Positions 1 through 64,000 of a stretch of DNA of 64,000 nucleotides are shown here, piece by piece; position 1 is the stretch's first letter, and the number at the start of each line of letters is the position of its first letter. The notes under the pieces are model-generated. The model had not been told where the DNA came from. It did no database searches and saw only the letters and a program-made list of their open reading frames with translations. The DNA is from an uncultured Thermoleophilia bacterium. Its GTDB lineage: Bacteria > Actinomycetota > Thermoleophilia > UBA2241. A program made the position numbers and the translations under genes. The stretch is taken from the NCBI GenBank assembly GCA_963702475.1, contig CAVPCT010000005.1, positions 192,001 through 256,000 of the forward strand. Reading direction: 5' to 3'.

Positions 1-1
1 C

Positions 2-388
2 GTTGCACGCGGTCTGGAACAGCGGCCAGCCGAACGCGCTCTCCACCGCCACGAGGATAGCCACCTGCCACACGGCCGTGACGTACGCGAAGCCCACGAA
101 CCACACCACACCCATGAACACTGAGAGCATGATGATGACCTTGCGCCCGAGGCGATCGGTGAGCTGGCCGCCGAGGAACTGCATCGGCATGACGGCGAGG
201 GGGACGAGGCCGAAGACCACCCCGACCATGGACATGGACGCGCCCAGGTAGCGGTGCATGTAGATGCCCTCGAAGGGGAACGCGAGAGCGGCCGCGGCGA
301 CGTAGACGAACGTGCCGAGGGTCAGCACCCAGAACTGCCCGGGAAAGCCGCGCAGCTCGTGCCAGGATCGGGAGAAGCGTGAGGTCAC
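2..388 (-). CDS. MFS transporter (runs off the window edge)
   Basis: Reverse translation from GTG at 388: MTSRFSRSWHELRGFPGQFWVLTLGTFVY...GGQLTDRLGRK, the MFS motif A, with hydrophobic helices. TACGAT -10-like box 6 nt upstream (leaderless). Confidence 0.85.
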   Translation of the reverse strand, partial: MTSRFSRSWHELRGFPGQFWVLTLGTFVYVAAAALAFPFEGIYMHRYLGASMSMVGVVFGLVPLAVMPMQFLGGQLTDRLGRKVIIMLSVFMGVVWFVGFAYVTAVWQVAILVAVESAFGWPLFQTACN

Positions 389-469
389 GGCGCCATCGTA
401 TCCGACCGACACGCGGCGCCGGCGACTCACGCGGGGAGCCGTTGCATTCGCGGCGCGTGCTCCTGCGTG

Positions 470-513
470 AAACCTGCTCAAACTTGACTGGACCGGCGCC
501 GCGCCGCTAGGTT
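470..513 (+). promoter_or_regulatory. sigma70-type promoter (TTGACT-18-TAGGTT), leaderless, with 10-bp-spaced direct repeats AAACCTG/AAACTTG overlapping the -35
   Basis: TTGACT 484-489, TAGGTT 508-513, ATG at 520; repeats at 470 and 480. Confidence 0.55.
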
Positions 514-519
514 CCGGAC

Positions 520-1590
520 ATGCTGCTCAGCGTGAACCAGGCCGCGCGCCGCCTCGGCGTCTCCCCCGTCACCGTGCGCCGCTGGACGGCGACGGGCCTG
601 TTGCCGTGCACCCGCACAGCGGGAGGGCACCGGCGCATCGACGAGCACGACCTCGACGACCTGGCGCGCTCCATCGGCGCCGGCAGCCAGCTCGCCGCGC
701 AGGCGGCCCGGGAGCGCGAGGTGGAGGTGCTCGTCGACACCTCCATCGCGCTGGCCGGCCGCCTGGAGCTCGGCGAGCTTCTCTACGAGATCGCCATGCG
801 CATGACGGCGCTGCTGGACTGTCACTTCTGCGCCATCTCGGAGTACGACGCCGCAGACGGCAGCGTCGCCACGCTGGCGGAGTACGACGACGCCGGCCAC
901 CGACTCCCGGACCAGAGCCCGTACCATCTCAGCGACTTCCCGCTCACGCGACGGGTGCTGGAGGAACAGGTGACGGTCGTCGTGAACGTGGACGACCCCG
1001 AGGCCGACGCCGCGGAGGTCGCCGAGCTGCGCCGCGAGGGCGACCGTAGCCTCCTCATGGTCCCGCTCGTGGTCCACGGCGACACGATCGGTCTGCTGGA
1101 GGCCGTGGACCAGGAACGTTCACGCCGGTACTCCCGCCAGGAGCTCCGCCTCGCCAGCGCTATCGCCGGGCAGGCGGCAGTGGCCATCAGGAACGCCAAG
1201 CTCTTCGCGGAAAGGCGCGCCGGCGACGAATCCCAGCGCATCGACGCCGCGCTGCACACCCTCACGACCTACATGCAGACCGTCCTGGAGGCCGGCGCGG
1301 ATGAGGTCCTTGCCCGGCTCGCGACCGCCGTGTGCGAGGCGTTCGGGGCGGTCTCGTGCGTGGCCGAGAGCGGCGCGCGGAGCGCGGGCGCGTTCGGCGC
1401 CGGCCACGAAGGCCTCGACGGCGCCGCCCTCACGGTGGTACGCGACCCCTCCGGACGCACCGGTCTCAGTCTCACGCTCACCCTTCCGCGACCGCTGGGG
1501 ACCGCGCAGGCGGACCTCCTCGACCTCATCGTCGCCGCCACGGCGGCGCACCTCTCACGAGTGGACCGCGGGGACGGCCCGTGTACCTGA
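520..1590 (+). CDS. MerR/excisionase-type (BldC-like) HTH plus GAF domain protein
   Basis: N-terminal LLSVNQAARRLGVSPVTVRRW...RTAGGHRRI; GAF hallmarks SLLMVPLVVHGDTIGLLE...AIAGQAAVAIRNAKLF. Confidence 0.85.
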   Translation: MLLSVNQAARRLGVSPVTVRRWTATGLLPCTRTAGGHRRIDEHDLDDLARSIGAGSQLAAQAAREREVEVLVDTSIALAGRLELGELLYEIAMRMTALLDCHFCAISEYDAADGSVATLAEYDDAGHRLPDQSPYHLSDFPLTRRVLEEQVTVVVNVDDPEADAAEVAELRREGDRSLLMVPLVVHGDTIGLLEAVDQERSRRYSRQELRLASAIAGQAAVAIRNAKLFAERRAGDESQRIDAALHTLTTYMQTVLEAGADEVLARLATAVCEAFGAVSCVAESGARSAGAFGAGHEGLDGAALTVVRDPSGRTGLSLTLTLPRPLGTAQADLLDLIVAATAAHLSRVDRGDGPCT

Positions 1591-2657
1591 GCGTCCAGCT
1601 CGCGGCCCGCCGCCTCGGGGTCTCGCCTCACACGGTCCGCCGGTGGACGGCGTCCGGGCTGCTGCCCTGCACGCGCACGGCAGGCGGCCATCGGCGGATC
1701 AAGCAGGAGGACGTCGACGAGTTGGCCCAGCTCATCGGCGGGCGCAACCACCTCGCCACGCGCCTCGCACGCGAACGCGAGCTGGACCTGATGATGGAGG
1801 CGGCCGAGTCGCTGGGCGCGTCGCCGTCCGGCGACGACGCGCTGCGTCGCCTGGCGCTCTGCGCGGCGGCGCTCCTCGAGGCCTCCGGCGTCTTCGTCTG
1901 GAGCCTCGACGACACCGGCGCGAGAGCCACGCTCCTCGCCGGTCACGGTACCGGCCGGCGGCTTCACACCGCCGGCGGCTTCGTCCTCGAGCAGGCGCCC
2001 GCGGCGCGGCGCGCCCTCGAGGGCCGCGCGCCGGTCGCAGTGCGGGCCGGCGATCAGCGCGCCGACGAGGCCGATGCTGCCCTGCTCCGCCGCGACGGCG
2101 ACGGCAGCCTTCTGGTGGTGCCGATCGTGGCCGGCGAGGAGACGCTGGGCCTCCTCGAGGTCCGCGACCGGAGGGAGCGGACGTACACGCGCCAGGAGGT
2201 ACGGCTCGCAGGAGCGCTCGCTTCCCTGTTTGCGGCGACCATGGAGCGCAAGCGGCTGCGGCGGCGCGCGCGCCTCCACGAAGGTGAGGAGGAGACCTTG
2301 CGGGCCGCCCTCACCAAGGTCGCCGGCGGCCTCGCCGCCGTCAGAGGTGCCACGGAGCTGGACGCGCTGCAGGCGGCGGCGCGTCTGGCCACAGACGCCC
2401 TGGGCGGGGTCGCCTGCGTGGCCGGTCGCGGCACGGCGACCGCCGGCGCCGTGGCCGGCGACCCGGGCGCCGCGCGTGAGCCGCAGGCGGGCGTGGCGCA
2501 CGTGCTCGTGGCATCGGGCGGTGAGGACGACTCCCGCGTAGTCCTCACGCTCACGCTGGCCGGGCCGGCGACGGCCGGCGCCGCCGAGCTTCTCACGATC
2601 GTCGCCGGTGCGGCGGCCGCCGCCGCGGACGCGGCCTCTTCGGCGGCCGACGCCTGA
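1581..2657 (+). CDS. MerR/excisionase-type HTH plus GAF domain protein, paralog of the upstream gene
   Basis: GTG at 1581 overlaps the previous stop; YLSVQLAARRLGVSPHTVRRWTASGLLPCTRTAGGHRRI is nearly identical to the upstream HTH; GAF SLLVVPIVAGEETLGLLEV. Confidence 0.85.
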   Translation: MYLSVQLAARRLGVSPHTVRRWTASGLLPCTRTAGGHRRIKQEDVDELAQLIGGRNHLATRLARERELDLMMEAAESLGASPSGDDALRRLALCAAALLEASGVFVWSLDDTGARATLLAGHGTGRRLHTAGGFVLEQAPAARRALEGRAPVAVRAGDQRADEADAALLRRDGDGSLLVVPIVAGEETLGLLEVRDRRERTYTRQEVRLAGALASLFAATMERKRLRRRARLHEGEEETLRAALTKVAGGLAAVRGATELDALQAAARLATDALGGVACVAGRGTATAGAVAGDPGAAREPQAGVAHVLVASGGEDDSRVVLTLTLAGPATAGAAELLTIVAGAAAAAADAASSAADA

Positions 2658-2716
2658 CGGCGACGGCCGCAGACGCCGCAGGGCCGGCCCGCACCGCCCT
2701 GCGGTATCCTGACCGC

Positions 2717-5671
2717 ATGCCCGTTCGCTCCCCTCAGCTCGTCGTACTCGACACCGAGACCACCGGCCTGGACCCCGCCCACAGCCGCATCGTCGACATC
2801 GGCGCGGTGCGTCTGGGGCCCGACCTGCGGGTGGCCGACCGCTTCGCCACGCTCGTCGACCCCGGAGCGCCTCTGCCGCTTCAGATCAAGCGACTGCTCG
2901 GCCTCGACGACACGAGCCTCGCGGGAGCGCCTTCCTTTCCCGAAGCGTTCGCGCAGCTGCGGGAGTTCGTGGGCGACGCGCTGGTGGCCGGGCACAACGT
3001 CGGGTTCGACCGCGACCACCTGGCCGCCGAGGCGCGGCGCGCCGGACTGCCGGCTCTCGGGGCGCGCTGGTTCGACACCCTGGAAGCTGCGCTGCTGCTC
3101 TTTCCCGAGCTCGACAGCCACGCCCTTGACGCCATGGCCGTCGAGTTGGGCGTCGCCAGAGACGTCCACCGTGCGCTCCCCGACGCCGAGCTGACCGCCG
3201 CCCTCTTCGCGCGGCTGTGCGCCCGCGCGTCGGGTCTCGGGCCGCAGGAACGCGCGCTGCTCACCGCCGCGGGGTGGGAACCGCTGCAGGTCCTGGCCCG
3301 CTATCACGCGCCCCCGGAGGATGCGCCACCGCCGATGGTGGCGGACGAGCGTTCCGGGCAGCTTGTGGCCGTACCCGTCGAGCTCGACGGTTGGAGGGCC
3401 GAGCTCGGCGGCGCGAAGCCCGCGCCCGGCGGCGCGCCGACTGCACCCGACGAAGGGCCGGTGGACCCGGGGGATGACGGTATCGCGGCCGGCGCCGACG
3501 GTGCCGCCCCCGGCATGGCCGCGCGTCTCCCGGGCTTTCGCCGCCGGCCGGGCCAGATCCAGCTCGCGGAGGCCGTGAGCGAGGTGTTCCACGCCGGAGG
3601 GGTCGGCCTGTTCGAGGCGGGGACGGGCATGGGCAAGAGCCTCGCCTACCTGCTGCCCGCGGCCTTCTTCGGGGCGTCGCAAGGCCGCCGCGTCCTCGTC
3701 AGCACGAAGACCAAGGCACTCCAGCGCCAGCTGGCCGCGTACGAGCTGCCGAGGGTGGCCGAGGCTGTCGGTGAGGGCTGGCGCTGGGCGCTCCTCATGG
3801 GGCGGGAGAACTACGTCTGCCGCCGTCGCCTCGACGAAGCCGTGACCGGCGAAGAGGGCGTGCTCCCAGACGCCGAGCGTGCACTCGCCCTGGCCTACCT
3901 CGTCGGCAGGTCACGCCGCGGCGAGGTCGACCTCTCGGCCCTGCCCTACCGCGCATCGCTCGTGCTGCCGGCCCTGGCCGAGGTGGCCCGCGACCTGCGC
4001 TCGTCGCGGGCCACCTGCATGGGCCGGCACTGCCCGGCGCGCCGCGACTGTCACTGGCGCGCGGCGCGCACCCGCGCCGAGGCCTCGCACCTCGTGTGCG
4101 TCAACCACGCGCTTCTGCTCACGGGGCCGGACACGCTGCCGCCGTTCGAGGATGTGGTGATCGACGAGGCGCACCTGCTGTACCACGAGGCCACCGAGGC
4201 GTTCAGCGACGAGGTCGACGCCCTCGCCTTGGACCTGCTGCTCGCCGACCTGCGCGGCCGGCGGGGGCAGCGCGGCCTGCCGCAGCGTCTCCGCGCGGCG
4301 GCGCGGCGCGCCGACCCGGGCGAGGCTCGCGGTCTCGAGGCGGCGGCGGACGCCTGCGAGCGCGCCGCCGACATGCTGCCCGACGTCATCCGCGCCGTCG
4401 GCGAGACGCTGACCCTGGTCGGTCACGCGGCCGGCGAGCAGGACGAGGGCGAGGTGGCCGGCGACCGGCCTGCCCCGGACCATGAGCGCCGGCCGTGGCG
4501 CGGCTACGACACGACCGTCTGGCTCACGCCGGGACTCCGCGAGCTCCCCGCGTGGGACCCGTTCGCCACGGCCACCGCCCTGCTGTCCGAGGGGCTCGGC
4601 GCCCTGTCCGCCGGCGTCGCCGGCGCCGCGGACGCCCTCCCGGAGGACCACCGCGAGCACGCGGCGGTGGTCTCCCTGGCCGACGAGGCGGCGCGTCTGG
4701 CCGGGCTCCTCGCCGACCTGCCCGAGAGTGGAGGCGAAGGCGAGGTCGTGTGGGCGCAGATCGAGGCTCCCCCGGCCGCACCGGAGGCGGGCGGAGCCGC
4801 GCGCTGGAAGCTCGCGCGCGCGCCGCTCACGCCCGCTCGCCACGTGCGCGAGGCGCTGTGGGACCGTCTGCGCAGCGCCGTGCTCGCCAGTGCGACGCTC
4901 ACCGTGCGCGGCTCCTTCGCGTACTTCCGGCAGATGACGGGTCTGGACGCCGACGTGGACGTCACCGAGCGGGTCTTCCCCTCCCCGTTCGACTTCCGCC
5001 GCCAGGCGGTGCTCGTACTCGAGCACGACCCCGGCAACGCCTGGCGGGCCGACGCCGTCGCCGGCCGACAAGCCGAGCGGCTCAAGCGCCTGGGTGAGAT
5101 CACCGGCGGCCGCACGCTGGCGCTCTTCACCAACAAGCGCGACATGGCCCGCGTGGCCGAGGAGGTCGGACCACACATGGAGGACGACGGCGTGCTCGTG
5201 CTGGCCCAGGGCCTGCACGGGAGCGCCGCCGCGCTGGCCGAGGAGTTCCGCACGCACCCGGCGACGATGCTCCTGGGCGTGGACACCCTGTGGACCGGTC
5301 AGGACTTTCCCGGCGACGTGCTCACCTGCCTCGTGATCGCCAAGCTCCCCTTCCCCCGCCAGGACCCCTTGTTCAGGGCGCGCAAGCGCGCCTGCGAGGA
5401 GTCGGGCGCCGGCTGGTTCGACGCCTTCTACCTGCCCGAGACGGTGCTGAAGTTCAGGCAGGGCTTCGGACGCCTGATACGCACCGAGAGCGACCGCGGG
5501 GTGGTGGTGGTGCTCGACCACCGCCTGACGCAGAAGAATTACCGGCGCGAGTTCCTCGAGAGCCTTCCTGAGATCGAGGTGGTCGAGGCGTCGCCGGCCG
5601 AGTTGCCGGCGGTCGTGGAGAGGTCCCTGCGGCGGCTCGGAGCCTGGCTCCCGGAAGGCCCGCGCGCCTGA
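2717..5671 (+). CDS. dinG: DEDDh 3'-5' exonuclease fused to a DinG-family ATP-dependent helicase
   Basis: LDTETTG, GHNVGFD, HRALPDA exonuclease motifs; EAGTGMGKS Walker A; DEAH; four Fe-S Cys (YVC...CMGRHC...C); QGFGRLIR motif VI. Confidence 0.9.
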   Translation: MPVRSPQLVVLDTETTGLDPAHSRIVDIGAVRLGPDLRVADRFATLVDPGAPLPLQIKRLLGLDDTSLAGAPSFPEAFAQLREFVGDALVAGHNVGFDRDHLAAEARRAGLPALGARWFDTLEAALLLFPELDSHALDAMAVELGVARDVHRALPDAELTAALFARLCARASGLGPQERALLTAAGWEPLQVLARYHAPPEDAPPPMVADERSGQLVAVPVELDGWRAELGGAKPAPGGAPTAPDEGPVDPGDDGIAAGADGAAPGMAARLPGFRRRPGQIQLAEAVSEVFHAGGVGLFEAGTGMGKSLAYLLPAAFFGASQGRRVLVSTKTKALQRQLAAYELPRVAEAVGEGWRWALLMGRENYVCRRRLDEAVTGEEGVLPDAERALALAYLVGRSRRGEVDLSALPYRASLVLPALAEVARDLRSSRATCMGRHCPARRDCHWRAARTRAEASHLVCVNHALLLTGPDTLPPFEDVVIDEAHLLYHEATEAFSDEVDALALDLLLADLRGRRGQRGLPQRLRAAARRADPGEARGLEAAADACERAADMLPDVIRAVGETLTLVGHAAGEQDEGEVAGDRPAPDHERRPWRGYDTTVWLTPGLRELPAWDPFATATALLSEGLGALSAGVAGAADALPEDHREHAAVVSLADEAARLAGLLADLPESGGEGEVVWAQIEAPPAAPEAGGAARWKLARAPLTPARHVREALWDRLRSAVLASATLTVRGSFAYFRQMTGLDADVDVTERVFPSPFDFRRQAVLVLEHDPGNAWRADAVAGRQAERLKRLGEITGGRTLALFTNKRDMARVAEEVGPHMEDDGVLVLAQGLHGSAAALAEEFRTHPATMLLGVDTLWTGQDFPGDVLTCLVIAKLPFPRQDPLFRARKRACEESGAGWFDAFYLPETVLKFRQGFGRLIRTESDRGVVVVLDHRLTQKNYRREFLESLPEIEVVEASPAELPAVVERSLRRLGAWLPEGPRA

Positions 5672-5737
5672 GACCCTCCCGGCCTCACCTCAGGCCCGGC
5701 GCACGCCTCATCACCTCGACCGCGCGGCGCCGCGACG

Positions 5738-6130
5738 CTACTTGAGCAGCCTGCCGCTGCGTTGCGCGGAGCGCTCGTCCACACGCTTCACGACGCGCGC
5801 CTTGGTGCGTTTGCCGCAGTTGGGGCAGGTGAGCGTCTTGTAGCTGTAGTACGTGCCGTCGGGGTTCTTGCCGATGGACGAGGTGGTGAAGAAGTTCACC
5901 GTGGTCGGCACCTGGAACGGCTTGCCGCACTTCTCACACAGGTAGCCCGTCTTGCGCGACACGAGGCTGATGTACATCCACAGCCCCGCGACGATGATCA
6001 GGAGCGTGGGCAGGAACCCGCGCCAGGGGTAGATGACGACGAGTGCGAAGACGACGACCGCGACGAAGATGAGCAGCTTCCAGGTCTGACTCCACCAGTC
6101 GTACTTGTCGCGTTCAACGAAGCGGGCCAC
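5738..6130 (-). CDS. membrane protein with C-terminal zinc ribbon
   Basis: Two TM segments followed by CEKC...CPNC. Confidence 0.75.
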   Translation of the reverse strand: MARFVERDKYDWWSQTWKLLIFVAVVVFALVVIYPWRGFLPTLLIIVAGLWMYISLVSRKTGYLCEKCGKPFQVPTTVNFFTTSSIGKNPDGTYYSYKTLTCPNCGKRTKARVVKRVDERSAQRSGRLLK

Positions 6131-6211
6131 GCTGCCGCCTTTCGAGGAAGAGGGCTACGGACGGAAGGAGGCGCGCCGCGCCGACCGGCGGGCCGGACGC
6201 CGCCGGGCGGA

Positions 6212-6331
6212 TCACCCGCCGACTGGACCGGCGAGGTAGCTGACCAGCGTGAAGATGCCGAACAACGCGGCCATGACCACCACCCCGAACCCGAGGGTCA
6301 TGAAGAACCCGACGAGAAACTGCCGACCCAT
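6212..6331 (-). CDS. small membrane protein (39 aa)
   Basis: MGRQFLVGFFMTLGFGVVVMAALFGIFTLVSYLAGPVGG with AAAGGGGAG RBS. Confidence 0.55.
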   Translation of the reverse strand: MGRQFLVGFFMTLGFGVVVMAALFGIFTLVSYLAGPVGG

Positions 6332-6529
6332 GCTGCGCTCCCCTTTGAAGCAGACGCTGACGGGCGCCGTGACGCCAACGAGAGTATGCCACTCGCGAGG
6401 TCGCGGAGAAAGCGCGCCGCCGGCACCGTCCCGGCGGGCGGTCGCGCACCCGGCGTTCAAGACCTGGACTGCCGCAGCCGAGGAGAGGGTACGAACCACG
6501 TCGTCGCGTCGTCCACGAAGGGAGCCCAC

Positions 6530-7200
6530 ATGGATGTCGAGTTCCAGAACGCCCCGGCCTTCACGGTCGCCGTCGCCAGGCTCGCAGGGGGCGAAAGCCT
6601 GCGCGCCGAGAGCGGCGCCATGATCAGCATGACCACGGGCACGCAGATCGAGACATCTACACAGGGGGGATCCTCAAAGGCCTCAAGCGGTCGCTCTCCG
6701 GCGAGTCGTTCTTCATGAACACGTTCACGGCGCCCCCCGAAGGCGGCGAGGTGGTCCTGGCCTCCCCGCTGCCGGGCGACATGACCTACGTCGACCTGCA
6801 GGGCCACACCTGGTACTTCCACCGCGACGGCTTCATCGCCTCAGAGCAGGGCGTGGACCTGGACACGAGTTGGGGCGGACTCAAGAGCGCGTTCGGGGCC
6901 TCGTCGTTCCTCGTCGTGAAGTGCTCGGGGCAGGGCAAGGCCATAGTGGCCACGTACGGCGCGCTGCGCCGCGTGGACCTGCAGGCCGGCCAGCAGTACA
7001 CCGTGGACTCGGGGCACATGGTGGCGTGGCCCGAGGGCATGCCGATGCAGGTACACAAGGTCGGCGGGATGAAGTCGCTCTTCCTGAGCGGTGAGGGCTT
7101 CGTCGTCACGCTCACCGGCCCCGGCACCTTCTTCACGCAGACCCGCAGCGAAGCCGCCTTCGTCACCTGGCTGGCGCCGCTGCTGCCGAAGCAGAACTGA
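6530..7200 (+). CDS. TIGR00266/AIM24 family protein, frameshifted at ~6665
   Basis: MDVEFQNAPAF...AESGAMISM joins LKRSLSGESFFMNTF...VDSGHMVAW...SGEGFV if one G is added to the G6 run at 6664-6669. Confidence 0.8.
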
Positions 7201-7303
7201 CCGCGGAGGTGCGGGGGCGCGGCGGGACGCGTGCGGCCCGCCCCTGTTACTGTCCGCTGCGGACGGGTACCACCGAAGTACACGTCGTCCTCGGAGGTGG
7301 AGC

Positions 7304-7477
7304 ATGGCAGGTGACTCCGGCGGCAGGCCCGGCGAGCACGACCACCGGTACGACCACCGCGGCAAAGGGCTCGGCTGGCCGCCTCTCAAGAAGACGGCGC
7401 CGCCGCGCGGCTGGACCAGCAAGACGATGCACCATCCGGCCACCCGCATCGGGGAGCTCAAGCACGGCAAGACCTGA
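7304..7477 (+). CDS. small His/Gly/Pro-rich hypothetical protein (57 aa)
   Basis: GGAGG RBS, ATG at 7304, strong hairpin after the stop. Confidence 0.5.
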   Translation: MAGDSGGRPGEHDHRYDHRGKGLGWPPLKKTAPPRGWTSKTMHHPATRIGELKHGKT

Positions 7478-7504
7478 GCGGACGGGTCGCAGCGAAGACG
7501 CACC

Positions 7505-7538
7505 GAGGGCCCGGCGCTCCTGCGAGCGCCGGGCCCTC
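7505..7538. terminator. bidirectional hairpin terminator
   Basis: 15-bp perfect stem GAGGGCCCGGCGCTC/GAGCGCCGGGCCCTC between convergent genes. Confidence 0.65.
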
Positions 7539-7555
7539 CGTGCGTCGCGCGGCCG

Positions 7556-8137
7556 TCAGGCGTTCAGCTTCTTGAGCGCCCAGGCCATGGCGCGGCCCAG
7601 GTCCTGCATGTTGGCCATGCCCTCGTCGTCGTTCTCGACGTCGCCCTTGCCGAGGCCGTAGCCCATGTTCCAGTAGGTCGAGCCGATCACGATCATGCCG
7701 GCGATCTGGAACCAGTGGTTGATGCTGTCGAACGCATGGATGGCGCCGCCGCGCCGTGCCGCGACCACGGCGGCGCCGACCTTGCGCCTGAGGGCGTCTC
7801 CCCCGCTTCTGCGCGTGGCGTAGCCGGCGCGTTCCATGAGCGCCTGCGTGACGGCGGTGCAGTTCGCGTAGTACGTGGGCGAGCCGATGATGACGCCGTC
7901 GGCCTCCACCATCTTGGCGATACACTCGTTCATGCCGTCGTCCTTCTGACCGGGGCAGGTGTTGTCCATCGTCTCCCCGCACTTCAGGCAGGCGATGCAG
8001 CCGCGGAACCTCTTGTTGTAGAGCTGGACCAGCTCGGTCTCGATGCCCTCGGCCTCCAACTCGACCAGCACGCGGCGCAGCAGGATGGCCGTGTTGCCGT
8101 CCTTGCGGGAGCTGCCGTTGAACGCGACCACCTTCAT
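7556..8137 (-). CDS. iron-sulfur flavoprotein (Isf-like, flavodoxin family)
   Basis: MKVVAFNGSSRKDGNT, CIACLKC...C cluster motif, GSPTYY, ARRGGAIHAFD. Confidence 0.9.
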   Translation of the reverse strand: MKVVAFNGSSRKDGNTAILLRRVLVELEAEGIETELVQLYNKRFRGCIACLKCGETMDNTCPGQKDDGMNECIAKMVEADGVIIGSPTYYANCTAVTQALMERAGYATRRSGGDALRRKVGAAVVAARRGGAIHAFDSINHWFQIAGMIVIGSTYWNMGYGLGKGDVENDDEGMANMQDLGRAMAWALKKLNA

Positions 8138-8194
8138 CCCGTCGTTCTCCCTCCCGTCGTGCACGGCGCCCGGACCCGCCGGACGACCGCGCCG

Positions 8195-8764
8195 CTACAC
8201 GACCTCGAGCGCCGCCGCCAGGTCGCCGAGGTGGCGCTGGGCCTCCCGCAGCGTACAGGCCGTCCCCGGCAGGGGAAAGGCGAACACACGCCGCCCGAAC
8301 GTACGCATGAGGTCGTCGTTGAACCCGTAGTCGCTCTTGTGCTCCCAGCCGAACGAGTAGTCGAGCACCCTGTCGAGCGCGCCCTTGTAGACGAACACCA
8401 GGATGCGAGGCCGCAGCGTGGCGACGACGCCCGAGACGCGCGCCCAGCCCTCAACGTACTCGCGCTCGACGGGCTCGTCTCCGAACGGCCGTGGCGCCTT
8501 GCACAGGTCGGTCATGCCGAATCCGTGCGCCAGCAGGCTGTCGTCGCCGAACTCACCGGGCACCGCGGGTAGCACCCCGGCCTCGTCGAGCCGCTTCCAC
8601 AGCCCCTTGCCCATGCGGCCCTGGTAGTAGTGCCCGGCCTCCACGCTCGCCGGAGAAGGCGTCTTGCCCACGAACAGCGCCCGCAGGGGACCGCGTTCGG
8701 GCAGGATGTCGGCCAGCGTGACCACGACGCGGCCGTCCACCGTCATCTCGAGGCAGTGGTCCAC
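8195..8764 (-). CDS. Mug/TDG-like uracil-DNA glycosylase superfamily protein
   Basis: LADIL...LFVG-x-x-PS...GHYY...GMTDLCK pattern of the mismatch-specific glycosylase family. Confidence 0.7.
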   Translation of the reverse strand: MDHCLEMTVDGRVVVTLADILPERGPLRALFVGKTPSPASVEAGHYYQGRMGKGLWKRLDEAGVLPAVPGEFGDDSLLAHGFGMTDLCKAPRPFGDEPVEREYVEGWARVSGVVATLRPRILVFVYKGALDRVLDYSFGWEHKSDYGFNDDLMRTFGRRVFAFPLPGTACTLREAQRHLGDLAAALEVV

Positions 8765-8769
8765 GAGAC

Positions 8770-10161
8770 CTACCCGCGCCCCAGCCGGTGTGCGACGCGC
8801 ACGAGGGCCAGGGTGTCGAGGGCGCAGTACTCGAGGAGCGCCGCGCGAAGCTCCTCCCGGCGCTCGTCGCCCGTGCCGGGCGCCACGGCCTCGTGGTACG
8901 CCGCCTGCGCGGAGAGGCCGTCCTGCACGTCGCCAAGGCGCCCGTGGTGAAGGTCGGCGGCCACGGTGGGCAGGACCACCTTCAGCGAGTAGGACCCGTT
9001 CAGGGCCGGGTGGGTGTAGTGGTCGCGCGTGAGCCGCAGCAGGTCGACGAGGCGCCCGGTGACGGACTCGAGCCTCGGCGCCAGGTCCGGGAACATGGCC
9101 GCCATCTCCACCAGGCGCCACTTCTCGAAGTCGTGGTACACGAAGATGGGCCCCTCCGCGCCGACCGCGTCCAGCAGGGCCTCGGCTGCGGCGCGCATGG
9201 GCGGCCGCCCGCCGACGTCGAGGAACTCCCGGTGCGTCACGGTCCCGCGCGCGTTCTCGGCGTGGCACGACCACTGGAAGACGAGCTGCTGGAAGGGCCT
9301 GGTGCCCTCCCACGGCGGCACCGCGAACTGCACGGTCTCGAAGTCGAGGAAGTAACGCGGGTACGGCAGGGTGGCGAGGAACGCGGTGGCCGCCGGGTCC
9401 AGCTCTCCAAGCGAGATGTCGATGCGCTCGAGCTCGTCGTCGTCTTCGGCGTCCGGCTCGGGTCCCACGCAGCGCACCCTGCCCTCCTGGTCCTCGCAGC
9501 AGGCCACGAACGGACAGTCGAACGGACGGCGGCACTGGGCGCCCATGGCGATGGCGGGTCGTGGGCCCGCCAGCAGCTCGTTGAGGCCACGCACCCACCC
9601 CGGGATGTGCGCCGTGAGCGGCCGCGCCTGGTCGGCCACGGGGATCTCCCGCAGCAGGCCGCGATAGTCCCCGCCCCCCGGATAGACGAAGTCGGTGTCG
9701 ATGACTGCGACGCCGAGCACGTCCAGCGGCACGCCCGCTCCTTCCGTCACCCACGCCTGGATGGCGATGTCCTGCAGGTGGTACTCCTTGAGGCGGGTCG
9801 CCGACTTGACCTCCACCAGACGGTAGCGACCGTCCCTGCGCTCCAGGACATCGGCGCGTATCAGGACGCCGCGGTGGCGGAACGTGGCCTCGAACAGGGT
9901 GACGTCGCCCGGCTCGGCCAGCACACGTTCGGTCTCCGCGAGCGCGCGGCTCAGACCGCCGTCGCCGTCGATGAGGATACCGGGCCCGTAAAGCTCCCGG
10001 GCGACCTCGCCGACGTCGTGGCCGGCGGCGAAGCGCCGCTGGGTGTCGGCCGTGTAGGCCTCGAGTTCGGGGCGGTGGACGGCGAGCCACAGGCGCTTGC
10101 CGCACTGCAGGCCTGCGGTGATTCGGGACTTGGAGAGTCGGAAGGTACGCACTTGCGCCAT
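8770..10161 (-). CDS. DUF2779 domain protein (PD-(D/E)xK nuclease-like domain plus RNase H-like exonuclease domain)
   Basis: LSKS...CGKRLWL; ADVL...EVKS; LDFET...PF...FQWS...SYSLKVVLP...YCALDT. Confidence 0.85.
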   Translation of the reverse strand: MAQVRTFRLSKSRITAGLQCGKRLWLAVHRPELEAYTADTQRRFAAGHDVGEVARELYGPGILIDGDGGLSRALAETERVLAEPGDVTLFEATFRHRGVLIRADVLERRDGRYRLVEVKSATRLKEYHLQDIAIQAWVTEGAGVPLDVLGVAVIDTDFVYPGGGDYRGLLREIPVADQARPLTAHIPGWVRGLNELLAGPRPAIAMGAQCRRPFDCPFVACCEDQEGRVRCVGPEPDAEDDDELERIDISLGELDPAATAFLATLPYPRYFLDFETVQFAVPPWEGTRPFQQLVFQWSCHAENARGTVTHREFLDVGGRPPMRAAAEALLDAVGAEGPIFVYHDFEKWRLVEMAAMFPDLAPRLESVTGRLVDLLRLTRDHYTHPALNGSYSLKVVLPTVAADLHHGRLGDVQDGLSAQAAYHEAVAPGTGDERREELRAALLEYCALDTLALVRVAHRLGRG

Positions 10162-10171
10162 TCTACCTCTC

Positions 10172-10205
10172 CGGAGGACGGCGGGTCGGAGCCCGCCGTC
10201 CTCCG
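10172..10205 (-). terminator. GC-rich hairpin between a gene stub and the DUF2779 start
   Basis: 14-bp stem CGGAGGACGGCGGG/CCCGCCGTCCTCCG. Confidence 0.5.
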
Positions 10206-10212
10206 AAGGGTC

Positions 10213-10300
10213 TCAGCGCTTCACGATGACGGTGGCGGTCGCCGTCGCGTACCCGTCCTTCGTCACGGTGATCGCGATCTTGCCGGCCTTGGCAACCGCC
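10213..10300 (-). pseudogene. 3' stub of a secreted Ig-like/surface protein
   Basis: AVAKAGKIAITVTKDGYATATATVIVKR-stop with coding-like codon use but no start. Confidence 0.4.
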
Positions 10301-10361
10301 CTGCGCCCGCCCGGACACCGGGCATACAATCGGAGCGCACGCCAGCTCCCCGGGAGGTCCC

Positions 10362-11099
10362 ATGCCTGCCTCGCCCGATCCCAGCTCCCTGCTCGCCGCC
10401 CTCGACCTGCAGACGCCGCTCGTCGGACTGTACGACGCCCCCGATCCGGACGCGTTCGCGCCGCTCGTCGAGCCACCGCAGGAGGCGCGGCGCGGGCCCT
10501 GCCTGTTCCACTACTACCAGCGCTGGCTGAAGGCGGAGACACTGCACCTGACGCCCGACAGCTTCGGCTGCGGCGGCTGCGGGCGCAGTCTGTTCGGCAT
10601 CCAGGTGCGCGAGCGCGAGGATTTCATCGACTTCCTGTGGGGCGACGAAGGCCTGCGCGCCACGCGCGAGCAGATGGGCACGTTCGTGGACCACGCCCCC
10701 ACGTACTACGCGGAGCACGGACACGTGCTGGTCGGGCCGCTGCGGGAGGGGCAGGAGGCGTACCTGCGGTCGGTCACGTTCTGGGTGAACGCCGACCAGC
10801 TGTGCGTACTGCAGCACGGCGCCTACCACTGGCAGTCGTGGGGCGAGCCCGACCCGGTCACCGTGCCGTTCGGGTCGGGCTGTTCGCAGCTCGTCGCCTG
10901 CTTCCGCGACCTGGACGAGCCCCAGGCGGTGATCGGCGGCACCGACATCGCCATGCGCGACGGACTGCCGCCGGGTCTGCTGGCCTTCACCGTCACGGTG
11001 CCGATGTACGAGCGTCTCTGCACGCTGGGCGATGACAGCTTCCTGGGCAAGGGGTTTCTCGCGCACCTGCGGAAGGCGCGCGGCGGATCGCTGGGTTGA
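10362..11099 (+). CDS. DUF169 domain protein
   Basis: LQTPLVGLYD...CLF...GCGG...VTFWVNADQL...PFGSGC...AVIGGTDIAMR; GGAGG RBS. Confidence 0.8.
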   Translation: MPASPDPSSLLAALDLQTPLVGLYDAPDPDAFAPLVEPPQEARRGPCLFHYYQRWLKAETLHLTPDSFGCGGCGRSLFGIQVREREDFIDFLWGDEGLRATREQMGTFVDHAPTYYAEHGHVLVGPLREGQEAYLRSVTFWVNADQLCVLQHGAYHWQSWGEPDPVTVPFGSGCSQLVACFRDLDEPQAVIGGTDIAMRDGLPPGLLAFTVTVPMYERLCTLGDDSFLGKGFLAHLRKARGGSLG

Positions 11100-11152
11100 G
11101 CAGGGCGGGGCCCGGCCGTGAGGCAGAGGGTGCGCTCCGGTAGAATCAGGTC

Positions 11153-11449
11153 ATGACCCGCCGAGAAGCGCTCCGGCGCATCAACCGCAACCAGGACAAG
11201 CTGCGTGCGATGGCCGTGCGGCACATCGCCGTGTTCGGTTCCACCGCCCGCGACCAGGCCACCCTCCACTCGGACGTCGACCTCCTGGTGGAGTTCGAGG
11301 CCGAGGCGCACGTGGGGCTGTTCGCCTTCGTGCGCCTCCTGGATTTCCTGGCCGACGTCATGGACACGCGCATCGACCTGGCGACACCCGACGCGCTGCG
11401 CCCCGAGATGCGCGACGAGATCCTGCAGGAGGCCGTCCGTGCCTTCTGA
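11153..11449 (+). CDS. minimal nucleotidyltransferase antitoxin (MntA-like)
   Basis: FGSTARDQATLHSDVDLLV is the GS-x10-DxD motif. Confidence 0.9.
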   Translation: MTRREALRRINRNQDKLRAMAVRHIAVFGSTARDQATLHSDVDLLVEFEAEAHVGLFAFVRLLDFLADVMDTRIDLATPDALRPEMRDEILQEAVRAF

Positions 11450-11843
11450 GCCTCCGGCCGCGCCCGACCGCCGGCACGCGGCCCACCTGGAGCGAGAGAC
11501 CCGGCTCAAGTTCCGCGACTGGCGCTTCCGCGTGCGCGACATCCTCACCGCCGTCAGGGCCGTCGGCGCCTACACCCGGGGCATGACGTACGAGGAGTTC
11601 TGCGCCGACCAGCGCACCGTCGATGCCGTCGTCCGCAACCTGATGACCATGGGCGAGTCCATCCGCTGGATTCCCGAGCCCGTCCTCGACGACCACCCCG
11701 AGGTCCCGTGGCGGGTGATGCGCGCCGTGCGCAACGTGGTGGTGCACGAGTACTTCGGCATCGATTCACGCATCCTCTGGGCCACGGTGCAGCACGACCT
11801 GCCCCCGCTGGTGTCCAGGCTGGAGACCGTGCTGGAGTCGTAG
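11439..11843 (+). CDS. HEPN/DUF86 ribonuclease toxin (HepT-like)
   Basis: DAVVRNL..GE, RNVVVHEY (R-x4-H followed by Tyr); overlaps the MNT gene. Confidence 0.9.
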   Translation: MPSEPPAAPDRRHAAHLERETRLKFRDWRFRVRDILTAVRAVGAYTRGMTYEEFCADQRTVDAVVRNLMTMGESIRWIPEPVLDDHPEVPWRVMRAVRNVVVHEYFGIDSRILWATVQHDLPPLVSRLETVLES

Positions 11844-11882
11844 GCTTGCCGCCTGCGGCCGCCCGCCCCCTCCGACCCACCT

Positions 11883-12506
11883 CTACTTGAGCCTGAAGCT
11901 CAGGTCGGCGACGGCGAAGACCGTGGTCGTGTCGATCGTCCCCACGAGCGCCGACTGCAGAGCGACGGCGAGCTGAGGCGTGAGCCGGAACTGCGCGCCG
12001 CGGACGACGACCTGCTTGCCCGTCTTGAGATACCGCGCGCCATTGGCCGACACCATCACGTCGGCGCGCGTCACCGGCGCCCCGCCGATGGCGGCGTTCA
12101 GCACGATGCTGGAGGGCCCGTCGACGCGGGCCCGCAAGCCGGTCAGCGGCAGGGAGGCGCCGGTGGCGACGTTGACGAAGCGGAGGCCGCCCTTGTGCAC
12201 GAGCGTCCCCCGCCTGGCCGCGGGGTCGAAGCTGCCGCCGGCCGCCATGGGCACGCGGAACGACCAGCTCAGGGCGCCGTCCCACAGAAAGCGGAAGGTC
12301 GCCGGCGGCACGTCGATCACGGCGACGTCCTGCGCGGTGAGCGCCGCGACACGGGCGCCGGGCACCGTGAGCGTCGTCGCTCCGCTCACGACCTTCTGCC
12401 TGCCGGCGAAGGCGGGGCAGGCCCACAGCAGCAGCACGGTCACGGCTGTCGCGCCCAGCGCGACCGCCCTGACGGCCCGTCCTCGACTCGCGTGTGCACA
12501 GACCAT
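11883..12506 (-). CDS. secreted beta-rich protein, HtaA-like
   Basis: Signal peptide ending AFA; GTLVHKGGLRF segment resembling HtaA-like domains. Confidence 0.55.
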   Translation of the reverse strand: MVCAHASRGRAVRAVALGATAVTVLLLWACPAFAGRQKVVSGATTLTVPGARVAALTAQDVAVIDVPPATFRFLWDGALSWSFRVPMAAGGSFDPAARRGTLVHKGGLRFVNVATGASLPLTGLRARVDGPSSIVLNAAIGGAPVTRADVMVSANGARYLKTGKQVVVRGAQFRLTPQLAVALQSALVGTIDTTTVFAVADLSFRLK

Positions 12507-12676
12507 GCCGCCTCCCGTCGTCTTCGCCGTCCCTGGATGGCGGGTGCCCCCACGGTGCACCCCTAGCTGAGGCCTCGTCCGTCGCTCAGCGAGCGCCGCG
12601 GGCGTTCCGCCGCCCACGGCGTATACAATCGCACCTGTCCGCGGCGTCCGGTCCGCGGCCCGCAAGGAGTCCCCCG

Positions 12677-13674
12677 GTGCAGCCAGGCCCTTACGAGCAC
12701 GTCCAGTATGCCACGCTGGGCTGGAGAGCCGCTGCGGTCCTGGTGGACACGCTCATCGTCCTCGTGGTGTCGTCCGTCGTCCTGGCCCTGCTCATGGCCT
12801 TCGGCGTGTTCGACATCGGCTTCAGCGGCACGCCCACGTTCGACGAGATCGTGGACGTGAGCCGCTCCGCACCCGGGTGGATCACGCTGCTCGAGTACGG
12901 CCTCGTCTTCGTGTACTTCACGCTCTTCGAGCTCAGAGGGACCACCCCGGGCAAGCGCATCTTCAAGCTCAACGTGCTGACGGAGGAAGGCGCGCGCCCC
13001 TCTCCGGGTGCGGTGGTCGTCCGTAACGCCGTCCGCATCCCCGAGATGTACCTGCTGTACATCCCATCGGCCGTGTCGTGCGTCGTGAGCAGCCGCCGCA
13101 AGCGACTGGGCGACTACGCCGCGCGCACGGTCGTGGTCCGTCGCGTCACCTCACCCGTGCCGGTGCGCGCCGGCGGCTGGCCGCAGGCGTCCGCGCCGGC
13201 GCCTCCGGCACCCGCGCCGCCGCGCCGCCGGCGCCGCCGGCGGTACCGGACGCGGCGACGCCGGCCACGGCGGCGGCCGAGGACGTGACGCCGCCGGCCG
13301 GGCCACCACCGCTCGACGAGGCCGTGGCCGACCTGCGGAGCGCCGCGCTCGCGGTGCTCGGCGCACACCACCTCTACCTCAGGTTCTCGGAAGTGGAGCT
13401 GGCGAGAGGCGGCGGCGAGCACGCGGAGCTCTCCGATGAGTACGCCGCCGCCTGGTACTCCCTGGCCGACACCGTGATCGCCCTGCAGCAGGCCCACGCC
13501 GTCGCGCAGCAGGCCGCGGCGCGCGACGGCACCACGCTGCAAGCCGCGTGCGCCGGCCAGGCCGACCTGTCGCACCTCTTCCGCGAGCTCGAGCCCTACT
13601 TCACGGCCGGGTCCGACGACGAGGTGCACGAGGCGTATCTGCGGGTCGCCCGCGGGGAGACCCGGGACACCTGA
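12677..13674 (+). CDS. RDD family membrane protein with Pro-rich linker and helical C-terminal domain, frameshifted at ~13225
   Basis: YATLGWRAAAVLVD...TPGKRIFKL...RLGDYAARTVV; AAGGAG RBS; the C-terminal domain continues in another frame after a CCG-rich tract. Confidence 0.75.
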
Positions 13675-13769
13675 CCACCCCGCCTCCCCGGTACGGCGCC
13701 CCACTCCGTGTCCTCGGCGCCGCGGTGCGCTACGATGGGCGCCAAGGGGGTCGGGTGAAAGGGGTGGGC

Positions 13770-14867
13770 ATGACACCGGGCACTTCCACATCTCGCCGGC
13801 GGCGCGCGAGGACCATCCCGCGGCCGCGACGCTTCATCGTCCTGCCGGCGCTCGCCGTCGCGCTCTTCGCCACGTGCGCCGCGCCGGCTACGGCACGCCA
13901 GGATGCTGGCCGGGGCGCGCCGAGGGTCTTCCCCGTCTGCATCGAGATGGGCGGCCAGGCCGGACCCGACATCGCCGGCCGCATGGTCGTGTGGACCGAC
14001 AACCGCAACGGCCAGCTCGACATCTACGGCCGCAACCTGGGCAAGACCGCCGACTTCTCCGTCTGCTCCGCCGACGGCTCGCAGGACAACCCCAGCGTCA
14101 CGGCTTTCGAGGCCGGCGGCCGCACCCAGTACCAGGCGGTGTGGGTCGACAAGCGCCTCCACGAGAACGGCGACATCCACGGGCGCAACATCACCACGCG
14201 CAACGACTTCACCGTCGCGCGCAGCACCGCCTACAAGTGGTTCCCTGAGATCTGCGACCACTGGGTCGTGTGGCTGGAGGCGGTCGATACGGCCGGCCCC
14301 TACACGGTCAAGGCGCGCGACCTCACCGCCGGCAAGACCTACAAGGTGGCGGTGACCACAGTGCTCAGCAGCCTGGGTGTCTCTCACCGCACCGTGGACG
14401 GCGCCGAGGTGCACACCGCGGTCTACGCGTCTTCCGGGGGCAACATCAGCGGCCGCGACCTCCCCGACGGCGTCACGTTCAACGTCTCGCAATCGAGCGT
14501 CTTCGAGTGGAACCCCGACATCAGCGGCGACCGCGTCGTGTGGTGGCAGAGCGGAGAGAAGGTCCTGCTGCGCAACCTGAAGAACGGGAAGCGGACCCTG
14601 GTGGGCACGGGCTCGCGGCCGCGCGTCGACGGCGAGCTGGTCGTGTGGGACGGAGGCGGTCACGGCGGCGAGTTCGTCATCGACTACAAGGCCGGCGCCG
14701 CCGTCTACGTGCGCAACGTCGCTCGCAGCAAGAACGTGACGAAGATCACGCAGAAGGACCTCACCTGCCTCTTCCCCGCGGTGAGCGGCACCACGGTGGT
14801 ATGGGAGGCGGGGCCGGCACGACGCGTGCTGGGGCACATCCACCTCTACGGCGCGACTGTGCCCTGA
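13770..14867 (+). CDS. secreted beta-propeller repeat protein
   Basis: Signal peptide; repeated PDIxG..VVW.D.RNG..DIYG units. Confidence 0.75.
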   Translation: MTPGTSTSRRRRARTIPRPRRFIVLPALAVALFATCAAPATARQDAGRGAPRVFPVCIEMGGQAGPDIAGRMVVWTDNRNGQLDIYGRNLGKTADFSVCSADGSQDNPSVTAFEAGGRTQYQAVWVDKRLHENGDIHGRNITTRNDFTVARSTAYKWFPEICDHWVVWLEAVDTAGPYTVKARDLTAGKTYKVAVTTVLSSLGVSHRTVDGAEVHTAVYASSGGNISGRDLPDGVTFNVSQSSVFEWNPDISGDRVVWWQSGEKVLLRNLKNGKRTLVGTGSRPRVDGELVVWDGGGHGGEFVIDYKAGAAVYVRNVARSKNVTKITQKDLTCLFPAVSGTTVVWEAGPARRVLGHIHLYGATVP

Positions 14868-14921
14868 CGGTCGTCGCGCCCCGGCCGGCCGCAGCGCCGC
14901 CGGGCCGGCCTGTGCGCCCGC

Positions 14922-15090
14922 TCAGCCTTCGGGCTCGGGCGTGAACGCGAACCCGCCCTCCACCGCCCGCAGGCAGGCGGCTGCGACCTCGGGGCGGTAA
15001 TCCGCGCCGGCGCCGGCGCGCACCTCCTCGAGGGCGCCCTCCATGCCGAGGGCGGGACGGTAGGGGCGGTGCGAGCTCATCGCCTCGTGG
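14922..15090 (-). pseudogene. 3' stub of an HD-GYP c-di-GMP phosphodiesterase
   Basis: EAMSSHRPYRPALGMEGALEEVRAGAG..Y.PEVAAACL is the typical HD-GYP C-terminus; the HD and GYP motifs are absent. Confidence 0.7.
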
Positions 15091-15136
15091 GCGGAGCGCG
15101 GAGGCCGCGCGCGAAGCACGCGCCCGCGGGACGAGC

Positions 15137-16294
15137 TCACGGCCGACTCGCCAGGAAGGACTGGGCGGTCTCCATCCAGCCGGCGATGGCGATTCCCTGC
15201 GGACAGAGCTCCTCGCACTCGCGACAGGCCGTGCAGCGGTCGGCGCGCACCTCGTCCTCGAGCCAGCTGTACTGGAGGCGCTGGCGTGTGGGCTCACCGT
15301 ACCTGTGCGCGTCGTTCATCAATCCAAGGATCTCCGGGATGGCGACGCCCTGCGGGCACGGCACGCAGTACCGGCAGGATGTGCAGGGGATCGGGCTGAG
15401 CTCGCGGTAGACCTCGCGGACCTGCGCCACGATGTCGAGCTCCTCCGTCGTGAGCAGGCCGGGTCGCGAGCGGTCCGCGTACTCGAGGTTCTGCTCGACC
15501 TGCTCCATGGTGCTCATGCCGCTGAGCAGGAACGACACCTCCGGCAGGCTCCAGACCCACTGCAGGGCCCACTCGGCCGGCGACCGCTCGACGGGGGCGG
15601 CGTCCCACAGGGCCTGCACGCGCGGCGGCACGTGCTGCGCCAGCATGCCGCCGCGCACCGGTTCCATGACGATGACACCCATGCCGCGGGCGGCGGCCAG
15701 CTCGAGCCCGCGCCGCCCGGCCTGGAACTCCTCGTCCATGTAGTTCAGCTGGATCTGACAGAGCTCCCACAGGTCGGTCGCCTCGAGGACCTGCGGGAAC
15801 AGATCGGCAGTGCCGTGGAAGCTGAAACCGAGGTGCCGGATGCGTCCGTCGGCCAGGGCCCGCTCCGCCGCGGCCAGCTGGTCGTGCTCCAGCACCTGCC
15901 GCCAGTGCCGCTCGTCGATGCTGTGCAGCAGGTAGAAGTCGACGGCGTCCAGCTGAAGCCGCTCGAGCTGGGTCGCGAGCAGGCGGTCGAAGTCGCCGGC
16001 CTTCTGCACGTGCCACACCGGCATCTTCGTGGCCACCTTGACCTTGTCGCGGTAGCCGCCCCCGAGCGCCTCGCCGAGCCACGCCTCGCTGGTCTCGCCG
16101 TGGTATATCCAGGCGGTGTCGACGTAGTTGACGCCGCCGTCCACGGCCCGCCGCAGCATCGCCGTGGCCACGTCGTGATCGATGCGGGTGTTGTCGGGAC
16201 GCCCGTCGGGGCCCGCGCGCACCGGCAGGCGCATCGCTCCGAAGCCGAGCGCCGAGGGAGTGAAGTCGAGACTGCCGAACGTGCGGTACTGCAT
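15137..16294 (-). CDS. aldo/keto reductase with C-terminal 2x[4Fe-4S] domain
   Basis: MQYRTFG...LGFGAMRLP, DTAWIY, IVMEPVRGG, CTSCRYCVPCP and CTACRECEELCP. Confidence 0.92.
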   Translation of the reverse strand: MQYRTFGSLDFTPSALGFGAMRLPVRAGPDGRPDNTRIDHDVATAMLRRAVDGGVNYVDTAWIYHGETSEAWLGEALGGGYRDKVKVATKMPVWHVQKAGDFDRLLATQLERLQLDAVDFYLLHSIDERHWRQVLEHDQLAAAERALADGRIRHLGFSFHGTADLFPQVLEATDLWELCQIQLNYMDEEFQAGRRGLELAAARGMGVIVMEPVRGGMLAQHVPPRVQALWDAAPVERSPAEWALQWVWSLPEVSFLLSGMSTMEQVEQNLEYADRSRPGLLTTEELDIVAQVREVYRELSPIPCTSCRYCVPCPQGVAIPEILGLMNDAHRYGEPTRQRLQYSWLEDEVRADRCTACRECEELCPQGIAIAGWMETAQSFLASRP

Positions 16295-16405
16295 CGCCGG
16301 CATCCTACCGGAATCGGCCGCACGAGCGGTACGCGGGGGATGGCGGCGGCAGTAGAATCGCAGATGGGGATGCGAGGGGAGACCGCGTCGCGAGGAGGGC
16401 CGGGA

Positions 16406-17050
16406 GTGGACGGTCTTGATCAGCCACGGGCGTTCGAACGGGCGCTGTTGCGCGGCGACCGCGCGGCGGCGCGAGCCCTGCTGCGCGGCGACCTGAGCGC
16501 CGCCGACCCCGTCTCGGTCTCCGAGGCGGTCGTCGTCCCCGCGCTCGAGCACATCGGGGCGTCCTGGGAAGCGGGCGACATCTCCCTGGCCACGCTCTAC
16601 CTCAGCGGCGTGCTGGCCGAGGAGGTCGTCGCCGAGGTGCTGCCCAGCGCCCGGCCCGCCGCCGGGGGCACGCCGAGCATCGCCATCGTGGTCCTTGAAG
16701 ACCACCACGTGCTCGGTAAGCGCCTCGTGCTCTCGGCACTGCACTCAGCAGGCTACGCGGTCGAGGACTACGGCCACGGCCTGTCGCCGCGGGACATCGT
16801 GGCACGCTGCCGCGCCGAGGAGCCGCGCGTCCTTCTCGTGTCGACGCTCATGCTGCCCGCGGCCCTCAAGGTCCGCGACCTCGCCGACGCGCTCGCCGGC
16901 CTCGACCGGCGCCCGGCCCTGTTCGTGGGCGGAGCGCCGTTCCGGCTCGATCCCGCGCTCTGGCGCGAGGTCGGCGCCGACGGCGCGGGCCACAACTCGG
17001 CGGACGCGCTGCGCCTCGTGCGGAGCGTACTGGAGGAAGGGTACCGATGA
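16406..17050 (+). CDS. corrinoid (cobalamin)-binding protein
   Basis: Cap domain VVPALEHIGASWE; DHHVLGK is the DxHxxG motif; STLM, VGGAP; GAGGAGG RBS. Confidence 0.88.
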   Translation: MDGLDQPRAFERALLRGDRAAARALLRGDLSAADPVSVSEAVVVPALEHIGASWEAGDISLATLYLSGVLAEEVVAEVLPSARPAAGGTPSIAIVVLEDHHVLGKRLVLSALHSAGYAVEDYGHGLSPRDIVARCRAEEPRVLLVSTLMLPAALKVRDLADALAGLDRRPALFVGGAPFRLDPALWREVGADGAGHNSADALRLVRSVLEEGYR

Positions 17051-18090
17051 AGTCCGTCATGTCGCCCATGGAGCGCGTGCTCACCACGCTCCGTTGCACG
17101 GAGCCCGACCGCGTCCCCTTCTTCCTGCTGCTCACCATGCACGGCGCCAAGGAGCTGCAGGTGCCGCTCCCCGACTACCTGCGGAACCCCGAGCTGGTCG
17201 CCGAGGGCCAGCTGCGCCTGCGAGAGAAGTTCGGCCACGACTGCCTCGTCGGGGCGCCGTACGCCGCCGCCGACGTGGCTGCGTGGGGCGGCGAGGTCGT
17301 GTTCCGGGACGACGGCCCGCCGAACGCCGGGGAGCCGTTCATCAAAGATGTCGAGGCCATCCGCACGCTGGAGCCGCCGCCCATCGAGGGCAACCCGGCT
17401 GTGGCCGCCACCCTGCGCGTCATCGAGCTCCTCGCCCAGCGCTCCCGCGACGTCCCCATCGTCGGCGGTCTGGTGGCCCCGTTCTCGCTGCCCGTCATGC
17501 AGCTCGGCTTCGAACAGTACCTGCTCCTGATGACCGGCCGGCCGGACCTCTTCGAACGCCTCATGGCTGTCAACGAGGACTACTGCGTCGCGGTCGCCAA
17601 CGCGCAGCTGAAGGCCGGCGCCACCGCCGTGGCGTTCGCCGACCCGGTGGCGTCCACCACGATCGTCGCGCCCCAGGTGTACCGCGACGTCGCCGGCCGC
17701 ATCGCAGCCCGCACAGTCGCCCGTGTCCGCGGCGGGGTCGCGCTCAACGTGGCCGCGGGACGCTGTCTGGAGATCATCCCGGACATGGTGCGGACCGGGG
17801 CGGTGGCGATCCACGTCGGCCCCGACGAGGACCTGGCCGACCTCAAGCGCGCCGCCGGCGGCGACGTCGCCCTGCTCGGCAACCTCAACGGCGTCACCAT
17901 GCGTCACTGGACGCAGACAGAGGCAGAAGCCGAGGTCAAGAAGGCGCTCGCGGCCGGCGGTCCGGGCGGCGGTTTCGTCCTGGCCGATGGGCACGGCGAG
18001 ATCCCCTTCCAGGTGCCCGACGAGGTGCTGTTCGCCATCGCTGAGGCCGCCCGCACCTGGGGCACGTACCCACTGGACTGGGCGACGTGA
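17047..18090 (+). CDS. uroporphyrinogen decarboxylase / MtaA-CmuA methyltransferase family protein
   Basis: MSPMERVL...PDRVP, PFSL, DPVAS, LLGNLN, GGGFVL; overlaps the corrinoid gene. Confidence 0.88.
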   Translation: MKSVMSPMERVLTTLRCTEPDRVPFFLLLTMHGAKELQVPLPDYLRNPELVAEGQLRLREKFGHDCLVGAPYAAADVAAWGGEVVFRDDGPPNAGEPFIKDVEAIRTLEPPPIEGNPAVAATLRVIELLAQRSRDVPIVGGLVAPFSLPVMQLGFEQYLLLMTGRPDLFERLMAVNEDYCVAVANAQLKAGATAVAFADPVASTTIVAPQVYRDVAGRIAARTVARVRGGVALNVAAGRCLEIIPDMVRTGAVAIHVGPDEDLADLKRAAGGDVALLGNLNGVTMRHWTQTEAEAEVKKALAAGGPGGGFVLADGHGEIPFQVPDEVLFAIAEAARTWGTYPLDWAT

Positions 18091-18183
18091 GGGCGCGGGC
18101 CCGCGAGGGCCCCGCCGCGCCCCGCTCCGCGCACGGTCTGCTACACTCTGCCGCGCCGCCGCCAGCTGCGAAGGAGTCTCCCC

Positions 18184-19053
18184 ATGGTCCTCAAGCTCGG
18201 CTTGCCCAAAGGCAGCCTCGAGAACGCCACCATCGACCTCATGCGCCGCGCTGGGTTCCTGATCACCGTCGCGTCGCGCTCGTACTTTCCCGCCATCGAC
18301 GACCCCGAGATCGAGTGCATGCTCGTGCGTGCGCAGGAGATGGCGCGCTACGTGGAGGACGGCGCCCTCGACTGCGGCCTCACCGGCCACGACTGGGTCG
18401 TCGAGAACCGCGCCAAAGTGCACAAGGTGTGCGACCTGGTCTACGCCAAGCAGAGCTTCGGCAAGGTCCGCTGGGTGCTCGCCGTGCCGCGCGACTCAGA
18501 CGTGCAGACGCCCGCCGACCTCGAGGGACGCGTGGTCGCGACCGAGCTGGTCGGCGTCACGAAGCGCTGGCTCGAGCAGCGTGGTGTGAAGGCCAAAGTG
18601 GAGTTCAGCTGGGGCGCCACCGAGGCCAAGCTGCCCGAGCTCGCCGACGCCATCGTGGAGGTCACCGAGACCGGCTCCTCGCTCCGCGCCAACAAGCTGC
18701 GCATCGTCGAGACGGTGCTGGAGTCGACCACCCAGCTCATCGCCAACCACAGTGCCTGGCAGCACTCCGAGAAGCGCCAGAAGATCGAGGACATGGCGCT
18801 CCTGCTGCAGGGCGCCATCGCCGCGTTGGACAAGGTCGGTCTGATGCTGAATGTGAAGACCGAGGACCTCGACGCCGTGCTCGCCGTGCTTCCCGCCTTG
18901 CGCAATCCCACGGTGTCGCACCTCAGTGACCCGGGCTGGGTGGCCGTCAACACCATCCTCGAAGAGAGCGTGGTGCGTCACATCATCCCGCGCCTCAAGG
19001 AGGTCGGCGCGGAGGGCATCGTGGAGTTCCCGCTCAACAAGATCGTGATGTGA
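18184..19053 (+). CDS. hisG: ATP phosphoribosyltransferase (long form)
   Basis: [43 protein letters not shown]-terminal regulatory domain. Confidence 0.97.
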
Positions 19054-19081
19054 CGGGCGCGCCCCGGCCGGCGCAGCCGGC

Positions 19082-19840
19082 TCAGGCGCGCCGCAGCGCC
19101 TCCCAAACCTGCCGCGGCGTGAGCCTCCCGTAAGAGTCGCGCAGCTCCCCGGGCGGCACCGGCAGCCAGATGCGGCCGTCGCGGTCGTCGCCGACGTCGG
19201 CCGCCAGTCCCTGCCAGAACCTCCATGCCGTGAACGCCGCCATGAGGGCGTCCAGGGACTCGTGGTCGAAGTACTCGTCCCACAGCACGCCGTGGCTGCG
19301 CAGCAGCAGCACGCGCAGGCGCAGCCCCTCACGCGTGTCTCGCGGCGGCGGCGTGCCGCCGAGCAGGGTCACGAAGCCGGCATACGGGTACACCTCGAGC
19401 ACGGCCGGCGCCTGACCGAGCGAGCCGGGCAGCCAGCCGTCGGCCGGACGCTCGAAGCCCCGCCGGCCGAGCTCCTTGGAGTACGCCCAGCCGGCCACCA
19501 TCCAGGCGTACCGGCGCGCGTGCGCGGCGGCCTCCGCCGCAGTCGGCACCTGGTAGACGGCGATGCGCCGTGCCTGAAGGTCGGCGTCGCACCGCCGCCG
19601 ACGAGGCGTGCCCTGCGGCGACGCACGCTTCGGCCGCTGCGGAGCATCGATCCCCACGGCCGCCGGGCCGAGCGCGGCGAGCCAGTCGAGCAGCCGGCCG
19701 TGCCCGCCGGGATCGTCCTCGGCGGCCTCCCGCCACTCGACCACCTCGAGGGTGCGGCCGCCACGAAGCGCCACGGCCACGCTCGGCCGGCTGGCGGCCA
19801 CGTGGATGCCCACGACGACTGCTGTCGTGCTGGAACGCAT
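19082..19840 (-). CDS. DUF429 domain protein (predicted RNase H-fold nuclease)
   Basis: VGIDAP, R..D..L, EVYP, LDALMAAFTA. Confidence 0.75.
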   Translation of the reverse strand: MRSSTTAVVVGIHVAASRPSVAVALRGGRTLEVVEWREAAEDDPGGHGRLLDWLAALGPAAVGIDAPQRPKRASPQGTPRRRRCDADLQARRIAVYQVPTAAEAAAHARRYAWMVAGWAYSKELGRRGFERPADGWLPGSLGQAPAVLEVYPYAGFVTLLGGTPPPRDTREGLRLRVLLLRSHGVLWDEYFDHESLDALMAAFTAWRFWQGLAADVGDDRDGRIWLPVPPGELRDSYGRLTPRQVWEALRRA

Positions 19841-19934
19841 GGGTCCCGCCTTCAGACGCTCGGCGTTTGTTGCAGAATACAACGAACGCCGAGCGTCACC
19901 CGCGGTACTCAGGTGCCGGGCCGCCGCGGCGACC

Positions 19935-21311
19935 TCACGGCGTCACGAGCGTGACGTCCCGCACCCCCCAGCGCTGCCAGTCAGGGGCGTCCCCCCGGGC
20001 CACGAACCCGATGACGTTGCGCTTCTTGTCCAGCATGCTCGCCGGGATGGCGATGGACCGCACGCCGCTCCACTTGCCCTTGGGACCTGCGTCCAGGGCC
20101 CCCGCATCCTGCCAGTTGACGACCAGCCGGACCTCTTCGGCCTGCACGTCCCAGAGGCGGAAGTGCAGCACGCGCTCCGACGTCGCCCCCTTGGCGGTGT
20201 AGAAGAGCTCCTTGGGGTGCGTCTTGTCGTTGGGGCAGTTGCCCAACGCCGGCGCGTACGGCAGCGCCAGCGGCAGCGCAGGCTTCTGCAGCGGGTTGAA
20301 GCGCACGTTGGCGAGTGGCGCCCAGTCCTCATCCCCCGTCGTGGGCCAGTCGTACATGCCCGCGCCGAGGATGCCGGTCTCGCGCGTGGCCCGCACGAAC
20401 GCCGTGGTCTCCGACGCAGATGACTGGCTCCCGAGCCCGGCTATCAGGTGGATGGGCACGGTACTCTGCCCAACCTGCTCGCGCACGATACGCACGTTGT
20501 CCAGGGTCTCGTTGTAGACCTTGGTGTAGCCGTCCACGTGGTAGGTGTAGTAGCCCATGGGGACGACGACGTCGTAGATGGCCGCCACGGTCTTGTACGG
20601 AAAGTCCGGCCAGTACGTGCTGTTGATGGTCATGCCCTTGGGCGACGGGATGATGCCGCCCAGCGGGTACGTGGCGCCGACGTAGGCGCGGATCTGTTCG
20701 GACAGCTTCTTCATCTGCGCGCTGCGCTCGCTCGCCGGTTTGACGGTGCTGTCCTCGATGTCGAGGGCGAAGGAGTCGAACTTCTGCCCGTCGGCGGTGC
20801 GCAGGTCGATGGCGGCCTTGCTGCGCCGCAGGTCCTTGTCGAGGTTCTTGAACCCCGGCAGGTACCACGCCACGACGTACATGCCGCGCGCGTGGCACTC
20901 CTGGATGAGCTCCTCGAGCGCGTCGGGGTTCGCGACCGGCCGGTACAGGGTCGACGAGGACGGGTTGTGGTAGTTGGCCGTCTCGACGAAGAGCGTGCGG
21001 ACGCCGTGCGAGGCCATGTCGGCCACGGCGGCGGCGGGGTCGTTCCAGGCACTCGCGTCGTAGAGGTCCACCCACGATCCCAGACCGCGGTAGGCGACGA
21101 GCGGCGCCTTCTTCGCCGCGGCGCGCGGCGCCGCGGCCGCCGTCGTGCCCTTCGTGGCGGCCGGGGTCGCGCCCTTCTCGGCCGCCTGCGCGGCCGCCGC
21201 GCGCTGCACCACGCCGCTCAGAGCTGCGGCGAGCCCCCCGGCCAGCAGGAGGGCCGCGACGAGCGGCGCAACACGGATCCGGAGCGCGGAATGGCAGAGG
21301 AGACGACTCAC
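19935..21311 (-). CDS. secreted protein with glycoside-hydrolase-like TIM barrel and C-terminal beta domain
   Basis: Signal/Ala-rich N-terminus; GSWVDLYD, VVAWYLP, FALDIE, PMGYY. Start uncertain. Confidence 0.65.
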   Translation of the reverse strand: MSRLLCHSALRIRVAPLVAALLLAGGLAAALSGVVQRAAAAQAAEKGATPAATKGTTAAAAPRAAAKKAPLVAYRGLGSWVDLYDASAWNDPAAAVADMASHGVRTLFVETANYHNPSSSTLYRPVANPDALEELIQECHARGMYVVAWYLPGFKNLDKDLRRSKAAIDLRTADGQKFDSFALDIEDSTVKPASERSAQMKKLSEQIRAYVGATYPLGGIIPSPKGMTINSTYWPDFPYKTVAAIYDVVVPMGYYTYHVDGYTKVYNETLDNVRIVREQVGQSTVPIHLIAGLGSQSSASETTAFVRATRETGILGAGMYDWPTTGDEDWAPLANVRFNPLQKPALPLALPYAPALGNCPNDKTHPKELFYTAKGATSERVLHFRLWDVQAEEVRLVVNWQDAGALDAGPKGKWSGVRSIAIPASMLDKKRNVIGFVARGDAPDWQRWGVRDVTLVTP

Positions 21312-21517
21312 GGGGACCCCCAAGGTGGCTGAAATTGGGTCTTCTCAGTATACGACGCCGCGCGAGCCGGGCCTTTTAGCACCTCGGGGACGACGGTATG
21401 TCGGAGACGCGCCGGGCAGGCCGTGTGTGCGCCAGCCCGTCCCCGCGAGCCCCCCGCCGCTTCAGGCTCCGGGTTTCGTGGTAGGTTGAGCCGACAGACG
21501 GGGGTACGGAGGAGCAC

Positions 21518-22036
21518 ATGAGCATCGCGTACGTGGAGCAGCAGCTCGGGGCGGCCGAGAAGATCCTCTACACAGAGCGGCACCACTGGGTGTTCTTCGT
21601 CGCCCAGATGATCAAGTGGATCCTGTTCGCGGCCGCCGTGCTCGCCCTCGTCATCATCCTCAGGGTGTGGGTCGCCTCGGAGTCGACCTGGATGTGGTGG
21701 ATCCTGCTGGTGCTCGTCGTCCCCGGCGTGCGCGTCGCCTGGGGGTTCCTCTCCTGGAAGATGAACGTCTACGTGCTCACCAACCGGCGCGTGATCGAGT
21801 CCACCGGCGTGCTCAGCAAGCGGGTCTCCGACTCGTCGCTCGAGAAGCTCACCGACATCGTGCTCAAGCAGTCGATCCTGGGCCGCATGCTGAACTACGG
21901 CGACATCATCGTGCTGACCGCGGCGGCCGGCGCCGGCATCAACAACCTCAAGCAGATCCGGCGCCCGATGGAGTTCAAACAGCAGATGGTGAACGCCAAG
22001 GAGGAGCTCGAGCGCGAGTTCGGCGGCAGCAACTGA
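21518..22036 (+). CDS. bacterial PH domain membrane protein
   Basis: Two TMs, YVLTNRRVI..TGVL, QSILGRMLNYGDI; GGAGGAG RBS. Confidence 0.88.
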   Translation: MSIAYVEQQLGAAEKILYTERHHWVFFVAQMIKWILFAAAVLALVIILRVWVASESTWMWWILLVLVVPGVRVAWGFLSWKMNVYVLTNRRVIESTGVLSKRVSDSSLEKLTDIVLKQSILGRMLNYGDIIVLTAAAGAGINNLKQIRRPMEFKQQMVNAKEELEREFGGSN

Positions 22037-22119
22037 GACGGGCGGCGGGCCTGCGGCGGCCGCCCGCCGCTCCGCGAGGGGTGCCCCGTGGCGCCCCTCG
22101 ATGAGTCATCCCTCCCGGC

Positions 22120-22827
22120 TCAGGCCTGCGGCTCGCAGCCCTCGCCGCGTGAGTGCCGCACGTCGGCGAGCTCGCGCAGGACGCCGGTGACGAGGAACAC
22201 GGTCTGCTCGGCCACGTCCACCGTGTTGTCGCCGATGCGCTCGAGGGCGCGTGCGACCAGGACCATGAACATGGCCCACTCGCGGAGCTCCGCGTCGTCG
22301 CCGATCTCGACGGCGCGCCTGAACACCTCGCGATTGAGGCGGTCGACGCAGTCGTCCTGCAGAGCGAGCTCCTCCGCGAGCTCGACGTTGCGCGACAGGA
22401 AGGTCTTCTCCGCCTGCACGATCTGCAGGCCGACGAGGCGTCCCATCTCCTCGATGGCCGCGAGCATCCTCACGTCGCGCGGCGATTCATGGCCGGAGAG
22501 CGGGACGAGCTTGGCGATGTTCACGCACTGGTCCCCCATGCGCTCCAGGCACCAGACGACGTGCAGCAGAGCGGCGACGAGGCGCAGATCGCCGGCCACC
22601 GGGGCCTGACTCGCCAGCAAGGCGATGACGCCCTGGTGGAGGTCCAGGTAGCGCCGGTCGATGGTCTGGTCCGTCGCCACCACGACCCCGGCCAGCGCCG
22701 CGTCGCCCCGCTCCAGGGCCTCCATGGCGCGCGTCAGCTGCTCGCTCACCATGCCGAAGCCGTCCAGCACTTGCCGCTCGAGGTCCCTGAGCTGCTCGAA
22801 GAAGGCGTGCCGTGTCTCGCGTTCCAT
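22120..22827 (-). CDS. phoU: phosphate signalling protein PhoU
   Basis: QAPVAGDLR, LERMGDQCVNIA, DDCVD, LERIGDN. Confidence 0.93.
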   Translation of the reverse strand: MERETRHAFFEQLRDLERQVLDGFGMVSEQLTRAMEALERGDAALAGVVVATDQTIDRRYLDLHQGVIALLASQAPVAGDLRLVAALLHVVWCLERMGDQCVNIAKLVPLSGHESPRDVRMLAAIEEMGRLVGLQIVQAEKTFLSRNVELAEELALQDDCVDRLNREVFRRAVEIGDDAELREWAMFMVLVARALERIGDNTVDVAEQTVFLVTGVLRELADVRHSRGEGCEPQA

Positions 22828-22914
22828 GTCAGGTCCTGCCGTGAGCGAGGATGCCCGGACCCGGGGATCCGGCGTACGAGCGCATCGTGGCAAGCATCAT
22901 ATGCCGATCCTCAC

Positions 22915-23925
22915 TCAACCGAACCGTCCGGTCACGTATGCTTCTGTCCGGGAGTCGCTCGGGTTGGTGAACACCCGCGACGTCAGGTCGTATTCGACGA
23001 GGATGCCGATGCGGTGGTCTTTCTCGTCCTGTCCCTCCGCCACGGTGAAGAAGCCCGTGCGGTCGCTGACGCGGGCCGCCTGCTGCATGTTGTGCGTCAC
23101 GATGACGATCGTGTACTCGGACACCAGCTCGTCCATCAGCTCCTCGATCCTGAGGGTCGAGACCGGGTCGAGCGCCGAGCAGGGCTCGTCCATGAGGATC
23201 ACGTCGGGCTCCACGGCGATGCAGCGAGCGATGCACAGACGCTGCTGCTGACCGCCGGAGAGCGCCATGGCAGACGCCTTGAGGTCGCGCTTCACCTCGT
23301 CCCACAGCGCCGCCCGGCGGAGGGAGCGCTCCACGAGCTCGTCCATGTTCCCCTTGAACCCGCCGACCCTGGGCCCGAAGGCGACGTTGTCGTAGATCGA
23401 CTTGGGGAACGGGTTCGGCTTCTGGAAGACCATGCCGATGCGCCGGCGGACCTCCACCGGCTCGACCTTGGGGCCGTACAGGTCGATGCCGTGGTACACG
23501 ACGTTGCCGTGGACCTTGGCGCCCGGGATGAGGTCGTTCGTGCGGTTGAGGCAGCGCAGTACGGTCGTCTTGCCGCACCCGGAGGGGCCGATCAACGCCG
23601 TGATCTCGTTCTTTCGGATCGACATGGTGACGCCCTGGACGGCGTAGCTGCCGCTGTACGTCACCGACAGGTCCCGCAGCTCGAACACGGTCTCCGGCTC
23701 GGCGTCCTTCTTGGCCTGCCGACGCCGCTCCCGGGTCACCTCGGCCAGCTTCGCGCTCTCCTGGAGGACAGCGTCGCCCGCGGTCTCGGGGCGGACCCCG
23801 GCTTCGTCCGGCGACTCGGCTCTTCCTTCCGGCTCATCCATCACGGTCACACTTCTGTCCTCTCTCCCGGGTCTCTCCTTCATCTGCGGAGAGCTCCCGC
23901 GTCGATCATCGTCATCATGCCACAC
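22915..23925 (-). CDS. pstB: phosphate ABC transporter ATPase
   Basis: [46 protein letters not shown]-terminal YVTGRFG. Start uncertain (23925 or further downstream). Confidence 0.96.
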
Positions 23926-23926
23926 C

Positions 23927-24841
23927 TCACCATGACTGCTGGAAGCGGTTGCGGAGCCAGATGGCCACGGCGTTCATCAGCAGGGTGATGCAGAGGAGCA
24001 CGATGATGGCGGCCGCGGCGGCGACGTGGAACCCCGGGTTGGGGCGTGAGATCCAGTTGAAGATCTGGATGGGGAGCGCCGTGAACGAGCTACCCAGCCC
24101 GGTCGGATTGAACGTGATGAACTGCAGCGCCCCGAGCAGCAACAGGGGCGCTGCCTCGCCGATCGCGCGTGACACGGCGAGGATCGAGCCCGTGGCGATG
24201 CCCGGGATGGCCGCCGGCAGCACCTGCCTGCTGACCCCCTGCCAGCGCGTCGCGCCGAGCGCCAGCGCACCGTCCAGGATAGAGCTCGGCACCGCACGGA
24301 TGGCCTCGCGCGACGCGATGATGACCACCGGCAGGACCAGGAACGACAGGGTCAGGCCCGCGGTGAGCACGACCGGACCCAGGTTCAGGAAACCGCGCGC
24401 CAGAAACGCCAGCCCCAATATGCCGTACACGATGGACGGCACAGCCGCGAGGTTCTGGATGATGACGTCGATGAACCGGTTGAACCACGCCTCGGTGTCC
24501 GCGAACTGCTCCATGTAGACGGCCGCCCCCACGCCGATGGGGATGGCGACGACGAGCACGATGCCGACCATCCAGAAGGTCCCGAAGATCGCCGACTGGA
24601 TGCCGGCCTTCTCAGGGAAGCTCGAGGGGAAGTTCGTGATGAGGTCCAGGTTGAGCTTGGGCCAGCCCTCGACGAGGCTCTGCGCGATGAGCGCGACGAG
24701 AACGGCAAGGCCGACCAGCACGCTCCCCGTGACGGCGCCGCGGAACGCCCCGTCTCTGGTGCGGTGCCACCACCCACGCCGGCTGGTCAGCGAGACCGGC
24801 GGGGTCGTGGACGCGTCGTTCTGCGTGGTCAGAGTACTCAA
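23927..24841 (-). CDS. pstA: phosphate ABC transporter permease PstA
   Basis: [23 protein letters not shown]. Confidence 0.95.
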
Positions 24842-25785
24842 TCGTAGACCTCGCGGTACTTCCTCACCAGCCGGATGCTGATGATGTTCATGATCAGGGT
24901 CATGACGAACAGGCTGAGGCCGACGGCGAAGATGGTCTTGTAGCCGATGCTGCCGGTAGCCTGGTCGCCGAGCCCAGCGGCCCCGATGAAGGCCGTCATC
25001 GTCTGCATGGCCTCTATGGGGTTGAACGAGAGATTCGGCATGCCGCCGGCGGCGATCAACACGATCATCGTCTCGCCGACCGCCCGACTGATGCCCAGGA
25101 CGAAGGCGGCGATGATCCCCGAGAGGCCCGCCGGCACGACCACGCGTGTGGAGATCTCATACTTCGTGGCGCCGAGGGCGGCCGCGCCGGCGCGCAGCGA
25201 TTGCGGCACGGCGTACATGGCGTCCTCGGAGATGGAGGCGACGGTCGGGAGGATCATGATGCCCATCACCAGACCGGCCGAGAGGGCGTTGAACACCCCC
25301 GGCGGGGTCCCGAACAGCCAGTTGTCCCGAAGCAGCGGCGTGATGAACGTCAAGGCGAAGAACCCGTAGACCACGGTGGGGATACCGGCGAGGATCTCAA
25401 GGATGGGCTTGACCACGCTCCTCGTCCTCCGCGCCGCGTATTCACTCAGGTAGATCGCCGCCAGCAGGCCGAGCGGCAGACAGATCACCGCGGCGATGAG
25501 CGTGACGACGAGCGTGCCGCCGAGCAGCGGCAGAACGCCGAACTTCGAGTTCTTGAACAGGGGAGCCCACTCCGTCCCGGTGAAGAACTCGACCGGACTG
25601 ACCTCCCCGAAGAACTCGAGGCTCGGGATCAGCAGCGCGAGCACGATACCCACTGTGAGGACGATCGAGAGCGCCGCGCAGGCGAACAGACTGCCGACGA
25701 TGACCTTCTCGCGGTAACGGCGGCTGCCCGCCTCCAGGCCCTCGAGGGGCCTGGAGGCGGGCCGTTCTGTGGCTGCAACCGCCAT
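24838..25785 (-). CDS. pstC: phosphate ABC transporter permease PstC
   Basis: [22 protein letters not shown]. Confidence 0.95.
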
Positions 25786-25792
25786 TTCTGCC

Positions 25793-26767
25793 TTACTCGG
25801 CGGCCGGCGAAGCCCCGCCGACGATCCCGTCGAGCACGGCCTGCGCGGCCGCGGTCTGTTCAGCGGTGATCGGCACGAACAGGGCCTGCTCGGCGATGCT
25901 CTGCGCGTTGTCCAGGTAGAACTGCATGAACGCCGCCATCTCCGGGCGCTGCAGCGCCTCGACCGACGGATAGATGAAGAGCGGCCTGCTGAGCGGCGTG
26001 TACTCGCCGGACTGCACCGTCTCCAGAGACGGGGTCACGGGACCGCTTCCGCCGTCGACCGCCACGACCTTCAGCTGGTCGGCGTTCTGCTCGTAGTAGG
26101 AGAGGCCGAAGTAGGCCATGCCGCCCTTGGAGCCGGACACGCCCTGCACGGCGACGTTGTCGTCCTCCGTGGCCTGGTAGTCGGTGCGGCTGACGCCCTC
26201 CTCACCGTTGATGGCGTCGGTGAAGTAGTCGAAGGTGCCCGAGTCGGTGCCGGGGCCGAAGAGCTCGAGCGGCACGTCGGGGAAGCTCGGGTCGACCTGG
26301 TTCCAGTTGTCGATCGTGCTGCCCTCGTTCCAGATCATCTTGAGCTGCTCGACGGTGAGGCTGTCGGCCCAGTCGTTCTCCGGGTTGATGACGACGGCGA
26401 TGCCGTCGTTCGCCACCTGCATCTCGACCCACTCGACTCCGGCGTCCGCGCAGATCTGCTCCTCGTCCGCCTCGATCTGACGGGAGGCGTCGTTGGCGTC
26501 GGTCTCCCCGGCGCAGAACTTCTCAAAGCCGCCGCCCGTGCCGGAGATGCCGACGGTCACGCGCACGTCGGGGTTCTCCTCCTGGAAGAACTCCGCCGCG
26601 GCCTCGGTGAGCGGACCCACGGTGCTCGAGCCGTCGATGCGGATGTCCCCTGAGAGCGCGTCCCCCCCGGCATCGCCGGTTCCCGATTCGTCGCCTCCGC
26701 ACGCCACTCCGAGCATCGCAATGGCCACCACCGCGGCGACGATCACGTACCAGCGTATGCGCCTCAT
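25793..26767 (-). CDS. pstS: phosphate-binding lipoprotein PstS
   Basis: Lipobox [30 protein letters not shown]. Confidence 0.95.
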
Positions 26768-26917
26768 CTCTCCTCCTGTGCTCGCTTACATAGAGAAACC
26801 GTCAGGGCGGCTCGCGCTGATATCCGCTGTAGCGCCCGCGTTGCCATCCCTGGTCCGCGGCAGCGCGAGGATCTGAGCCCGCCTCAGCGCGCCGCAGGGA
26901 GAGTCTGGCCAGCCAGA

Positions 26918-26935
26918 GTTAGCGCTCTGTTAGCG
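26918..26935 (-). promoter_or_regulatory. PHO-box-like 11-bp direct repeat upstream of pstS
   Basis: GTTAGCG at 26918 and 26929, 11-nt period. Confidence 0.5.
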
Positions 26936-27072
26936 GTCGGTGTGGTTGGCGCAAGGCGGCGGCGGGTCCGGCGCCGCGGCGTGAGCGTGACGCACGAAGA
27001 TACCGGGGCGGAGTGCCGACGGCGGGGCGGAGTGCCGGTGCCGCCCGGCGGGCGGCCATGTCGCGCCGCGGG

Positions 27073-28245
27073 TCAGGAGCAGCGGACAATGCCGCGCGCC
27101 CACAGGCAGTCGCCGCACGTGGGGTGCGGGTTGCCGAAGCAATCCTCTTCGTTGGTCTCGGCCAGTTCGCACGCGCAGTCGGTGCACGGCGGGAAGTCGA
27201 AGCGGTGCACGCGCTCGCGGAAGGCGGCGTAGGCGGGCCTGGCCCGCACCGCCGCCAGACGCTCCTCGGGCAACGCGCCCACCTGCCACTTGGTCATCCG
27301 TTTCTCACGGCCGCGCACGAAGCAGGTGTAGCTGTGCAGCAGCGGAGGACACGGGCTGACTCCGCCGTGCCACGCCACCGCGCACGCGTCCGCGTACACG
27401 AAGGGACAGCGGCTGCGGGTGGTCTCCGGGCCGGAGCCGAAGAAGGACACCGGCCCGGACTGCGTGAGCGCGCGGCCGAGCGCCGCCCCGAGCTGCTCGT
27501 CCCAGTCGAACGCGGGCAGCTGCCATCGAGGGGCCGCCGTGGTCTCGGCGCCCGCGAGTGAGCCCGCGTGCCGGTCGTACAGCGTCTCATCGAGCAGCTC
27601 GGGCGTGTACGCGAGCACGTTGCTGACGATGACGAAGCTAGCGCCCAGCTGAGCCGCGAGCCGGCCGAGCCCGGGCAGCTCGCCGATGTTGGAGCGCATC
27701 GCCACGAATTCCACCCCGATGCGCATGCTCGGGCCGTAGTTCGGGCCGCGCAGGTCGTTGAGCCGGCGCACGTTGGCCACGACACGCTCGAGGGAGGCGC
27801 CGGACCGCACGCGTCCGAAGCTCTCTGCGGTCGCGCCGTCGATGCTCACCACGAGCTGGTCGAGCCCGGCGCTCAGGAGGCCGGCGCCGAGGACCTCGTC
27901 GAGCAGCAGGGCGTTGGTGGTGACCTCCACGCGCAGACCCCTCTCCTTGGCCAGACGCACCATGTCGAGGAAGCGCGGGTGCAGAAGCGGCTCGCCCAGC
28001 CCCATGAACGCGACCGTCCCCGGCGTGCGCGCGGGACCGTCGGCCGGCTCGGCCGCCGCGCCGGCGCGGGCCGGCAGGGCGGCCGTGGCCTCCTCGAGTC
28101 CGTCGACGACCGCCTCGTAGGTCGACCACGCCATGTGCCCCTCGGGTTCGTCCCAGGCGTGGCGCACGCAGGTGGTGCACGCCAGGTTGCAGGCGTTGGT
28201 CGGCTCGACGTAGACCTTGCGCAGGTCGTCCCGGAACGTGGTCAC
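27073..28245 (-). CDS. radical SAM/SPASM protein, tungsten-cofactor oxidoreductase maturase-like
   Basis: CNLACTTC, GLGEPLLHP, Cys-rich C-terminus FPPCTDC..C...DCFGN...CGDCLWA.GIVRC. Confidence 0.8.
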   Translation of the reverse strand: MTTFRDDLRKVYVEPTNACNLACTTCVRHAWDEPEGHMAWSTYEAVVDGLEEATAALPARAGAAAEPADGPARTPGTVAFMGLGEPLLHPRFLDMVRLAKERGLRVEVTTNALLLDEVLGAGLLSAGLDQLVVSIDGATAESFGRVRSGASLERVVANVRRLNDLRGPNYGPSMRIGVEFVAMRSNIGELPGLGRLAAQLGASFVIVSNVLAYTPELLDETLYDRHAGSLAGAETTAAPRWQLPAFDWDEQLGAALGRALTQSGPVSFFGSGPETTRSRCPFVYADACAVAWHGGVSPCPPLLHSYTCFVRGREKRMTKWQVGALPEERLAAVRARPAYAAFRERVHRFDFPPCTDCACELAETNEEDCFGNPHPTCGDCLWARGIVRCS

Positions 28246-28505
28246 CGCGCCCCCGCCTTCCGCCGCGCGGCGCGCAGTTCCTCGAGCGACGGAAAGCTCA
28301 AGGCACTCGCCTCGCAGAGCGTCGCGCAGTGGGAGCACCCCTCGATGCAGGAGGTCTTCGCCACGACGCGCACGCGAGCGTCGACGAGGCGGTACACACC
28401 CTGCCGGCAGAACTCGAGACACACCCCGCAGTCCGTGCAGGCGGCCTCGTCGAGGGTCGGTCCCCACTCCCTTGGCACACCATCAAGCGCGGGTGTCGCT
28501 GCCAT
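28242..28505 (-). CDS. 2x[4Fe-4S] ferredoxin
   Basis: CTDCGVCLEFC and CIEGCSHCATLC; GGAGG RBS. Confidence 0.88.
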   Translation of the reverse strand: MAATPALDGVPREWGPTLDEAACTDCGVCLEFCRQGVYRLVDARVRVVAKTSCIEGCSHCATLCEASALSFPSLEELRAARRKAGAR

Positions 28506-28718
28506 CGCCGAACCTCCTGTCCGCAGGGCATCGGAGTCATGACCGCATCCGACGGCAGTGTACGCGGCAGGAGTCGGGGGCGCAGCCGACGCGACGATCC
28601 GCGGCCCGGCGGACCGGCGTTCGGGAGTCCCACCAGGATCGCCGTCGTCCTCCGCAGGGACGTCGGCCTCACCTCGCCCAGCGCATGACGGAGGCCAAAG
28701 ACGGCCCGGCGGGATAGG

Positions 28719-30392
28719 ATGAGCCCTGTGAACACGGACTCCGTCAGAATCATCCCGCTCGGCGGCCTCGGCGAGATCGGCAAGAACATGACCGCCGTCG
28801 AGTACCGCGGCAAGATCGTCGTGCTCGACTGCGGCGTCGAGTTCCCGAGTGACGACATGCTCGGCATAGACCTCGTGATCCCCGATATCCGATGGCTGCT
28901 CGAGCGCCGCGACGACGTGCTGGCGTTCGTGCTCAGCCACGGCCACGAAGACCATCAGGGGGCGCTGCCCTTCGTCCTCAAGCGGCTCAACAAGCCGGTG
29001 TACGGAAGCCGCCTCACCCTGGCCCTCGTGAAGTCCAAGCTCGACGAGCACGGCCTCCTGGCGAGCAGCGACCTGCACGAGGTCACCGACCGGTCCCGCC
29101 TGCGGCTCGGACCCTTCGACGTGTCGTTCATCGCCACGACCCACAGCGTGCCCGACTCGCTCGCCGTAGTCCTGGGCACCGAGCTCGGCGCCGTCGTCCT
29201 GACCGGCGACTATCGCTTCGACCACACGCCTATCGACGGCCGCATCACCGACGTCAACGGCTTCGCGCGGATCGGCGACCACGGTGTGCTCGCGCTGCTC
29301 GGCGACTCCACCAACGCCGAAACGCCCGGCTCGACCGCCTCGGAGAGCACCGTCGGTCAAGCCTTCCACCAGATCTTCGCCGAGGCCGAGGGGCGGGTCA
29401 TCGTCGCGAGCTTCGCCTCTCACATCCACCGGCTGCAGCAGGCCATCACGATCGGTCACCTGCACGGACGCCGGTTCGCAGTGTCCGGGCGCTCGATGCA
29501 GAAGAACATCAACATCGCGCGCAACCTGGGCTACCTGGACGTGCCCGACGGCGCGATGATCAAGCTCGACCAGATCGACGACCTGCGTCACGACCAGGTG
29601 CTCGTCCTGTCCACGGGCAGCCAGGGCGAGCCCATGTCGGCGCTCACCCGCATGGCCTTCGACGATCATCCGCAGGTCACCATCCGCGAGGGCGACACCG
29701 TCGTCATCTCGGCCAAGGCGATCCCCGGCAACGAGAGCAGCGTGATGGCCACCATCGACCGTCTGCTCAAGGTCGGCGCCACCGTGATCCACGGCGAGAG
29801 GAGCGGCATCCACGTGAGCGGTCACGCCGCTCAGGAAGACCTGAAGATGATGCTCAACCTCACAAAGCCGAAGTTCCTCGTGCCCGTGCACGGCGAGTAC
29901 CGCATGCAGCACACCCACGCCGAGCTCGCGCGCCAGTCGGGGATGCGCGATGAGGACATCTTCATCCTCGAGAACGGCGACGTCCTCGAGCTCGACGCCG
30001 ACAACGGAGAGATCGTCGGCAAGGTGCCGACCGGCATGGTGTTCGTCGACGGCTCGGAGCTTGGCGATCCCGGCGGCGTCGTGCTTCGCGACCGCCAGCA
30101 GTTGGCGGAAGACGGCATCCTCATCGCCGTCGTCACCGTCGACGCCCAGAGCGGCGCCTCGGTGGCGCCGCCGGAGCTGGTCGCCCGTGGCTTGCTGCAC
30201 GACGACGAGCGCCTCCGGGAGCTCCTCGAAGAGTGCCGGTCCGCGCTGGAGAAGCGCATGACCGAGCTCGGGGCGGTACACGTGACCGGCCAGCGCCTCA
30301 TCCGCGACGACATCAAAGAGACGCTCGCCTCGCTGGTGTTCAAGCGCACCCGCAACCGTCCGCTGATCCTGCCGATCGTCGTCGAGGTCTGA
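28719..30392 (+). CDS. rnj: ribonuclease J
   Basis: PLGGLGEIGKN, SHGHEDH, TGSQGEP, HVSGH, PVHGEYR. Confidence 0.97.
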   Translation: MSPVNTDSVRIIPLGGLGEIGKNMTAVEYRGKIVVLDCGVEFPSDDMLGIDLVIPDIRWLLERRDDVLAFVLSHGHEDHQGALPFVLKRLNKPVYGSRLTLALVKSKLDEHGLLASSDLHEVTDRSRLRLGPFDVSFIATTHSVPDSLAVVLGTELGAVVLTGDYRFDHTPIDGRITDVNGFARIGDHGVLALLGDSTNAETPGSTASESTVGQAFHQIFAEAEGRVIVASFASHIHRLQQAITIGHLHGRRFAVSGRSMQKNINIARNLGYLDVPDGAMIKLDQIDDLRHDQVLVLSTGSQGEPMSALTRMAFDDHPQVTIREGDTVVISAKAIPGNESSVMATIDRLLKVGATVIHGERSGIHVSGHAAQEDLKMMLNLTKPKFLVPVHGEYRMQHTHAELARQSGMRDEDIFILENGDVLELDADNGEIVGKVPTGMVFVDGSELGDPGGVVLRDRQQLAEDGILIAVVTVDAQSGASVAPPELVARGLLHDDERLRELLEECRSALEKRMTELGAVHVTGQRLIRDDIKETLASLVFKRTRNRPLILPIVVEV

Positions 30393-30469
30393 CCGGCGCC
30401 GCCCGCGACGACGAGGAACGCCTGCGCGTGTGCTCCACGGGTGGCCGGAGGAGACGCACACGGCCCGGG

Positions 30470-30898
30470 CTATACGCGCATGAGCTCCGCGAAGGCGTCC
30501 AGCGCGCGTCTGACAGACTCTGCATCCACAGAGTAGAAGGTCCATTTGCCGCGGATCTCCTCGCGCACCAGCCCGGCTTCGCGGAGCACGCGCAGGTGGT
30601 ACGACGCCTTGGACTGCGCGAGCCCGAAGTGGTCCTGGAAGTCACAGACGCAGATGCCGGCCGGATCGCCCTTGCCCGGCACCCCGCGCTCCGACGGATC
30701 CGGCAGCCCGCAACAAGCTCTGCCCTGCACCATGACGTCGAGCATGTTCAGCCGGATGGGATCGCTCAGAGCCTTCGCCACCCCGGTGAGCCACGCTGCG
30801 TGCGCCGCGCCCTGGGGCGGGCAGCAGACCTGCGCGCGCGGATCCACCCCGCCGCAGCAGCCGGCCCTCCCCATGTCCTCCACCTGGCTCCGGGTCAT
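30470..30898 (-). CDS. arsR: ArsR/SmtB family repressor
   Basis: KALSDPIRL, CVCD, QSKASYHLRVLREAGLV; extra CC pairs; divergent from arsM. Confidence 0.88.
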   Translation of the reverse strand: MTRSQVEDMGRAGCCGGVDPRAQVCCPPQGAAHAAWLTGVAKALSDPIRLNMLDVMVQGRACCGLPDPSERGVPGKGDPAGICVCDFQDHFGLAQSKASYHLRVLREAGLVREEIRGKWTFYSVDAESVRRALDAFAELMRV

Positions 30899-31020
30899 CC
30901 TCCACCTCCCGACGTCACCACAAGTTGTGTTGATGTGGGGTTGACTGCGATCCTCGTCAGTGTACCATCATAGGCAAGAGATTTGATTTGACCGCGAGAT
31001 CGAACCATCGAGGAGAGACG

Positions 31021-31878
<858 letters not shown>

Positions 31879-32075
31879 CCCCGGGCGGACAGGGGTACTC
31901 GACTCCTCGCGTCGGAAGGCGACCCTCCACAGCGTCGCGGCCGATGAGGCACGCGCCGGCGCGTACGACGATGGCCTCTTCCCCACCCTGGTCCTGGCGT
32001 TCGGAGCCTTGGGAGCCGCCGCGGACAGGTAGCCGCAGTCGAACCGGGTCTCGGGTGTACCGGAGCCACGGCCGA

Positions 32076-32411
32076 CTACTGCTCGTGGGTCACCGCGATC
32101 GTCATCGAGTCGGGCAGACCGAGGGCACACGCCACCTGCAGCGCCTTGAGCAGACCCAACGGGACCGGGCACCAGGCGTACGAGCCCTTGAGGCTCTCCC
32201 TCATCAAGGTGTGCAGCGGGCTCTCGCCACGCCAGTCCATCTCAGCGTAGGCGTCGAAGGGACCGTGCTTCTCCAGCGCCTCGGCCAGCACCGCCACGTG
32301 CTCACACCGCGAATCGACGACGAACCGCGCCTCTCGTCCGCCCTCGATGCTGGCGGTGACTGTCGCCGTGAACCCGCAGGTTCCGGGCTCGATCAAGGCT
32401 CGCGCTTGCAT
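32076..32411 (-). CDS. conserved Cys-containing protein (DUF6951-like)
   Basis: PGTCGF...SRC...CPVPLGLLKALQVACALGLP. Confidence 0.7.
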   Translation of the reverse strand: MQARALIEPGTCGFTATVTASIEGGREARFVVDSRCEHVAVLAEALEKHGPFDAYAEMDWRGESPLHTLMRESLKGSYAWCPVPLGLLKALQVACALGLPDSMTIAVTHEQ

Positions 32412-32430
32412 GAGCACCTCCTCATCGTGG

Positions 32431-33237
32431 TCACTCCGCCTCCGGGTCCACGACCCCGAGACCTGCGCAGACGGCGAGCAGCGCATCCTTCAGCTCGCCG
32501 CGGTCGCCTGCGAACACCGGTAGGCAGCCACGAGGGTCGGCGTCACCTCGCCAGACCGCCCAGGCGAAGGCCATGCACGTCGCTTCCCCGCACTCCCGGC
32601 AGTTGGTGCCCGGCAGGCGCTTGTAGACCTCGAGTGCGGGCGGACGCCGGCGCGTCTCGGTCGACGGTGTGATGTCCGCCCTGCGCGACCAGACGCCGTT
32701 GACCAGACAGCGCACTCGCTCGAGGCTCGCCCAGGCGTCCAAGATGTCGTCGGCCTTGGCGATGCCGATGCGGTCACGGAAGAGCGAGACCATGCGGTGC
32801 CCGTCCATGTAGGTGAACACCGGCACCGACGGCACGTAAGAACCCTTGGTCACCTCGGCGTTGAGATACGGCAACGCCTCCGCGACGTCGCCGGAGAAGT
32901 GCGCGATCAGGCGGAGCCGCGCCGCGTCGGCGACGCAGGGCGCGAGCACCACGATGGCCACGCGGCCCGTCACATCCTCGGCGAACTCGGCCGGCGCCGT
33001 CTCGGGAACCGCGCCACCTGGCGGGCGGAACTCGACCCAGCCGGCGCTCATCAGGTCGAGTCCTCCCCTCTCGAGATAGGCGGCGCGATCCTCCGGCGTG
33101 AGCACGATCGCCGGCGAGCCCACCCGCGCGTACCCGGGGTCAGGCGAGATCACCCGGTGCGGCAGGCCGAGTCGCCGCAGCAGCTCCAGGGCGCGATCGG
33201 CTTCGGCGCGGTCGCCGAACGTGGTGAGCGCGTCCAC
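32431..33237 (-). CDS. Fe-S-binding protein (putative Fe-S cluster domain, COG4871-like)
   Basis: PCVAD, LPYLNA, LPGTNCRECGEATCMAFA...C. Confidence 0.8.
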   Translation of the reverse strand: MDALTTFGDRAEADRALELLRRLGLPHRVISPDPGYARVGSPAIVLTPEDRAAYLERGGLDLMSAGWVEFRPPGGAVPETAPAEFAEDVTGRVAIVVLAPCVADAARLRLIAHFSGDVAEALPYLNAEVTKGSYVPSVPVFTYMDGHRMVSLFRDRIGIAKADDILDAWASLERVRCLVNGVWSRRADITPSTETRRRPPALEVYKRLPGTNCRECGEATCMAFAWAVWRGDADPRGCLPVFAGDRGELKDALLAVCAGLGVVDPEAE

Positions 33238-33256
33238 GGCCCGTGCCCCGCGCCGC

Positions 33257-34414
33257 TCAGAGCACCGCGTTGAACAGGAAGCCGACGATCATGATGCCGG
33301 CGCCGACCACACCCAGGAAGGTGAAGATGAGCGGCCACTTCAGGACCTTCTTGAGGATGATGGTCTCCGGCAGCGACAGAGCGATGACGGCCATCATGAA
33401 GGCCAGGACGGTGCCCAGCGCCGCGCCCTTCTCGAGCAGCGCCTCCACGATGGGGATGATGCCGGCGGCGTTCGAGTACATGGGGATGCCGAGCAGCACC
33501 GCCAGCGGCACGCTCCACCAGGCGTCGGCGCCCATGATCCCGGCCATGAAGTTCTCCGGCACGTAGCCGTGGATGAGTGCGCCGACGGCGATGCCGGCCA
33601 CCACGTAGGGCCATACCTTGCCGACGATGTCCTTGACGGCCTTCCAGGCGTAGGACATGCGGCCGGCCCACGAGAGCTCCTCGCCGGCCGCCGCCTCGCC
33701 CATGCGCACCTCGCGCACCCAGTCCTCTATGTAGCGGTCCATGCCGAGACGGCCGATGACCCAGCCGGCGACGATGGCGATGGTCAGGCCGGTGATCAGG
33801 TACAGCGCGGCGACCTTCCAGCCGAACAGTCCATAGAGCAGCACCAGGGCGATCTCGTTGACCATGGGCGCGGCGATGAGGAACGAGAACGTCACGCCCA
33901 GCGGGATGCCGGCTTCCACGAAGCCGATGAACAGCGGCACCGCCGAGCAGCTGCAGAACGGAGTGACGATACCGAGGCTCGCGGCCATCACGTTGCCGGT
34001 GGTCTCGCGCCGCCCGCGCAGCAGTGCGCGCGTACGCTCGGGGCTGAAGAACGAGCGCACCACGCCCACGCCGAACACGACGAGAGTGAGCAGCAGCATC
34101 ACCTTGACGGTGTCGTAGACGAAGAACTCGAGCGCCGAGGCCCAACGGGTGTCCGGAAGGGCCAGCAGGTCGTGGAACAGCCAGACGACGAGCGGCAGCC
34201 AGAAGTGATAGACGACCGCCCAGACGCCCACCGCAAGCACCAGACGGAGCCACAACGGCAGGCGGAGCCACACCCGCACGGGCAGGCGCCGCGTCCCTTC
34301 GTCGCGCGGCGCCTCCGCCGCCGGCGCGTCGCACGCGCACCGGGGCATGGCGGGCGGCGTGCCGCGCGCGGGCTCGCCGGCCGCCGGAGCGGTGTCGAGG
34401 GCGGTCTCACTCAT
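33257..34414 (-). CDS. arsP: ArsP/DUF318 permease
   Basis: FFVYDTVK, TPFCSCSAVPLF, PMYSNAAG, LSLPE. Confidence 0.88.
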   Translation of the reverse strand: MSETALDTAPAAGEPARGTPPAMPRCACDAPAAEAPRDEGTRRLPVRVWLRLPLWLRLVLAVGVWAVVYHFWLPLVVWLFHDLLALPDTRWASALEFFVYDTVKVMLLLTLVVFGVGVVRSFFSPERTRALLRGRRETTGNVMAASLGIVTPFCSCSAVPLFIGFVEAGIPLGVTFSFLIAAPMVNEIALVLLYGLFGWKVAALYLITGLTIAIVAGWVIGRLGMDRYIEDWVREVRMGEAAAGEELSWAGRMSYAWKAVKDIVGKVWPYVVAGIAVGALIHGYVPENFMAGIMGADAWWSVPLAVLLGIPMYSNAAGIIPIVEALLEKGAALGTVLAFMMAVIALSLPETIILKKVLKWPLIFTFLGVVGAGIMIVGFLFNAVL

Positions 34415-34420
34415 CGCGCG

Positions 34421-35197
34421 TCACTCATCCACTGCGCCCGGCGCGCTCACGTGCCGCGGAACCGCGGCCGGCGGCCCCGCGAAGCTCGTGATCAGCGGCG
34501 TTGCCGCGAGCCATCGCTGGAGGCGGTCGTGGTCGTAGGGCACGCGCACGAACTCGACGAGGCCCGGCGTACCGAGGTTGGCCGGATCGACGACGGCGTA
34601 GCACACGCGCCAGTCGCCGTCCTTGGGCCGGCCGCCACTGCCGACATTGACGAACGTCGTCGCGCCCACCGTGCGCGCGTACGGCACGTGCGTGTGCCCG
34701 AGGAGGATGGCAGGGTACGGGTACTCGGCGGCCATGCGCTCCATCGCGGACGCCGGCCTGTCCTCGAAGAGGTACTCGTTGATGCGCCGCGGGCTGCCGT
34801 GCACGGCGAGCAGGTCTGCGCCCGGCGTCTTCAGCAGGAAGTGGTCGTCGAGCGTGCGCAGGTAGGCCTTGGCCTCATCACTCACGGCCCCCTGCGTCCA
34901 GGCAAGGGACGCCGCGCCCTCCGCGCGCTGCTCGTCGGTCTTGTACACGCAGCCGCAGTCGCCGGTCTCGAAGCCGATGCCCTGGTCGTAGTTGCCCATG
35001 AGCGACGGGATGCCGCGGTCGCGCACGAGGAGCGCGACCTCGTTGGGATACGGCCCGTATCCCACGAGGTCGCCCAGCGAGATCGTCGCCGGGACGCCGC
35101 GGTCCTCAATGTCCGCCAGGATGGCCTCGAGGCCCGGCAGGTTGCCGTGCACGTCGCTGAAGACCGCAAACGGCGTGGCTATCGTCAGTGCGCGCAC
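34421..35197 (-). CDS. calcineurin-like metallophosphoesterase
   Basis: SDVHGN, GDLVGYG, GNYD, CGC insert, HGSP, GHTH, NVGSGGRPKDG. Confidence 0.9.
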   Translation of the reverse strand: MRALTIATPFAVFSDVHGNLPGLEAILADIEDRGVPATISLGDLVGYGPYPNEVALLVRDRGIPSLMGNYDQGIGFETGDCGCVYKTDEQRAEGAASLAWTQGAVSDEAKAYLRTLDDHFLLKTPGADLLAVHGSPRRINEYLFEDRPASAMERMAAEYPYPAILLGHTHVPYARTVGATTFVNVGSGGRPKDGDWRVCYAVVDPANLGTPGLVEFVRVPYDHDRLQRWLAATPLITSFAGPPAAVPRHVSAPGAVDE

Positions 35198-35225
35198 GAC
35201 GGACCCCTCGTTTCATCGACCTGTG

Positions 35226-35265
35226 TTTATATCAACTTACCTTGACCATAAACGGATGTCAATGT
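35226..35265. promoter_or_regulatory. AT-rich divergent promoter with probable ArsR operators
   Basis: AT-rich island between divergent ars operons with imperfect palindromes (TCAA..TTGA; CAT..ATG). Confidence 0.4.
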
Positions 35266-35309
35266 AACGTCGAGAGGACCTCAGCCCCACCCGACAGGAG
35301 ACCACGACG

Positions 35310-36425
35310 ATGGCAGCGAGCAGCACCAGGCGCCTCTCGTTCCTCGACCGCTACCTCACCCTCTGGATCTTCCTCGCCATGTTCGCCGGGGTGGGGCTCG
35401 GCTACCTGTTCATCGGCCTGCCCGGGTTCATCCAGCGGTGGTCTGTGGGCACCACCAACATCCCCATCGCCATCGGCCTCATCGTGATGATGTATCCGCC
35501 CCTCGCGAAGGTGCGCTACGAGGAGCTCGGCGACGTCTTCCGCGACTGGAGGATCCTGGGCCTCAGCCTCGTGCAGAACTGGCTCATCGGCCCGTTCGTG
35601 ATGTTCTTCCTGGCGATCATCTTCCTGCACGACTACCCCGAGTACATGGTCGGGCTCATCATGATGGGCCTGGCGCGCTGCATCGCCATGGTCATCGTCT
35701 GGAACCAGCTCGCCAAGGGCGACACCGAGTACGCTGCCGGACTCGTGGCCTTCAACAGCGTCTTCCAGGTGCTCTTCTACAGCGTCTTCGCCTGGGTCTT
35801 CGTGACCAAGCTGCCGCCGCTCTTCGGGCTCGAGGGCGTGGCCGTCGACATCACCATCGGGCAGATCGCCAAGAGCGTCTTCATCTACCTGGGGATCCCG
35901 TTCATCGCCGGCATGCTCACGCGCTACATCGGGCTCAAGACCAAAGGCCGCGAGTGGTACGAGCAGAAGTTCATCCCGCGGATCAGCCCGCTCACGCTGA
36001 TCGCGCTGCTGTTCACGATCTTCGTGATGTTCAGCCTCAAGGGCGACCTCATCATCGAGCTGCCGCTGGACGTGCTGCTCATCGCCATCCCGCTGTCCCT
36101 GTACTTCGTCATCATGTTCTTCGTGAGCTTCTTCATGGGACGCAGGATCGGCGCCGACTACTCGAAGACGGCCACCCTGAGCTTCACCGCGGCGAGCAAC
36201 AACTTCGAGCTCGCGATCGCCGTCTCCATCGCCGTCTTCGGCCTCAACTCCGGCCAGGCGTTCGCCAGCGTGATCGGCCCGCTTGTCGAGGTGCCGGTGC
36301 TCATCGGCCTCGTGAGCGTGGCGCTCTGGCTGGGCAAGAAGTACTGGCACATCAGCGACGACCCTGTGCCGGAGGCGGTGCAGGCAGGCTGCGACGAGGT
36401 GGGGTGCGACCCCACGAGGAGTTGA
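35310..36425 (+). CDS. acr3: Acr3 arsenite efflux transporter
   Basis: [48 protein letters not shown]. Confidence 0.96.
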
Positions 36426-36426
36426 C

Positions 36427-36828
36427 ATGAGGTCAGACCGAGACCCGGCCGGAGCCGGCAGCATCACCGCGTTCGTGCCCTTCTTCAAGGCGTTCTGCAA
36501 CGAGACCCGCGCGCAGATCGTCGAGTTCCTGCTCGGCGGCGAACGCTGCGTGTGCGAGATGACGGGGCCCCTCGACGTCAGCCAGCCGCTGGTGTCGCAT
36601 CATCTCGCGCTGCTCCGCGAGGCCGGCCTCGTGAAGATGCGCAGCGAGGGCACGCGTACCTACTACTCCATCGACCGGGAACGCTTCGACGCCGACCTGC
36701 AGGGGTTTCTGGAGCACGTTGAACGCCTGCGCAACGCCCCCCGTACCGAGCTCAGCGGCAGCGCCTGCGCCGTCGCCGTCGGGGCGCCGGCACGTATCGC
36801 AGATCCACGAACAAGGAGAGACCCGTGA
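36427..36828 (+). CDS. arsR: ArsR/SmtB family repressor
   Basis: ERCVCE, SQPLVSHHLALLREAGLV. Confidence 0.88.
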   Translation: MRSDRDPAGAGSITAFVPFFKAFCNETRAQIVEFLLGGERCVCEMTGPLDVSQPLVSHHLALLREAGLVKMRSEGTRTYYSIDRERFDADLQGFLEHVERLRNAPRTELSGSACAVAVGAPARIADPRTRRDP

Positions 36829-37079
36829 GACTCGAGATCCTCGGTTCGGGCTGCGCCAACTGCCAGAAGCTGATGGCGGTGACCGAAGCGGCCGTGCGCG
36901 ACCTCGGCATCCACGATGCCGAGCTGGTCAAGGTAGAGGACTTCCCCAGGATCATGGCGTATGGCGTGATGTCGACGCCGGCTCTCGTGATCGACGGCAA
37001 GGTCGTGCTCAGCGGCAAGGTGCCGTCGCAGGCCGAGGTCAGCTCGCTTATCACCACGGCGCTGGCCGCACGAGGATGA
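36825..37079 (+). CDS. small redox-active disulfide protein (MTH895-like thioredoxin)
   Basis: ILGSGCANC, YGVMSTPALVIDG. Confidence 0.9.
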   Translation: MRLEILGSGCANCQKLMAVTEAAVRDLGIHDAELVKVEDFPRIMAYGVMSTPALVIDGKVVLSGKVPSQAEVSSLITTALAARG

Positions 37080-37507
37080 CCTTGAGGCGCACGGCGGGGC
37101 CGCGAGTGGTCGCCGCCCTCGTGGTCGCCCTGGCCGGCGTCCTGTGGCTGGCCGCGTGCGGCGGGGGGGCCTCCGAGGATTCTTCCGCATCTCCGGACGC
37201 CGGGAGCGCCACAGCGAAGGTCACCTTCGTCGAGCTCGGCTCCGACAGCTGCATCCCCTGCAAGGAGATGAAGCCGGTCATGGCCGCGATCCAGAAGACC
37301 TTCGGCGACCAGGTCGAGATCGTCTTCTACGACGTGTGGGAGGATGACGCGCCGGCGCGTGAGTACGGCATCAACATGATCCCCACGCAGGTGTTCCTCG
37401 ACGAGGACGGCGAGGAGTTCCACCGGCACGTCGGCTTCTATGCGCAAGAAGAGATAGAAGCGCTGCTCGTCGAGCACGGCTTGACCAGGCTCTCCACCAC
37501 CCAGTAG
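37076..37507 (+). CDS. thioredoxin-family lipoprotein
   Basis: Lipobox LAAC, CIPC, IPTQVF. Confidence 0.88.
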   Translation: MTLRRTAGPRVVAALVVALAGVLWLAACGGGASEDSSASPDAGSATAKVTFVELGSDSCIPCKEMKPVMAAIQKTFGDQVEIVFYDVWEDDAPAREYGINMIPTQVFLDEDGEEFHRHVGFYAQEEIEALLVEHGLTRLSTTQ

Positions 37508-37518
37508 GCGTCGCGGCC

Positions 37519-38211
37519 GTGCTCCAGCAGGTCCTGACCACCCTCAGCGAAGCGCTGGGCCGGTCGCTGGGCTGGGCCCTGCTCGCGGCCTTCGCCTGGG
37601 GAGTCGTGAGCATCGTCTTCAGCCCGTGCCACCTCGCCAGCGTGCCGCTCGTGGTCGGCTTCATCTCCACCCAGGAGAAGGCCTTGACGCGGCGCGCGTT
37701 CTGGCTCTCGCTCGCGTTCTCCATCGGCGTCCTGGCCTCGATCGCGCTGATCGGCGCGGTGACCGCGGCCCTGGGTCGCCTGCTCGGCGACCTCGGCGCC
37801 ATCGGCAACGTCGCCGTGGCCGTGGTGTTCTTCGTCTTCGGCCTCTACCTCATGGACCTGCTGCCGCTGCACTGGGTGTCGCTGCCGTCCAGCACGAGCC
37901 TGCGCGGGACGCCGGCGGCCCTCGGTCTCGGCCTCGCGTTCGGCGTCGGCCTCGGCCCGTGCTCGTTCGCCTTCCTCGCCCCGCTCCTGATGATCGCCTT
38001 CGGCCAGGCTGACGTCGACTACACCTTCGCCGTCGGACTGCTGGCCGCTTTCGCCCTCGGCCACTGCGGGGTCATCGTGCTCGCCGGAACTGCCGCGCAG
38101 CGCGTACAGGGCCTCGTCTCCTGGGGATCGCAGTCGCGCGTGACGCGCTGGGTGCGCCGCGCCTGCGGCGCCCTCGTGGTGCTGGCGGGCGTCTATCTGC
38201 TCGCGAAGTAG
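37519..38211 (+). CDS. ccdA: CcdA/DsbD-type transmembrane electron transporter
   Basis: SPCHL and GPCS motifs in a multi-TM protein. Confidence 0.85.
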   Translation: MLQQVLTTLSEALGRSLGWALLAAFAWGVVSIVFSPCHLASVPLVVGFISTQEKALTRRAFWLSLAFSIGVLASIALIGAVTAALGRLLGDLGAIGNVAVAVVFFVFGLYLMDLLPLHWVSLPSSTSLRGTPAALGLGLAFGVGLGPCSFAFLAPLLMIAFGQADVDYTFAVGLLAAFALGHCGVIVLAGTAAQRVQGLVSWGSQSRVTRWVRRACGALVVLAGVYLLAK

Positions 38212-38257
38212 CGGCGGGCGGCCAGTACGCGGGCCGCCCGCCGCCTTGCGCGCGAGC

Positions 38258-38360
38258 TCAGCTCTGCTGCACCAGCCTCACCTGCGTGTCGTAGAAGGAG
38301 ACGCCCCCCCACGGGGTCCAGCAGACAGGTGTTCTTGAGGTAGTCGTCGAGACGCCCATC
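38258..38360 (-). pseudogene. possible 3' stub of a molybdopterin oxidoreductase
   Basis: DDYLKNTCLLDP.(shift in C7 run).GGVSFYDTQVRL-stop resembles the C-terminus of molybdopterin-dinucleotide-binding domains. Confidence 0.3.
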
Positions 38361-38778
38361 CCCGGTCCGTGTGGAGGTCGTCGCTGCACCTCGACGGCAT
38401 GGGCGGCAGTGCGCGGCGAGACCGCCGGCAAGATGAGCGGCGATGCAGGGAGCGTTTGCCTTAGGCTGCCCGCCGGCACGGTCGGTGGATACGCTCTGCG
38501 CGCAGCCGGTACGCGGTGGCGAAAGGCGCTTGACCGCCACGCCCGCGGTCGCAGAGGCCACCGGACCGCGGAGCCCTCAGCGAGAGCCGCCCGGGCGACT
38601 CGTCTCCAGGCCGCGGAGGAACCCAGCCTCCGCGGCCTCGCGCCGATCTTGGTGGTGCCTTGGACGAACGTCCCATGCGGCTTCTAGACAATGGTCCCAT
38701 GCGCCCCCGCGCGTCCCGGGGCAGAGTAGGAATGAACACCCCGGCCAGTCGGGACACCGCACTCAGGAGGCCGCAAGC

Positions 38779-39372
38779 ATGCGCCGCACCAGGACCTCGC
38801 AGCAGGGCTTCACCCTGATAGAGACGCTCATCGTCCTCATCGTCATCGCCGTGCTCGTCGCCATCGCCGTTCCCGCCTATGCGGCGCAGCGCGGCAAGGC
38901 GAAGGAGACCGTCCTCAAGAAGAACGGGCGCGATGTGAACATCGCCGCGCTGACCTACGTGCTCCAGGGGCTCGACACCACCTACCGCAGGAGCGACGAC
39001 GGCAACGCCAGGCAGTACGCCAACGCCGCCCGGTTCGTGAGCAACGCCCTGGAGGTCGGCCTCGAACAGGGCGTGCCTCTGGACAACGCCGATCACTACA
39101 TCAATCCATATTCAGGTCACGAGTCCATCGTGAACTGGGGCAGCGTGATCACGACCCAGGCTCTCTACTCGACCCCCGCCGTGTTCATCACCAACGCCGG
39201 CAGCTGCCGCTACGCGAGCTTCCAGAACATGAGCCTGGCTCAGCGGACCAGCCTGCGGGGTACGATCATCGCCTGCTGGAACACGACGGCATCGGTGCGC
39301 GCCATCCAGATCTACTACGTCACGGGCAACGCGACCAAGGGCCCGCTGCTGCACAGCATCCCGCTGGACTGA
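38779..39372 (+). CDS. type IV pilin / prepilin-type protein
   Basis: QQG|FTLIE cleavage/methylation motif then a hydrophobic helix; two C-terminal Cys; AGGAGG RBS. Confidence 0.9.
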   Translation: MRRTRTSQQGFTLIETLIVLIVIAVLVAIAVPAYAAQRGKAKETVLKKNGRDVNIAALTYVLQGLDTTYRRSDDGNARQYANAARFVSNALEVGLEQGVPLDNADHYINPYSGHESIVNWGSVITTQALYSTPAVFITNAGSCRYASFQNMSLAQRTSLRGTIIACWNTTASVRAIQIYYVTGNATKGPLLHSIPLD

Positions 39373-39424
39373 CCGGGCGGAGCACGGCCGCTCCCGCCGG
39401 GACCGGAGGCCGCGGCGAGGCGCG

Positions 39425-39985
39425 TCAGGCCCCCGGGTCGAAGTCCTTGCCCACGCTCCAGCACTTGGCGACCGGCTCGCCGAGCGACCAGTACTTCTGG
39501 CTCGCCATGTCGAAGAGCAGCGGCTTGAGCTTGGCGATGTCGACGGCGCCGTTGGTGAGCACGTCCGCGTCGGCGTAGGTGCCCACGATCTCTCCCACGA
39601 ACAGGTCGTGCGTGGGCAGCTCCACGTGCTCGATGAGCCTGCACTCCATCGTCACCTTGCACTGCTCGATCATCGGCGCCGTGTCGAGCTTGCCGTAGAA
39701 CACCTCGAACAGCCCCGCCTTGTCCTCCTTGCGACCGCTGACCATGCCTATGTGGTCGGTGACCTCGACCATCGCCTCAGACGGCAGGTTGACGCTGAAC
39801 GTGCGGTTGGCCTTGATGCCTTCGTTGGTGAGGTGCATGCGGCCCATGCCGAGCGTGATGCCTTTGAGGTGGGCGATGCCGACGTGCGCGACGGTGGCGA
39901 AGTCGGGCCGTCCGTCGACGGTCGCGCCCACCAGGGCGGTGACCAAGGGATACAGGGCGTTGGTGTCGCCGAGTTGCTGCTTCAC
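39425..39985 (-). CDS. flavin reductase family protein (flavoredoxin-like)
   Basis: LYP...FSVNLP, GMVSG..EDK, APMIEQC..MEC, HDLFVGEI. Confidence 0.9.
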   Translation of the reverse strand: MKQQLGDTNALYPLVTALVGATVDGRPDFATVAHVGIAHLKGITLGMGRMHLTNEGIKANRTFSVNLPSEAMVEVTDHIGMVSGRKEDKAGLFEVFYGKLDTAPMIEQCKVTMECRLIEHVELPTHDLFVGEIVGTYADADVLTNGAVDIAKLKPLLFDMASQKYWSLGEPVAKCWSVGKDFDPGA

Positions 39986-40103
39986 GAGAGACCTCGCTCA
40001 TCGGGGTGGCCGGTCGGCCAGTTCCTACCCGCTGAGGAGCCGGCGGCAACCAGCGACGGGCGGCTCGGGTTGCGGGACGCTCCCCGCCCGTCATCATGAG
40101 GAC

Positions 40104-41238
40104 GTGAGCGACGCCCGCGGAGAACCCCAGGACCCAGGCGCCGGGCCGGCGCGCGTCCGGCCGCGCCGCAGGCGCGGCAGACTCGCGCCGGCGCTTGTCG
40201 TCATCCTCGTGGTCGGCGTCGCCGCCGTGGCCGGCGCCTTTCTGCTGGCGCGCGCGTCGGAGAGGACGACCTCGCGCGCCGGCCCGCAGGGGCCGTATCT
40301 CGTCGGCGCCTGGACCTTCGGCGACACCGCCTCGTTCGAGCGCGCCCTCGACGCCGGCGCGCTCGACGAGGTGAGCCTGGACTGGCTGCAGTCGCGACCC
40401 GACGGCTCGGTCGTGGCGCCGCGTTTCGACGGCGCCTTCCTCGAGCGCGTGCGAGAGAGCGGCGTCGCCGTCTGCGTCACGCTGACCGACTACGACCAGA
40501 CGCTCGGCACGTTCGACGGGTCCATCCCGCAGGCCATCCTCGCCACGGCCGCATCGCGCCGGCGCCACGCCGAGGCGGTGGCCGAGTGGTGCCGCGCCCA
40601 CGACGTGGACGGCCTCGACCTGGACTGGGAGGCGCTGCGGCGGGACCAGCGTGCCCGGTTCACCGCCTTCGTAAGGCAGCTTGCCCGGCGGCTGCACGAG
40701 GACGGGCGCTTCCTCGCCGTCGACGTGGTGCCCAAGACCTACGAGCCCGGCGGCTGGAGCACGCCCCAGGCGCAAGACTGGAAGGACCTGGGGCGCATCG
40801 CCGACCAGGTCCGCGTGATGACGTACAACTACTCGGGCTCGTGGTCGGGCCCAGGCCCGCTCTCGCCGCCGGGCTGGATGGACGCCGTCCTCGACTTCGC
40901 GGAGACTCAGATACCGCCGCAGAAGATCGTGATGGGTCTGGGCTTCTACGGGCGCGACTGGAGAGGCGCGCAGACCACCGACCTGGTGTGGGCGGACGTG
41001 CGCGAATCCGCGACACGCGCACGACCCGAAGACCTACCGCGGGCCGACCGAGGAGCTCACCCTCACCTACGAGGTGGACGGCCACGCGCACATCGCCTAC
41101 TTCCCGGACGCGAAGGCGATCGACGCCAAGGTGCGCATGATGCTCCGCGAGCACCCGCGCATCGGCGGCGTGTACGGCTGGATGCTGGGCCAGGAGCAGC
41201 CGTCGGTGTGGCGGGTGCTCGACGAGCGGCTGCACTGA
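40104..41238 (+). CDS. membrane-anchored glycoside hydrolase family 18, frameshifted at ~41010
   Basis: DGLDLDWE (DxxDxDxE), VMTYNY, GLGFYGRDW; the C-terminus GGVYGWMLGQE lies in another frame. Confidence 0.8.
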
Positions 41239-41344
41239 GCGACGGAAGAGGGCTCAGCTGACGGGGCGGCGCAGCGGCACCGGCTACTGAGCGACGGAAG
41301 AGGGCTCAGCTGACGGGGCGGCGCAGCGGCACCGGCTACTGAGC
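41234..41344. repeat. exact tandem duplication of a 52-bp unit containing a CTGAGC/GCTCAG hairpin
   Basis: Units start at 41234 and 41286, with a partial third at 41338. Confidence 0.9.
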
Positions 41345-41391
41345 AGAACGGCGCCGGCCGGCCGTGAGAGCCGGCGCCGGCCGCCAGCGGG

Positions 41392-42360
41392 TCAGGACGA
41401 GGTGTCCGGGGGCTCGCCGTCCCAGTAGTCGCACAGGGCGAGCCGCCCCGTCACGCCCAGCCCGCGGAAGCGCACCTTGCCGCTGCGCGGGTAGAACGTC
41501 ATCTCGTCGCTGCGCCGCTGACCATAGGCGAGCAGTGTCATGCCGAGGGCGTTCGCCATGAAGGCGTGGGCCACCCCGCTCCCCGCCGGACGCACGAGCA
41601 CGTCACCCCTCTTGATCACGTGGATGCGCAGCTGCGGCGGCACCTGGTCGCAGTCGTAGGCAAGGACCGTGCCGTCGCCCTCCAGGACCACGAAGATCTC
41701 CTCCTCGGCGGCGTGCACGTGCGGCGGGCAGTTGAGCCGGTTGTGGGTGATGACGACGTGGTTGAGGCCGGTGAGGCGCGAGCCGGCCGCCAGACCCAGT
41801 GAGCGCTGCCGCCGTTCCGTGTCCCCCTGCGAGATGAGGACCTCCTCAACATCCTCGACCGCGACCACGTTGGCAGGCCGCGGGCCCGGGTCGGGCACGT
41901 CCAGATCGCCGGCGGCCAGTTCGCGGGCCCACGGGTGCGGATCCTCACCGACCCGCACCCAGCTTCTCCCGAGCCACGCGACCCCGGTGCGCGGCAGCCG
42001 CGCGGTGGCGGGGTTCTCCCTCGTGCCGAACGCCAGTACCTCCAGACCCTGCGCACCGGCGATGAGCGTGTGCTCCTTGCCGCCGGCCACGTGGGCGATG
42101 CAGTCCCCGGGGCGGATGTCGCACGTGGCCCCGCCCTGCCAGAGAAGACCCCACCCGTCGACGACGTAGAAGATCTCCTCCTCGGCGTCGTGTGCGTGCA
42201 CGGGCGTCGAGCGGCACTCCGGCTCGATGCTGATGCGCTTGAGGCCGGTCTGCACGCTGCCGCCGGCCTTGCCGAGATCCGTCCAGGTGGCCTTGAGCGG
42301 GCCCATCTCCACGACGCGTCCCGCCACGTCCTCGCCGTGCACCAATCCGCTGAGCGGCAC
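41392..42360 (-). CDS. bicupin domain protein
   Basis: Two PxHxH.AEEEIF...H motifs. Confidence 0.85.
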   Translation of the reverse strand: MPLSGLVHGEDVAGRVVEMGPLKATWTDLGKAGGSVQTGLKRISIEPECRSTPVHAHDAEEEIFYVVDGWGLLWQGGATCDIRPGDCIAHVAGGKEHTLIAGAQGLEVLAFGTRENPATARLPRTGVAWLGRSWVRVGEDPHPWARELAAGDLDVPDPGPRPANVVAVEDVEEVLISQGDTERRQRSLGLAAGSRLTGLNHVVITHNRLNCPPHVHAAEEEIFVVLEGDGTVLAYDCDQVPPQLRIHVIKRGDVLVRPAGSGVAHAFMANALGMTLLAYGQRRSDEMTFYPRSGKVRFRGLGVTGRLALCDYWDGEPPDTSS

Positions 42361-42484
42361 CTCGTCCTCCCTCGTCGACACCCGCCGCGGCTCGTTCCGC
42401 AGCGCCGGCCGGAGGTCCACCGACCGGGTCCCGAGTGTAGCAGAGCGGCCCTTCGGGTCCGGGACAGGAGCCGGCAGCGATCAC

Positions 42485-42526
42485 GCGGCGAGGGCGGCGG
42501 CGCTGCGCGCCGCCGCCCTCGCCGCC
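42485..42526. terminator. long GC hairpin
   Basis: 19-bp stem GCGGCGAGGGCGGCGGCGC / GCGCCGCCGCCCTCGCCGC after the gene ending at 42555. Confidence 0.55.
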
Positions 42527-42554
42527 AAGTACGGTGCCCGCCGGCCGACGGACG

Positions 42555-43859
42555 TCAGGCCGGTGGCGCGGGGGCAGCCGGGGGCTCTGGCGCCGGCGGC
42601 GGCGCCGCGGCCGGCTCGGCCGGCGCTTCTTCCGCGACCTGGGTCGCGGCCTCGCCCGGCCCTGCCGCGGCCTCGATGACCGCTTCGGAGGCCGCATCAC
42701 CCGGCACGGCAGGCGGCGGCACGGCAGCCCCGGCCGCCTCCGTCACACCTGTGACCTCGGCGGCCGCCGCGGCCTCAGGGGCCGCCTCAGCGACCACGGG
42801 CACCACCGGCGGCTGTGCGGCGGGAGGCGGCGGCGCCTCCGCGACGGCCGGCGGAGCCGGGGGCGGAGGCACGGCTGCCTGCGCGCCGGCCGCCGTCGCC
42901 GAGGGCGGCGGCGCCAGCGGAGCGACGAGCGGAGCCACGAGCGGCGGCGGAGGCACGGGTTGCCCGGGCTGGCCGAACTGGCCGGGCTGGCCGAACTGCC
43001 CGGGCTGGCCGAGCTGCCCGGGCGGCGGCGGGGTGAACGGGCCGGGGACGGCCGGAGCGGCGGCGTTGGTCACGTCCAGGACCACAGCCTCCCCGCCGGC
43101 ATTGAGATACATGGTGCTCACGTAGCAGATGGCGAAGGGGAACGCCAGGATCTCGAAGACGAACATGAGGATGGTGCCGAACGTCGACGACTCCCGGCTG
43201 ATGAGCGAGATGATGAGCCCGATGACGAAGAACGCGACCCCCAGCACGATGATGATCCCGAAGGTCTGCCACCAGCCCGTGCGCTTCACCATCCTGCTGC
43301 TGGCACGGGCCGCGTCGGCGAACGAGACCTCGCGGTCGGCGATCAGCGGCAGCACGTAGATCCAGGTCGTCCCCAGCCACGCGAGGAACACCGGCACCGC
43401 GATCCAGCCCACGATGGGGATCAGGAAGACCAGCCCGCAGGCGATGCCGATACCGGCCATCACGAGCCAGAAGACCAGGAACGAGCCGAACTTGTGGAAC
43501 CCGCTGAACAGGTCACCGAAGTTGACGCCACGCTCGTCGCGCGCGGCCCCGATGACCATCTCGAACATGCCGCCGTAGAAGACGGTAGCTATCACCGACA
43601 CGATGAGGTAGCCGATGAGCGCGAGGATGCCGGCGAACACCAGGGACCCGATGCCGACGCCCGTCAGCCCCGAGGAGTCGTTGACTGAGCCGGCGGCGAT
43701 GCCGCCGATGCTGACCGCCGCGACCCCGGCCACGATGACCACGACCACGACGGCGATGACCCCCACGATGAGCCCGACGACGAGCCCCGCGAGGATCAGC
43801 CACCCCACATCCCGGCGCCACAACTCCCATGCTTTGGCGAACACCTCGCCGATGGTCAT
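42555..43859 (-). CDS. integral membrane protein with Pro/Ala-rich tail (paralog 1 of 3)
   Basis: MTIGEVFAKAWELW, several TMs, PGQFGQ repeats. Confidence 0.8.
   Translation of the reverse strand: MTIGEVFAKAWELWRRDVGWLILAGLVVGLIVGVIAVVVVVIVAGVAAVSIGGIAAGSVNDSSGLTGVGIGSLVFAGILALIGYLIVSVIATVFYGGMFEMVIGAARDERGVNFGDLFSGFHKFGSFLVFWLVMAGIGIACGLVFLIPIVGWIAVPVFLAWLGTTWIYVLPLIADREVSFADAARASSRMVKRTGWWQTFGIIIVLGVAFFVIGLIISLISRESSTFGTILMFVFEILAFPFAICYVSTMYLNAGGEAVVLDVTNAAAPAVPGPFTPPPPGQLGQPGQFGQPGQFGQPGQPVPPPPLVAPLVAPLAPPPSATAAGAQAAVPPPPAPPAVAEAPPPPAAQPPVVPVVAEAAPEAAAAAEVTGVTEAAGAAVPPPAVPGDAASEAVIEAAAGPGEAATQVAEEAPAEPAAAPPPAPEPPAAPAPPA
42961..43023 (-). repeat. 18-bp coding tandem repeat (PGQ[LF]GQ)
   Basis: About 3.5 copies inside the CDS. 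Confidence 0.7.
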
Positions 43860-44041
43860 ATCGCCTCCCCATTCTTCTCGGTGTGCGAGCCGCGCGCGAC
43901 CGCAGGCCATCGGGCACACGCTACTATCGGATACGTCCGCCTGTCACGTGTTCCTTCTGCCGAGGCGACGTCCGGCCAGACGACAGCCTGCGCGCTCCCG
44001 CCGCCGCGTACGCCCGCGGTGCGCCGGCCACGCCCGGCCGA

Positions 44042-45241
44042 CTACGCCAGGCGCGGCGGCTCAGGCGGCGCGGGCGCTTCGGGCGGCGTGGGCGCCCCGT
44101 CGGGCGCCAAGCCCGGATCCGATGCCGCGCCGGGCGCGGGCGCCGGTTGCTCGGCCGCCGGGGGCCCGGACGCGTCCGCAGGCGGCACAGCCGTGGGCGG
44201 TGGAGCCGGCGAGTACGCCGGCGGAGCCGCCCCAGGCGGCGCCGCCCCTGATGCCGGCGCCTGAACGGGTGGCTGCGACGGAGGTTCCGGCGGCTGCCAC
44301 GCCGTCCCGCCGGCCGGCGGCTGCCATACCGCCCTGGCCGCCGGCGGCGCCGGCGGCATCGGCGCCGCCGCCGCCGGCACATACGGCGCCGCCTGGTGCG
44401 AGTATGCCGGCGCGCCGCCCAGCGCCCCCGGCGCGACGTAGCCGGTCACGACGTCGATCAGCTCACCCTCGCCGCGCGCCTGGAAGTACATCGCCACGAC
44501 GTACGTGAGCACGAACGGGTAGAGCACGATGGTGGCCACAGCGCCGACGAACGGGATGAACCCGAGTACCGTGCTCACGGCCCCGACCGTCAGGCTGAGA
44601 ACGAAGTACGCCAGCAGCGTCCACCACCAGCGGCGACGCACGAGCCCCGTGCTCTGCGACATCGCCTCGCCGACACCCGCACCTTTGTCGACGATCACCG
44701 GGAACACGTACAACCACCTGACGAAGAGGTAGACGTAGAAGACAATGGCCGCAACCAGGAACAGGACGCCGACGCCGACCACGACCGCCGTCTCCGTCAC
44801 CCCGCCGGCCACGATCACGGCGGTCGGGACCAGCACGAGGGCGCCGTAGATGACGCCGAGGAGCACGGCGGCCCCGACCACGCGCCCGAAGATGCGGAAC
44901 CCGTTGAACGCGTCCCCGTAGGCCATCGGTCGCCCCTGACGGACGCGCAACAGCACGCCCTCGAGGAGGCCGGCGAACAGCGGCACGGTGAGGAGGAGCG
45001 CGACGACCGCGATGACCACCGAGCCCACGACCCACACGACGATGCTGGAGGAGTCCACCGACGTGATCTCGCCCTGCGCGTTGGTGGAGATTCCGCCCAG
45101 GCTCGCGCCGATGGTCACGGCGATCACGACGGTCATGGCGACGGCCGGGACGATGCAGGCGATGAGCATGCCGACGATGAGGGGGCCGACATCTTTCGTG
45201 AACAGGCCCCAGCCGTCCCTGAAGAGCTTGCCGATGTCCAT
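44042..45241 (-). CDS. integral membrane protein with Pro-rich tail (paralog 2 of 3)
   Basis: MDIGKLFRDGWGLF...PLIV...YVVAMYFQARG. Confidence 0.8.
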   Translation of the reverse strand: MDIGKLFRDGWGLFTKDVGPLIVGMLIACIVPAVAMTVVIAVTIGASLGGISTNAQGEITSVDSSSIVVWVVGSVVIAVVALLLTVPLFAGLLEGVLLRVRQGRPMAYGDAFNGFRIFGRVVGAAVLLGVIYGALVLVPTAVIVAGGVTETAVVVGVGVLFLVAAIVFYVYLFVRWLYVFPVIVDKGAGVGEAMSQSTGLVRRRWWWTLLAYFVLSLTVGAVSTVLGFIPFVGAVATIVLYPFVLTYVVAMYFQARGEGELIDVVTGYVAPGALGGAPAYSHQAAPYVPAAAAPMPPAPPAARAVWQPPAGGTAWQPPEPPSQPPVQAPASGAAPPGAAPPAYSPAPPPTAVPPADASGPPAAEQPAPAPGAASDPGLAPDGAPTPPEAPAPPEPPRLA

Positions 45242-45289
45242 TCCCCTCCTCCTCTCAGCGACGCCCGGCCGGCGGAGCCGGCCGGGCCC

Positions 45290-46012
45290 TCAGCCCCGCC
45301 TGCGGCGCGCCAGCACCTGGTCGATGAGCGCCCCCTGCCCCTGCGCCTGGAAGTACATGCTGACCACGTACGCCACGGTGAAGGGCGCGGCGACCAGGCC
45401 GATGATGAACCCGATCACGGGGATCACGCTGAGCAAGCCGACGACGACGCCGACGACGATGACCCCCACCAGCCACGTGACGAATGTCGTCAGGTAGCCG
45501 AGGCGTTTCGCCATGTCCTTGCTCTCCGACATGGCCTCCCCCACGCCGATGCGGCGGTCACCGATCAGCGGCAGCGAGAAGACCCAGAGGGTCACGAAGA
45601 TGAGACCGGGGACGACGAACAGCAGGAAGCCGATACCGATGATCACTCCGAGCACGACGGCCGCGACGGCGAACGCGCCGATCTGGTCAAAGCTCTGCAT
45701 GTCCGCGTACTCGGCCGGACGGCCGTCGCGTACGCGCCGCAGCATCATGTGAAAGGTCACCGCGTACATCCAGGAGTACGCAAGGACGGTGGCCACGCCG
45801 ACCACCAGCGTGAACGCCATGGCGGAGCCGAAGCCGGCGCCCGGCAGGCCGAGGGTGATGCCGCCCAGGCCGGCCCAGCCGTCGAGGGAGACGCCGACGA
45901 TGGAGCGCACCACCCCGACGATGACCGCGGCGATCAGGGCGGTCACCGCCAGCGGCCCCCAGTCCAGCCGAAAGAGCCCCCACGCGTGAGAGAAGCACTT
46001 GCCGATATCCAT
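45290..46012 (-). CDS. integral membrane protein (paralog 3 of 3, no tail)
   Basis: MDIGKCFSHAWGLF...YVVSMYFQAQG. Confidence 0.8.
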   Translation of the reverse strand: MDIGKCFSHAWGLFRLDWGPLAVTALIAAVIVGVVRSIVGVSLDGWAGLGGITLGLPGAGFGSAMAFTLVVGVATVLAYSWMYAVTFHMMLRRVRDGRPAEYADMQSFDQIGAFAVAAVVLGVIIGIGFLLFVVPGLIFVTLWVFSLPLIGDRRIGVGEAMSESKDMAKRLGYLTTFVTWLVGVIVVGVVVGLLSVIPVIGFIIGLVAAPFTVAYVVSMYFQAQGQGALIDQVLARRRRG

Positions 46013-46103
46013 GCCCCGTCCCTCCGTCCGCCTACGCTCCCGCCTCTCGCGGGAACGGCGGCGGGTGTCGCTCGCCCGGGCCCCCTGCTACCCTTGGGGC
46101 ATC

Positions 46104-47077
46104 ATGAGCGAGTGTACCCGCGGGGACTTCCTTCGACTAGCAGCGGCGGCGGCCATCGGCACGGCGGCGGCGGCCGCGGCGGCCTGCGCGGCGGCGCCTC
46201 TGGGCCCGCCCAGCCGCCGCCCGACTCAGGCCGGCTCTCGGCGTCGCCCGGCGCCGCCGCAGCGGCCGGCAGACCGCGCCTGGCGGTGGCCCGCGGCGCC
46301 GACCCCGCCGCCATCACCGCCGCCGCTGTGGCCGCCCTCGGCGGCATCGAGCAGTTCGTGCGACGTGGGGCCGACGTGGTGATCAAGCCCAACCTCTGCA
46401 CCGGCTACCACGGCCCGGAGTACGCTGCCACCACCAATCCGGACGTCGTCGGCCAGCTCGTGGGGCTGTGCCGCGCGGCCGGCGCGAAGCGCGTGCGCGT
46501 CATGGACTCTCCCTTCGGCAGCACGGCCGAGGAGGCGTACACCGTGAGCGGCGTGCAGGCCGCGGTCGAGAAGGCCGGCGGCACCATGGAGCTCATGGCG
46601 CCGGCCCGCTTCCGCAACTTCAGCATCCCCGACGGGCGCGACATCACCGAGTGGCCCATCTACGAGGACGTGCTCTCCTGCGACGTGCTCATCAACGTGC
46701 CCATCGTCAAGGACCACGGCCTCACGCGCCTCACGCTCGGCGGCAAGAACCTGCTCGGCGTCGTCCTCTCGCCCGGCGACCTGCACGGCAGCATCGGCCA
46801 GCGCACCGCCGACCTCATGAGCGTATGCCGGCCCACGCTCACCGTGATCGACGCCTACCGCGTGCTCACCGCCAACGGACCCACCGGCGGCGATCTCAAC
46901 GATGTCGAGAAGCTCGAGACGGTCGTCGCGAGCGCCGACATGGTGACCGCCGACGCGTTCGCGGCCACCCTGATGGGCCTCACCGGGGCGGACATCCCCT
47001 ACGTCACGGCCGCCGCAGCCATGGGCCTCGGCGAGCTCGACCTCGAGAAGGTCGACGTCCATACCGAGCGCATCTGA
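46104..47077 (+). CDS. DUF362 domain protein with Tat-like signal, frameshifted at ~46190-46240
   Basis: TRGDFLR signal; VVIKPN, TNPDVV, INVPIVKDH, LGGKNLLG, GPTGG. Confidence 0.82.
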
Positions 47078-47220
47078 GTCCCGCCGGGCCACAGCGCGCG
47101 CCCTGAGCTCACCGCGTGGGGTCTCCTCCCCGCCTCATCTCCCCTCTTCACCCCATGGACCACGTCCGGTGACTAGGGCACAAGAAGGGTAGACGCGCGT
47201 CGCGACACGAGGGGGAAGCC

Positions 47221-47766
47221 GTGGACCCGCTGGAGATCCTCAGACAGGAGCACAGGTTGGCCCTCCGGGTGGTGCGTTCGGCGCGGGACATCGTCGCCGA
47301 CAGCGCCGCGGGAGGATCGCTCGACATGGACCGGCTGGGCGAGGTCCTTGACTTCCTGCGGTATTTCGCCAACGCGTGCCACGAGCCCAAAGAGGAGGAT
47401 CTGCTCTTCACCGCCCTGCACCGCCACGGCATGGAGTGGGACAGGCCGCCCCTTCGCGACCTCCTGCGGCAGCACGAGGAACTGCGCCTCGCCCTGGACT
47501 CGGCGAGCGACTGGTCCAGGCTCGTGGACCAGGGCGTCTCCGGCGCCGTCGAGCCGCTGCTGCACGACCTGCGGCTCTCGCTCGACGTCCTCGAGGGCAA
47601 CATCGCCCTCGAAGAACAGACGCTCTTCCCGCTCGCCGGTGAACGTCTGCACCAGCGCGACCTCGACGACCTCTCGACAGCCTTCGCGGCCATCGCGTGT
47701 GACGAGGAGAACGAAGGCGTCCACGCCTACTATGCCGGGGTGGCGCGGGACCTCGCCGGCGCCTGA
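47221..47766 (+). CDS. hemerythrin domain protein
   Basis: EH, CHEPKEEDLLF, QHE, EEQTLFP. Confidence 0.85.
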   Translation: MDPLEILRQEHRLALRVVRSARDIVADSAAGGSLDMDRLGEVLDFLRYFANACHEPKEEDLLFTALHRHGMEWDRPPLRDLLRQHEELRLALDSASDWSRLVDQGVSGAVEPLLHDLRLSLDVLEGNIALEEQTLFPLAGERLHQRDLDDLSTAFAAIACDEENEGVHAYYAGVARDLAGA

Positions 47767-47777
47767 TCCCGGCGCCG

Positions 47778-48800
47778 TCACGACCTCGGCCAGCGCGGCG
47801 GCTCCGCGATCAGCGACCAGCCCACAGGGTCCTCCGCCCGGCGCACCTCCGCCCAGTCCCGCTGCGTCAGCACGCGCTCGGCGACCGGTACGAGCACCTC
47901 CTCCTCGCAGGCCGACAGCTCCCGCATGCGGGCATGCAGAGTGCGGCCGCGGTCGAGTACCGACGGGGGGTCGTCCGCCGCGAGGGCCAGCCGCACCAGC
48001 CTGAGGCCGTCGAGCACGTCGTCCTGGCGGTCCCTCACCAGCCGGGCGGCGTCGCCGGCGCCGTTCCGCGCGAGGGTCGGAAGCCACGCCTCGCGCTCGC
48101 GCGTCACACGCGTCTCCACGCCGGCGAGCCTGTCCACGAGGCGGGCGACCAGCGGGCGCACCGCACGCCAGCGCCCGCGCGACGGCGATCCGCCGAGACG
48201 CTCGAGCTCGTCGCTGAGAGCCGCGGCGAGCACCTCGACCTGCGCGCCCTCACGACCGAGCGACTCGATCGGATGCCCCTCAGGCAGGGCGTCGAGCACG
48301 GCTCCGGGGCCGTGTGGCTCACGGAGGACCAGCTCGCCGACGGTCGCCGCCGCAGGGCCAGCCTTGAACGCCGCGGCCAGCGCCTCCATCTCGCCCGCAT
48401 CGTGCCCGGCGGTGAGCGCGTCGAGCCGGGCCGCGAGGTCCAGCAGGGAGCCTCCCCGCTCCAGCTCGGCGGTTATGTCGCGCAGCTCGCCGAGCCGCGG
48501 ATCGGTCGCGCTCACGTCCCGCGGGTCGTCCACCGTGCGCGGGGCACGCCCGGTGCGGCGCCGCACCTCCGTGGCAAGGTCGCGCACGAGCCTCCGCCAG
48601 GACACGTTCATCTCGAGGGCCACGTCGCCGAGCGTGGCGATCCGCGCCCACGAGACGCGGCCCCTGGCGTCCTGCAGACGCCCGAAGGCCGCGTCGTAGG
48701 ACGGCAGGAACTCGACCAGGTCCGGGAAGGCGCTCACTAGGGCGTACACCGTGGTGCGCGGTCCGAGGACGATGGTGGTGGTCTCATCGCGGCTGCTCAT
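47778..48800 (-). CDS. DUF438/DUF1858-like protein with degenerate hemerythrin fold
   Basis: TVYALV..FP.L.EFL N-domain, GHPIESL.RE, EEEVLVP...W.EV....GW. Confidence 0.65.
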   Translation of the reverse strand: MSSRDETTTIVLGPRTTVYALVSAFPDLVEFLPSYDAAFGRLQDARGRVSWARIATLGDVALEMNVSWRRLVRDLATEVRRRTGRAPRTVDDPRDVSATDPRLGELRDITAELERGGSLLDLAARLDALTAGHDAGEMEALAAAFKAGPAAATVGELVLREPHGPGAVLDALPEGHPIESLGREGAQVEVLAAALSDELERLGGSPSRGRWRAVRPLVARLVDRLAGVETRVTREREAWLPTLARNGAGDAARLVRDRQDDVLDGLRLVRLALAADDPPSVLDRGRTLHARMRELSACEEEVLVPVAERVLTQRDWAEVRRAEDPVGWSLIAEPPRWPRS

Positions 48801-48944
48801 CTGCTCACCTCGCCCCCTGCAACACCTGCGCCTAGCCTACCAGCCACGGCCGCGAAGGCGGCGACGGGCGCACGGACTGGCGACGGAGTGCCTGCCGGTG
48901 GTATCCTGCCGCTCCCGCCCCACCCCGTCCTCGCGGGCGCCTCC

Positions 48945-50930
48945 ATGAGCATCGTCACCTTCAACAACGTTGAGAAGTCCTTCGGTGGACAGCGCCTGTT
49001 CACCACCGTCACCTTCGCCGTCGACGGACACGACCACGCCGTGCTCGTCGGCCGCAACGGTACCGGCAAGACGACGCTGCTCCGACTCATCTCCGGCGAC
49101 GAGCACGCCGACGGCGGAGCGATAGCCCGAGCCCGCGGCCGCAGGGTGTGGCTCCACGGCCAGACACCGGAGCTGGAGGCGGACCGCCCTGTGCGCGACT
49201 ACCTCCTGGAGGCGTTCGGCGACGCCGTGCAGCTGGAGGCGGACCTGCGCGCGACAGAGGAGAAGCTCTCCGCGCTCGCGGAGCACAGCCCCGGCCTGCG
49301 CGACACGATGAAGGCCTATCAGCAGCTGCAACGCCGCTTCGAGGCGGCTGGAGGCTACGGCTTCAGGGCCCGGCTCACCGGCGTGGTCGAGGGCCTCGGA
49401 CTGCCCGAGGACATGCTCGACCGCGGCCTGCTGTCGCTGTCGGGCGGCGAGCTCACGCGCGTGACCCTCGCGCGGGCGCTCCTCGCCGACGCCGACCTCC
49501 TGCTGTTGGACGAACCCACCAACCACCTGGACATCGACTCCGTCGAGTGGCTCGAGGGCTTTCTCGCGGAATACCCGCGCGCCTTCGTACTGGTCACGCA
49601 CGACCGCCGTCTGCTGGAGAAGGTGGGCAGGCGCGTGCTGGCCGTGGAGCACGAACACGTGGAAGCCCAGGCGGGGGACTTCGCCACCTACCTCAAGGAG
49701 AGCGAGGCGCGGCTCGACCTCATGCGCCGCGAGTACGAACAGGACATCGAGAAGATCGCCCAGCTGCAGCGGTTCTACGACCGCTTCCACGCCAAGAAAG
49801 ACAAGGCCAAGCAGGCCAAGGCGAAGCTCACGCAGATCGAGCGGATCAGGCGCGACCTCAAGGAGCCGCCGCGACAGGCCAAGAGCTTCAAGCTGGGCCT
49901 TCCGCAGCCGCAGCCTTCCGCGCGCGTCGTCCTCGAGATGAAGACGCCCGCCCTCACCGTGGGCTCGGCAGACGAGCCGGGAGGCGTGCACACGCTGGTC
50001 CGCGATATCGAAGTCGTGCTGGAACGCGGTGAGAAGGTCGCCCTGCTCGGCGCCAACGGCTCCGGAAAGACCACGCTGGTCGAGACGGTGGCCGGCCTCC
50101 GTAACCTCGCCTCCGGAGCCGCCCACCTCGGCCACAACACGCGGGTCGCCTACTACTCGCAGCAGGGCCGCGAGCTGGACGAGGAGGCCACGTGCCTGCA
50201 GACCGTCCTGCCGCTGGCCGGGCAGGACGAGGAACAGGCACGCAAGCTGCTCGGTCGTTTCCAGTTCGGCGCCGACGAGGTCGAGAAGCGCGTGGAGATG
50301 CTGTCGGGCGGCGAGCGCAGCCGCCTCCGCCTGCTGGCGCTACTGGTCGGCGACGCCAATCTCCTGCTCCTCGACGAACCCACCAACCACCTCGACATGG
50401 GCTCGGTCGAGGCGCTGGCCGACGCCCTCGACGACTACACCGGCACCATCCTGCTGGTCACCCACGACCGCCACCTGATCGACCGGGTCGCGTCGCGCGT
50501 CCTCGAGATCCACGATGGCCGCCTGATGAACCACCTCTCGGCGACGCGCTACTGGGAGGCCAGAGCCGCGCGCCTCGGCGAGGACGCCGCCGCCGGCGCC
50601 GTCGCGGCAACAGCCTCAGGTGCCGGCTCCCGCGCCACCACGGGTGGGTCCGCCCGTCGCGCCGCCGCCCCTGCCGGCGCGGCCGGTAGCCGGCAGACGA
50701 AGGAATCGGCCGAAGAGGCCCGCCGCCGGCGCGCCCGCCTGCGCGGCGTGGAGTCGGCGATCCTGAGAGCGGAGAAACGGCTCGGCGAGATCGACGCGGA
50801 GCTCGCCGAGCCCGGGACCTACGCCGACCGGGACGCGCTCAACCGCCTGCTCGACGAGCGCGGCATCGTCGAAGGCGCGCTCGAACGTGAATACAAGGAG
50901 TGGGAGCGTCTGGTCGACGAGGTCGGGTGA
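48945..50930 (+). CDS. ABC-F family ATP-binding protein
   Basis: Two ABC domains (GRNGTGKTT, LSGGE, LDEPTNHLD twice), no TM, C-terminal coiled coil. Confidence 0.93.
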   Translation: MSIVTFNNVEKSFGGQRLFTTVTFAVDGHDHAVLVGRNGTGKTTLLRLISGDEHADGGAIARARGRRVWLHGQTPELEADRPVRDYLLEAFGDAVQLEADLRATEEKLSALAEHSPGLRDTMKAYQQLQRRFEAAGGYGFRARLTGVVEGLGLPEDMLDRGLLSLSGGELTRVTLARALLADADLLLLDEPTNHLDIDSVEWLEGFLAEYPRAFVLVTHDRRLLEKVGRRVLAVEHEHVEAQAGDFATYLKESEARLDLMRREYEQDIEKIAQLQRFYDRFHAKKDKAKQAKAKLTQIERIRRDLKEPPRQAKSFKLGLPQPQPSARVVLEMKTPALTVGSADEPGGVHTLVRDIEVVLERGEKVALLGANGSGKTTLVETVAGLRNLASGAAHLGHNTRVAYYSQQGRELDEEATCLQTVLPLAGQDEEQARKLLGRFQFGADEVEKRVEMLSGGERSRLRLLALLVGDANLLLLDEPTNHLDMGSVEALADALDDYTGTILLVTHDRHLIDRVASRVLEIHDGRLMNHLSATRYWEARAARLGEDAAAGAVAATASGAGSRATTGGSARRAAAPAGAAGSRQTKESAEEARRRRARLRGVESAILRAEKRLGEIDAELAEPGTYADRDALNRLLDERGIVEGALEREYKEWERLVDEVG

Positions 50931-50953
50931 CCTTCGGTGCCGGGCTCACGCCG

Positions 50954-51808
50954 ATGAAGAACGGCAGCACACCGGCGCTGCACCCCGCGGTCACGCCCAA
51001 AGCCGTCGCGGCGCTCCAGGAGCGCATGCTGACCTGGTACGCCGAGAACCGCCGCGACCTCCCCTGGCGCCGCACGCGCGACCCCTACGCGATCCTCGTC
51101 AGCGAGGTGATGCTGCAGCAGACGCAGGTGCCGCGCGTGATCCCCAGGTACGAGGGCTTTCTGCGCGCCTGGCCGGCGCTCGAGGACCTGGCGGCGGCGG
51201 CCCTCGCCGACGTGCTTCACCTGTGGCGGGGACTCGGCTACAACAACAGGGCACGGCGGCTGCGCGAGTGCGCGTCGGCCGTCGTCACGGACGCCTCCGG
51301 GAGCGGACGCCGTCCCGCGGCCCTCCCCGACTCGGTAGAAGGGCTGCGCACTCTGCCCGGCATCGGCCCGTACACCGCCCGTGCGGTGCTCATCTTCGCC
51401 CACGACCGCGACCTGGCCGCCGTGGACGCCAACGTGCGTCGCGTCCTCACGAGCGAGCTCGGCCTGCCGAAGGACCTCGGCGAGAGGGACCTCCAGGCGG
51501 TGGCCGACGCGGCTCTCCCCGCGGGTCGCAGCCGGGATTGGCACAACGCGCTCATGGACTACGGGTCGCTCGTGCTGACGGCCCGGACCACCGGGATCGC
51601 CCCCCGCACCAGGCAGGGCGCCTTCCACGGGTCCCGCCGCTGGTACCGCTCGCGCCTGCTGCGGGCCCTGCTCGACGGCGGCCCGCAGCGCCTCCCCGAG
51701 CTCGCGGCGCACATCGGCCTCGACATCCAGGCCACCGCGGACATCGCCGACGCGCTGGAGGCGGACGGCCTCGTTCGGCGCGACGGCGACGTCGTCGGCA
51801 TCGCCTGA
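50954..51808 (+). CDS. mutY: MutY-like HhH-GPD adenine glycosylase lacking the Fe-S cysteines
   Basis: RDLPWR..DPY.ILVSEVMLQQT, GLGYN.RA, LPGIGPYTA, VDANV; ALMDYGSLVL replaces the Cys motif. Confidence 0.85.
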   Translation: MKNGSTPALHPAVTPKAVAALQERMLTWYAENRRDLPWRRTRDPYAILVSEVMLQQTQVPRVIPRYEGFLRAWPALEDLAAAALADVLHLWRGLGYNNRARRLRECASAVVTDASGSGRRPAALPDSVEGLRTLPGIGPYTARAVLIFAHDRDLAAVDANVRRVLTSELGLPKDLGERDLQAVADAALPAGRSRDWHNALMDYGSLVLTARTTGIAPRTRQGAFHGSRRWYRSRLLRALLDGGPQRLPELAAHIGLDIQATADIADALEADGLVRRDGDVVGIA

Positions 51809-51870
51809 CGGCGCCGGGCCGGCTGTGCGCCCCCCAGGGCGCCTTTCAGGGGCTGATGCCCCGGCGCCTT

Positions 51871-52191
51871 TCAGGTCCTGAACATGGTGAGGAGGAACAC
51901 GAGCTCCTCGCGCGCCCGCACCGCGTGCTTCAGCTCGGCCGGCATGTAGTGCAGCTTGCCCGGGCCGGCCTCGTGCTCGACGCCGTCGAGCACCACCGAG
52001 CCGGCCCCGCGCAGCACGTGGATCACGGCCGGCACGCTGGCAGTGTGCTCACTCAGCTCTTGTCCGGGCGCGAGCGTGAACAGGATGATCTTGTGGTGGT
52101 CGTTCTCCACCACCGACTTGCTGACGATGCCCTGGTCGGCTAGCTGCGTCATCTGCTCCAGGTCCACGACCACCGGGTTCGATCCGTCCAT
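51871..52191 (-). CDS. cupin domain protein
   Basis: GQELSEH...HAVRA. Confidence 0.85.
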   Translation of the reverse strand: MDGSNPVVVDLEQMTQLADQGIVSKSVVENDHHKIILFTLAPGQELSEHTASVPAVIHVLRGAGSVVLDGVEHEAGPGKLHYMPAELKHAVRAREELVFLLTMFRT

Positions 52192-52302
52192 CGATGCCTC
52201 CGACTCACGGGGATTGCCTGTCTCGAAACCTACCCATCGGAGGCCCCACCGAACTTGACCTTCGTCAGGGCGTCTGCCCCCACCCTGCTCCCCTTCACGA
52301 GT

Positions 52303-52348
52303 TTGACAGCCGCACGGTGCGGGGATACACTTTGTGACGGTCATCACA
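52303..52348 (+). promoter_or_regulatory. sigma70 promoter with overlapping CRP/Rex-type operator
   Basis: TTGACA(52303)-17-TACACT(52326) followed by TGTGA-CGGTCA-TCACA (52333-52348). Confidence 0.8.
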
Positions 52349-52376
52349 GAAGCTCTTATTTTTGAGGAGGGTCGCC

Positions 52377-52511
52377 ATGACGAATCCATTCGCAACACTC
52401 AAGCGCCTGTTCGATGGCTCGCCGGACGTCGGGGGCTCACCTCAGTCTTCCGCGCGACGAGTCGAGAAGAATTTCATGAAGTACGACCTCACCGTCGATC
52501 CGCGGTTCTGA
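52377..52511 (+). CDS. small protein 1 (44 aa) MTNPFATLKRLFDGSPDVGGSPQSSARRVEKNFMKYDLTVDPRF
   Basis: GAGGAGG RBS 6 nt before ATG, consensus promoter upstream. Confidence 0.7.
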   Translation: MTNPFATLKRLFDGSPDVGGSPQSSARRVEKNFMKYDLTVDPRF

Positions 52512-52527
52512 GAGAGGAGGCACCACA

Positions 52528-52668
52528 GTGAACTCAAGCGTCTTCCGCTCCATCGGCAGGTTCCTGGCCGACGCCGCAGAGGCCATCGGCACACCGTCGG
52601 GCGACACCCGAGGTCATGTGCGCGTCTACTCCCTCGACCGCAAGGTGGGTCGCGGCCGCAACTTCTGA
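52528..52668 (+). CDS. small protein 2 (46 aa) MNSSVFRSIGRFLADAAEAIGTPSGDTRGHVRVYSLDRKVGRGRNF
   Basis: GAGGAGG RBS 7 nt before GTG, directly after protein 1, terminator downstream. Confidence 0.68.
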   Translation: MNSSVFRSIGRFLADAAEAIGTPSGDTRGHVRVYSLDRKVGRGRNF

Positions 52669-52718
52669 GATATCTACTGGCTGCCGGCGATCTCCCCCAG
52701 CCGCCGACGGCATCCTTC

Positions 52719-52781
52719 AGGGCCTCCCGCCTCCTGACCCGGCCCCAAGACGTCAGGAAACCAGGCGGGAGGCCTTCTCTT
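52719..52781 (+). terminator. intrinsic terminator after small proteins 1-2
   Basis: GGCCTCCCGCCT/AGGCGGGAGGCC stem with inner CCTGAC/GTCAGG, then TTCTCTT. Confidence 0.65.
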
Positions 52782-52922
52782 ACCGGCCGCTGGACCCACC
52801 GCGATGGTCGACGTGCAAGCGCGGACCGGACGCAGTTCGGACAAGCCCAGACGCCAGACTCCGTGCGGGGTCGTCCCGGCAACAAGTCGGGAGCTTGACA
52901 AGCGCGACCGCGGCTCGCGTGT

Positions 52923-52968
52923 TTGACGTAGTGGTAGTTATGGAATACACTCTGTGCTCAACTTCACA
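52923..52968 (+). promoter_or_regulatory. second sigma70 promoter with overlapping CRP/Rex-type operator
   Basis: TTGACG(52923)-17-TACACT(52946) followed by TGTGC-TCAACT-TCACA (52953-52968), same geometry as 52303. Confidence 0.75.
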
Positions 52969-52998
52969 ATCAATACTCTTTAATCGGAGGAGATGGTC

Positions 52999-53154
52999 AT
53001 GAGCAGCCTCGGTCGCATGTTCGACAAGATCTTCTTCGGCGGCGGCCGCTCGGATGAGGTCTCCCAGACCGTGTCCCAGCCGTCGCCCGTCGCCCGCCCC
53101 GGCGTCGAGGACCGCGCCCGCTACGACAGCGGCACGTCGATCTACTACCACTGA
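52999..53154 (+). CDS. small protein 3 (51 aa) MSSLGRMFDKIFFGGGRSDEVSQTVSQPSPVARPGVEDRARYDSGTSIYYH
   Basis: GGAGGAG RBS 6 nt before ATG, own promoter and terminator. Confidence 0.7.
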   Translation: MSSLGRMFDKIFFGGGRSDEVSQTVSQPSPVARPGVEDRARYDSGTSIYYH

Positions 53155-53206
53155 CGCCCGCGCCGGCGCGGAGATCAGTCCTCGCCGGCGACTGACTGGT
53201 ATGACG

Positions 53207-53252
53207 AGACCCCCGGGCTCTCGACTTCTGCGAGTCGAGAGCCCGGGGGTCT
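53207..53252. terminator. bidirectional terminator
   Basis: 20-bp perfect stem AGACCCCCGGGCTCTCGACT between convergent units. Confidence 0.75.
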
Positions 53253-53347
53253 GTCTCGTTCCAAGGACAGCCGGCCAGAGCCGACGTGCTCTGCGACCGG
53301 CGGGAAGTGCTCCCGTTCCAGGACAGCCGGCCCGAGCCGGCGGGTCC

Positions 53348-54664
53348 TCAGACCGGCCGAAAGTACGCCGGATACGTGCGCGGCTTGGACTTCTTGCGCC
53401 GATACGTGTGCGCGAGCTCCAGAAAGATGCCGACGTCGCGCTCCAGGTCGCCCTGGGTACCGTCGAAGTAGAAGACCCTGATGGGCATGTTGTCGAGCTC
53501 TTTGGCCAGACTGGGATAGACGGCCTCGGTGACGATGCCGTTCATGCAGGTGAACGGGCTGATGTCGATGATGCCGTCGGCGCCCTTACCGTACAGATAG
53601 ATGGACTTGCCGCTGCTCAGCACCATCTCTCCCAGCGCCCCGGTGTACGGGAGGTACGGCTCGCTCAGCTCGAGCACCTGACCCACGTCCTCCGGCTCCT
53701 CATAGCCCACGAAGTCGTCGTGGAACGGGCCGTACAACGCGTGCTCGTCGCTGCGCATGATCCTGCTCTTGAGGTACCGGTAGGCGTTGTCCTTGGAGAA
53801 GCGCCGCTTCTGCTCGATGAGCCGGCGGCGCTGCTCGTCGTCGGTGTACCAGACCCACTCGCCGATATCGGCCAGCCAGCACTCCCCGCCCTGCTCCTCT
53901 ACCACGCGGATGAGGTCGAAGTTGGAGAAGGTGTTCTGGCGGCAGAAGATCTCGCCGACCACACCGATGAGCGGCCGCGAACGATCGTAGGCGCACGGGA
54001 TGGCGCGGAACCTGTCGCGGGCGCGCTGCATGGCCGGCAGGATCGCGGCCATGCGCTCCTTGTGCGACACGCCGTTGCTGCTGATCGCGTCACCCACCTC
54101 TACCAGACACTGCTGGTAGACCTCGTCGGTACTGCCCTTCTCCAGCTCGTACGGACGCGTCTTGAGCAGGAGCTTCATGAGGATGTCCTGCGCGAGCACG
54201 GCCCGCCACGCGGTGCGGATGAGGTCGCTGGAATAACTGCCGATGGACGAGTAGCCGTCGCTCGACGTGATGGTGATGACCGGCACGTCGTCGTATCCCA
54301 GTTCGCGGAACTTGGCGTTGACCAGGTGAAGGTACTGGCCGAAACGGCACGGGCCGTTGGCCGTGGGCATGAGGAAGGCGACGTTCTCCCGTCCCTCGTC
54401 CTCGATGATGCGCAGGAAGTCGCCGATGGTGATCTTCTGCGGGTAGCACTCGTCACCGGACGTCACTCGCCCACCGAGGTCGAGCGTGCGCTCGTCCGAG
54501 TCACTTGTGGGCCACGCGTCGAAGCCGATGGAGCGGATGGCGGCGGCGAGCAGGTACGTGCCGCCGTAGGGCATCTGCGGCAAGTAGAGCTTGCGTCCCT
54601 CCAGGCCGAAGTCCTTGATGGCCTGCTTGATGCGCTCGTCCTGTTTGACGCTACTTGAGGGCAC
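53348..54664 (-). CDS. 2-hydroxyacyl-CoA dehydratase-like reductase subunit (PlsR-like)
   Basis: GDECYP, GPCRFGQY, IGVVGEIF, PFTCMNG; overlaps the upstream activator gene. Confidence 0.8.
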   Translation of the reverse strand: MPSSSVKQDERIKQAIKDFGLEGRKLYLPQMPYGGTYLLAAAIRSIGFDAWPTSDSDERTLDLGGRVTSGDECYPQKITIGDFLRIIEDEGRENVAFLMPTANGPCRFGQYLHLVNAKFRELGYDDVPVITITSSDGYSSIGSYSSDLIRTAWRAVLAQDILMKLLLKTRPYELEKGSTDEVYQQCLVEVGDAISSNGVSHKERMAAILPAMQRARDRFRAIPCAYDRSRPLIGVVGEIFCRQNTFSNFDLIRVVEEQGGECWLADIGEWVWYTDDEQRRRLIEQKRRFSKDNAYRYLKSRIMRSDEHALYGPFHDDFVGYEEPEDVGQVLELSEPYLPYTGALGEMVLSSGKSIYLYGKGADGIIDISPFTCMNGIVTEAVYPSLAKELDNMPIRVFYFDGTQGDLERDVGIFLELAHTYRRKKSKPRTYPAYFRPV

Positions 54665-57600
54665 CTGCCACCTCCTCTTCCGGCGGGGCGCAGAGATGCT
54701 CGCGTTCTTCTCCCGCCTGCGACCACCAGCGCAGGAAGCCCTTGCTGTCCAGGTACGCCTCGCAGCGCGTCATCGCGCCGGCGTCGTTCTGGTGCTCGTC
54801 GAACTGCAGGGTGAGGTACGGCTTGCCGGAGGCCTCGCGCACGTAGTGCTTGATGTACGAGTCCGGGCCGCACTTGAAGTTGGTCATGTAGATGAGGTGC
54901 AGATGATCCTTGCCGTGCACGAACGTCGCCGCCTGCAGGATCTTGCGCCCGTAGTTCCAGTACATGTTGGGCACGATCGGGTTGATGTCGATGCCCTTGA
55001 TGGGCAGGAAGTCGAGCGGTATCAAGTTGACCCCGTAGAACTTGCGAAGCTTGCGCGGGATGTCCATGTTGATGCCCTTGTCGTACATGTTGTACGGGCG
55101 CCCTATGAGCACGATGCCGAGCTCGCCGGAGCGCTCAAGGGTCGCAAGCGCCTCGTGGCCGGCCTTCTGCAGGGCGGCGCGGAACTCATCCTGGGCCACG
55201 AAGGCGCGGTCGAGTGCCGCGCGCAGACGACCCTTGCCCACGCCCAGCTGGGCGGCCATGCCGGCGAGGTCACGCACGAGGCCTTCCCGGCCGTCGCGGA
55301 ACATGACGCGCGGCGCGAGGAACCTGTGCTTGTACTGCTCGAGCGCCGGCGCCTGACGGACGACGAACGGCAGGGTCTGCCCCCAAGGACACGCGTGCGA
55401 GTTGTACTGCATGAACTCGCTCTCCTCGTTGACCTGGTTGGGCACGAAGACCCAGTCAACGCCCTCTCGCAGCAGCCACTGCGCATGCCCGTGGGCCACG
55501 CGGATGGGGAAGCAGGGCTCGGCCACGGTGAGGTCGACGCCGGCCTCGCGGATCTGCTTGTCGCTCTCCGGCGAGAGGACGGGGCGGTGGCCCAGCTCGG
55601 CGAAGAACGTCGCCCAGAACGGCAGCCTGTCGTAGGTGTACATGGCACGCGCCAGGCCGACCGTGGGCGCCGTCTCGGGCAGCCTGGCTCGCGCCGCCTC
55701 GTAGGGCGCCATGAGCTGCTGCTGGCGGAAGGCGATGAGGTCGGCGATCACGGGCTCCTTGTCCACCTTGGCGGGCTTGCGGTACCTGTCGGAGCACTTG
55801 TCGCCCCAGTAGGTCTTCTGGCCCTCGATGGTGAACTGGCGCACGTCGCACTCGTTGGAGCAGGCGTGGCAGACGAAGTCGACCACGGTGTAGTCCACCT
55901 CGCCCAGGTCCCATCCGCGGAACGTGCTCGGCTCGCCGGTGCGCTGCACGCGCTCGCGAGCCAGCAACGCCATGCCCAGCGCGCCCATGACGCCGTTGTA
56001 CGGCGGCACGATGATCTCCTTGTCCAGGATCTGGCTGAAGGCCGCCGCGACGGCGTCGTTGTAGGCCGTCCCCCCCTGGAAGAAGATCGTGTCGCCGACG
56101 GTGCGCTCGCGCACCAGGCGGTTGAGGTAGTTGGTGGCGATGGAGAAGGCGAGGCCGCCCACCAGGTCGTCGCGGCGCGCGCCGCGCTGCTGATAGGCCA
56201 TCACGTCGCGCTCCATGAACACGGTGCAGCGCTCGCCGAGACGGACGGGCGCCTGAGAGCTCAGCGCCAGCTCCGCGAACTCGCCGATGATGTTGATGCC
56301 GAGCTTCTCGGCCTGCTCTTCCAGGAAAGAGCCGGTACCCGCCGCGCAGGCCTCGTTCATGGCGAAGTCGACGACGATGCCGTCCTGCAGGCTGATGAAC
56401 TTGGAGTCCTGGCCGCCGATCTCGAAGATGGTGTCTACCTGGCGGCCGATCTTGCGCCCGATGAAGTCGGCGCCCGTCTTGTGGGCGGTGATCTCGTCGG
56501 TGATGATGTCGGCCCCGCAGAGCTCGCCGATGAGCTCGCGTCCCGAGCCGGTGGTGCCCACACCAAGCAGGTTGAGGCGCGGGCCGATCTCGGCGTAGAT
56601 GTCGTGCAGGCCCTTGGTGACGACCTCCACGGGCCGCGCGTCGGTCTTGGTGTAGATCTCCTTGATGACGCGCCCCTCGTCGTCGACGACGACGAGGTTG
56701 GTGGACACGGAGCCGATGTCTATGCCCATGTACGCGTCGACGACCCCGACGTCGTCGGCGAACGTGAACGGCTCGGCCATGTCGCGCAGGAGCGTGACCT
56801 TGGCCATGGAGAGCGGCTCCGTCACGGGGAAGTCGGCCGCCGGGAGGCGGCTGGCGTCGAGCGACGCCAGCTCCGCCCGGGCCGACTCGTACTCGGCCTC
56901 GATGAGCGCGGCGCCGACGGCGCCGAGCGCCGCGTGATAGTCGGGGATGAAGAGATCGCCGGGCTCGAGGTCGAAGGCCTCCTGGAGCGCCTGCACGGCG
57001 CCCTTGTTGGCCGCCACCCCGCCGATGAAGGCGATGGGCGGCTCCACGACCTTGCCCTTGGCGATGGTGCCCTTGAAGTTGCGCATCACCGCGTCGCACA
57101 GCCCCCGGAGCACCTCGGGCGGCTGATAGCCCTTCTGCTGGGCGTGGATCATGTCCGACTTGGCGAACACGCTGCAGCGCCCGGCGATGCTGGCCGCCTT
57201 GCCGGCATCGAGCACGATGTCGCCGACATCCTCGATGTCGTAGAGGAGGCGGCTCGCCTGCTGGTCCATGAAGGAGCCGGTGCCGGCGGCGCAGTCGCCG
57301 TTGGTCTGGTAGTCGGTGATGCCGTGACAGCGGGTCTCCTCGTCGGGCTCGAGCCTGATGAACTTGGACGTCTCGCCGCCCATCTCGAAGATGGTGCGCG
57401 TCTGCGGCGCCAGGGCGCTGACCCCGCGGGTGATGGCCTTGAACTCGTTCTCGAAACTCGCCTCGAGCGCCTGGCCGATGAGGCGACCGCCCGAACCGGT
57501 GACGCGGACGCCCTCGATCTTGCCCTCAGGCAGGACGGCCAGGAGCTCGTCGAGCAGAGCCTGGGTCGCCTCCCCGGGACTGCCCTTGATTCGCCGGTAC

Positions 57601-57770
57601 TTCGCCACCAGGACCGGACGCCCGTCGACGACCGTGAGCCCGTCGGCGGGGTTCTCGAAGAGGTCGGGATGGCTTGCGAGGAGCTGGGTGTAGAGGTCGT
57701 GGTCTTCAGCCTCGCCGGCGAGGGCCGCTTTGAGGCTGATGCAGCCGATGTCGATGCCGAGAGAAGTCAT
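54651..57770 (-). CDS. acyl-CoA dehydratase activase with two BadF/BcrAD ASKHA domains plus DUF2229 (PlsA/Ger-like)
   Basis: GIDIG..S.K/ST twice, CAAGTGSF twice, GRCSVF/ERCTVF, C..C.N.C, CFP....HGH, FKCGPDS. Confidence 0.88.
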   Translation of the reverse strand: MTSLGIDIGCISLKAALAGEAEDHDLYTQLLASHPDLFENPADGLTVVDGRPVLVAKYRRIKGSPGEATQALLDELLAVLPEGKIEGVRVTGSGGRLIGQALEASFENEFKAITRGVSALAPQTRTIFEMGGETSKFIRLEPDEETRCHGITDYQTNGDCAAGTGSFMDQQASRLLYDIEDVGDIVLDAGKAASIAGRCSVFAKSDMIHAQQKGYQPPEVLRGLCDAVMRNFKGTIAKGKVVEPPIAFIGGVAANKGAVQALQEAFDLEPGDLFIPDYHAALGAVGAALIEAEYESARAELASLDASRLPAADFPVTEPLSMAKVTLLRDMAEPFTFADDVGVVDAYMGIDIGSVSTNLVVVDDEGRVIKEIYTKTDARPVEVVTKGLHDIYAEIGPRLNLLGVGTTGSGRELIGELCGADIITDEITAHKTGADFIGRKIGRQVDTIFEIGGQDSKFISLQDGIVVDFAMNEACAAGTGSFLEEQAEKLGINIIGEFAELALSSQAPVRLGERCTVFMERDVMAYQQRGARRDDLVGGLAFSIATNYLNRLVRERTVGDTIFFQGGTAYNDAVAAAFSQILDKEIIVPPYNGVMGALGMALLARERVQRTGEPSTFRGWDLGEVDYTVVDFVCHACSNECDVRQFTIEGQKTYWGDKCSDRYRKPAKVDKEPVIADLIAFRQQQLMAPYEAARARLPETAPTVGLARAMYTYDRLPFWATFFAELGHRPVLSPESDKQIREAGVDLTVAEPCFPIRVAHGHAQWLLREGVDWVFVPNQVNEESEFMQYNSHACPWGQTLPFVVRQAPALEQYKHRFLAPRVMFRDGREGLVRDLAGMAAQLGVGKGRLRAALDRAFVAQDEFRAALQKAGHEALATLERSGELGIVLIGRPYNMYDKGINMDIPRKLRKFYGVNLIPLDFLPIKGIDINPIVPNMYWNYGRKILQAATFVHGKDHLHLIYMTNFKCGPDSYIKHYVREASGKPYLTLQFDEHQNDAGAMTRCEAYLDSKGFLRWWSQAGEEREHLCAPPEEEVAGALK

Positions 57771-57862
57771 GGGTGAACGCGATGTACCTCCTGCGGGCGG
57801 AGCCCGCCTCGCCGACCCAGAAGCCTACCGTCGTCAACGGCCCCCGGCAAGCTGGCCTAAGA

Positions 57863-57891
57863 AGACTATCGCACTCCTGATTAACGGTCAA
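57863..57891 (-). promoter_or_regulatory. sigma70 promoter for the PlsA/PlsR-like operon
   Basis: Minus strand TTGACC-17-TAGTCT. Confidence 0.55.
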
Positions 57892-58060
57892 ACGACGGCC
57901 ACCACCTCCCGCACCTCGAACGTGCACCCGTTGACGGCCGAGATGTCACCCGTTCCCCGCCTCCGTGAGCCTGTTCGGGCCGGCTCCGGTGCCGGTACCC
58001 TGCGTGCACGACGCGCCGGCCGGCCGTCCCCGCACCTCACCTCGATCGCTGGGAGCACCC

Positions 58061-58852
58061 GTGAACGAATCGACCACGCTCACCAACCGCGAGCGCCGCG
58101 AGAACGTCGCCTTCCTGAGCCAGGCGTTCTGCGCTGCGCAACGGCAACCGGCCGACGTGCTCGACGTCGACGAACGCCAGCAGTTCGCCGCCGAGCCCTC
58201 CGGCCAGGCCCGGCTGTTCTTCAAGCTTCTCTGCTACGGCGCCCTGGCCGCGCAGCCGGCCCCCGAAGCTGTCGTCGACGCCGACTGGCGGCGCCTCGAA
58301 GCCGCCGGCGTCGTCGACGCCCTGTTCGACGATGGGTTCGACCTCAAGCGCTACGCGCTGGACCCGCCGGTGTCGCGCAACGACAGCAAGGGCAAGGTCA
58401 TCGACTTCGTGCGCCTCGCCGAGACGCGCGACACGTGGAGCCGCCTCCTGCCGCAGCCGGACGACCCCGACGTGGCCGTCGATGTGCTGCACGCGGCGTC
58501 CGGCGGCGCCCTCAAGTCGCGGGCCTTCTGGGCGGTGCGCGAGATGCGCCGCCACGAGCTCTGGCAGGACGAGGCCCTGGATCGCTACGCCTGCGTGCCC
58601 GACGGCCGCGTGCGCAAGCGCGCCGTGCGCATGGGCCTCATCGATCTGCCGGAGAAGGCCGACACGTTCGCCGACATGAAGGCCGTCTCGCGGGCGCTTC
58701 ACGCGGTGCTGCGCCTGGGCGAGGCGCCCCAGGATGCCTTCGACCTGCCCGTCAGCGCCGCCGACACTCGTTGCGAGGTCTGCGACGCGGCGCGCATGGC
58801 CGCCTGTCCCATCCCGCACTGCCGCTGGCGGCGCGAGCACGCCGGCGTCTGA
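58061..58852 (+). CDS. hypothetical protein, distant HhH-GPD/endonuclease III-like fold with C-terminal Cys cluster
   Basis: VPDGRVRKRAVRMGL resembles PvDvHv.rv..RlGl; C-terminal CEVC-x7-CP-x3-C; GGGAG RBS. Confidence 0.55.
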   Translation: MNESTTLTNRERRENVAFLSQAFCAAQRQPADVLDVDERQQFAAEPSGQARLFFKLLCYGALAAQPAPEAVVDADWRRLEAAGVVDALFDDGFDLKRYALDPPVSRNDSKGKVIDFVRLAETRDTWSRLLPQPDDPDVAVDVLHAASGGALKSRAFWAVREMRRHELWQDEALDRYACVPDGRVRKRAVRMGLIDLPEKADTFADMKAVSRALHAVLRLGEAPQDAFDLPVSAADTRCEVCDAARMAACPIPHCRWRREHAGV

Positions 58853-59119
58853 CGCCTGCAAAGCGCCCGCGACTGCGGCCCTCAGCGCCGAGCCGGCTCC
58901 TTCGGCCGGCGTAGAGCCGCAAACGGCGGCCGTGGCCGAACTGGGCCGCGGCTGCCGTTTGCCCGGCACGGCGGCGTCTGGGGGCTCTACCGGCGGCTGA
59001 GTCAGGTGAGCACCCCACCCCGCTCTGCTCCCGGCACCCTATGCTCGGCGTATCCAGCCTGGGAGATAACTAGAGCAGAGAGCCGAGTGGAGCGGCTCCG
59101 CTCGAGGAAAGGGGGCGAC

Positions 59120-59263
59120 ATGAGCCTGTGGGTGGTTCTCGCGTGGCTCGGCGTCGCCGCGATCACGATCCTCCGTATCGCGCTCGTGGTGGGGGTCATC
59201 GCCGTGGTCGTGCTCGTCGCACGCGGCGTCTGGCGCTACCACACCGCACAGCCGATGTCCTGA
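59120..59263 (+). CDS. small membrane protein (47 aa)
   Basis: AAAGGGGG RBS, one long hydrophobic stretch. Confidence 0.5.
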   Translation: MSLWVVLAWLGVAAITILRIALVVGVIAVVVLVARGVWRYHTAQPMS

Positions 59264-59306
59264 CGCGAGGGTCGTTCGCGCCGACCGCAGGCGTGCGGCC
59301 GGCGCT

Positions 59307-61794
59307 TCAGCGTGCCGTGAGCAGGGTCACACCGGGCACCTTCTGCGCGTTGCCGGACCTGTCGACTGCTGAGAACGTCAGCGTATACGCACCTGCCGCC
59401 GGCGCCTTCCAGGAGCACGTAGCCGTGGTCCCCTGCTTGACCCAACCCGGGGACAACGTCGTCAACTGCGTACCGGCGGCGTCGGTCACGCCGACGGTGA
59501 CCTTGACGGTCGCGCTGTAGGCGTCGCGGACGGTGTACGAGACCTTCGCGGTCTTGCCGGCCTTCACCGAGAGCGTCGAGGGCACCGTGAACTTCGGCGG
59601 CGTGAGGTCGACCGTGACCGGCACGCTGACGGCGCTGACGCCCTGGTTGCCGTCGGCCACGACCTTCAGGCGGTAGGCGCCGCTCACCGGCGCGCCGCCG
59701 CCCGACAGGGCACCGTCCCAGGCGGTGTTCTGGTCGCCCGCGGCGAGGGCGCCCAGATCGATGACCCTGACGGTCTCCTCACCCTTCAGCACGCGGACCT
59801 TCACGTCGGCCCGCCGCGTGAGCTTGAACGCCAGGGACGCCGCGTCCTTTACCCCGTCGCCGTTGGGCGAGAACGCCACCGGCTTGAGCACCGGGAACCC
59901 CAGCGTGCGGTCGACGGTCACACTGCGCCGCACGCTGTCGCTGTTCCCGGCCAGGTCGCGCATCTCCACGACGATGACGGTCTTGCCCTCGGGCGCGTCG
60001 ACAAGCTTGCCGTTGTCGTTCACGCGCCCGTCCCAGGAGACGGTCTTGCGCGCCGGGCCGATGCTGCGCCACGCGAGCACCGTGCGCACGACCCGGTCCT
60101 TGTCGTCCAGCACCGTGACCCGCGCAGTGCCGCTCTCGCCTGGCTGGAAGCTCACGCCGGCGACGTCGTCCTGGCCGTCGTCGTTGGGGCTGAAGGTGCC
60201 CGGCTCGACGGACGCGCTCTGGAGCTGCGGGGGCGTCGTGTCCACGCGCACGACCGCCGTCGCCGGCCGCGCGTCCCCGTGCCCATTGCCGGCGCTGAGC
60301 GTCAGCGTGTAGTCGCCATCCGGCACGATCCCGCCGTCGTTGTCGCGACCGGACCATGTGGTCTCCACCGCGGTGCCTGAGCCGCTCACACTGCGCACCA
60401 GGGCGTCGACCGCGTTGCGCACTTCAAGCTTCCAGTCGGCCTGCTCCGAGAGACGGCAGGTCAACGTGACCCCGTCGCGCACACCGTCGCCGCCGGGGCT
60501 GATGTACTCGTCGTCGAGATCGACGTCGTAGATCTTCGGCTGGCCCGTCGCCTCCACCGTCTTGCGGACGCCCGGAAGCAGCGCGTACAGCTTGTTGCCG
60601 GGGCACTCGGTGTAGTTGGCGTCGCGGTGGCCGGAGATCGCGGCGAAGCCGACCTTCTCGCCGCTGGAGAACTTCTCCCCGTAGCCGCACGTCAGCGTCG
60701 CCCGGCCCAGCGGGTCGATGTGGTGGACATCGAGCTTCCAGGCGAGGAGCGCCTCGAGCGCGCGCACCGAGACGGTGGTGGGCGCCGCCTTGCTGTACGT
60801 GCCGATCACCGACACGCCCACACTCCCCGTGTTGAAGCCCAGCACCTGCGCGCCGATCACGCCCTTCGTGATGCCACCGGACCGGCCCTCGTAGATGGTG
60901 CCGTACCGGTCGATGAGGAAGTTGTAGCCGATGTCGCTCCAGTGCAGCGAGCGCGTGTGGTAGTAGTACGCGCCGCGGACGACCGACGCCGCCTCGCCGC
61001 GCCCGTAGTCGTTGCCGCTGGCGGTGTGGTGGACGAAGGCCATCGTGGGGGTGGCGTAGTCCGGGGAACCGGTGCGGTACGACTCGTCGGCGCCCCACTC
61101 TTCGCGAGTCACGATCGCCGGCTTGTCGGTCATGGCCGCCGCCGGCGGAGCAAGCTGGAGACCGGCGATCGCGGCGACAGTGCGGCGCAGCACGCCGAGC
61201 ACGGTGGCGCCGGCGTCGGCGCGCTCGGTGCTGTCGATGGCCACCACGCGCACGTCGCGGAGGGCGGCCGGCGCAGCGGAGCCGTCCGCCGGCCGGGCCG
61301 CGATCTGCACGAAGCGCCCCGGACCCGTCCACAAGGCCTCGGTGAACGCCTGTGGCCTGCCCGCATCGCCGTCGGCCTGCACGTCCAGCGAAGTCGTGTA
61401 CCAGCGGCTCCAGGCGTCGCCGTCGAGGCTCGTGCGCAGATCGACGAGCACGCCGTCTGCGTGCTCGGGCACTGCGCACGTGACTCCGAGCATCGTGAAG
61501 CGCAGTCCCGCGTCGAGCGTGACGGCGGCAGCGCGCGGCGGGGGTAACACCGGCGCTTGCGGGCGCCGTCGCGTCATCCCGTACCGCCGCGCGTGCGCGA
61601 GGGACCGCCTGCTCCAGCGTGAGCCCGCCGGCGACCTGCAGCGTGGCCGCGTGTACCTGTGGCGTGCGCAGCCACGCGGCCACCGCGTCGCTCACGCGCG
61701 GCGCGCACCAGAGCGCGGCGAGCGCCGCCGTGAAGGTGAGGATGGAGACGGCCGCCGCACAGGCGACCCGCTTGTGGGATCGAGGTCTCGCCAT
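59307..61794 (-). CDS. N-acetylmuramoyl-L-alanine amidase (PGRP-like) with FlgD Ig-like domains, frameshifted at ~61540
   Basis: FVHHTA, WSDIGYNFLID, GHRD...CPG; repeated SPNGDG..D and W.G.....G FlgD-Ig motifs; signal peptide in another frame from ATG 61794. Confidence 0.85.
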
Positions 61795-62015
61795 GTCGGT
61801 TCCGGCAGACGTCAGCTTCGACAGGGTAGCACGGAATCCCCCGGGCACCGACCCGGCGGCCGTGAGTGGAGCGGCCACCGGCGGTGCGCCTCGAGGGCGT
61901 CCTGCCCCGCTGCCCAAGGAACGGACGGGGGCCGGAGCCCCTCAAGGGACGGCGGGCGGCGGGGCGCTCATGCGCCCCGCCGCCCGCCGGACCGCGCAAG
62001 TCCGAAGCCGCCGCG

Positions 62016-63437
62016 TCAGGAGACGGGTGCCTTCTCTTTGCGCGTCGCCTTGCGGATGGTGTTGGTGCGCGCCGGCGTCTCGGCCGGTTCTTCCTTCTCC
62101 GCACTCAGACAGCTCCAGATGGGGCTGTAGAGGTGGTCGACGGCGCTGGCATACTGGTCCAGCTCGTCCTGAAGGTCGGTGATCATGACGTCCCCGCCGG
62201 GGTGCGTGGGCTTCGCGCCGGTGGCGGCCACGATCTCACGCGCCTGCGTGGGATTGTCGATCCACATGCAGGGCATGAGCAGGTTGTGGTTGAACGGCTG
62301 CCGCGCGCGGATCTCCCGGAAGAAGTCCGAGTTGAACGCCTCGAGGAGGCTCACGTCGTGGATGTTGTCGGTGGCGAAGTGCGTGAAGATGCACGGCTCC
62401 ACCCAGCCGCCGCTGTTGATGTGCATGTAGTGCTTGCCGGCGATGCAGCCGTTCACCCAAGGAGCGTCGCCCCAGAAGTCGATCGGGAAGATCGGCTTGG
62501 TGTCGCGGATACGGTGGATGTCGATGCGGAACTGGTTCCGCTCCTCCGCCGTCAGCATCAGGCTGGTGTCGGGATCGCGACCCACCGGCATGTAGAGGAA
62601 ATGCCAAGCCAGCATGGCGCCCTTGGCGACGAGCGGGTCGATGAACTCGTCGCTCACTATGGCCTTCCACGTGTTGCGCGTCACCGTGCACGAGTAGCCG
62701 AACAACACGCCGGCCTCGCCCAGGTGATCCATGATCTCCATGACCTGGTCGTGTACGCCTTCGCCGCGACGCTGATCGGTGAGCTCCGGGGAGCCCTCGA
62801 GACTCAGCATGGGGGCGATATTGCCGATACGGGCCAGCTCGTCGATGGTGTCATGATCGAGAAGCGTGCCGTTGGTGAACACCTGGAAGTAGGCGTCCTT
62901 GTTCTCCTTGGCGAAGTCGAGCAGCTCGTCCCACATGAACGGCTCGCCGCCGAGCATGGTGAACAGGTAGACACCCATGTCGTTGCCCTCGTCCACGATC
63001 TTCTGCATCAGACGGCGGTCGAGGTCCTGGTCCATCTTGTATTCCGATGCGTAGCAGCCCTCACAGGTGAGGTTGCAGCGCATGGTGGGGCTCATGAGGA
63101 TCGTCGTCGGCGCATTGCAGCCCGTCGTGTCGATCAGTTCACGCCTCTTTGCCACGCCGCGAAGAAGAGTATTAACGATAAGACATTCGATGAAGCGGTC
63201 GCGGCAGCGCGGGCTGAGTCGGCTGGTGACGTGCTTGGCGATGGTGAGCGCCGGGTGGTCGTCCTGCACCTTCTCTGTGACGAAACGTACTGAGCCCTTG
63301 TACTGGTCGGGCGTGATCTTCTCCGCCAGGTTGAACGCCTTGACGATCTTGGTCTTGTCGTCGCTGGCGGCCAGCTTGAGCATCTGATTGACCACTTGCC
63401 TCTGTACCGTAGTGTAGAGGCCGTCCGTCCGGCTCAT
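62016..63437 (-). CDS. radical SAM protein (COG0535-like, resembles the membrane-spanning lipid synthase Mss family)
   Basis: CNLTCEGC, GGEP, FTNGTL, DFWGD...GCIAG..YMHIN..G.VEPC, PFNHNLLMPC..IDNP; AAGGAGG RBS. Confidence 0.85.
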   Translation of the reverse strand: MSRTDGLYTTVQRQVVNQMLKLAASDDKTKIVKAFNLAEKITPDQYKGSVRFVTEKVQDDHPALTIAKHVTSRLSPRCRDRFIECLIVNTLLRGVAKRRELIDTTGCNAPTTILMSPTMRCNLTCEGCYASEYKMDQDLDRRLMQKIVDEGNDMGVYLFTMLGGEPFMWDELLDFAKENKDAYFQVFTNGTLLDHDTIDELARIGNIAPMLSLEGSPELTDQRRGEGVHDQVMEIMDHLGEAGVLFGYSCTVTRNTWKAIVSDEFIDPLVAKGAMLAWHFLYMPVGRDPDTSLMLTAEERNQFRIDIHRIRDTKPIFPIDFWGDAPWVNGCIAGKHYMHINSGGWVEPCIFTHFATDNIHDVSLLEAFNSDFFREIRARQPFNHNLLMPCMWIDNPTQAREIVAATGAKPTHPGGDVMITDLQDELDQYASAVDHLYSPIWSCLSAEKEEPAETPARTNTIRKATRKEKAPVS

Positions 63438-63754
63438 TGATCTCCTCCTTTCACGCTTCTCCGCGCCCGTGCTCGGCGGACGCGAGGTTATCGGCCTCGT
63501 GGAGACCACGGTGAGGGGACGAGACGACGCAGCGTACTGCCGCTTGCCTCGGGACACCGGCTCCCCCCGGTGGTCTTCGAGCAACCATGCCCGACATCCT
63601 ATCACCCTCGCAGCGGGTGACGAAGGCTTTCGTGGTGTTGGGCACACTCTACTCCAGCGTCCCGGCCCCGCACGTCGGCCGTGCTGGCAACACTTCACTG
63701 GGACATTCGTCTATACGGCCCTCATGTTCATCGCGCATGCGGCCGATACCGCCT

Positions 63755-63835
63755 ATCGACAAAGGCAAACCTGTCGTGAGGCAGGGACGCAAAGCCAGAG
63801 GTCTTGAAGTGCTCAAGATAGCTCGGTTGCCGGTT
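63755..63835 (+). ncRNA. c-di-GMP-I (GEMM-I) riboswitch
   Basis: GGCAAAC-CTGTC-GTGA-GGCAG-GGACGCAAAGCC...TCTTGA/TCAAGA..TAGC..GGTTGCCG matches P1-P2-P3 with a GNRA loop. G at the Vc2 G20-equivalent position indicates c-di-GMP rather than cGAMP. Confidence 0.9.
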
Positions 63836-63962
63836 CTGACCAGCTCCGCGATCGCGGATGTCTTCGTCTGCCTTCAACCCCTGGCCGCCGTTCCCGCCTC
63901 ACGTCTGAGCTGAGTCCACCGGGCGCCGCCGGACGCGCCCTGGAGACAGAGGGGGTACCGCA

Positions 63963-64000
63963 GTGAAGGCCAGACTCAGATGCGTCAGGTGGCTGCTCCT
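63963..64000 (+). CDS. start of a gene downstream of the riboswitch (truncated, signal-peptide-like)
   Basis: GAGGGGG RBS, GTG AAG GCC AGA CTC AGA... basic then hydrophobic. Confidence 0.35.
   Translation, partial: MKARLRCVRWLL

What the first reader, a model, noticed from the sequence alone, without database searches (positions are those of the whole stretch)
52303..53252. Cluster of three unannotated, co-regulated small proteins with a shared amphipathic N-terminus
Seen: an apparently intergenic ~1 kb holds three 44-51-codon ORFs absent from the ORF track. Each has a strong RBS, and they form two complete units (promoter-ORF1-ORF2-terminator and promoter-ORF3-terminator). They share a layout: an N-terminal amphipathic helix (LKRLFD / IGRFLAD / LGRMFD), a Gly/Ser/Pro linker, and a C-terminal segment with Tyr (VEKNFMKYD vs VEDRARYD; RVYS). 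Inference: a new small-protein family. They could be membrane-binding modulators of the convergent PlsA/PlsR-like lipid enzyme, or RiPP-type precursors with leader plus core. ORF3 ends in YYH, the biarylitide core motif, but no P450 is in this window.
Basis: partly seen in the sequence, partly recalled or inferred. Interest (0 to 1): 0.8.

Follow-up and report, generated by a model that had tools for sequence, protein, structure and literature searches.

The report
Three repressor-controlled small-protein genes
An apparently empty 1-kb gap in a soil actinobacterial genome holds three real, conserved genes for 44-51-residue proteins of unknown function that share one promoter-and-operator design, so they are probably switched on together by a metabolic or redox signal.

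Summary
Three ORFs lie on the + strand: ORF1 52377-52511 (44 aa), ORF2 52528-52668 (46 aa) and ORF3 52999-53154 (51 aa). They form two units, each with a sigma-70-type promoter, a strong RBS and a terminator hairpin.

All three look like real genes. Evidence: codon-position GC, relatives of the same length (ORF3 16, ORF2 19), conserved blocks around a variable linker, and a syntenic ORF1-ORF2 pair in an uncultured Thermoleophilia MAG (L001).

New points:
- ORF1 and ORF2 are tandem paralogues of one undescribed family (BLASTP E 6e-8 in L001; hhalign 97%, E 1.8e-11). It has about 20 clusters at 50% identity.
- ORF3 is a separate family and is absent from L001.
- Both window promoters and the L001 promoter carry an 18-bp palindrome (TTGTG-N8-CACAA) directly after the -10 box, a repressor position. 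It resembles CRP and Rex boxes.

No Pfam, NCBIfam, PDB, PADLOC or PHROGs match was found. AlphaFold2 gives an N-terminal helix and a poorly defined rest.

The RiPP and PlsA/PlsR-modulator ideas gain no support: there is no P450 and no co-transcribed enzyme, and L001 is colinear over about 20 kb. The function is unknown. My best guess is signal-induced cytoplasmic adaptor microproteins.

The parts
52303..52331 (+). Promoter P1 of the ORF1-ORF2 unit: TTGACA, 17-nt spacer, TACACT
   Evidence: 10 of 12 consensus positions match; shuffles give 0.1 sites. Aligned in register with P2 and with the L001 promoter.
52332..52349 (.). Operator O1: the 18-bp palindrome TTGTGACGGTCATCACAG, directly after the -10 hexamer
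   Evidence: (I4). Its core TGTGA-N6-TCACA matches all 10 specified positions of the CRP consensus (PMC2844151 passage). It matches 11 of 14 positions of the Rex operator (PMC5355995 passages).
52364..52370 (+). RBS of ORF1 (GAGGAGG), 6 nt before the ATG
   Evidence: read directly from the sequence.
52377..52511 (+). ORF1: a 44-aa small protein, the ORF1-type member of the PSGD-x-RGH small-protein family
   Evidence: The L001 homologue (9828-9980) scores E 1.2e-6 in a six-frame search. Homology to the ORF2 type is supported. GC123 is .56/.47/.71.
52516..52520 (+). RBS of ORF2 (GGAGG), 7 nt before the GTG start and 5 nt after the ORF1 stop
   Evidence: read directly from the sequence.
52528..52668 (+). 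ORF2: a 46-aa small protein with an invariant PSGDTRGH-x-RVY centre and a G-R-x-F C-terminus
   Evidence: 19 relatives at 61-93% identity; 19 of 19 rows of A4 are 46 aa. The L001 homologue is 52% identical. AlphaFold2 gives a helix at 2-20 with pLDDT 61. GC123 is .62/.55/.83.
52721..52774 (+). Terminator hairpin T1 after ORF2, followed by TTCTCTT
   Evidence: I13, 12-bp perfect arms; fold z -3.2, with a similarly placed hairpin in L001 (z -2.7).
52923..52951 (+). Promoter P2 of the ORF3 unit: TTGACG, 17-nt spacer, TACACT
   Evidence: 9 of 12 positions.
52952..52969 (.). Operator O2: the 18-bp palindrome CTGTGCTCAACTTCACAA, directly after the -10 hexamer
   Evidence: It matches 9 of 10 CRP-core positions and 11 of 14 Rex positions.
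52986..52992 (+). RBS of ORF3 (GGAGGAG), 6 nt before the ATG at 52999
   Evidence: read directly from the sequence.
52999..53154 (+). ORF3: a 51-aa small protein of a second family, with a conserved N-terminal helix, a variable linker, an invariant DRARYDSG block and a C-terminal [IV]-Y-[YFH]-H
   Evidence: 16 relatives at 63-98% identity; column identity is N-terminus .91, linker .51, C-terminus .88. AlphaFold2 gives a helix at 3-13 with pLDDT 63. GC123 is .58/.52/.94. No homologue lies in the 20 kb of L001.
53207..53252 (.). Terminator hairpin T2 (20-bp perfect stem), shared with the convergent gene 53348-54664(-)
   Evidence: I1; z -6.9; 0 of 200 shuffles fold as well.

Best explanation
The gap holds three genuine small-protein genes in two transcription units built on one regulatory cassette.

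The cassette reads: -35 TTGAC(A/G), a 17-nt spacer, -10 TACACT, then at once an 18-bp palindrome TTGTG-N8-CACAA, an A+T-rich leader, a GGAGG RBS, the ORF(s) and a terminator hairpin.

The proteins:
- ORF1 and ORF2 are tandem paralogues of one undescribed family of 43-54-residue proteins. The family has an N-terminal amphipathic helix, a (T)PSGD-x-RGH centre and a variable tail ending in basic and aromatic residues.
- ORF3 founds a second family: a helix, a hypervariable linker, an invariant DRARYDSG block and a C-terminal Y-x-H.
- None has a signal peptide or a membrane span. All are predicted to be largely disordered on their own.

Proposed working:
- Inferred from position: a dimeric repressor sits on the palindrome across the transcription start and blocks RNA polymerase.
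- Inferred: a metabolic or redox signal releases it. The signal would be a raised NADH/NAD+ ratio if the regulator is Rex-like, or a change in cAMP or a gas/redox ligand if it is CRP/FNR-like.
- Inferred: the three proteins are then made together.
- Guess: they act as cytoplasmic adaptor microproteins. Each would dock onto a larger partner through its helix and conserved motif and fold on binding.

My sub-confidences:
- The genes are real and under protein-level selection: about 0.9.
- The shared operator means common repression: about 0.7.
- The regulator is Rex: about 0.3. It is CRP/FNR-type: about 0.35.
- Adaptor mode of action: about 0.35.
For: Gene reality:
- The ORFs, RBSs and promoters are present.
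- Codon-position GC is coding-like, and the overlapping ORFs lack that pattern.
- ORF3 has 16 of 16 candidates at E <= 0.01. In the alignment 13 of 17 rows are exactly 51 aa.
- ORF2 has 19 of 19 candidates. All 19 rows of A4 are 46 aa.
- In the ORF3 family the conserved ends flank a variable linker: column identity .91.51 and .88.
- L001 has a syntenic ORF1-ORF2 pair.
- dN/dS between window and L001 is 0.43 for ORF2 and 0.29 for ORF1, against 0.27 for the neighbouring cupin.

Paralogy of ORF1 and ORF2:
- In L001 the two homologues give BLASTP 38% identity, E 6e-8.
- hhalign gives E 3.5e-4 for A5 against A4.
- hhalign gives probability 97.3%, E 1.8e-11 over 32 columns for A4 against A9.
- A profile search over 1.84 billion representatives gave 20 small, full-length, single-stretch hits.

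Cassette:
- The three promoter regions align without gaps from -35 to the palindrome. The palindrome abuts the -10 hexamer in all three.
- In the 64-kb window the only 2 matches to the palindrome with <= 1 mismatch are these two.
- In L001 there are 2 exact matches against 0.10 expected. One lies at the ORF1 homologue and one lies upstream of a hemerythrin gene.

Consensus boxes and repression by position:
- PMC5355995 passages describe a Rex operator downstream of the cydA1 transcription start.
- PMC2844151 passages give the CRP consensus and describe a CRP site that occludes a promoter and so represses it.

Fold and location:
- AlphaFold2 gives helices at 2-20 (ORF2) and 3-13 (ORF3), with the rest at low confidence.
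- No hydrophobic run exceeds 6 residues.
Against: - There are no expression, ribosome-profiling or peptide data.
- DNA of relatives was available for one locus only (L001), so codon-level selection rests on a single pair.
- ORF1 has an atypically low GC3 (.71, 1.4th percentile). The word-based search found only 2 proteins for it, one of them the window's own.
- Coding-like GC patterns also occur in 189 of 1745 non-coding-frame windows.
- The count of palindrome matches alone is weak: 6 of 100 shuffles reach 2 matches, and 16 of 100 do for the shorter core. The argument rests on position.
- The sites fit neither consensus cleanly. Against Rex they match 11, 11, 10 and 11 of 14 positions. Against CRP they match 10, 9, 8 and 9 of 10.
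- No Rex or CRP gene lies in the window.
- The window's own hemerythrin gene (47221-47766) has only a degenerate copy of the box.
- No partner is known.
- Part of the ORF1-type set (A9) was collected with a profile that already mixed ORF1 and ORF2 rows, so one search is not fully independent of that choice. One search is independent.
Confidence: 0.6

Rival explanations
1. They are general stress protectants in the manner of hydrophilins: small, glycine-rich, disordered proteins made under stress that act without a specific partner.
For: - They are hydrophilic and Gly/Ser/Pro-rich, with no membrane span.
- AlphaFold2 gives low confidence outside one helix.
- The promoter design points to conditional expression.
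- The comparison with hydrophilins is recalled, not tested.
Against: Invariant sequence blocks suggest specific recognition rather than bulk physical properties. These are PSGDTRGH-x-RVY in 19 of 19 rows and DRARYDSG with Y-x-H in 17 of 17 rows.
Confidence: 0.15
2. They are RiPP precursor peptides encoded away from their maturase. The N-terminal helix would be the leader. The tail would be the core, for instance the Y-x-H of ORF3 cross-linked as in biarylitides, or a radical-SAM cyclophane.
For: - The C-terminal [IV]-Y-[YFH]-H has Y and H invariant in 17 of 17 rows, with the residue between them variable.
- Across the ORF1/ORF2 family the tail is the least conserved part: column identity .40, against .72 for the centre.
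- Two radical SAM/SPASM genes lie in the window, at 27073-28467 and 62016-63698.
Against: - Both units are closed by their own promoter and terminator and hold no enzyme gene.
- No P450 was found in the 47 of 51 predicted proteins scanned. The 4 left out are 54-159 aa.
- By the abstracts listed, biarylitide precursors are 5 residues long, encoded by an 18-bp gene and cross-linked by a dedicated P450.
- The SPASM gene at 62016 is also present in L001, which lacks ORF3, and it reaches no equivalog cut-off.
- Within each close family the tail is strongly conserved, not hypervariable.
Confidence: 0.08
3. They are membrane-binding modulators of the neighbouring PlsA/PlsR-like lipid enzyme (53348-54664 and 54651-57770, minus strand).
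For: - The enzyme genes are adjacent, and ORF1-ORF2 lie next to the same pair in L001.
- ORF2 and ORF3 have amphipathic N-terminal helices, with muH .83 and .76.
Against: - The genes are convergent and separated by a strong two-way terminator.
- L001 is colinear over about 20 kb, so the shared neighbourhood is not specific.
- L001 keeps the enzyme pair but has no ORF3.
- The helices are short, and 5-7% of shuffles reach their hydrophobic moment.
Confidence: 0.07
4. The ORFs are not translated. The conserved feature would be RNA or DNA, for instance a small RNA or regulatory sites.
For: - Rfam gives one sub-threshold match: Ms_IGR-5 at 52638-52782, 24.2 bits against a gathering score of 45.
- The hairpins are strong.
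- ORF1 has low GC3.
Against: - Nothing in Rfam reaches its gathering score.
- Conservation follows the reading frames: constant lengths, conservative replacements, indels in whole codons, and conserved blocks around a variable linker.
- dN/dS is below 1.
- A strong RBS sits at the right spacing before each start.
Confidence: 0.04

Closest known systems
Rex-repressed promoters of Streptomyces (ROP operator TTGTGAANNNNTTCACAA; PMC5355995, passages read)
   Same: - An 18-bp inverted repeat with TTGTG and CACAA ends.
- It overlaps the transcription start, as the ROP of cydA1 does.
- It occurs in an actinobacterium.
- In L001 the same box also precedes a hemerythrin gene, which fits a redox or oxygen theme.
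   Different: - The inner AA/TT positions of the Rex consensus are not kept. Only 10-11 of 14 positions match.
- No rex gene is in view.
- No known Rex regulon includes such small proteins, as far as I recall. I ran no search for this.
CRP/FNR-family sites (TGTGANNNNNNTCACA; PMC2844151, passages read)
   Same: - O1 matches all 10 specified bases, O2 matches 9, and the L001 sites match 8 and 9.
- A CRP site that occludes a promoter represses it, as the same paper describes.
   Different: Typical CRP sites activate from around -41.5 or -61.5. Here the box is centred just after the -10 hexamer. No CRP-family gene is in the window.
Biarylitide precursors (BytA-type; abstracts seen in the listing)
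   Same: A C-terminal Y-x-H with invariant Tyr and His.
   Different: - ORF3 has 51 residues, not 5.
- It has its own promoter and terminator.
- No P450 lies next to it or anywhere among the proteins scanned in the window.
Conserved bacterial microproteins of unknown function, found by comparative genomics of small ORFs (recalled as a class; no paper read)
   Same: - They are 44-51 residues long.
- Standard ORF tracks miss them.
- They are conserved in a narrow lineage.
- They are predicted to have one helix plus disorder.
   Different: Here two unrelated families and a tandem paralogue pair share one promoter-operator cassette. That gives a testable regulatory handle.

Membership tests
Any curated protein family (Pfam-A, NCBIfam, PADLOC, PHROGs, PDB sequences) | A profile match at or near the curated cut-off | tested here: not met
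   - Pfam and NCBIfam give 0 families at E <= 1 for all three ORFs.
- The 27 members of A7 give only 3 chance-level Pfam matches, with best E 0.22.
- PADLOC gives 0. PHROGs gives a best E of 0.02.
- PDB gives only designed helical proteins, with E about 0.004 and no passing stretch.
Biarylitide RiPP | A five-residue precursor encoded by an 18-bp gene | tested here: not met
   ORF3 has 51 residues, and 13 of 17 family rows are 51 aa. The feature is taken from the abstracts listed.
Biarylitide RiPP | A dedicated cytochrome P450 next to the precursor | tested here: not met
   No P450 family was found in the 47 of 51 predicted proteins of the window that were scanned. The immediate neighbours are a cupin and a PlsR-like protein.
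Biarylitide RiPP | A Y-x-H core at the C-terminus | tested here: met
   Y49 and H51 are invariant in 17 of 17 rows. Residue 50 is Y, F or H.
Radical SAM/SPASM-matured RiPP | The precursor is co-transcribed with or adjacent to its maturase, and the two co-occur | tested here: not met
   The nearest SPASM gene (62016-63698, minus strand) is 9 kb away and on the other strand. Four GC3-supported genes lie in between. L001 has its homologue but no ORF3.
Rex operator (ROP) | An inverted repeat matching TTGTGAANNNNTTCACAA | tested here: inconclusive
   The window sites have 3 and 3 mismatches of 14. The L001 sites have 4 and 3. These are counted by eye on the sites against the consensus. That paper reports weaker binding at 3 mismatches.
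Rex operator (ROP) | The site overlaps the promoter or transcription start of a repressed gene | tested here: met
   The palindrome starts at the base after the -10 hexamer in 3 of 3 small-ORF promoters.
Rex operator (ROP) | A Rex protein is encoded in the genome and binds the site in an NADH-sensitive way | not testable with these tools
   Only 64 kb of the genome is in view. No Rex-type family appeared.
CRP/FNR-type site | A match to TGTGANNNNNNTCACA | tested here: met
   The window sites match 10 and 9 of 10 bases. The L001 sites match 8 and 9 of 10.
PlsA/PlsR plasmalogen synthase (for the neighbouring genes) | A large protein with two activase domains plus a reductase/dehydratase domain, together with a second reductase-type subunit | tested here: inconclusive
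   - The 54651-57770(-) protein has 2 stretches of BcrAD_BadFG plus DUF2229.
- The overlapping 53348-54664(-) partner has only a weak DUF2229 match, E 0.072.
- The expected architecture comes from a figure legend of PMC12838417.
- No direct comparison with the Clostridium perfringens proteins was made.

The most novel reading that the evidence does not exclude
ORF3, and perhaps the ORF1/ORF2 family, would be a new class of stand-alone, trans-matured peptide precursors or cofactor-like peptides. The strictly conserved C-terminal aromatic motif (Y-x-H in ORF3; R-x-F or aromatic-rich tails in the others) would be oxidatively cross-linked or docked into an enzyme. Production would be gated by a redox- or cAMP-responsive repressor. 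That would extend biarylitide-type Tyr-His chemistry to long-leader precursors in uncultured Thermoleophilia that have no adjacent P450.
Probability: 0.07. Interest if true: 0.75.

Novelty: new member of a known kind. Interest (0 to 1): 0.45.

Why it matters
Small proteins are routinely missed by annotation. Here three of them, from two families that no curated library holds, can be tied to one regulatory design. That gives a direct experimental route in a poorly known, mostly uncultured soil lineage (Thermoleophilia): find the regulator that binds the 18-bp palindrome, find the signal that releases it, and pull down the partners. It also provides a clean case of a tandem small-gene duplication (ORF1 and ORF2) with linking intermediates. 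On present evidence it does not reveal a new mechanism.

Tried and rejected
- Pairwise BLASTP among the three window ORFs gave nothing significant: E 0.22, none, none. The first profile comparisons also failed. Homology of ORF1 and ORF2 showed only once the L001 sequences and the wider family were added.
- The hit of the A2 profile on the L001 ORF1 homologue (E 8.9e-6) is not used as evidence. A2 held a row (P0021) with an N-terminal extension that carries an ORF1 tail.
- ESM Atlas gave no usable lead. The best score for ORF2 was 0.80, a level that shuffled proteins reach a third of the time. ORF3 gave no hit.
- Complex prediction for ORF1 with ORF2 gave no verdict (score 0.00). It counts neither for nor against binding.
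- Of the 127 hits of the representative search, 107 are long proteins (263-4531 aa) with 3-16 short stretches on profile positions of about 15-40. Of the 8 scanned with Pfam, 7 are FG-GAP_2 repeat proteins and 1 carries Peptidase_S74. I treat them as summed repeat matches, not relatives. The other 99 were not scanned.
- tblastn against plasmids and phages gave no match for ORF2 or ORF3 in plasmids. For the family member P0064 it gave one E = 1 match in plasmids and none in phages.
- Rfam gave nothing at gathering score.
- A lasso-peptide reading (Thr at -2, then Gly with Asp/Glu at 7-9) was checked by eye on the alignment. It was dropped because no acidic residue sits at the required spacing. 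This rests on recalled rules.
The single genome-contig scan used the narrow patterns TPSGDTRGH and FLA[DE]A[AV]xA[IM]G, so loci of the wider PSGD-A-RGH family were not fetched.
- Fold searches were not run, because both models have mean pLDDT of about 61-63.
Full report
**What is there.**
The window has 70% G+C. Between the cupin gene 51871-52191(-) and the convergent gene 53348-54664(-) lie three short ORFs on the + strand:
- ORF1: 52377-52511, 44 aa, ATG start.
- ORF2: 52528-52668, 46 aa, GTG start.
- ORF3: 52999-53154, 51 aa, ATG start.

Each has a GGAGG-type ribosome-binding site 6-7 nt before its start. The promoter scan found exactly two sigma-70-like sites in 52150-53400, against 0.1 +/- 0.3 in shuffles. 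They are TTGACA-17-TACACT at 52303-52331 and TTGACG-17-TACACT at 52923-52951. The strict terminator scan found none, because there is no T run. Strong hairpins nevertheless close both units. One is at 52721-52774 (fold z -3.2). The other is a 20-bp perfect stem at 53207-53252 (z -6.9; 0 of 200 shuffles fold as well).

**Are they genes?**
Three lines of evidence agree.

Composition:
- GC by codon position is .56/.47/.71 for ORF1.62/.55/.83 for ORF2 and .58/.52/.94 for ORF3. Ten Pfam-supported genes of the window average .69/.44/.91.
- The seven longer or antisense ORFs that overlap the small ORFs or the spacer between the units lack this pattern.
- ORF3 is typical and ORF2 is at the 6.6th percentile of in-gene 45-codon windows.
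- Caveat: ORF1 is only at the 1.4th percentile.
- Caveat: 189 of 1745 windows in non-coding frames also look coding-like. Composition alone does not decide.

Relatives:
- ORF3 has 16 relatives (16 of 16 candidates at E <= 0.01) at 63-98% identity and 45-54 aa.
- ORF2 has 19 (19 of 19) at 61-93% identity.
- ORF1 has only 2, one of which is the window's own protein.
- Lengths are nearly fixed. In the ORF3 alignment 13 of 17 rows are 51 aa. All 19 rows of the ORF2 alignment A4 are 46 aa. A4 leaves out P0021 and P0036, which have N-terminal extensions, and adds the L001 homologue.
- In the ORF3 family the mean column identity is .91 for residues 1-17.51 for the linker 18-31 and .88 for residues 32-51. 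This pattern follows the protein, not the DNA.

Synteny:
- The one related locus that the genome collection gave is L001, from an uncultured Thermoleophilia MAG (143 pattern matches, 1 confirmed).
- L001 has homologues of ORF1 (9828-9980, 50 aa) and ORF2 (10001-10141, 46 aa, 52% identity) in the same place.
- Nei-Gojobori estimates for window against L001 give dN/dS of 0.43 for ORF2, 0.29 for ORF1 and 0.27 for the cupin next door. This is a single pair with high divergence.

**Family relations.**
- Within the window the three proteins are not significantly alike.
- In L001 the ORF1 and ORF2 homologues are 38% identical over their full length (BLASTP E 6e-8).
- A profile of ORF1 plus ORF2 rows (A6) was searched against 1.84 billion representatives. 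It returned 127 hits at E <= 0.001.
  - Twenty are small proteins (37-66 aa) matched once over essentially the whole profile.
  - The other 107 are long proteins matched in 3-16 short stretches. Of the 8 scanned, 7 are FG-GAP_2 repeat proteins. I set these aside as repeat artefacts.
- The small hits define a family with three parts. The first is an N-terminal helix of the form R-(V/L)-F-x-x-I-x-R-F-F-E-G-T-G. The second is a (T)PSGD-(A/T)-RGH centre. The third is a variable tail. One subgroup carries the ORF1-type tail D-F-M-x-H-D-L-T-G-S-A-R-F-Y.
- The ORF2 family (A4) against the ORF1-type set (A9) gives hhalign probability 97.3% and E 1.8e-11 over 32 columns. The narrower comparison gave E 3.5e-4.
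- Some A9 rows were found with the mixed profile, so one search is the independent support.
- ORF3 shows no detectable relation to this family. It has no homologue in the 20 kb of L001, and there are no further copies in the window.

**The shared cassette.**
Aligning the three upstream regions (window P1, window P2, L001) needs no gap from the -35 box to the end of an 18-bp palindrome. That palindrome begins at the base after the -10 hexamer. The three sites are:
- TTGTGACGGTCATCACAG (52332-52349).
- CTGTGCTCAACTTCACAA (52952-52969).
- TTGTGTCGCGCGACACAA (L001 9783-9800).

In the whole window these two are the only matches to TTGTG-N8-CACAA with <= 1 mismatch. The expected number is 0.46, and 6 of 100 shuffles reach 2. 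L001 has 2 exact matches against 0.10 expected, and 0 of 100 shuffles reach 2. The second L001 match lies just upstream of a hemerythrin gene. The window's hemerythrin gene (47221-47766) has only a degenerate version.

The counts alone are modest. The identical position in three promoters is what makes the element convincing. A dimeric protein bound there would cover the transcription start, so I infer repression.

The box matches the CRP consensus TGTGANNNNNNTCACA (PMC2844151, passages) at 10 and 9 of 10 bases in the window and 8 and 9 in L001. It matches the actinobacterial Rex operator TTGTGAANNNNTTCACAA (PMC5355995, passages) at 11, 11, 10 and 11 of 14. Both papers describe repression from such positions. 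No Rex or CRP/FNR gene is in the window, so I cannot tell which regulator acts.

**What the proteins look like.**
- There is no signal peptide and no membrane span. The longest hydrophobic run is 3-6 residues.
- The net charge is +2, +4 and 0 for ORF1, ORF2 and ORF3.
- For ORF2, AlphaFold2 with the family alignment gives a helix at 2-20 and a weak hairpin at 32-43 (pLDDT 61).
- For ORF3 it gives a helix at 3-13 with the rest coil (pLDDT 63).
- The highest 11-residue hydrophobic moments are N-terminal in ORF2 (.83) and ORF3 (.76), but lie at residues 26-36 in ORF1. In each case 5-7% of shuffles reach them.
- No curated family, solved structure, defence-system model or phage family matches. The Atlas gave no usable lead.
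- A full-text search for five family motifs found 0 papers. This is a narrow search and no proof that the family is unpublished.

- The neighbours do have a PlsA/PlsR-like architecture. The 1039-aa protein has two BcrAD_BadFG stretches plus DUF2229. An overlapping 438-aa partner follows it. Compare the domain scheme in a legend of PMC12838417 and the account in PMC9702350.
- They are convergent to ORF3, behind a two-way terminator.
- L001 is colinear with the window across about 20 kb. The shared order is membrane protein, hemerythrin, HhH-GPD/MarR, cupin, small ORFs, PlsR-like, activase-like, amidase, SPASM enzyme. The shared neighbourhood therefore carries no specific information.
- L001 has the enzyme pair without ORF3.

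- Neither unit contains an enzyme gene.
- No P450 appears in 47 of the 51 GC3-supported ORFs. The 4 not scanned are 54-159 aa.
- The nearest radical SAM/SPASM gene is 9 kb away on the other strand. It reaches no equivalog cut-off and is kept in L001.
- By the abstracts listed, biarylitide precursors are five residues long and sit with a dedicated P450. Both features were tested here and not met.
- What remains is a striking detail. The last three residues of ORF3 are Y-[YFH]-H, with Tyr and His invariant in 17 of 17 rows.

**Best reading.**
The locus holds three real small-protein genes under one repressor-type cassette, made together in response to a metabolic or redox cue. They probably act by binding larger partners. 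The first part is well supported. The regulator's identity and the mode of action are inferences. The attempt to test ORF1-ORF2 binding gave no verdict.

**What stayed unchecked.**
- Loci of the wider family, because the only genome scan used narrow patterns.
- Whether ORF2 and ORF3 relatives sit on the same contigs. It could not be verified.

Noticed in passing
L001 4005-4022 and 4070-4621; window 47150-47766: In L001 an exact copy of the TTGTG-N8-CACAA box (TTGTGACGGAGGGCACAA) lies about 50 nt upstream of a hemerythrin-domain gene. The window's hemerythrin gene (47221-47766) keeps only the right half of the box. This hints at an oxygen or redox regulon, but the box is not conserved between the two genomes.
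   Followed up: partly
protein P0021 (relative of ORF2): One 64-aa relative of ORF2 starts with an extension that begins MKYDLT, which is the tail of ORF1. In that genome the end of ORF1 and ORF2 therefore lie in one frame. This could be a natural fusion or frameshift, or an assembly error. No DNA was available to decide.
   Followed up: no
window 7304-7477 (+): A further unlisted small ORF of 57 aa with a GGAGG-type RBS and coding-like GC (.64/.59/.90). It is His- and Gly-rich. It was not searched.
   Followed up: no
window 53254-53342: Two direct copies of a unit of about 33 nt (TC(T/C)CGTTCCA joined to a 23-nt unit), 56-57 nt apart. They lie between the ORF3 terminator and the stop of the convergent gene (D1 and D17). 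L001 has no counterpart by eye. Unexplained.
   Followed up: no
window 52891-52905: A second TTGACA box (GAGCTTGACAAGCGC) lies about 30 nt upstream of promoter P2. It resembles the -35 region of P1 (D8). It may be a remnant of a duplication that created the ORF3 unit, or an alternative promoter.
   Followed up: no
window 27073-28467 (-) and 62016-63698 (-): Two radical SAM/SPASM genes. The first resembles the tungsten-cofactor oxidoreductase maturase model (266.8 bits, below the cut-off of 380). The second matches no equivalog. The window also holds DUF362, Fe-S proteins, the activase-type ATPase and hemerythrin. Together these suggest an organism equipped for low-oxygen chemistry.
   Followed up: partly
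window 30470-36425: A cluster that looks arsenic-related: an ArsR-type regulator, a SAM methyltransferase, DUF6951, an Fe-S protein, an ArsP permease, a phosphoesterase and an SBF/ACR3-like transporter.
   Followed up: no
window 52638-52782 (+): A sub-threshold Rfam match to the actinobacterial sRNA Ms_IGR-5 (24.2 bits against a gathering score of 45, E 0.0034). It covers the end of ORF2 and terminator T1. It probably reflects only the hairpin.
   Followed up: no

Follow-up and report, generated by a model that had tools for sequence, protein, structure and literature searches.

Branched GDGTs are widely used as palaeoclimate proxies, and their producers are partly known. The working model points towards bacteria carrying homologues of both Mss and Ger (PMC13159169, PMC13274423). 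A 64,000-nucleotide stretch of DNA from an uncultured Thermoleophilia bacterium, hereafter the window, raises the question whether a PlsA/PlsR-like gene pair and a nearby radical SAM gene together make ether-bound, membrane-spanning lipids, as a sequence-only reading had suggested. Co-occurrence of Mss and Ger homologues in genomes has already been published in a 2022 paper, which lists Actinobacteria among the phyla with both and cautions that homologues are no guarantee of the lipids (PMC13159169). In the literature searched, Thermoleophilia was nowhere paired with 'glycerol ester reductase', and among the papers listed none named Thermoleophilia together with brGDGT or Mss.

All three ORFs are present at the positions given in Table 1 and are of coding type, with GC3 values between 0.85 and 0.93. 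The GTG start of the 438-aa ORF comes 14 nt before the 1039-aa ORF ends, in agreement with the overlap that had been claimed. The radical SAM gene, placed by the sequence-only reading some 4 kb away on the same strand, starts there with an ATG at 63437 preceded by the Shine-Dalgarno sequence GAAAGGAGG; its distance to the start of the 1039-aa gene is 4,245 bp. The radical SAM gene is separated from the pair by the 756-aa amidase gene and the opposite-strand 295-aa gene, on both of which the earlier reading was silent. The 295-aa gene is divergent from the PlsA-like gene. Its product has no Pfam match, and the ESM Atlas clusters nearest to it are annotated as AGOG/HhH-GPD (score 0.94, no more than a lead); it is probably a glycosylase of this type, a neighbour outside the pathway. 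The amidase gene is likewise outside the pathway. Upstream of the radical SAM gene, an S8 subtilase gene is placed divergently, and the 526-bp gap in front of the radical SAM gene contains a c-di-GMP riboswitch facing the subtilase. A promoter and terminator scan of positions 52800-64000 returned one promoter-like and three terminator-like sites, no more than expected from shuffled sequence.

Table 1 Features of the pair, the radical SAM gene and the genes between them, in window positions.
Feature	Position	Strand	Basis
PlsR-like second catalytic-type subunit, 438 aa	53348..54664	-	Alignment to fused relatives, fold
PlsA/Ger-like 'BBD' subunit, 1039 aa	54651..57770	-	Pfam, NCBIfam
Probable AGOG/HhH-GPD-type glycosylase, 295 aa, C-terminal Cys loop	57965..58852	+	GC3 0.91, ESM Atlas
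Amidase_2 + FlgD-Ig cell-wall protein, 756 aa	59307..61577	-	Pfam
Putative Mss-family radical SAM protein, 473 aa	62016..63437	-	Pfam, alignments, AF2 model

For the 1039-aa protein, Pfam and NCBIfam agree with the two activator domains and the DUF2229 domain initially read from the sequence. BcrAD_BadFG (PF01869) scores 239.3 bits over two stretches and DUF2229 (PF09989) 189.7 bits over residues 703-921 in Pfam, while the NCBIfam acyl-CoA dehydratase activase model TIGR00241 reaches 276.8 bits over two stretches against a cut-off of 125.4. The order along the chain is two BcrAD_BadFG (ASKHA) ATPase domains, a 4-Cys linker and the DUF2229 reductase-like domain, i.e., the 'BBD' core of two PF01869 domains followed by PF09989. 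In each of five named Clostridia the protein matches a single fused protein of ~1430 aa (31% identity, E 1e-115 to 1e-122). Cys160, 199, 475, 515, 634, 637, 641, 659, 753, 794 and 967 are kept in 8/8 aligned proteins, the column of L004 being left out of the count.

The 438-aa protein matched no Pfam or NCBIfam family at E<=0.01 (only DUF2229 appeared, at E 0.072) and no PDB sequence at E<=1, and its dehydratase-like character is therefore invisible to a family scan. It is supported by the fold and by the protein's similarity to the C-terminal module that fused relatives carry. The same genome encodes a second BBD protein, a fused paralogue of 1488 aa located at L004:3752-8218, and the 438-aa protein aligns to its residues 1074-1460 (23% identity, E 1e-12), with the 1039-aa protein covering residues 138-1040. 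Against the C-terminus of the clostridial fused proteins, the 438-aa protein shows 22-25% identity at E ~1e-26. Its AF2 model has a pLDDT of 82.9, and the Foldseek matches listed to rank 17 (E 3.7e-8 to 1.1e-4) are all catalytic subunits of the superfamily: double-cubane cluster protein, 2-hydroxyisocaproyl-CoA dehydratase and benzoyl-CoA reductase BzdNO/MbdON. Double-cubane cluster oxidoreductase (6eno, 7yzm) comes first among them, followed by the dehydratase and benzoyl-CoA reductase. In its predicted structure, the subunit folds as the dehydratase/benzoyl-CoA-reductase/double-cubane catalytic subunits do. Across 14 sequences, Cys73, Cys106 and Cys373 do not vary.

Anaerobic plasmalogen synthase PlsA/PlsR of Clostridium perfringens (CPE1194/CPE1195) is encoded, as here, by a large- and a small-subunit gene, on a fragment of ~4.2-4.3 kb as against 4,423 bp for the pair in the window. 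Both systems are BCR/HAD family members, with two activation and two reduction/dehydration modules (PMC12838417). A short non-coding gap is reported between the C. perfringens genes, whereas the genes described here overlap, and single-gene PlsA is described from Enterococcus, Lactococcus and Bifidobacterium (PMC12838417). Unlike C. perfringens, the host of the pair is a high-GC actinobacterium-like MAG, and the likeness to PlsA/PlsR is one of layout. Glycerol ester reductase, Ger ('modified PlsA'; Tmari_0479/AGL49404.1 of T. maritima and SHJ90043 of D. alkenivorans), has the same BBD core (2x PF01869 + PF09989), which is reported in all alkyl-ether producers (PMC13159169). Two activation domains, also found here, are tied by PMC13274423 to the formation of alkyl ethers and not of plasmalogens. 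In Ger the modules are fused into one protein, whose tail gives short HGD-D matches (BBDHDDH in T. maritima), whereas here the tail is a separate protein and HGD-D (PF06050) gave no match at E<=0.1 in either the 1039-aa or the 438-aa protein; HGD-D in the tail is no strict requirement, since variable tails, e.g., BBD and BBDD, are reported. The published criterion for Ger homology is E<=1e-50 with at least 30% coverage against T. maritima Ger, and PMC13274423 states that features diagnostic of Ger have yet to be established.

The split pair corresponds to the fused architecture, as a ~1430-aa ORF to which both proteins align occurs in all five Clostridia genomes, each with exactly one such full-length fused protein. 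Ger homologues in the supplement of PMC13274423 number one apiece for C. ragsdalei P11, C. ihumii, Sinanaerobacter and every C. ljungdahlii strain, while C. paridis has two accessions there, one GenBank and one RefSeq. Compared with the C. ragsdalei protein, the pair in the window reaches 397 bits at 31% identity and the genome's own fused paralogue 172 bits at 21%. The pair retains every presumed Fe-S ligand cysteine that it shares with the listed clostridial Ger homologues; we take the conserved cysteines to be Fe-S ligands by analogy with HgdC/HadBC. The second reductase/dehydratase-like module, PlsR or a fused tail in known systems, is found in the 438-aa subunit through its alignment to fused tails and its HAD/BCR/DCCP fold. 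The two-gene PlsA/PlsR-Ger layout initially proposed thus held as far as it was tested, with a BBD protein, a second reductase-like module and the shared cysteines. To the same extent, the pair appears to be a split member of the PlsA/PlsR-Ger branch, placed there by proxy via the listed clostridial Ger homologues.

A PlsA/PlsR-like layout could also belong to a paralogue unconnected with ether lipids, whose reduction or dehydration substrate is no lipid but, for instance, a CoA thioester or, as for double-cubane cluster proteins, a small molecule. The best fold matches of the 438-aa subunit would suit such a role, and identity to the clostridial Ger/PlsA homologues is just 31% and 22-25% for the two subunits. 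The superfamily is functionally plural, since the genome has its second BBD protein and the Clostridia have further short paralogous sets. Against this, the pair matches the one full-length Ger homologue listed per clostridial genome, its neighbours include no CoA-ligase, CoA-transferase or fermentation genes, and BBD with a second module, here complete with all ligand cysteines, is the only architecture shown to make ether lipids according to PMC13159169 (section 10). We consider a non-lipid substrate unlikely and retain the assignment of the pair to the PlsA/PlsR-Ger branch.

The 473-aa protein carries Radical_SAM, Fer4_12 and SPASM domains in Pfam. An N-terminal all-helical domain of ~105 aa is followed by a CxxxCxxC motif, whose cysteines (C121, C125 and C128) are present in 98-99% of 81 family members; in the twitch/SPASM-like domain only three cysteines (C331, C349 and C390) are conserved among these 81. 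All six family-wide cysteines are kept in the 473-aa protein. With 531.9 bits, as against 79.6 for the next radical SAM protein, it is the sole strong family member in its genome. The family comprises 540 clusters at E<=1e-30, and the best 80 of 584 relatives are spread over Clostridia, Spirochaetes, Atribacterota, Omnitrophota, Chloroflexi, Planctomycetota, Armatimonadota, Woesearchaeota and others. Thermotoga and Thermoanaerobacter are not among the best 80 of 584 relatives in the contig profile search. This spread matches the phyla named for Mss homologues in section 9 of PMC13159169.

Mss, the membrane-spanning lipid synthase (T. ethanolicus WP_129545148.1, T. maritima Tmari_0825/WP_004080829.1), is a radical SAM enzyme with a CxxxCxxC motif, as is the 473-aa protein, and like the latter it is no Tes homologue (PMC13159169). 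Six conserved blocks and a hydrophobic region close to the C-terminus are also attributed to Mss there (fig. S12). Homologues have been defined by E<=1e-50 (or 1e-30) and at least 30% identity to T. ethanolicus or T. maritima Mss; these published cut-offs are loose and give several paralogues per genome, e.g., three in C. ragsdalei. Strong full-length matches to the 473-aa protein number three in C. ragsdalei, two in C. ljungdahlii and one each in C. paridis, C. ihumii and Sinanaerobacter (36-45% identity, E 1e-89 to 1e-120). For these Clostridia in the same order, the supplement of PMC13274423 lists three, two per strain, one, one and one accessions as Mss homologues. The agreement in counts is limited to strong full-length matches, because Sinanaerobacter gives three matches at E<1e-10 against one listed accession. 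On this indirect evidence of matching counts and phyla, the family probably corresponds to the published 'Mss homologues', and the Mss-like character suggested for the protein is supported by proxy. The likeness to Mss runs through the listed clostridial homologues and not through the two assayed enzymes. Unlike the assayed Mss, the 473-aa protein belongs to an orthologue group specific to Thermoleophilia-type genomes (60-87% identity), and within this class the family splits into two subgroups, one with 53-87% and the other with 40-46% identity.

Tes/GDGT-MAS (NF045702) was considered as a candidate and rejected, the 473-aa protein scoring 20.8 bits and the best protein in the genome 48.2 bits against a cut-off of 450. 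Tes/GDGT-MAS (MJ0619, PDB 7TOL/7TOM) shares with the 473-aa protein a radical SAM core and a C-terminal Fe-S domain, but has a full SPASM set after the core where the 473-aa protein has its three conserved cysteines, and a rubredoxin-like part, which was not seen in the 473-aa protein. A catalytic architecture like that of Tes/GDGT-MAS is ascribed to Mss in PMC13274423. The AF2 model (pLDDT 72, falling below 50 at residues 320-352 in the auxiliary-cluster region) matches SkfB with Z 21.2, SuiB with 19.2 and anSME with 18.4, all nearer than GDGT-MAS 7tol (Z 16.0, rmsd 3.9 over 244 residues, rank 23), for which the poorly modelled auxiliary-cluster region must be borne in mind. Viperin also ranks above GDGT-MAS, which is absent among the Foldseek matches listed for the model and came at E 0.0022 and rank 17 of 31 in a PDB-sequence profile search.

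SkfB, SuiB and CteB are the best PDB matches by sequence and fold, and together with the divergent S8 subtilase gene they bring up a SPASM-type RiPP maturase, perhaps acting with the subtilase. The RiPP recognition element is a winged-helix domain, unlike the N-terminal domain of the 473-aa model, which consists of five helices and no strands. Three cysteines, not seven or eight, are conserved after the core in the 81 family members, the 526-bp upstream gap contains no plausible precursor ORF, the subtilase is absent beside the orthologue in L005, and the family is a single-gene one found across phyla with changing neighbours. A RiPP maturase is accordingly very improbable.

A less remote alternative is that the radical SAM protein belongs to the Mss family but has another job, such as modification of another lipid or of a cofactor, with no tail-to-tail coupling. 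Paralogues are many, with the two subgroups in the class and two to three copies in some Clostridia, and relatives in family f6 occur without the pair. Only two family members have ever been assayed, and Mss homologues also occur in strains that make no such lipids, as stated in PMC13159169. The weak top NCBIfam matches are of the NirJ2, mycofactocin maturase and AhbD types. The single copy in the genome and the retention of all family-wide cysteines speak against such a role, as does NCBIfam, where the best match stays at 76.5 bits against a cut-off of 500 and no model is reached. ESM Atlas gives generic names (anaerobic sulfatase maturase, PqqE, radical SAM), commonest in Bacillota. We regard it as a serious minority possibility, and keep to an Mss-like enzyme in what follows.

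Whether the radical SAM gene and the pair form one functional cluster for ether-bound, membrane-spanning, branched-GDGT-like lipids was approached through their distribution, with 20 genomes sampled in the window's own family (f1) and 20 in a sister family of the same class (f4). The radical SAM gene is found in 17/20 f1 and 14/20 f4 genomes and the 438-aa gene in 20/20 and 19/20, respectively, so both co-occur in the two families. Neither gene set was found in seven other sampled families of the class, f6 apart, where 11/20 genomes have radical SAM relatives (40-43% identity) and 0/20 the pair. The same-strand neighbourhood, in the order radical SAM, (amidase), 295-aa gene, BBD gene and 438-aa gene, is kept in 11 f1 genomes including that of the window, from four genera (g1, g2, g3 and g5), with 4.4-7.5 kb between the radical SAM and 438-aa genes. 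The 295-aa gene keeps its place in L005, L006, L007 and L013. Of these four, L013 has the 756-aa amidase gene as well; the other three lack it and have the radical SAM gene directly next to the 295-aa gene. A published pathway proposal uses exactly these two enzyme families (PMC13274423).

Several observations weigh against a single cluster. Unrelated genes, one on the opposite strand, lie between the units, none of the 14 f4 genomes that carry both genes has the two within range of each other on a single contig, and elsewhere a BBD gene lies within 6 kb of the radical SAM gene at 2/80 loci and is lacking at 78/80. The linkage may be inherited gene order, because the whole surrounding backbone, e.g., permease/TrkA genes, is syntenic among f1 relatives. 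The genome has no Tes homologue, and a full tetraether needs more than these genes, since known Ger acts at sn-1 only (PMC13159169, section 8). Backbone synteny within one family of the class explains the neighbourhood better than an operon does. The claim of one functional locus is not supported, the two transcription units being separate and, within the class, linked only in f1, and a common function as one cluster is doubtful.

The reading that we favour, by a modest degree of confidence, is one of two independent transcription units of anaerobic-type membrane-lipid chemistry, a split PlsA/PlsR-Ger pair and a single Mss-family radical SAM gene. Gene structure, domains, conserved ligand residues, how the small subunit folds, membership of the families (by proxy), and the phyletic and synteny patterns are shown; substrates, products and any cooperation between the units are what we infer. 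Unit 1 (57770->53348) consists of two translationally coupled genes of the benzoyl-CoA-reductase / 2-hydroxyacyl-CoA-dehydratase superfamily. As in the superfamily, the tandem ASKHA ATPase domains would hold a bridging [4Fe-4S] cluster, and ATP hydrolysis would drive a low-potential electron onto the two 3-Cys Fe-S sites, of which the DUF2229 domain and the 438-aa subunit have one each. At these sites a glycerolipid may have its sn-1 ester reduced to an alk-1-enyl (plasmalogen) or alkyl ether. In unit 2 (63437->62016), a 5'-deoxyadenosyl radical would take hydrogen from the end of an acyl chain, and the enzyme would couple two chains tail to tail via an open-site 3-Cys auxiliary cluster, yielding a membrane-spanning diacid lipid.

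The genome also carries a heme-copper oxidase, which is unusual in a carrier of these oxygen-sensitive enzymes. Such an oxidase is encoded in some of the carrier genomes, in G056 on the same contig ~22 kb away, whereas the 2022 paper reports mss only in anaerobes (PMC13159169).

As both enzyme families have already been described, the gain is incremental: a Thermoleophilia-type lineage is added to the list of carriers of Mss and Ger homologues. The single-copy set, i.e., one Mss-family gene and one split Ger/PlsA pair without Tes, suits heterologous expression. It is a tentative and rather unlikely prospect that f1 and f4 are unrecognised producers of ether-bound and membrane-spanning fatty-acid lipids, as brGDGT-like precursors or analogues, with the neighbourhood fixed in f1; those with a heme-copper oxidase would then be facultative aerobes with enzymes so far tied to anaerobes.

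Third-position GC served as a filter against the numerous spurious ORFs that the high-GC DNA of the window (GC ~0.70) gives rise to, leaving five real genes between 53348 and 63437. The window (G000:C5:192001-256000; G000, its genome; C5, the contig) is part of a 4.3 Mb assembly of 9 contigs with a completeness of 93.8% and a contamination of 6.5%, and for two of its proteins the nearest named homologues come from Thermoleophilia MAGs. The start assigned to the 473-aa radical SAM gene in the sequence-only reading is correct, as GAAAGGAGG lies 7 bases 5' of the ATG and the homologues measure 456-473 aa; a longer 560-aa ORF at this gene was set aside. The GC content is lower (0.63-0.68) at 52000-58000, holding the pair of 1039-aa and 438-aa genes, and at 62000-64000, holding the radical SAM gene, than in the flanks (0.72-0.73), with a first-codon-position GC of 0.58-0.66 in the low-GC stretches. 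Amino-acid composition may account for this, as may acquisition of the genes from lower-GC anaerobes.

Coordinates, residues and genomes of the features discussed (window positions unless a contig or fetched locus, L, is named)
Feature	Location	Strand	Basis
438-aa gene	53348-54664	-	third-position GC
1039-aa gene	54651-57770	-	third-position GC
295-aa gene	57965-58852	+	third-position GC
756-aa gene	59307-61577	-	third-position GC
473-aa gene	62016-63437	-	third-position GC
c-di-GMP-I-GGC riboswitch aptamer	63755-63835 (L003:1755-1835)	+	RF03167, 71.2 bits vs gathering score 59, E 2e-15
S8 subtilase, extends past window end	63963-65627 (L003:1963-3627)	+	Peptidase_S8 154.7 bits
Further radical SAM gene, 469-aa open frame	27763-28209 (G000:C5:219763-220209)	-	NF045702 core, 25.8 bits (weak)
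Fused 1488-aa BBD-type protein	G000 contig C1, L004:3752-8218	+	BcrAD_BadFG 136 bits, DUF2229 86 bits
ATPase-domain cysteines, 1039-aa protein	C160, C199; C475, C515 (two per domain)		kept 8/8
Linker cysteines, 1039-aa protein	C634, C637, C641, C659		kept 8/8
DUF2229 cysteines, 1039-aa protein	C753, C794, C967		kept 8/8
Linkage in the window's family	G000, G002, G008, G020, G026, G032, G038, G056, G080, G098, G116		both genes on one contig

The two activator domains plus DUF2229 (BBD) that had been read from the sequence of the 1039-aa protein were recovered by Pfam, with BcrAD_BadFG at 239.3 bits in two stretches and DUF2229 at 189.7 bits (residues 703-921), and the protein scores above the cut-off of the NCBIfam model for the acyl-CoA dehydratase activase domain (276.8 vs 125.4 bits). 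The 438-aa protein gave zero Pfam or NCBIfam matches at E<=0.01 and zero PDB sequence matches at E<=1; the gene is conserved, 4506 of the 8000 candidates scored being relatives at E<=0.001. An AlphaFold2 model from a 14-sequence alignment (pLDDT 82.9, pTM 0.86) was compared by Foldseek, and among the matches listed those down to rank 17 (E from 3.7e-8 to 1.1e-4) are only double-cubane cluster protein, (R)-2-hydroxyisocaproyl-CoA dehydratase and benzoyl-CoA reductase BzdNO/MbdON, followed by unrelated isomerases at E>=2.4e-3. Because of this uniform set, the predicted fold bears out the earlier description of this subunit as dehydratase-like. All 14 aligned sequences share its residues C73, C106 and C373, and eleven cysteines of the 1039-aa protein are kept in 8/8 proteins (window, two sister-family, five clostridial). 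The conserved cysteines of both subunits are presumed Fe-S ligands, in analogy to those of HgdC and the dehydratases.

A second DUF2229 protein of the genome is fused (1488 aa) and shows only 21-30% identity to the window pair and the clostridial Ger/PlsA homologues; a histidinol dehydrogenase gene adjoins its gene. Its residues 138-1040 align with the 1039-aa protein (30% identity, E 4e-76) and its residues 1074-1460 with the 438-aa protein (23% identity, E 1e-12). Since both subunits align to successive parts of this paralogue, the window pair is, judged from the alignments, the fused architecture in split form. The same two-gene layout is described for plsA-plsR of C. perfringens, an operon within a 4.2-4.3 kb fragment, while Enterococcus, Lactococcus and Bifidobacterium carry a single gene instead (PMC12838417). 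For T. maritima Ger the architecture is given as BBDHDDH, BBD being common to all alkyl-ether producers and the tail variable (PMC13159169, section 10); PMC13274423 ties two B domains to alkyl-ether formation and states that the diagnostic features of Ger are still to be determined.

Five proxy genomes reached via the radical SAM search (C. ragsdalei P11, C. ljungdahlii ERI-2, C. paridis, C. ihumii AP5 and Sinanaerobacter chloroacetimidivorans) each encode exactly one fused protein of full length (1428-1433 aa). In all 5 genomes the 1039-aa protein is 30-31% identical to it, with E between 1e-115 and 1e-122, and the 438-aa protein matches its C-terminus at 22-25% (E ~1e-24 to 1e-26). In the supplement of PMC13274423, which gives Ger- and Mss-homologue accessions per species at E<=1e-30 and >30% identity, C. 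ragsdalei P11, C. ihumii, Sinanaerobacter and each C. ljungdahlii strain have a single Ger homologue, and C. paridis has two accessions, one GenBank and one RefSeq. Given that the window pair scores 397 bits against the C. ragsdalei fused protein, whereas the genome's own fused paralogue reaches 172 bits (21% identity), the pair is by sequence comparison the better Ger/PlsA counterpart in this genome.

Distinct from the clostridial fused homologue, a three-gene split paralogous set was seen in clostridial genomes (G121:C19:6277-9147, G122:C64:44482-47352), comprising a DUF2229-like ORF of 313-339 aa, a 371-aa ORF resembling the 438-aa subunit and a 327-aa single activase with 43% identity to the second ATPase domain of the 1039-aa protein. 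At L013 (G056:C5), positions 9715-12826, the BBD gene is split over two overlapping adjacent frames, one for residues 1-584 and the other for 585-1031, owing to a frameshift or else to an assembly error.

The 473-aa protein carries Radical_SAM, Fer4_12 and SPASM domains (Pfam) and the CxxxCxxC motif at C121, C125 and C128, and reaches no NCBIfam model (best NirJ2, 76.5 bits vs cut-off 500). At E<=1e-3 its family comprises 11,753 cluster representatives, a number that falls to 540 at E<=1e-30; the full-length members (430-520 aa) are 30-51% identical. Exactly six cysteines are near-universal in 81 full-length members, the three core residues plus C331, C349 and C390; from this alignment pattern, the latter are assigned to a twitch-like site of three cysteines rather than to a complete SPASM set. 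The nearest solved structures by sequence profile are SkfB (1.1e-17), SuiB and CteB, with GDGT-MAS at E 0.0022 (rank 17 of 31 PDB matches). In the structural model (pLDDT 72.1; an all-helical N-terminal domain with helices 10-105, region 320-352 poorly predicted), VIA-align ranks SkfB (Z 21.2), SuiB (19.2), anSME (18.4) and viperins (~17.8) highest, with GDGT-MAS at Z 16.0 (rank 23). Tes was ruled out for this protein (NF045702, 20.8 bits vs cut-off 450) and is absent genome-wide, the top score being 48.2 bits against the same cut-off. The window holds another radical SAM gene with a weak match to the core of this model.

A one-genome-per-species scan with an alignment of five distant family members returned 584 relatives. 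The best 80 of 584 fall in Clostridia, Spirochaetes, Atribacterota, Omnitrophota, Planctomycetota, Armatimonadota, Chloroflexi, Desulfobacterales, candidate phyla, Woesearchaeota and one Methanosarcinales archaeon, essentially the Mss-homologue list of PMC13159169 (section 9), which includes DPANN archaea. At E<1e-10 the window protein finds 3, 2, 1, 1 and 3 matches in C. ragsdalei, C. ljungdahlii, C. paridis, C. ihumii and Sinanaerobacter, respectively; those that are strong and full-length (E 1.5e-120 to 1.8e-89, 36-45% identity) number 3, 2, 1, 1 and 1. For the same species, the distinct Mss-homologue accessions in the PMC13274423 supplement number 3, 2 per strain, 1, 1 and 1. Nothing in that list corresponds to the two weaker matches in Sinanaerobacter (1.3e-47, 5.3e-15), so the agreement in counts is limited to the strong matches. 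A family member also occurs in Syntrophomonas zehnderi (L043), yet this species is not on the supplement's list, which demands Ger in addition to an Mss homologue; its genome contains no fused BBD protein, only short DUF2229 ORFs of 332-392 aa. As indirect evidence, phyletic distribution and per-genome counts agree and make it very probable that the 473-aa protein belongs to the Mss family. That it performs the actual tail coupling is more doubtful, at slightly under an even chance, because the family is paralogue-rich and only two members have been assayed.

The sequence-only reading had placed the pair and the radical SAM gene in one candidate ether/membrane-spanning lipid locus. A search of the class covering 121 genomes places the radical SAM gene (E<=1e-30) in 43, namely 17/20 of the window's own family (f1), 14/20 of its sister family (f4) and 11/20 of a third (f6), and in none of the seven other families; the 438-aa gene (E<=1e-20) occurs in 40, 20/20 of f1 and 19/20 of f4, with 0/20 in f6 and none in the remaining families. 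Eleven f1 genomes including the window's carry both on one contig and the same strand, 4.4-7.5 kb apart; they lie on different contigs in the fragmented assemblies G062, G068, G074, G092 and G104 and in G044, and G014 has the radical SAM gene with only a 28% match to the 438-aa gene. The order in the fetched loci is radical SAM, optional amidase, 295-aa gene (opposite strand), BBD and 438-aa gene. The 756-aa amidase (Amidase_2; further domains FlgD-Ig, CHU_C-like and Big_13-like), whose gene separates the radical SAM and 295-aa genes, is present in G000 and G056 and absent from G002, G038 and G098; among the fetched loci it is missing at L005, L006 and L007. As a lead only, the 295-aa product resembles an AGOG/HhH-GPD glycosylase (Atlas 0.94). 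None of the 14 f4 genomes with both genes holds them together (1.39 Mb apart on one contig in G106), and only 2/80 loci from other phyla (L038, L088; flanks <=6 kb, many shorter) have a BBD or 438-like gene near the radical SAM gene. The proposal of one functional locus is not supported. Since the wider gene backbone is likewise syntenic among f1 genomes, a glycosylase-like gene lies in between and linkage is rare outside f1, we take the adjacency to be a gene order that was inherited and is of weak functional significance at most.

The riboswitch lies within the 526 bp that separate the radical SAM gene from the divergent subtilase gene and faces the latter. The product of this riboswitch-controlled gene ends in a striking KYKWT-type repeat run (WTKYKWTKYKWT...), an unusual Trp/Lys/Tyr-rich tail.

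A low-oxygen lifestyle common to f1 and f4 may be all that lies behind the co-occurrence of both genes in these families. On contig C3 the genome has a gene for a heme-copper oxidase subunit I (541.6 bits), which could be foreign DNA given the 6.5% contamination. The oxidase is found in 11/20 other f1 genomes at E<=0.001 (10 over the Pfam cut-off) and in 0/3 f1 genomes from the window's own genus; in G056 it lies ~22 kb from the cluster on the same contig and hence cannot be foreign. According to PMC13159169, mss has so far been seen only in anaerobes, and PMC12838417 reports PlsA in use by facultative anaerobes.

The Ger and Mss families, their proposed joint role and their occurrence in Actinobacteria are already published (PMC13159169, sections 9 and 10). 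Within the literature library searched, no paper pairs Thermoleophilia with "glycerol ester reductase", and among the papers listed none mentions Thermoleophilia together with brGDGT or Mss; the published 2022 trees (data S1/S2) and supplement may include such sequences. The Thermoleophilia pair and radical SAM protein add members to two already described families.
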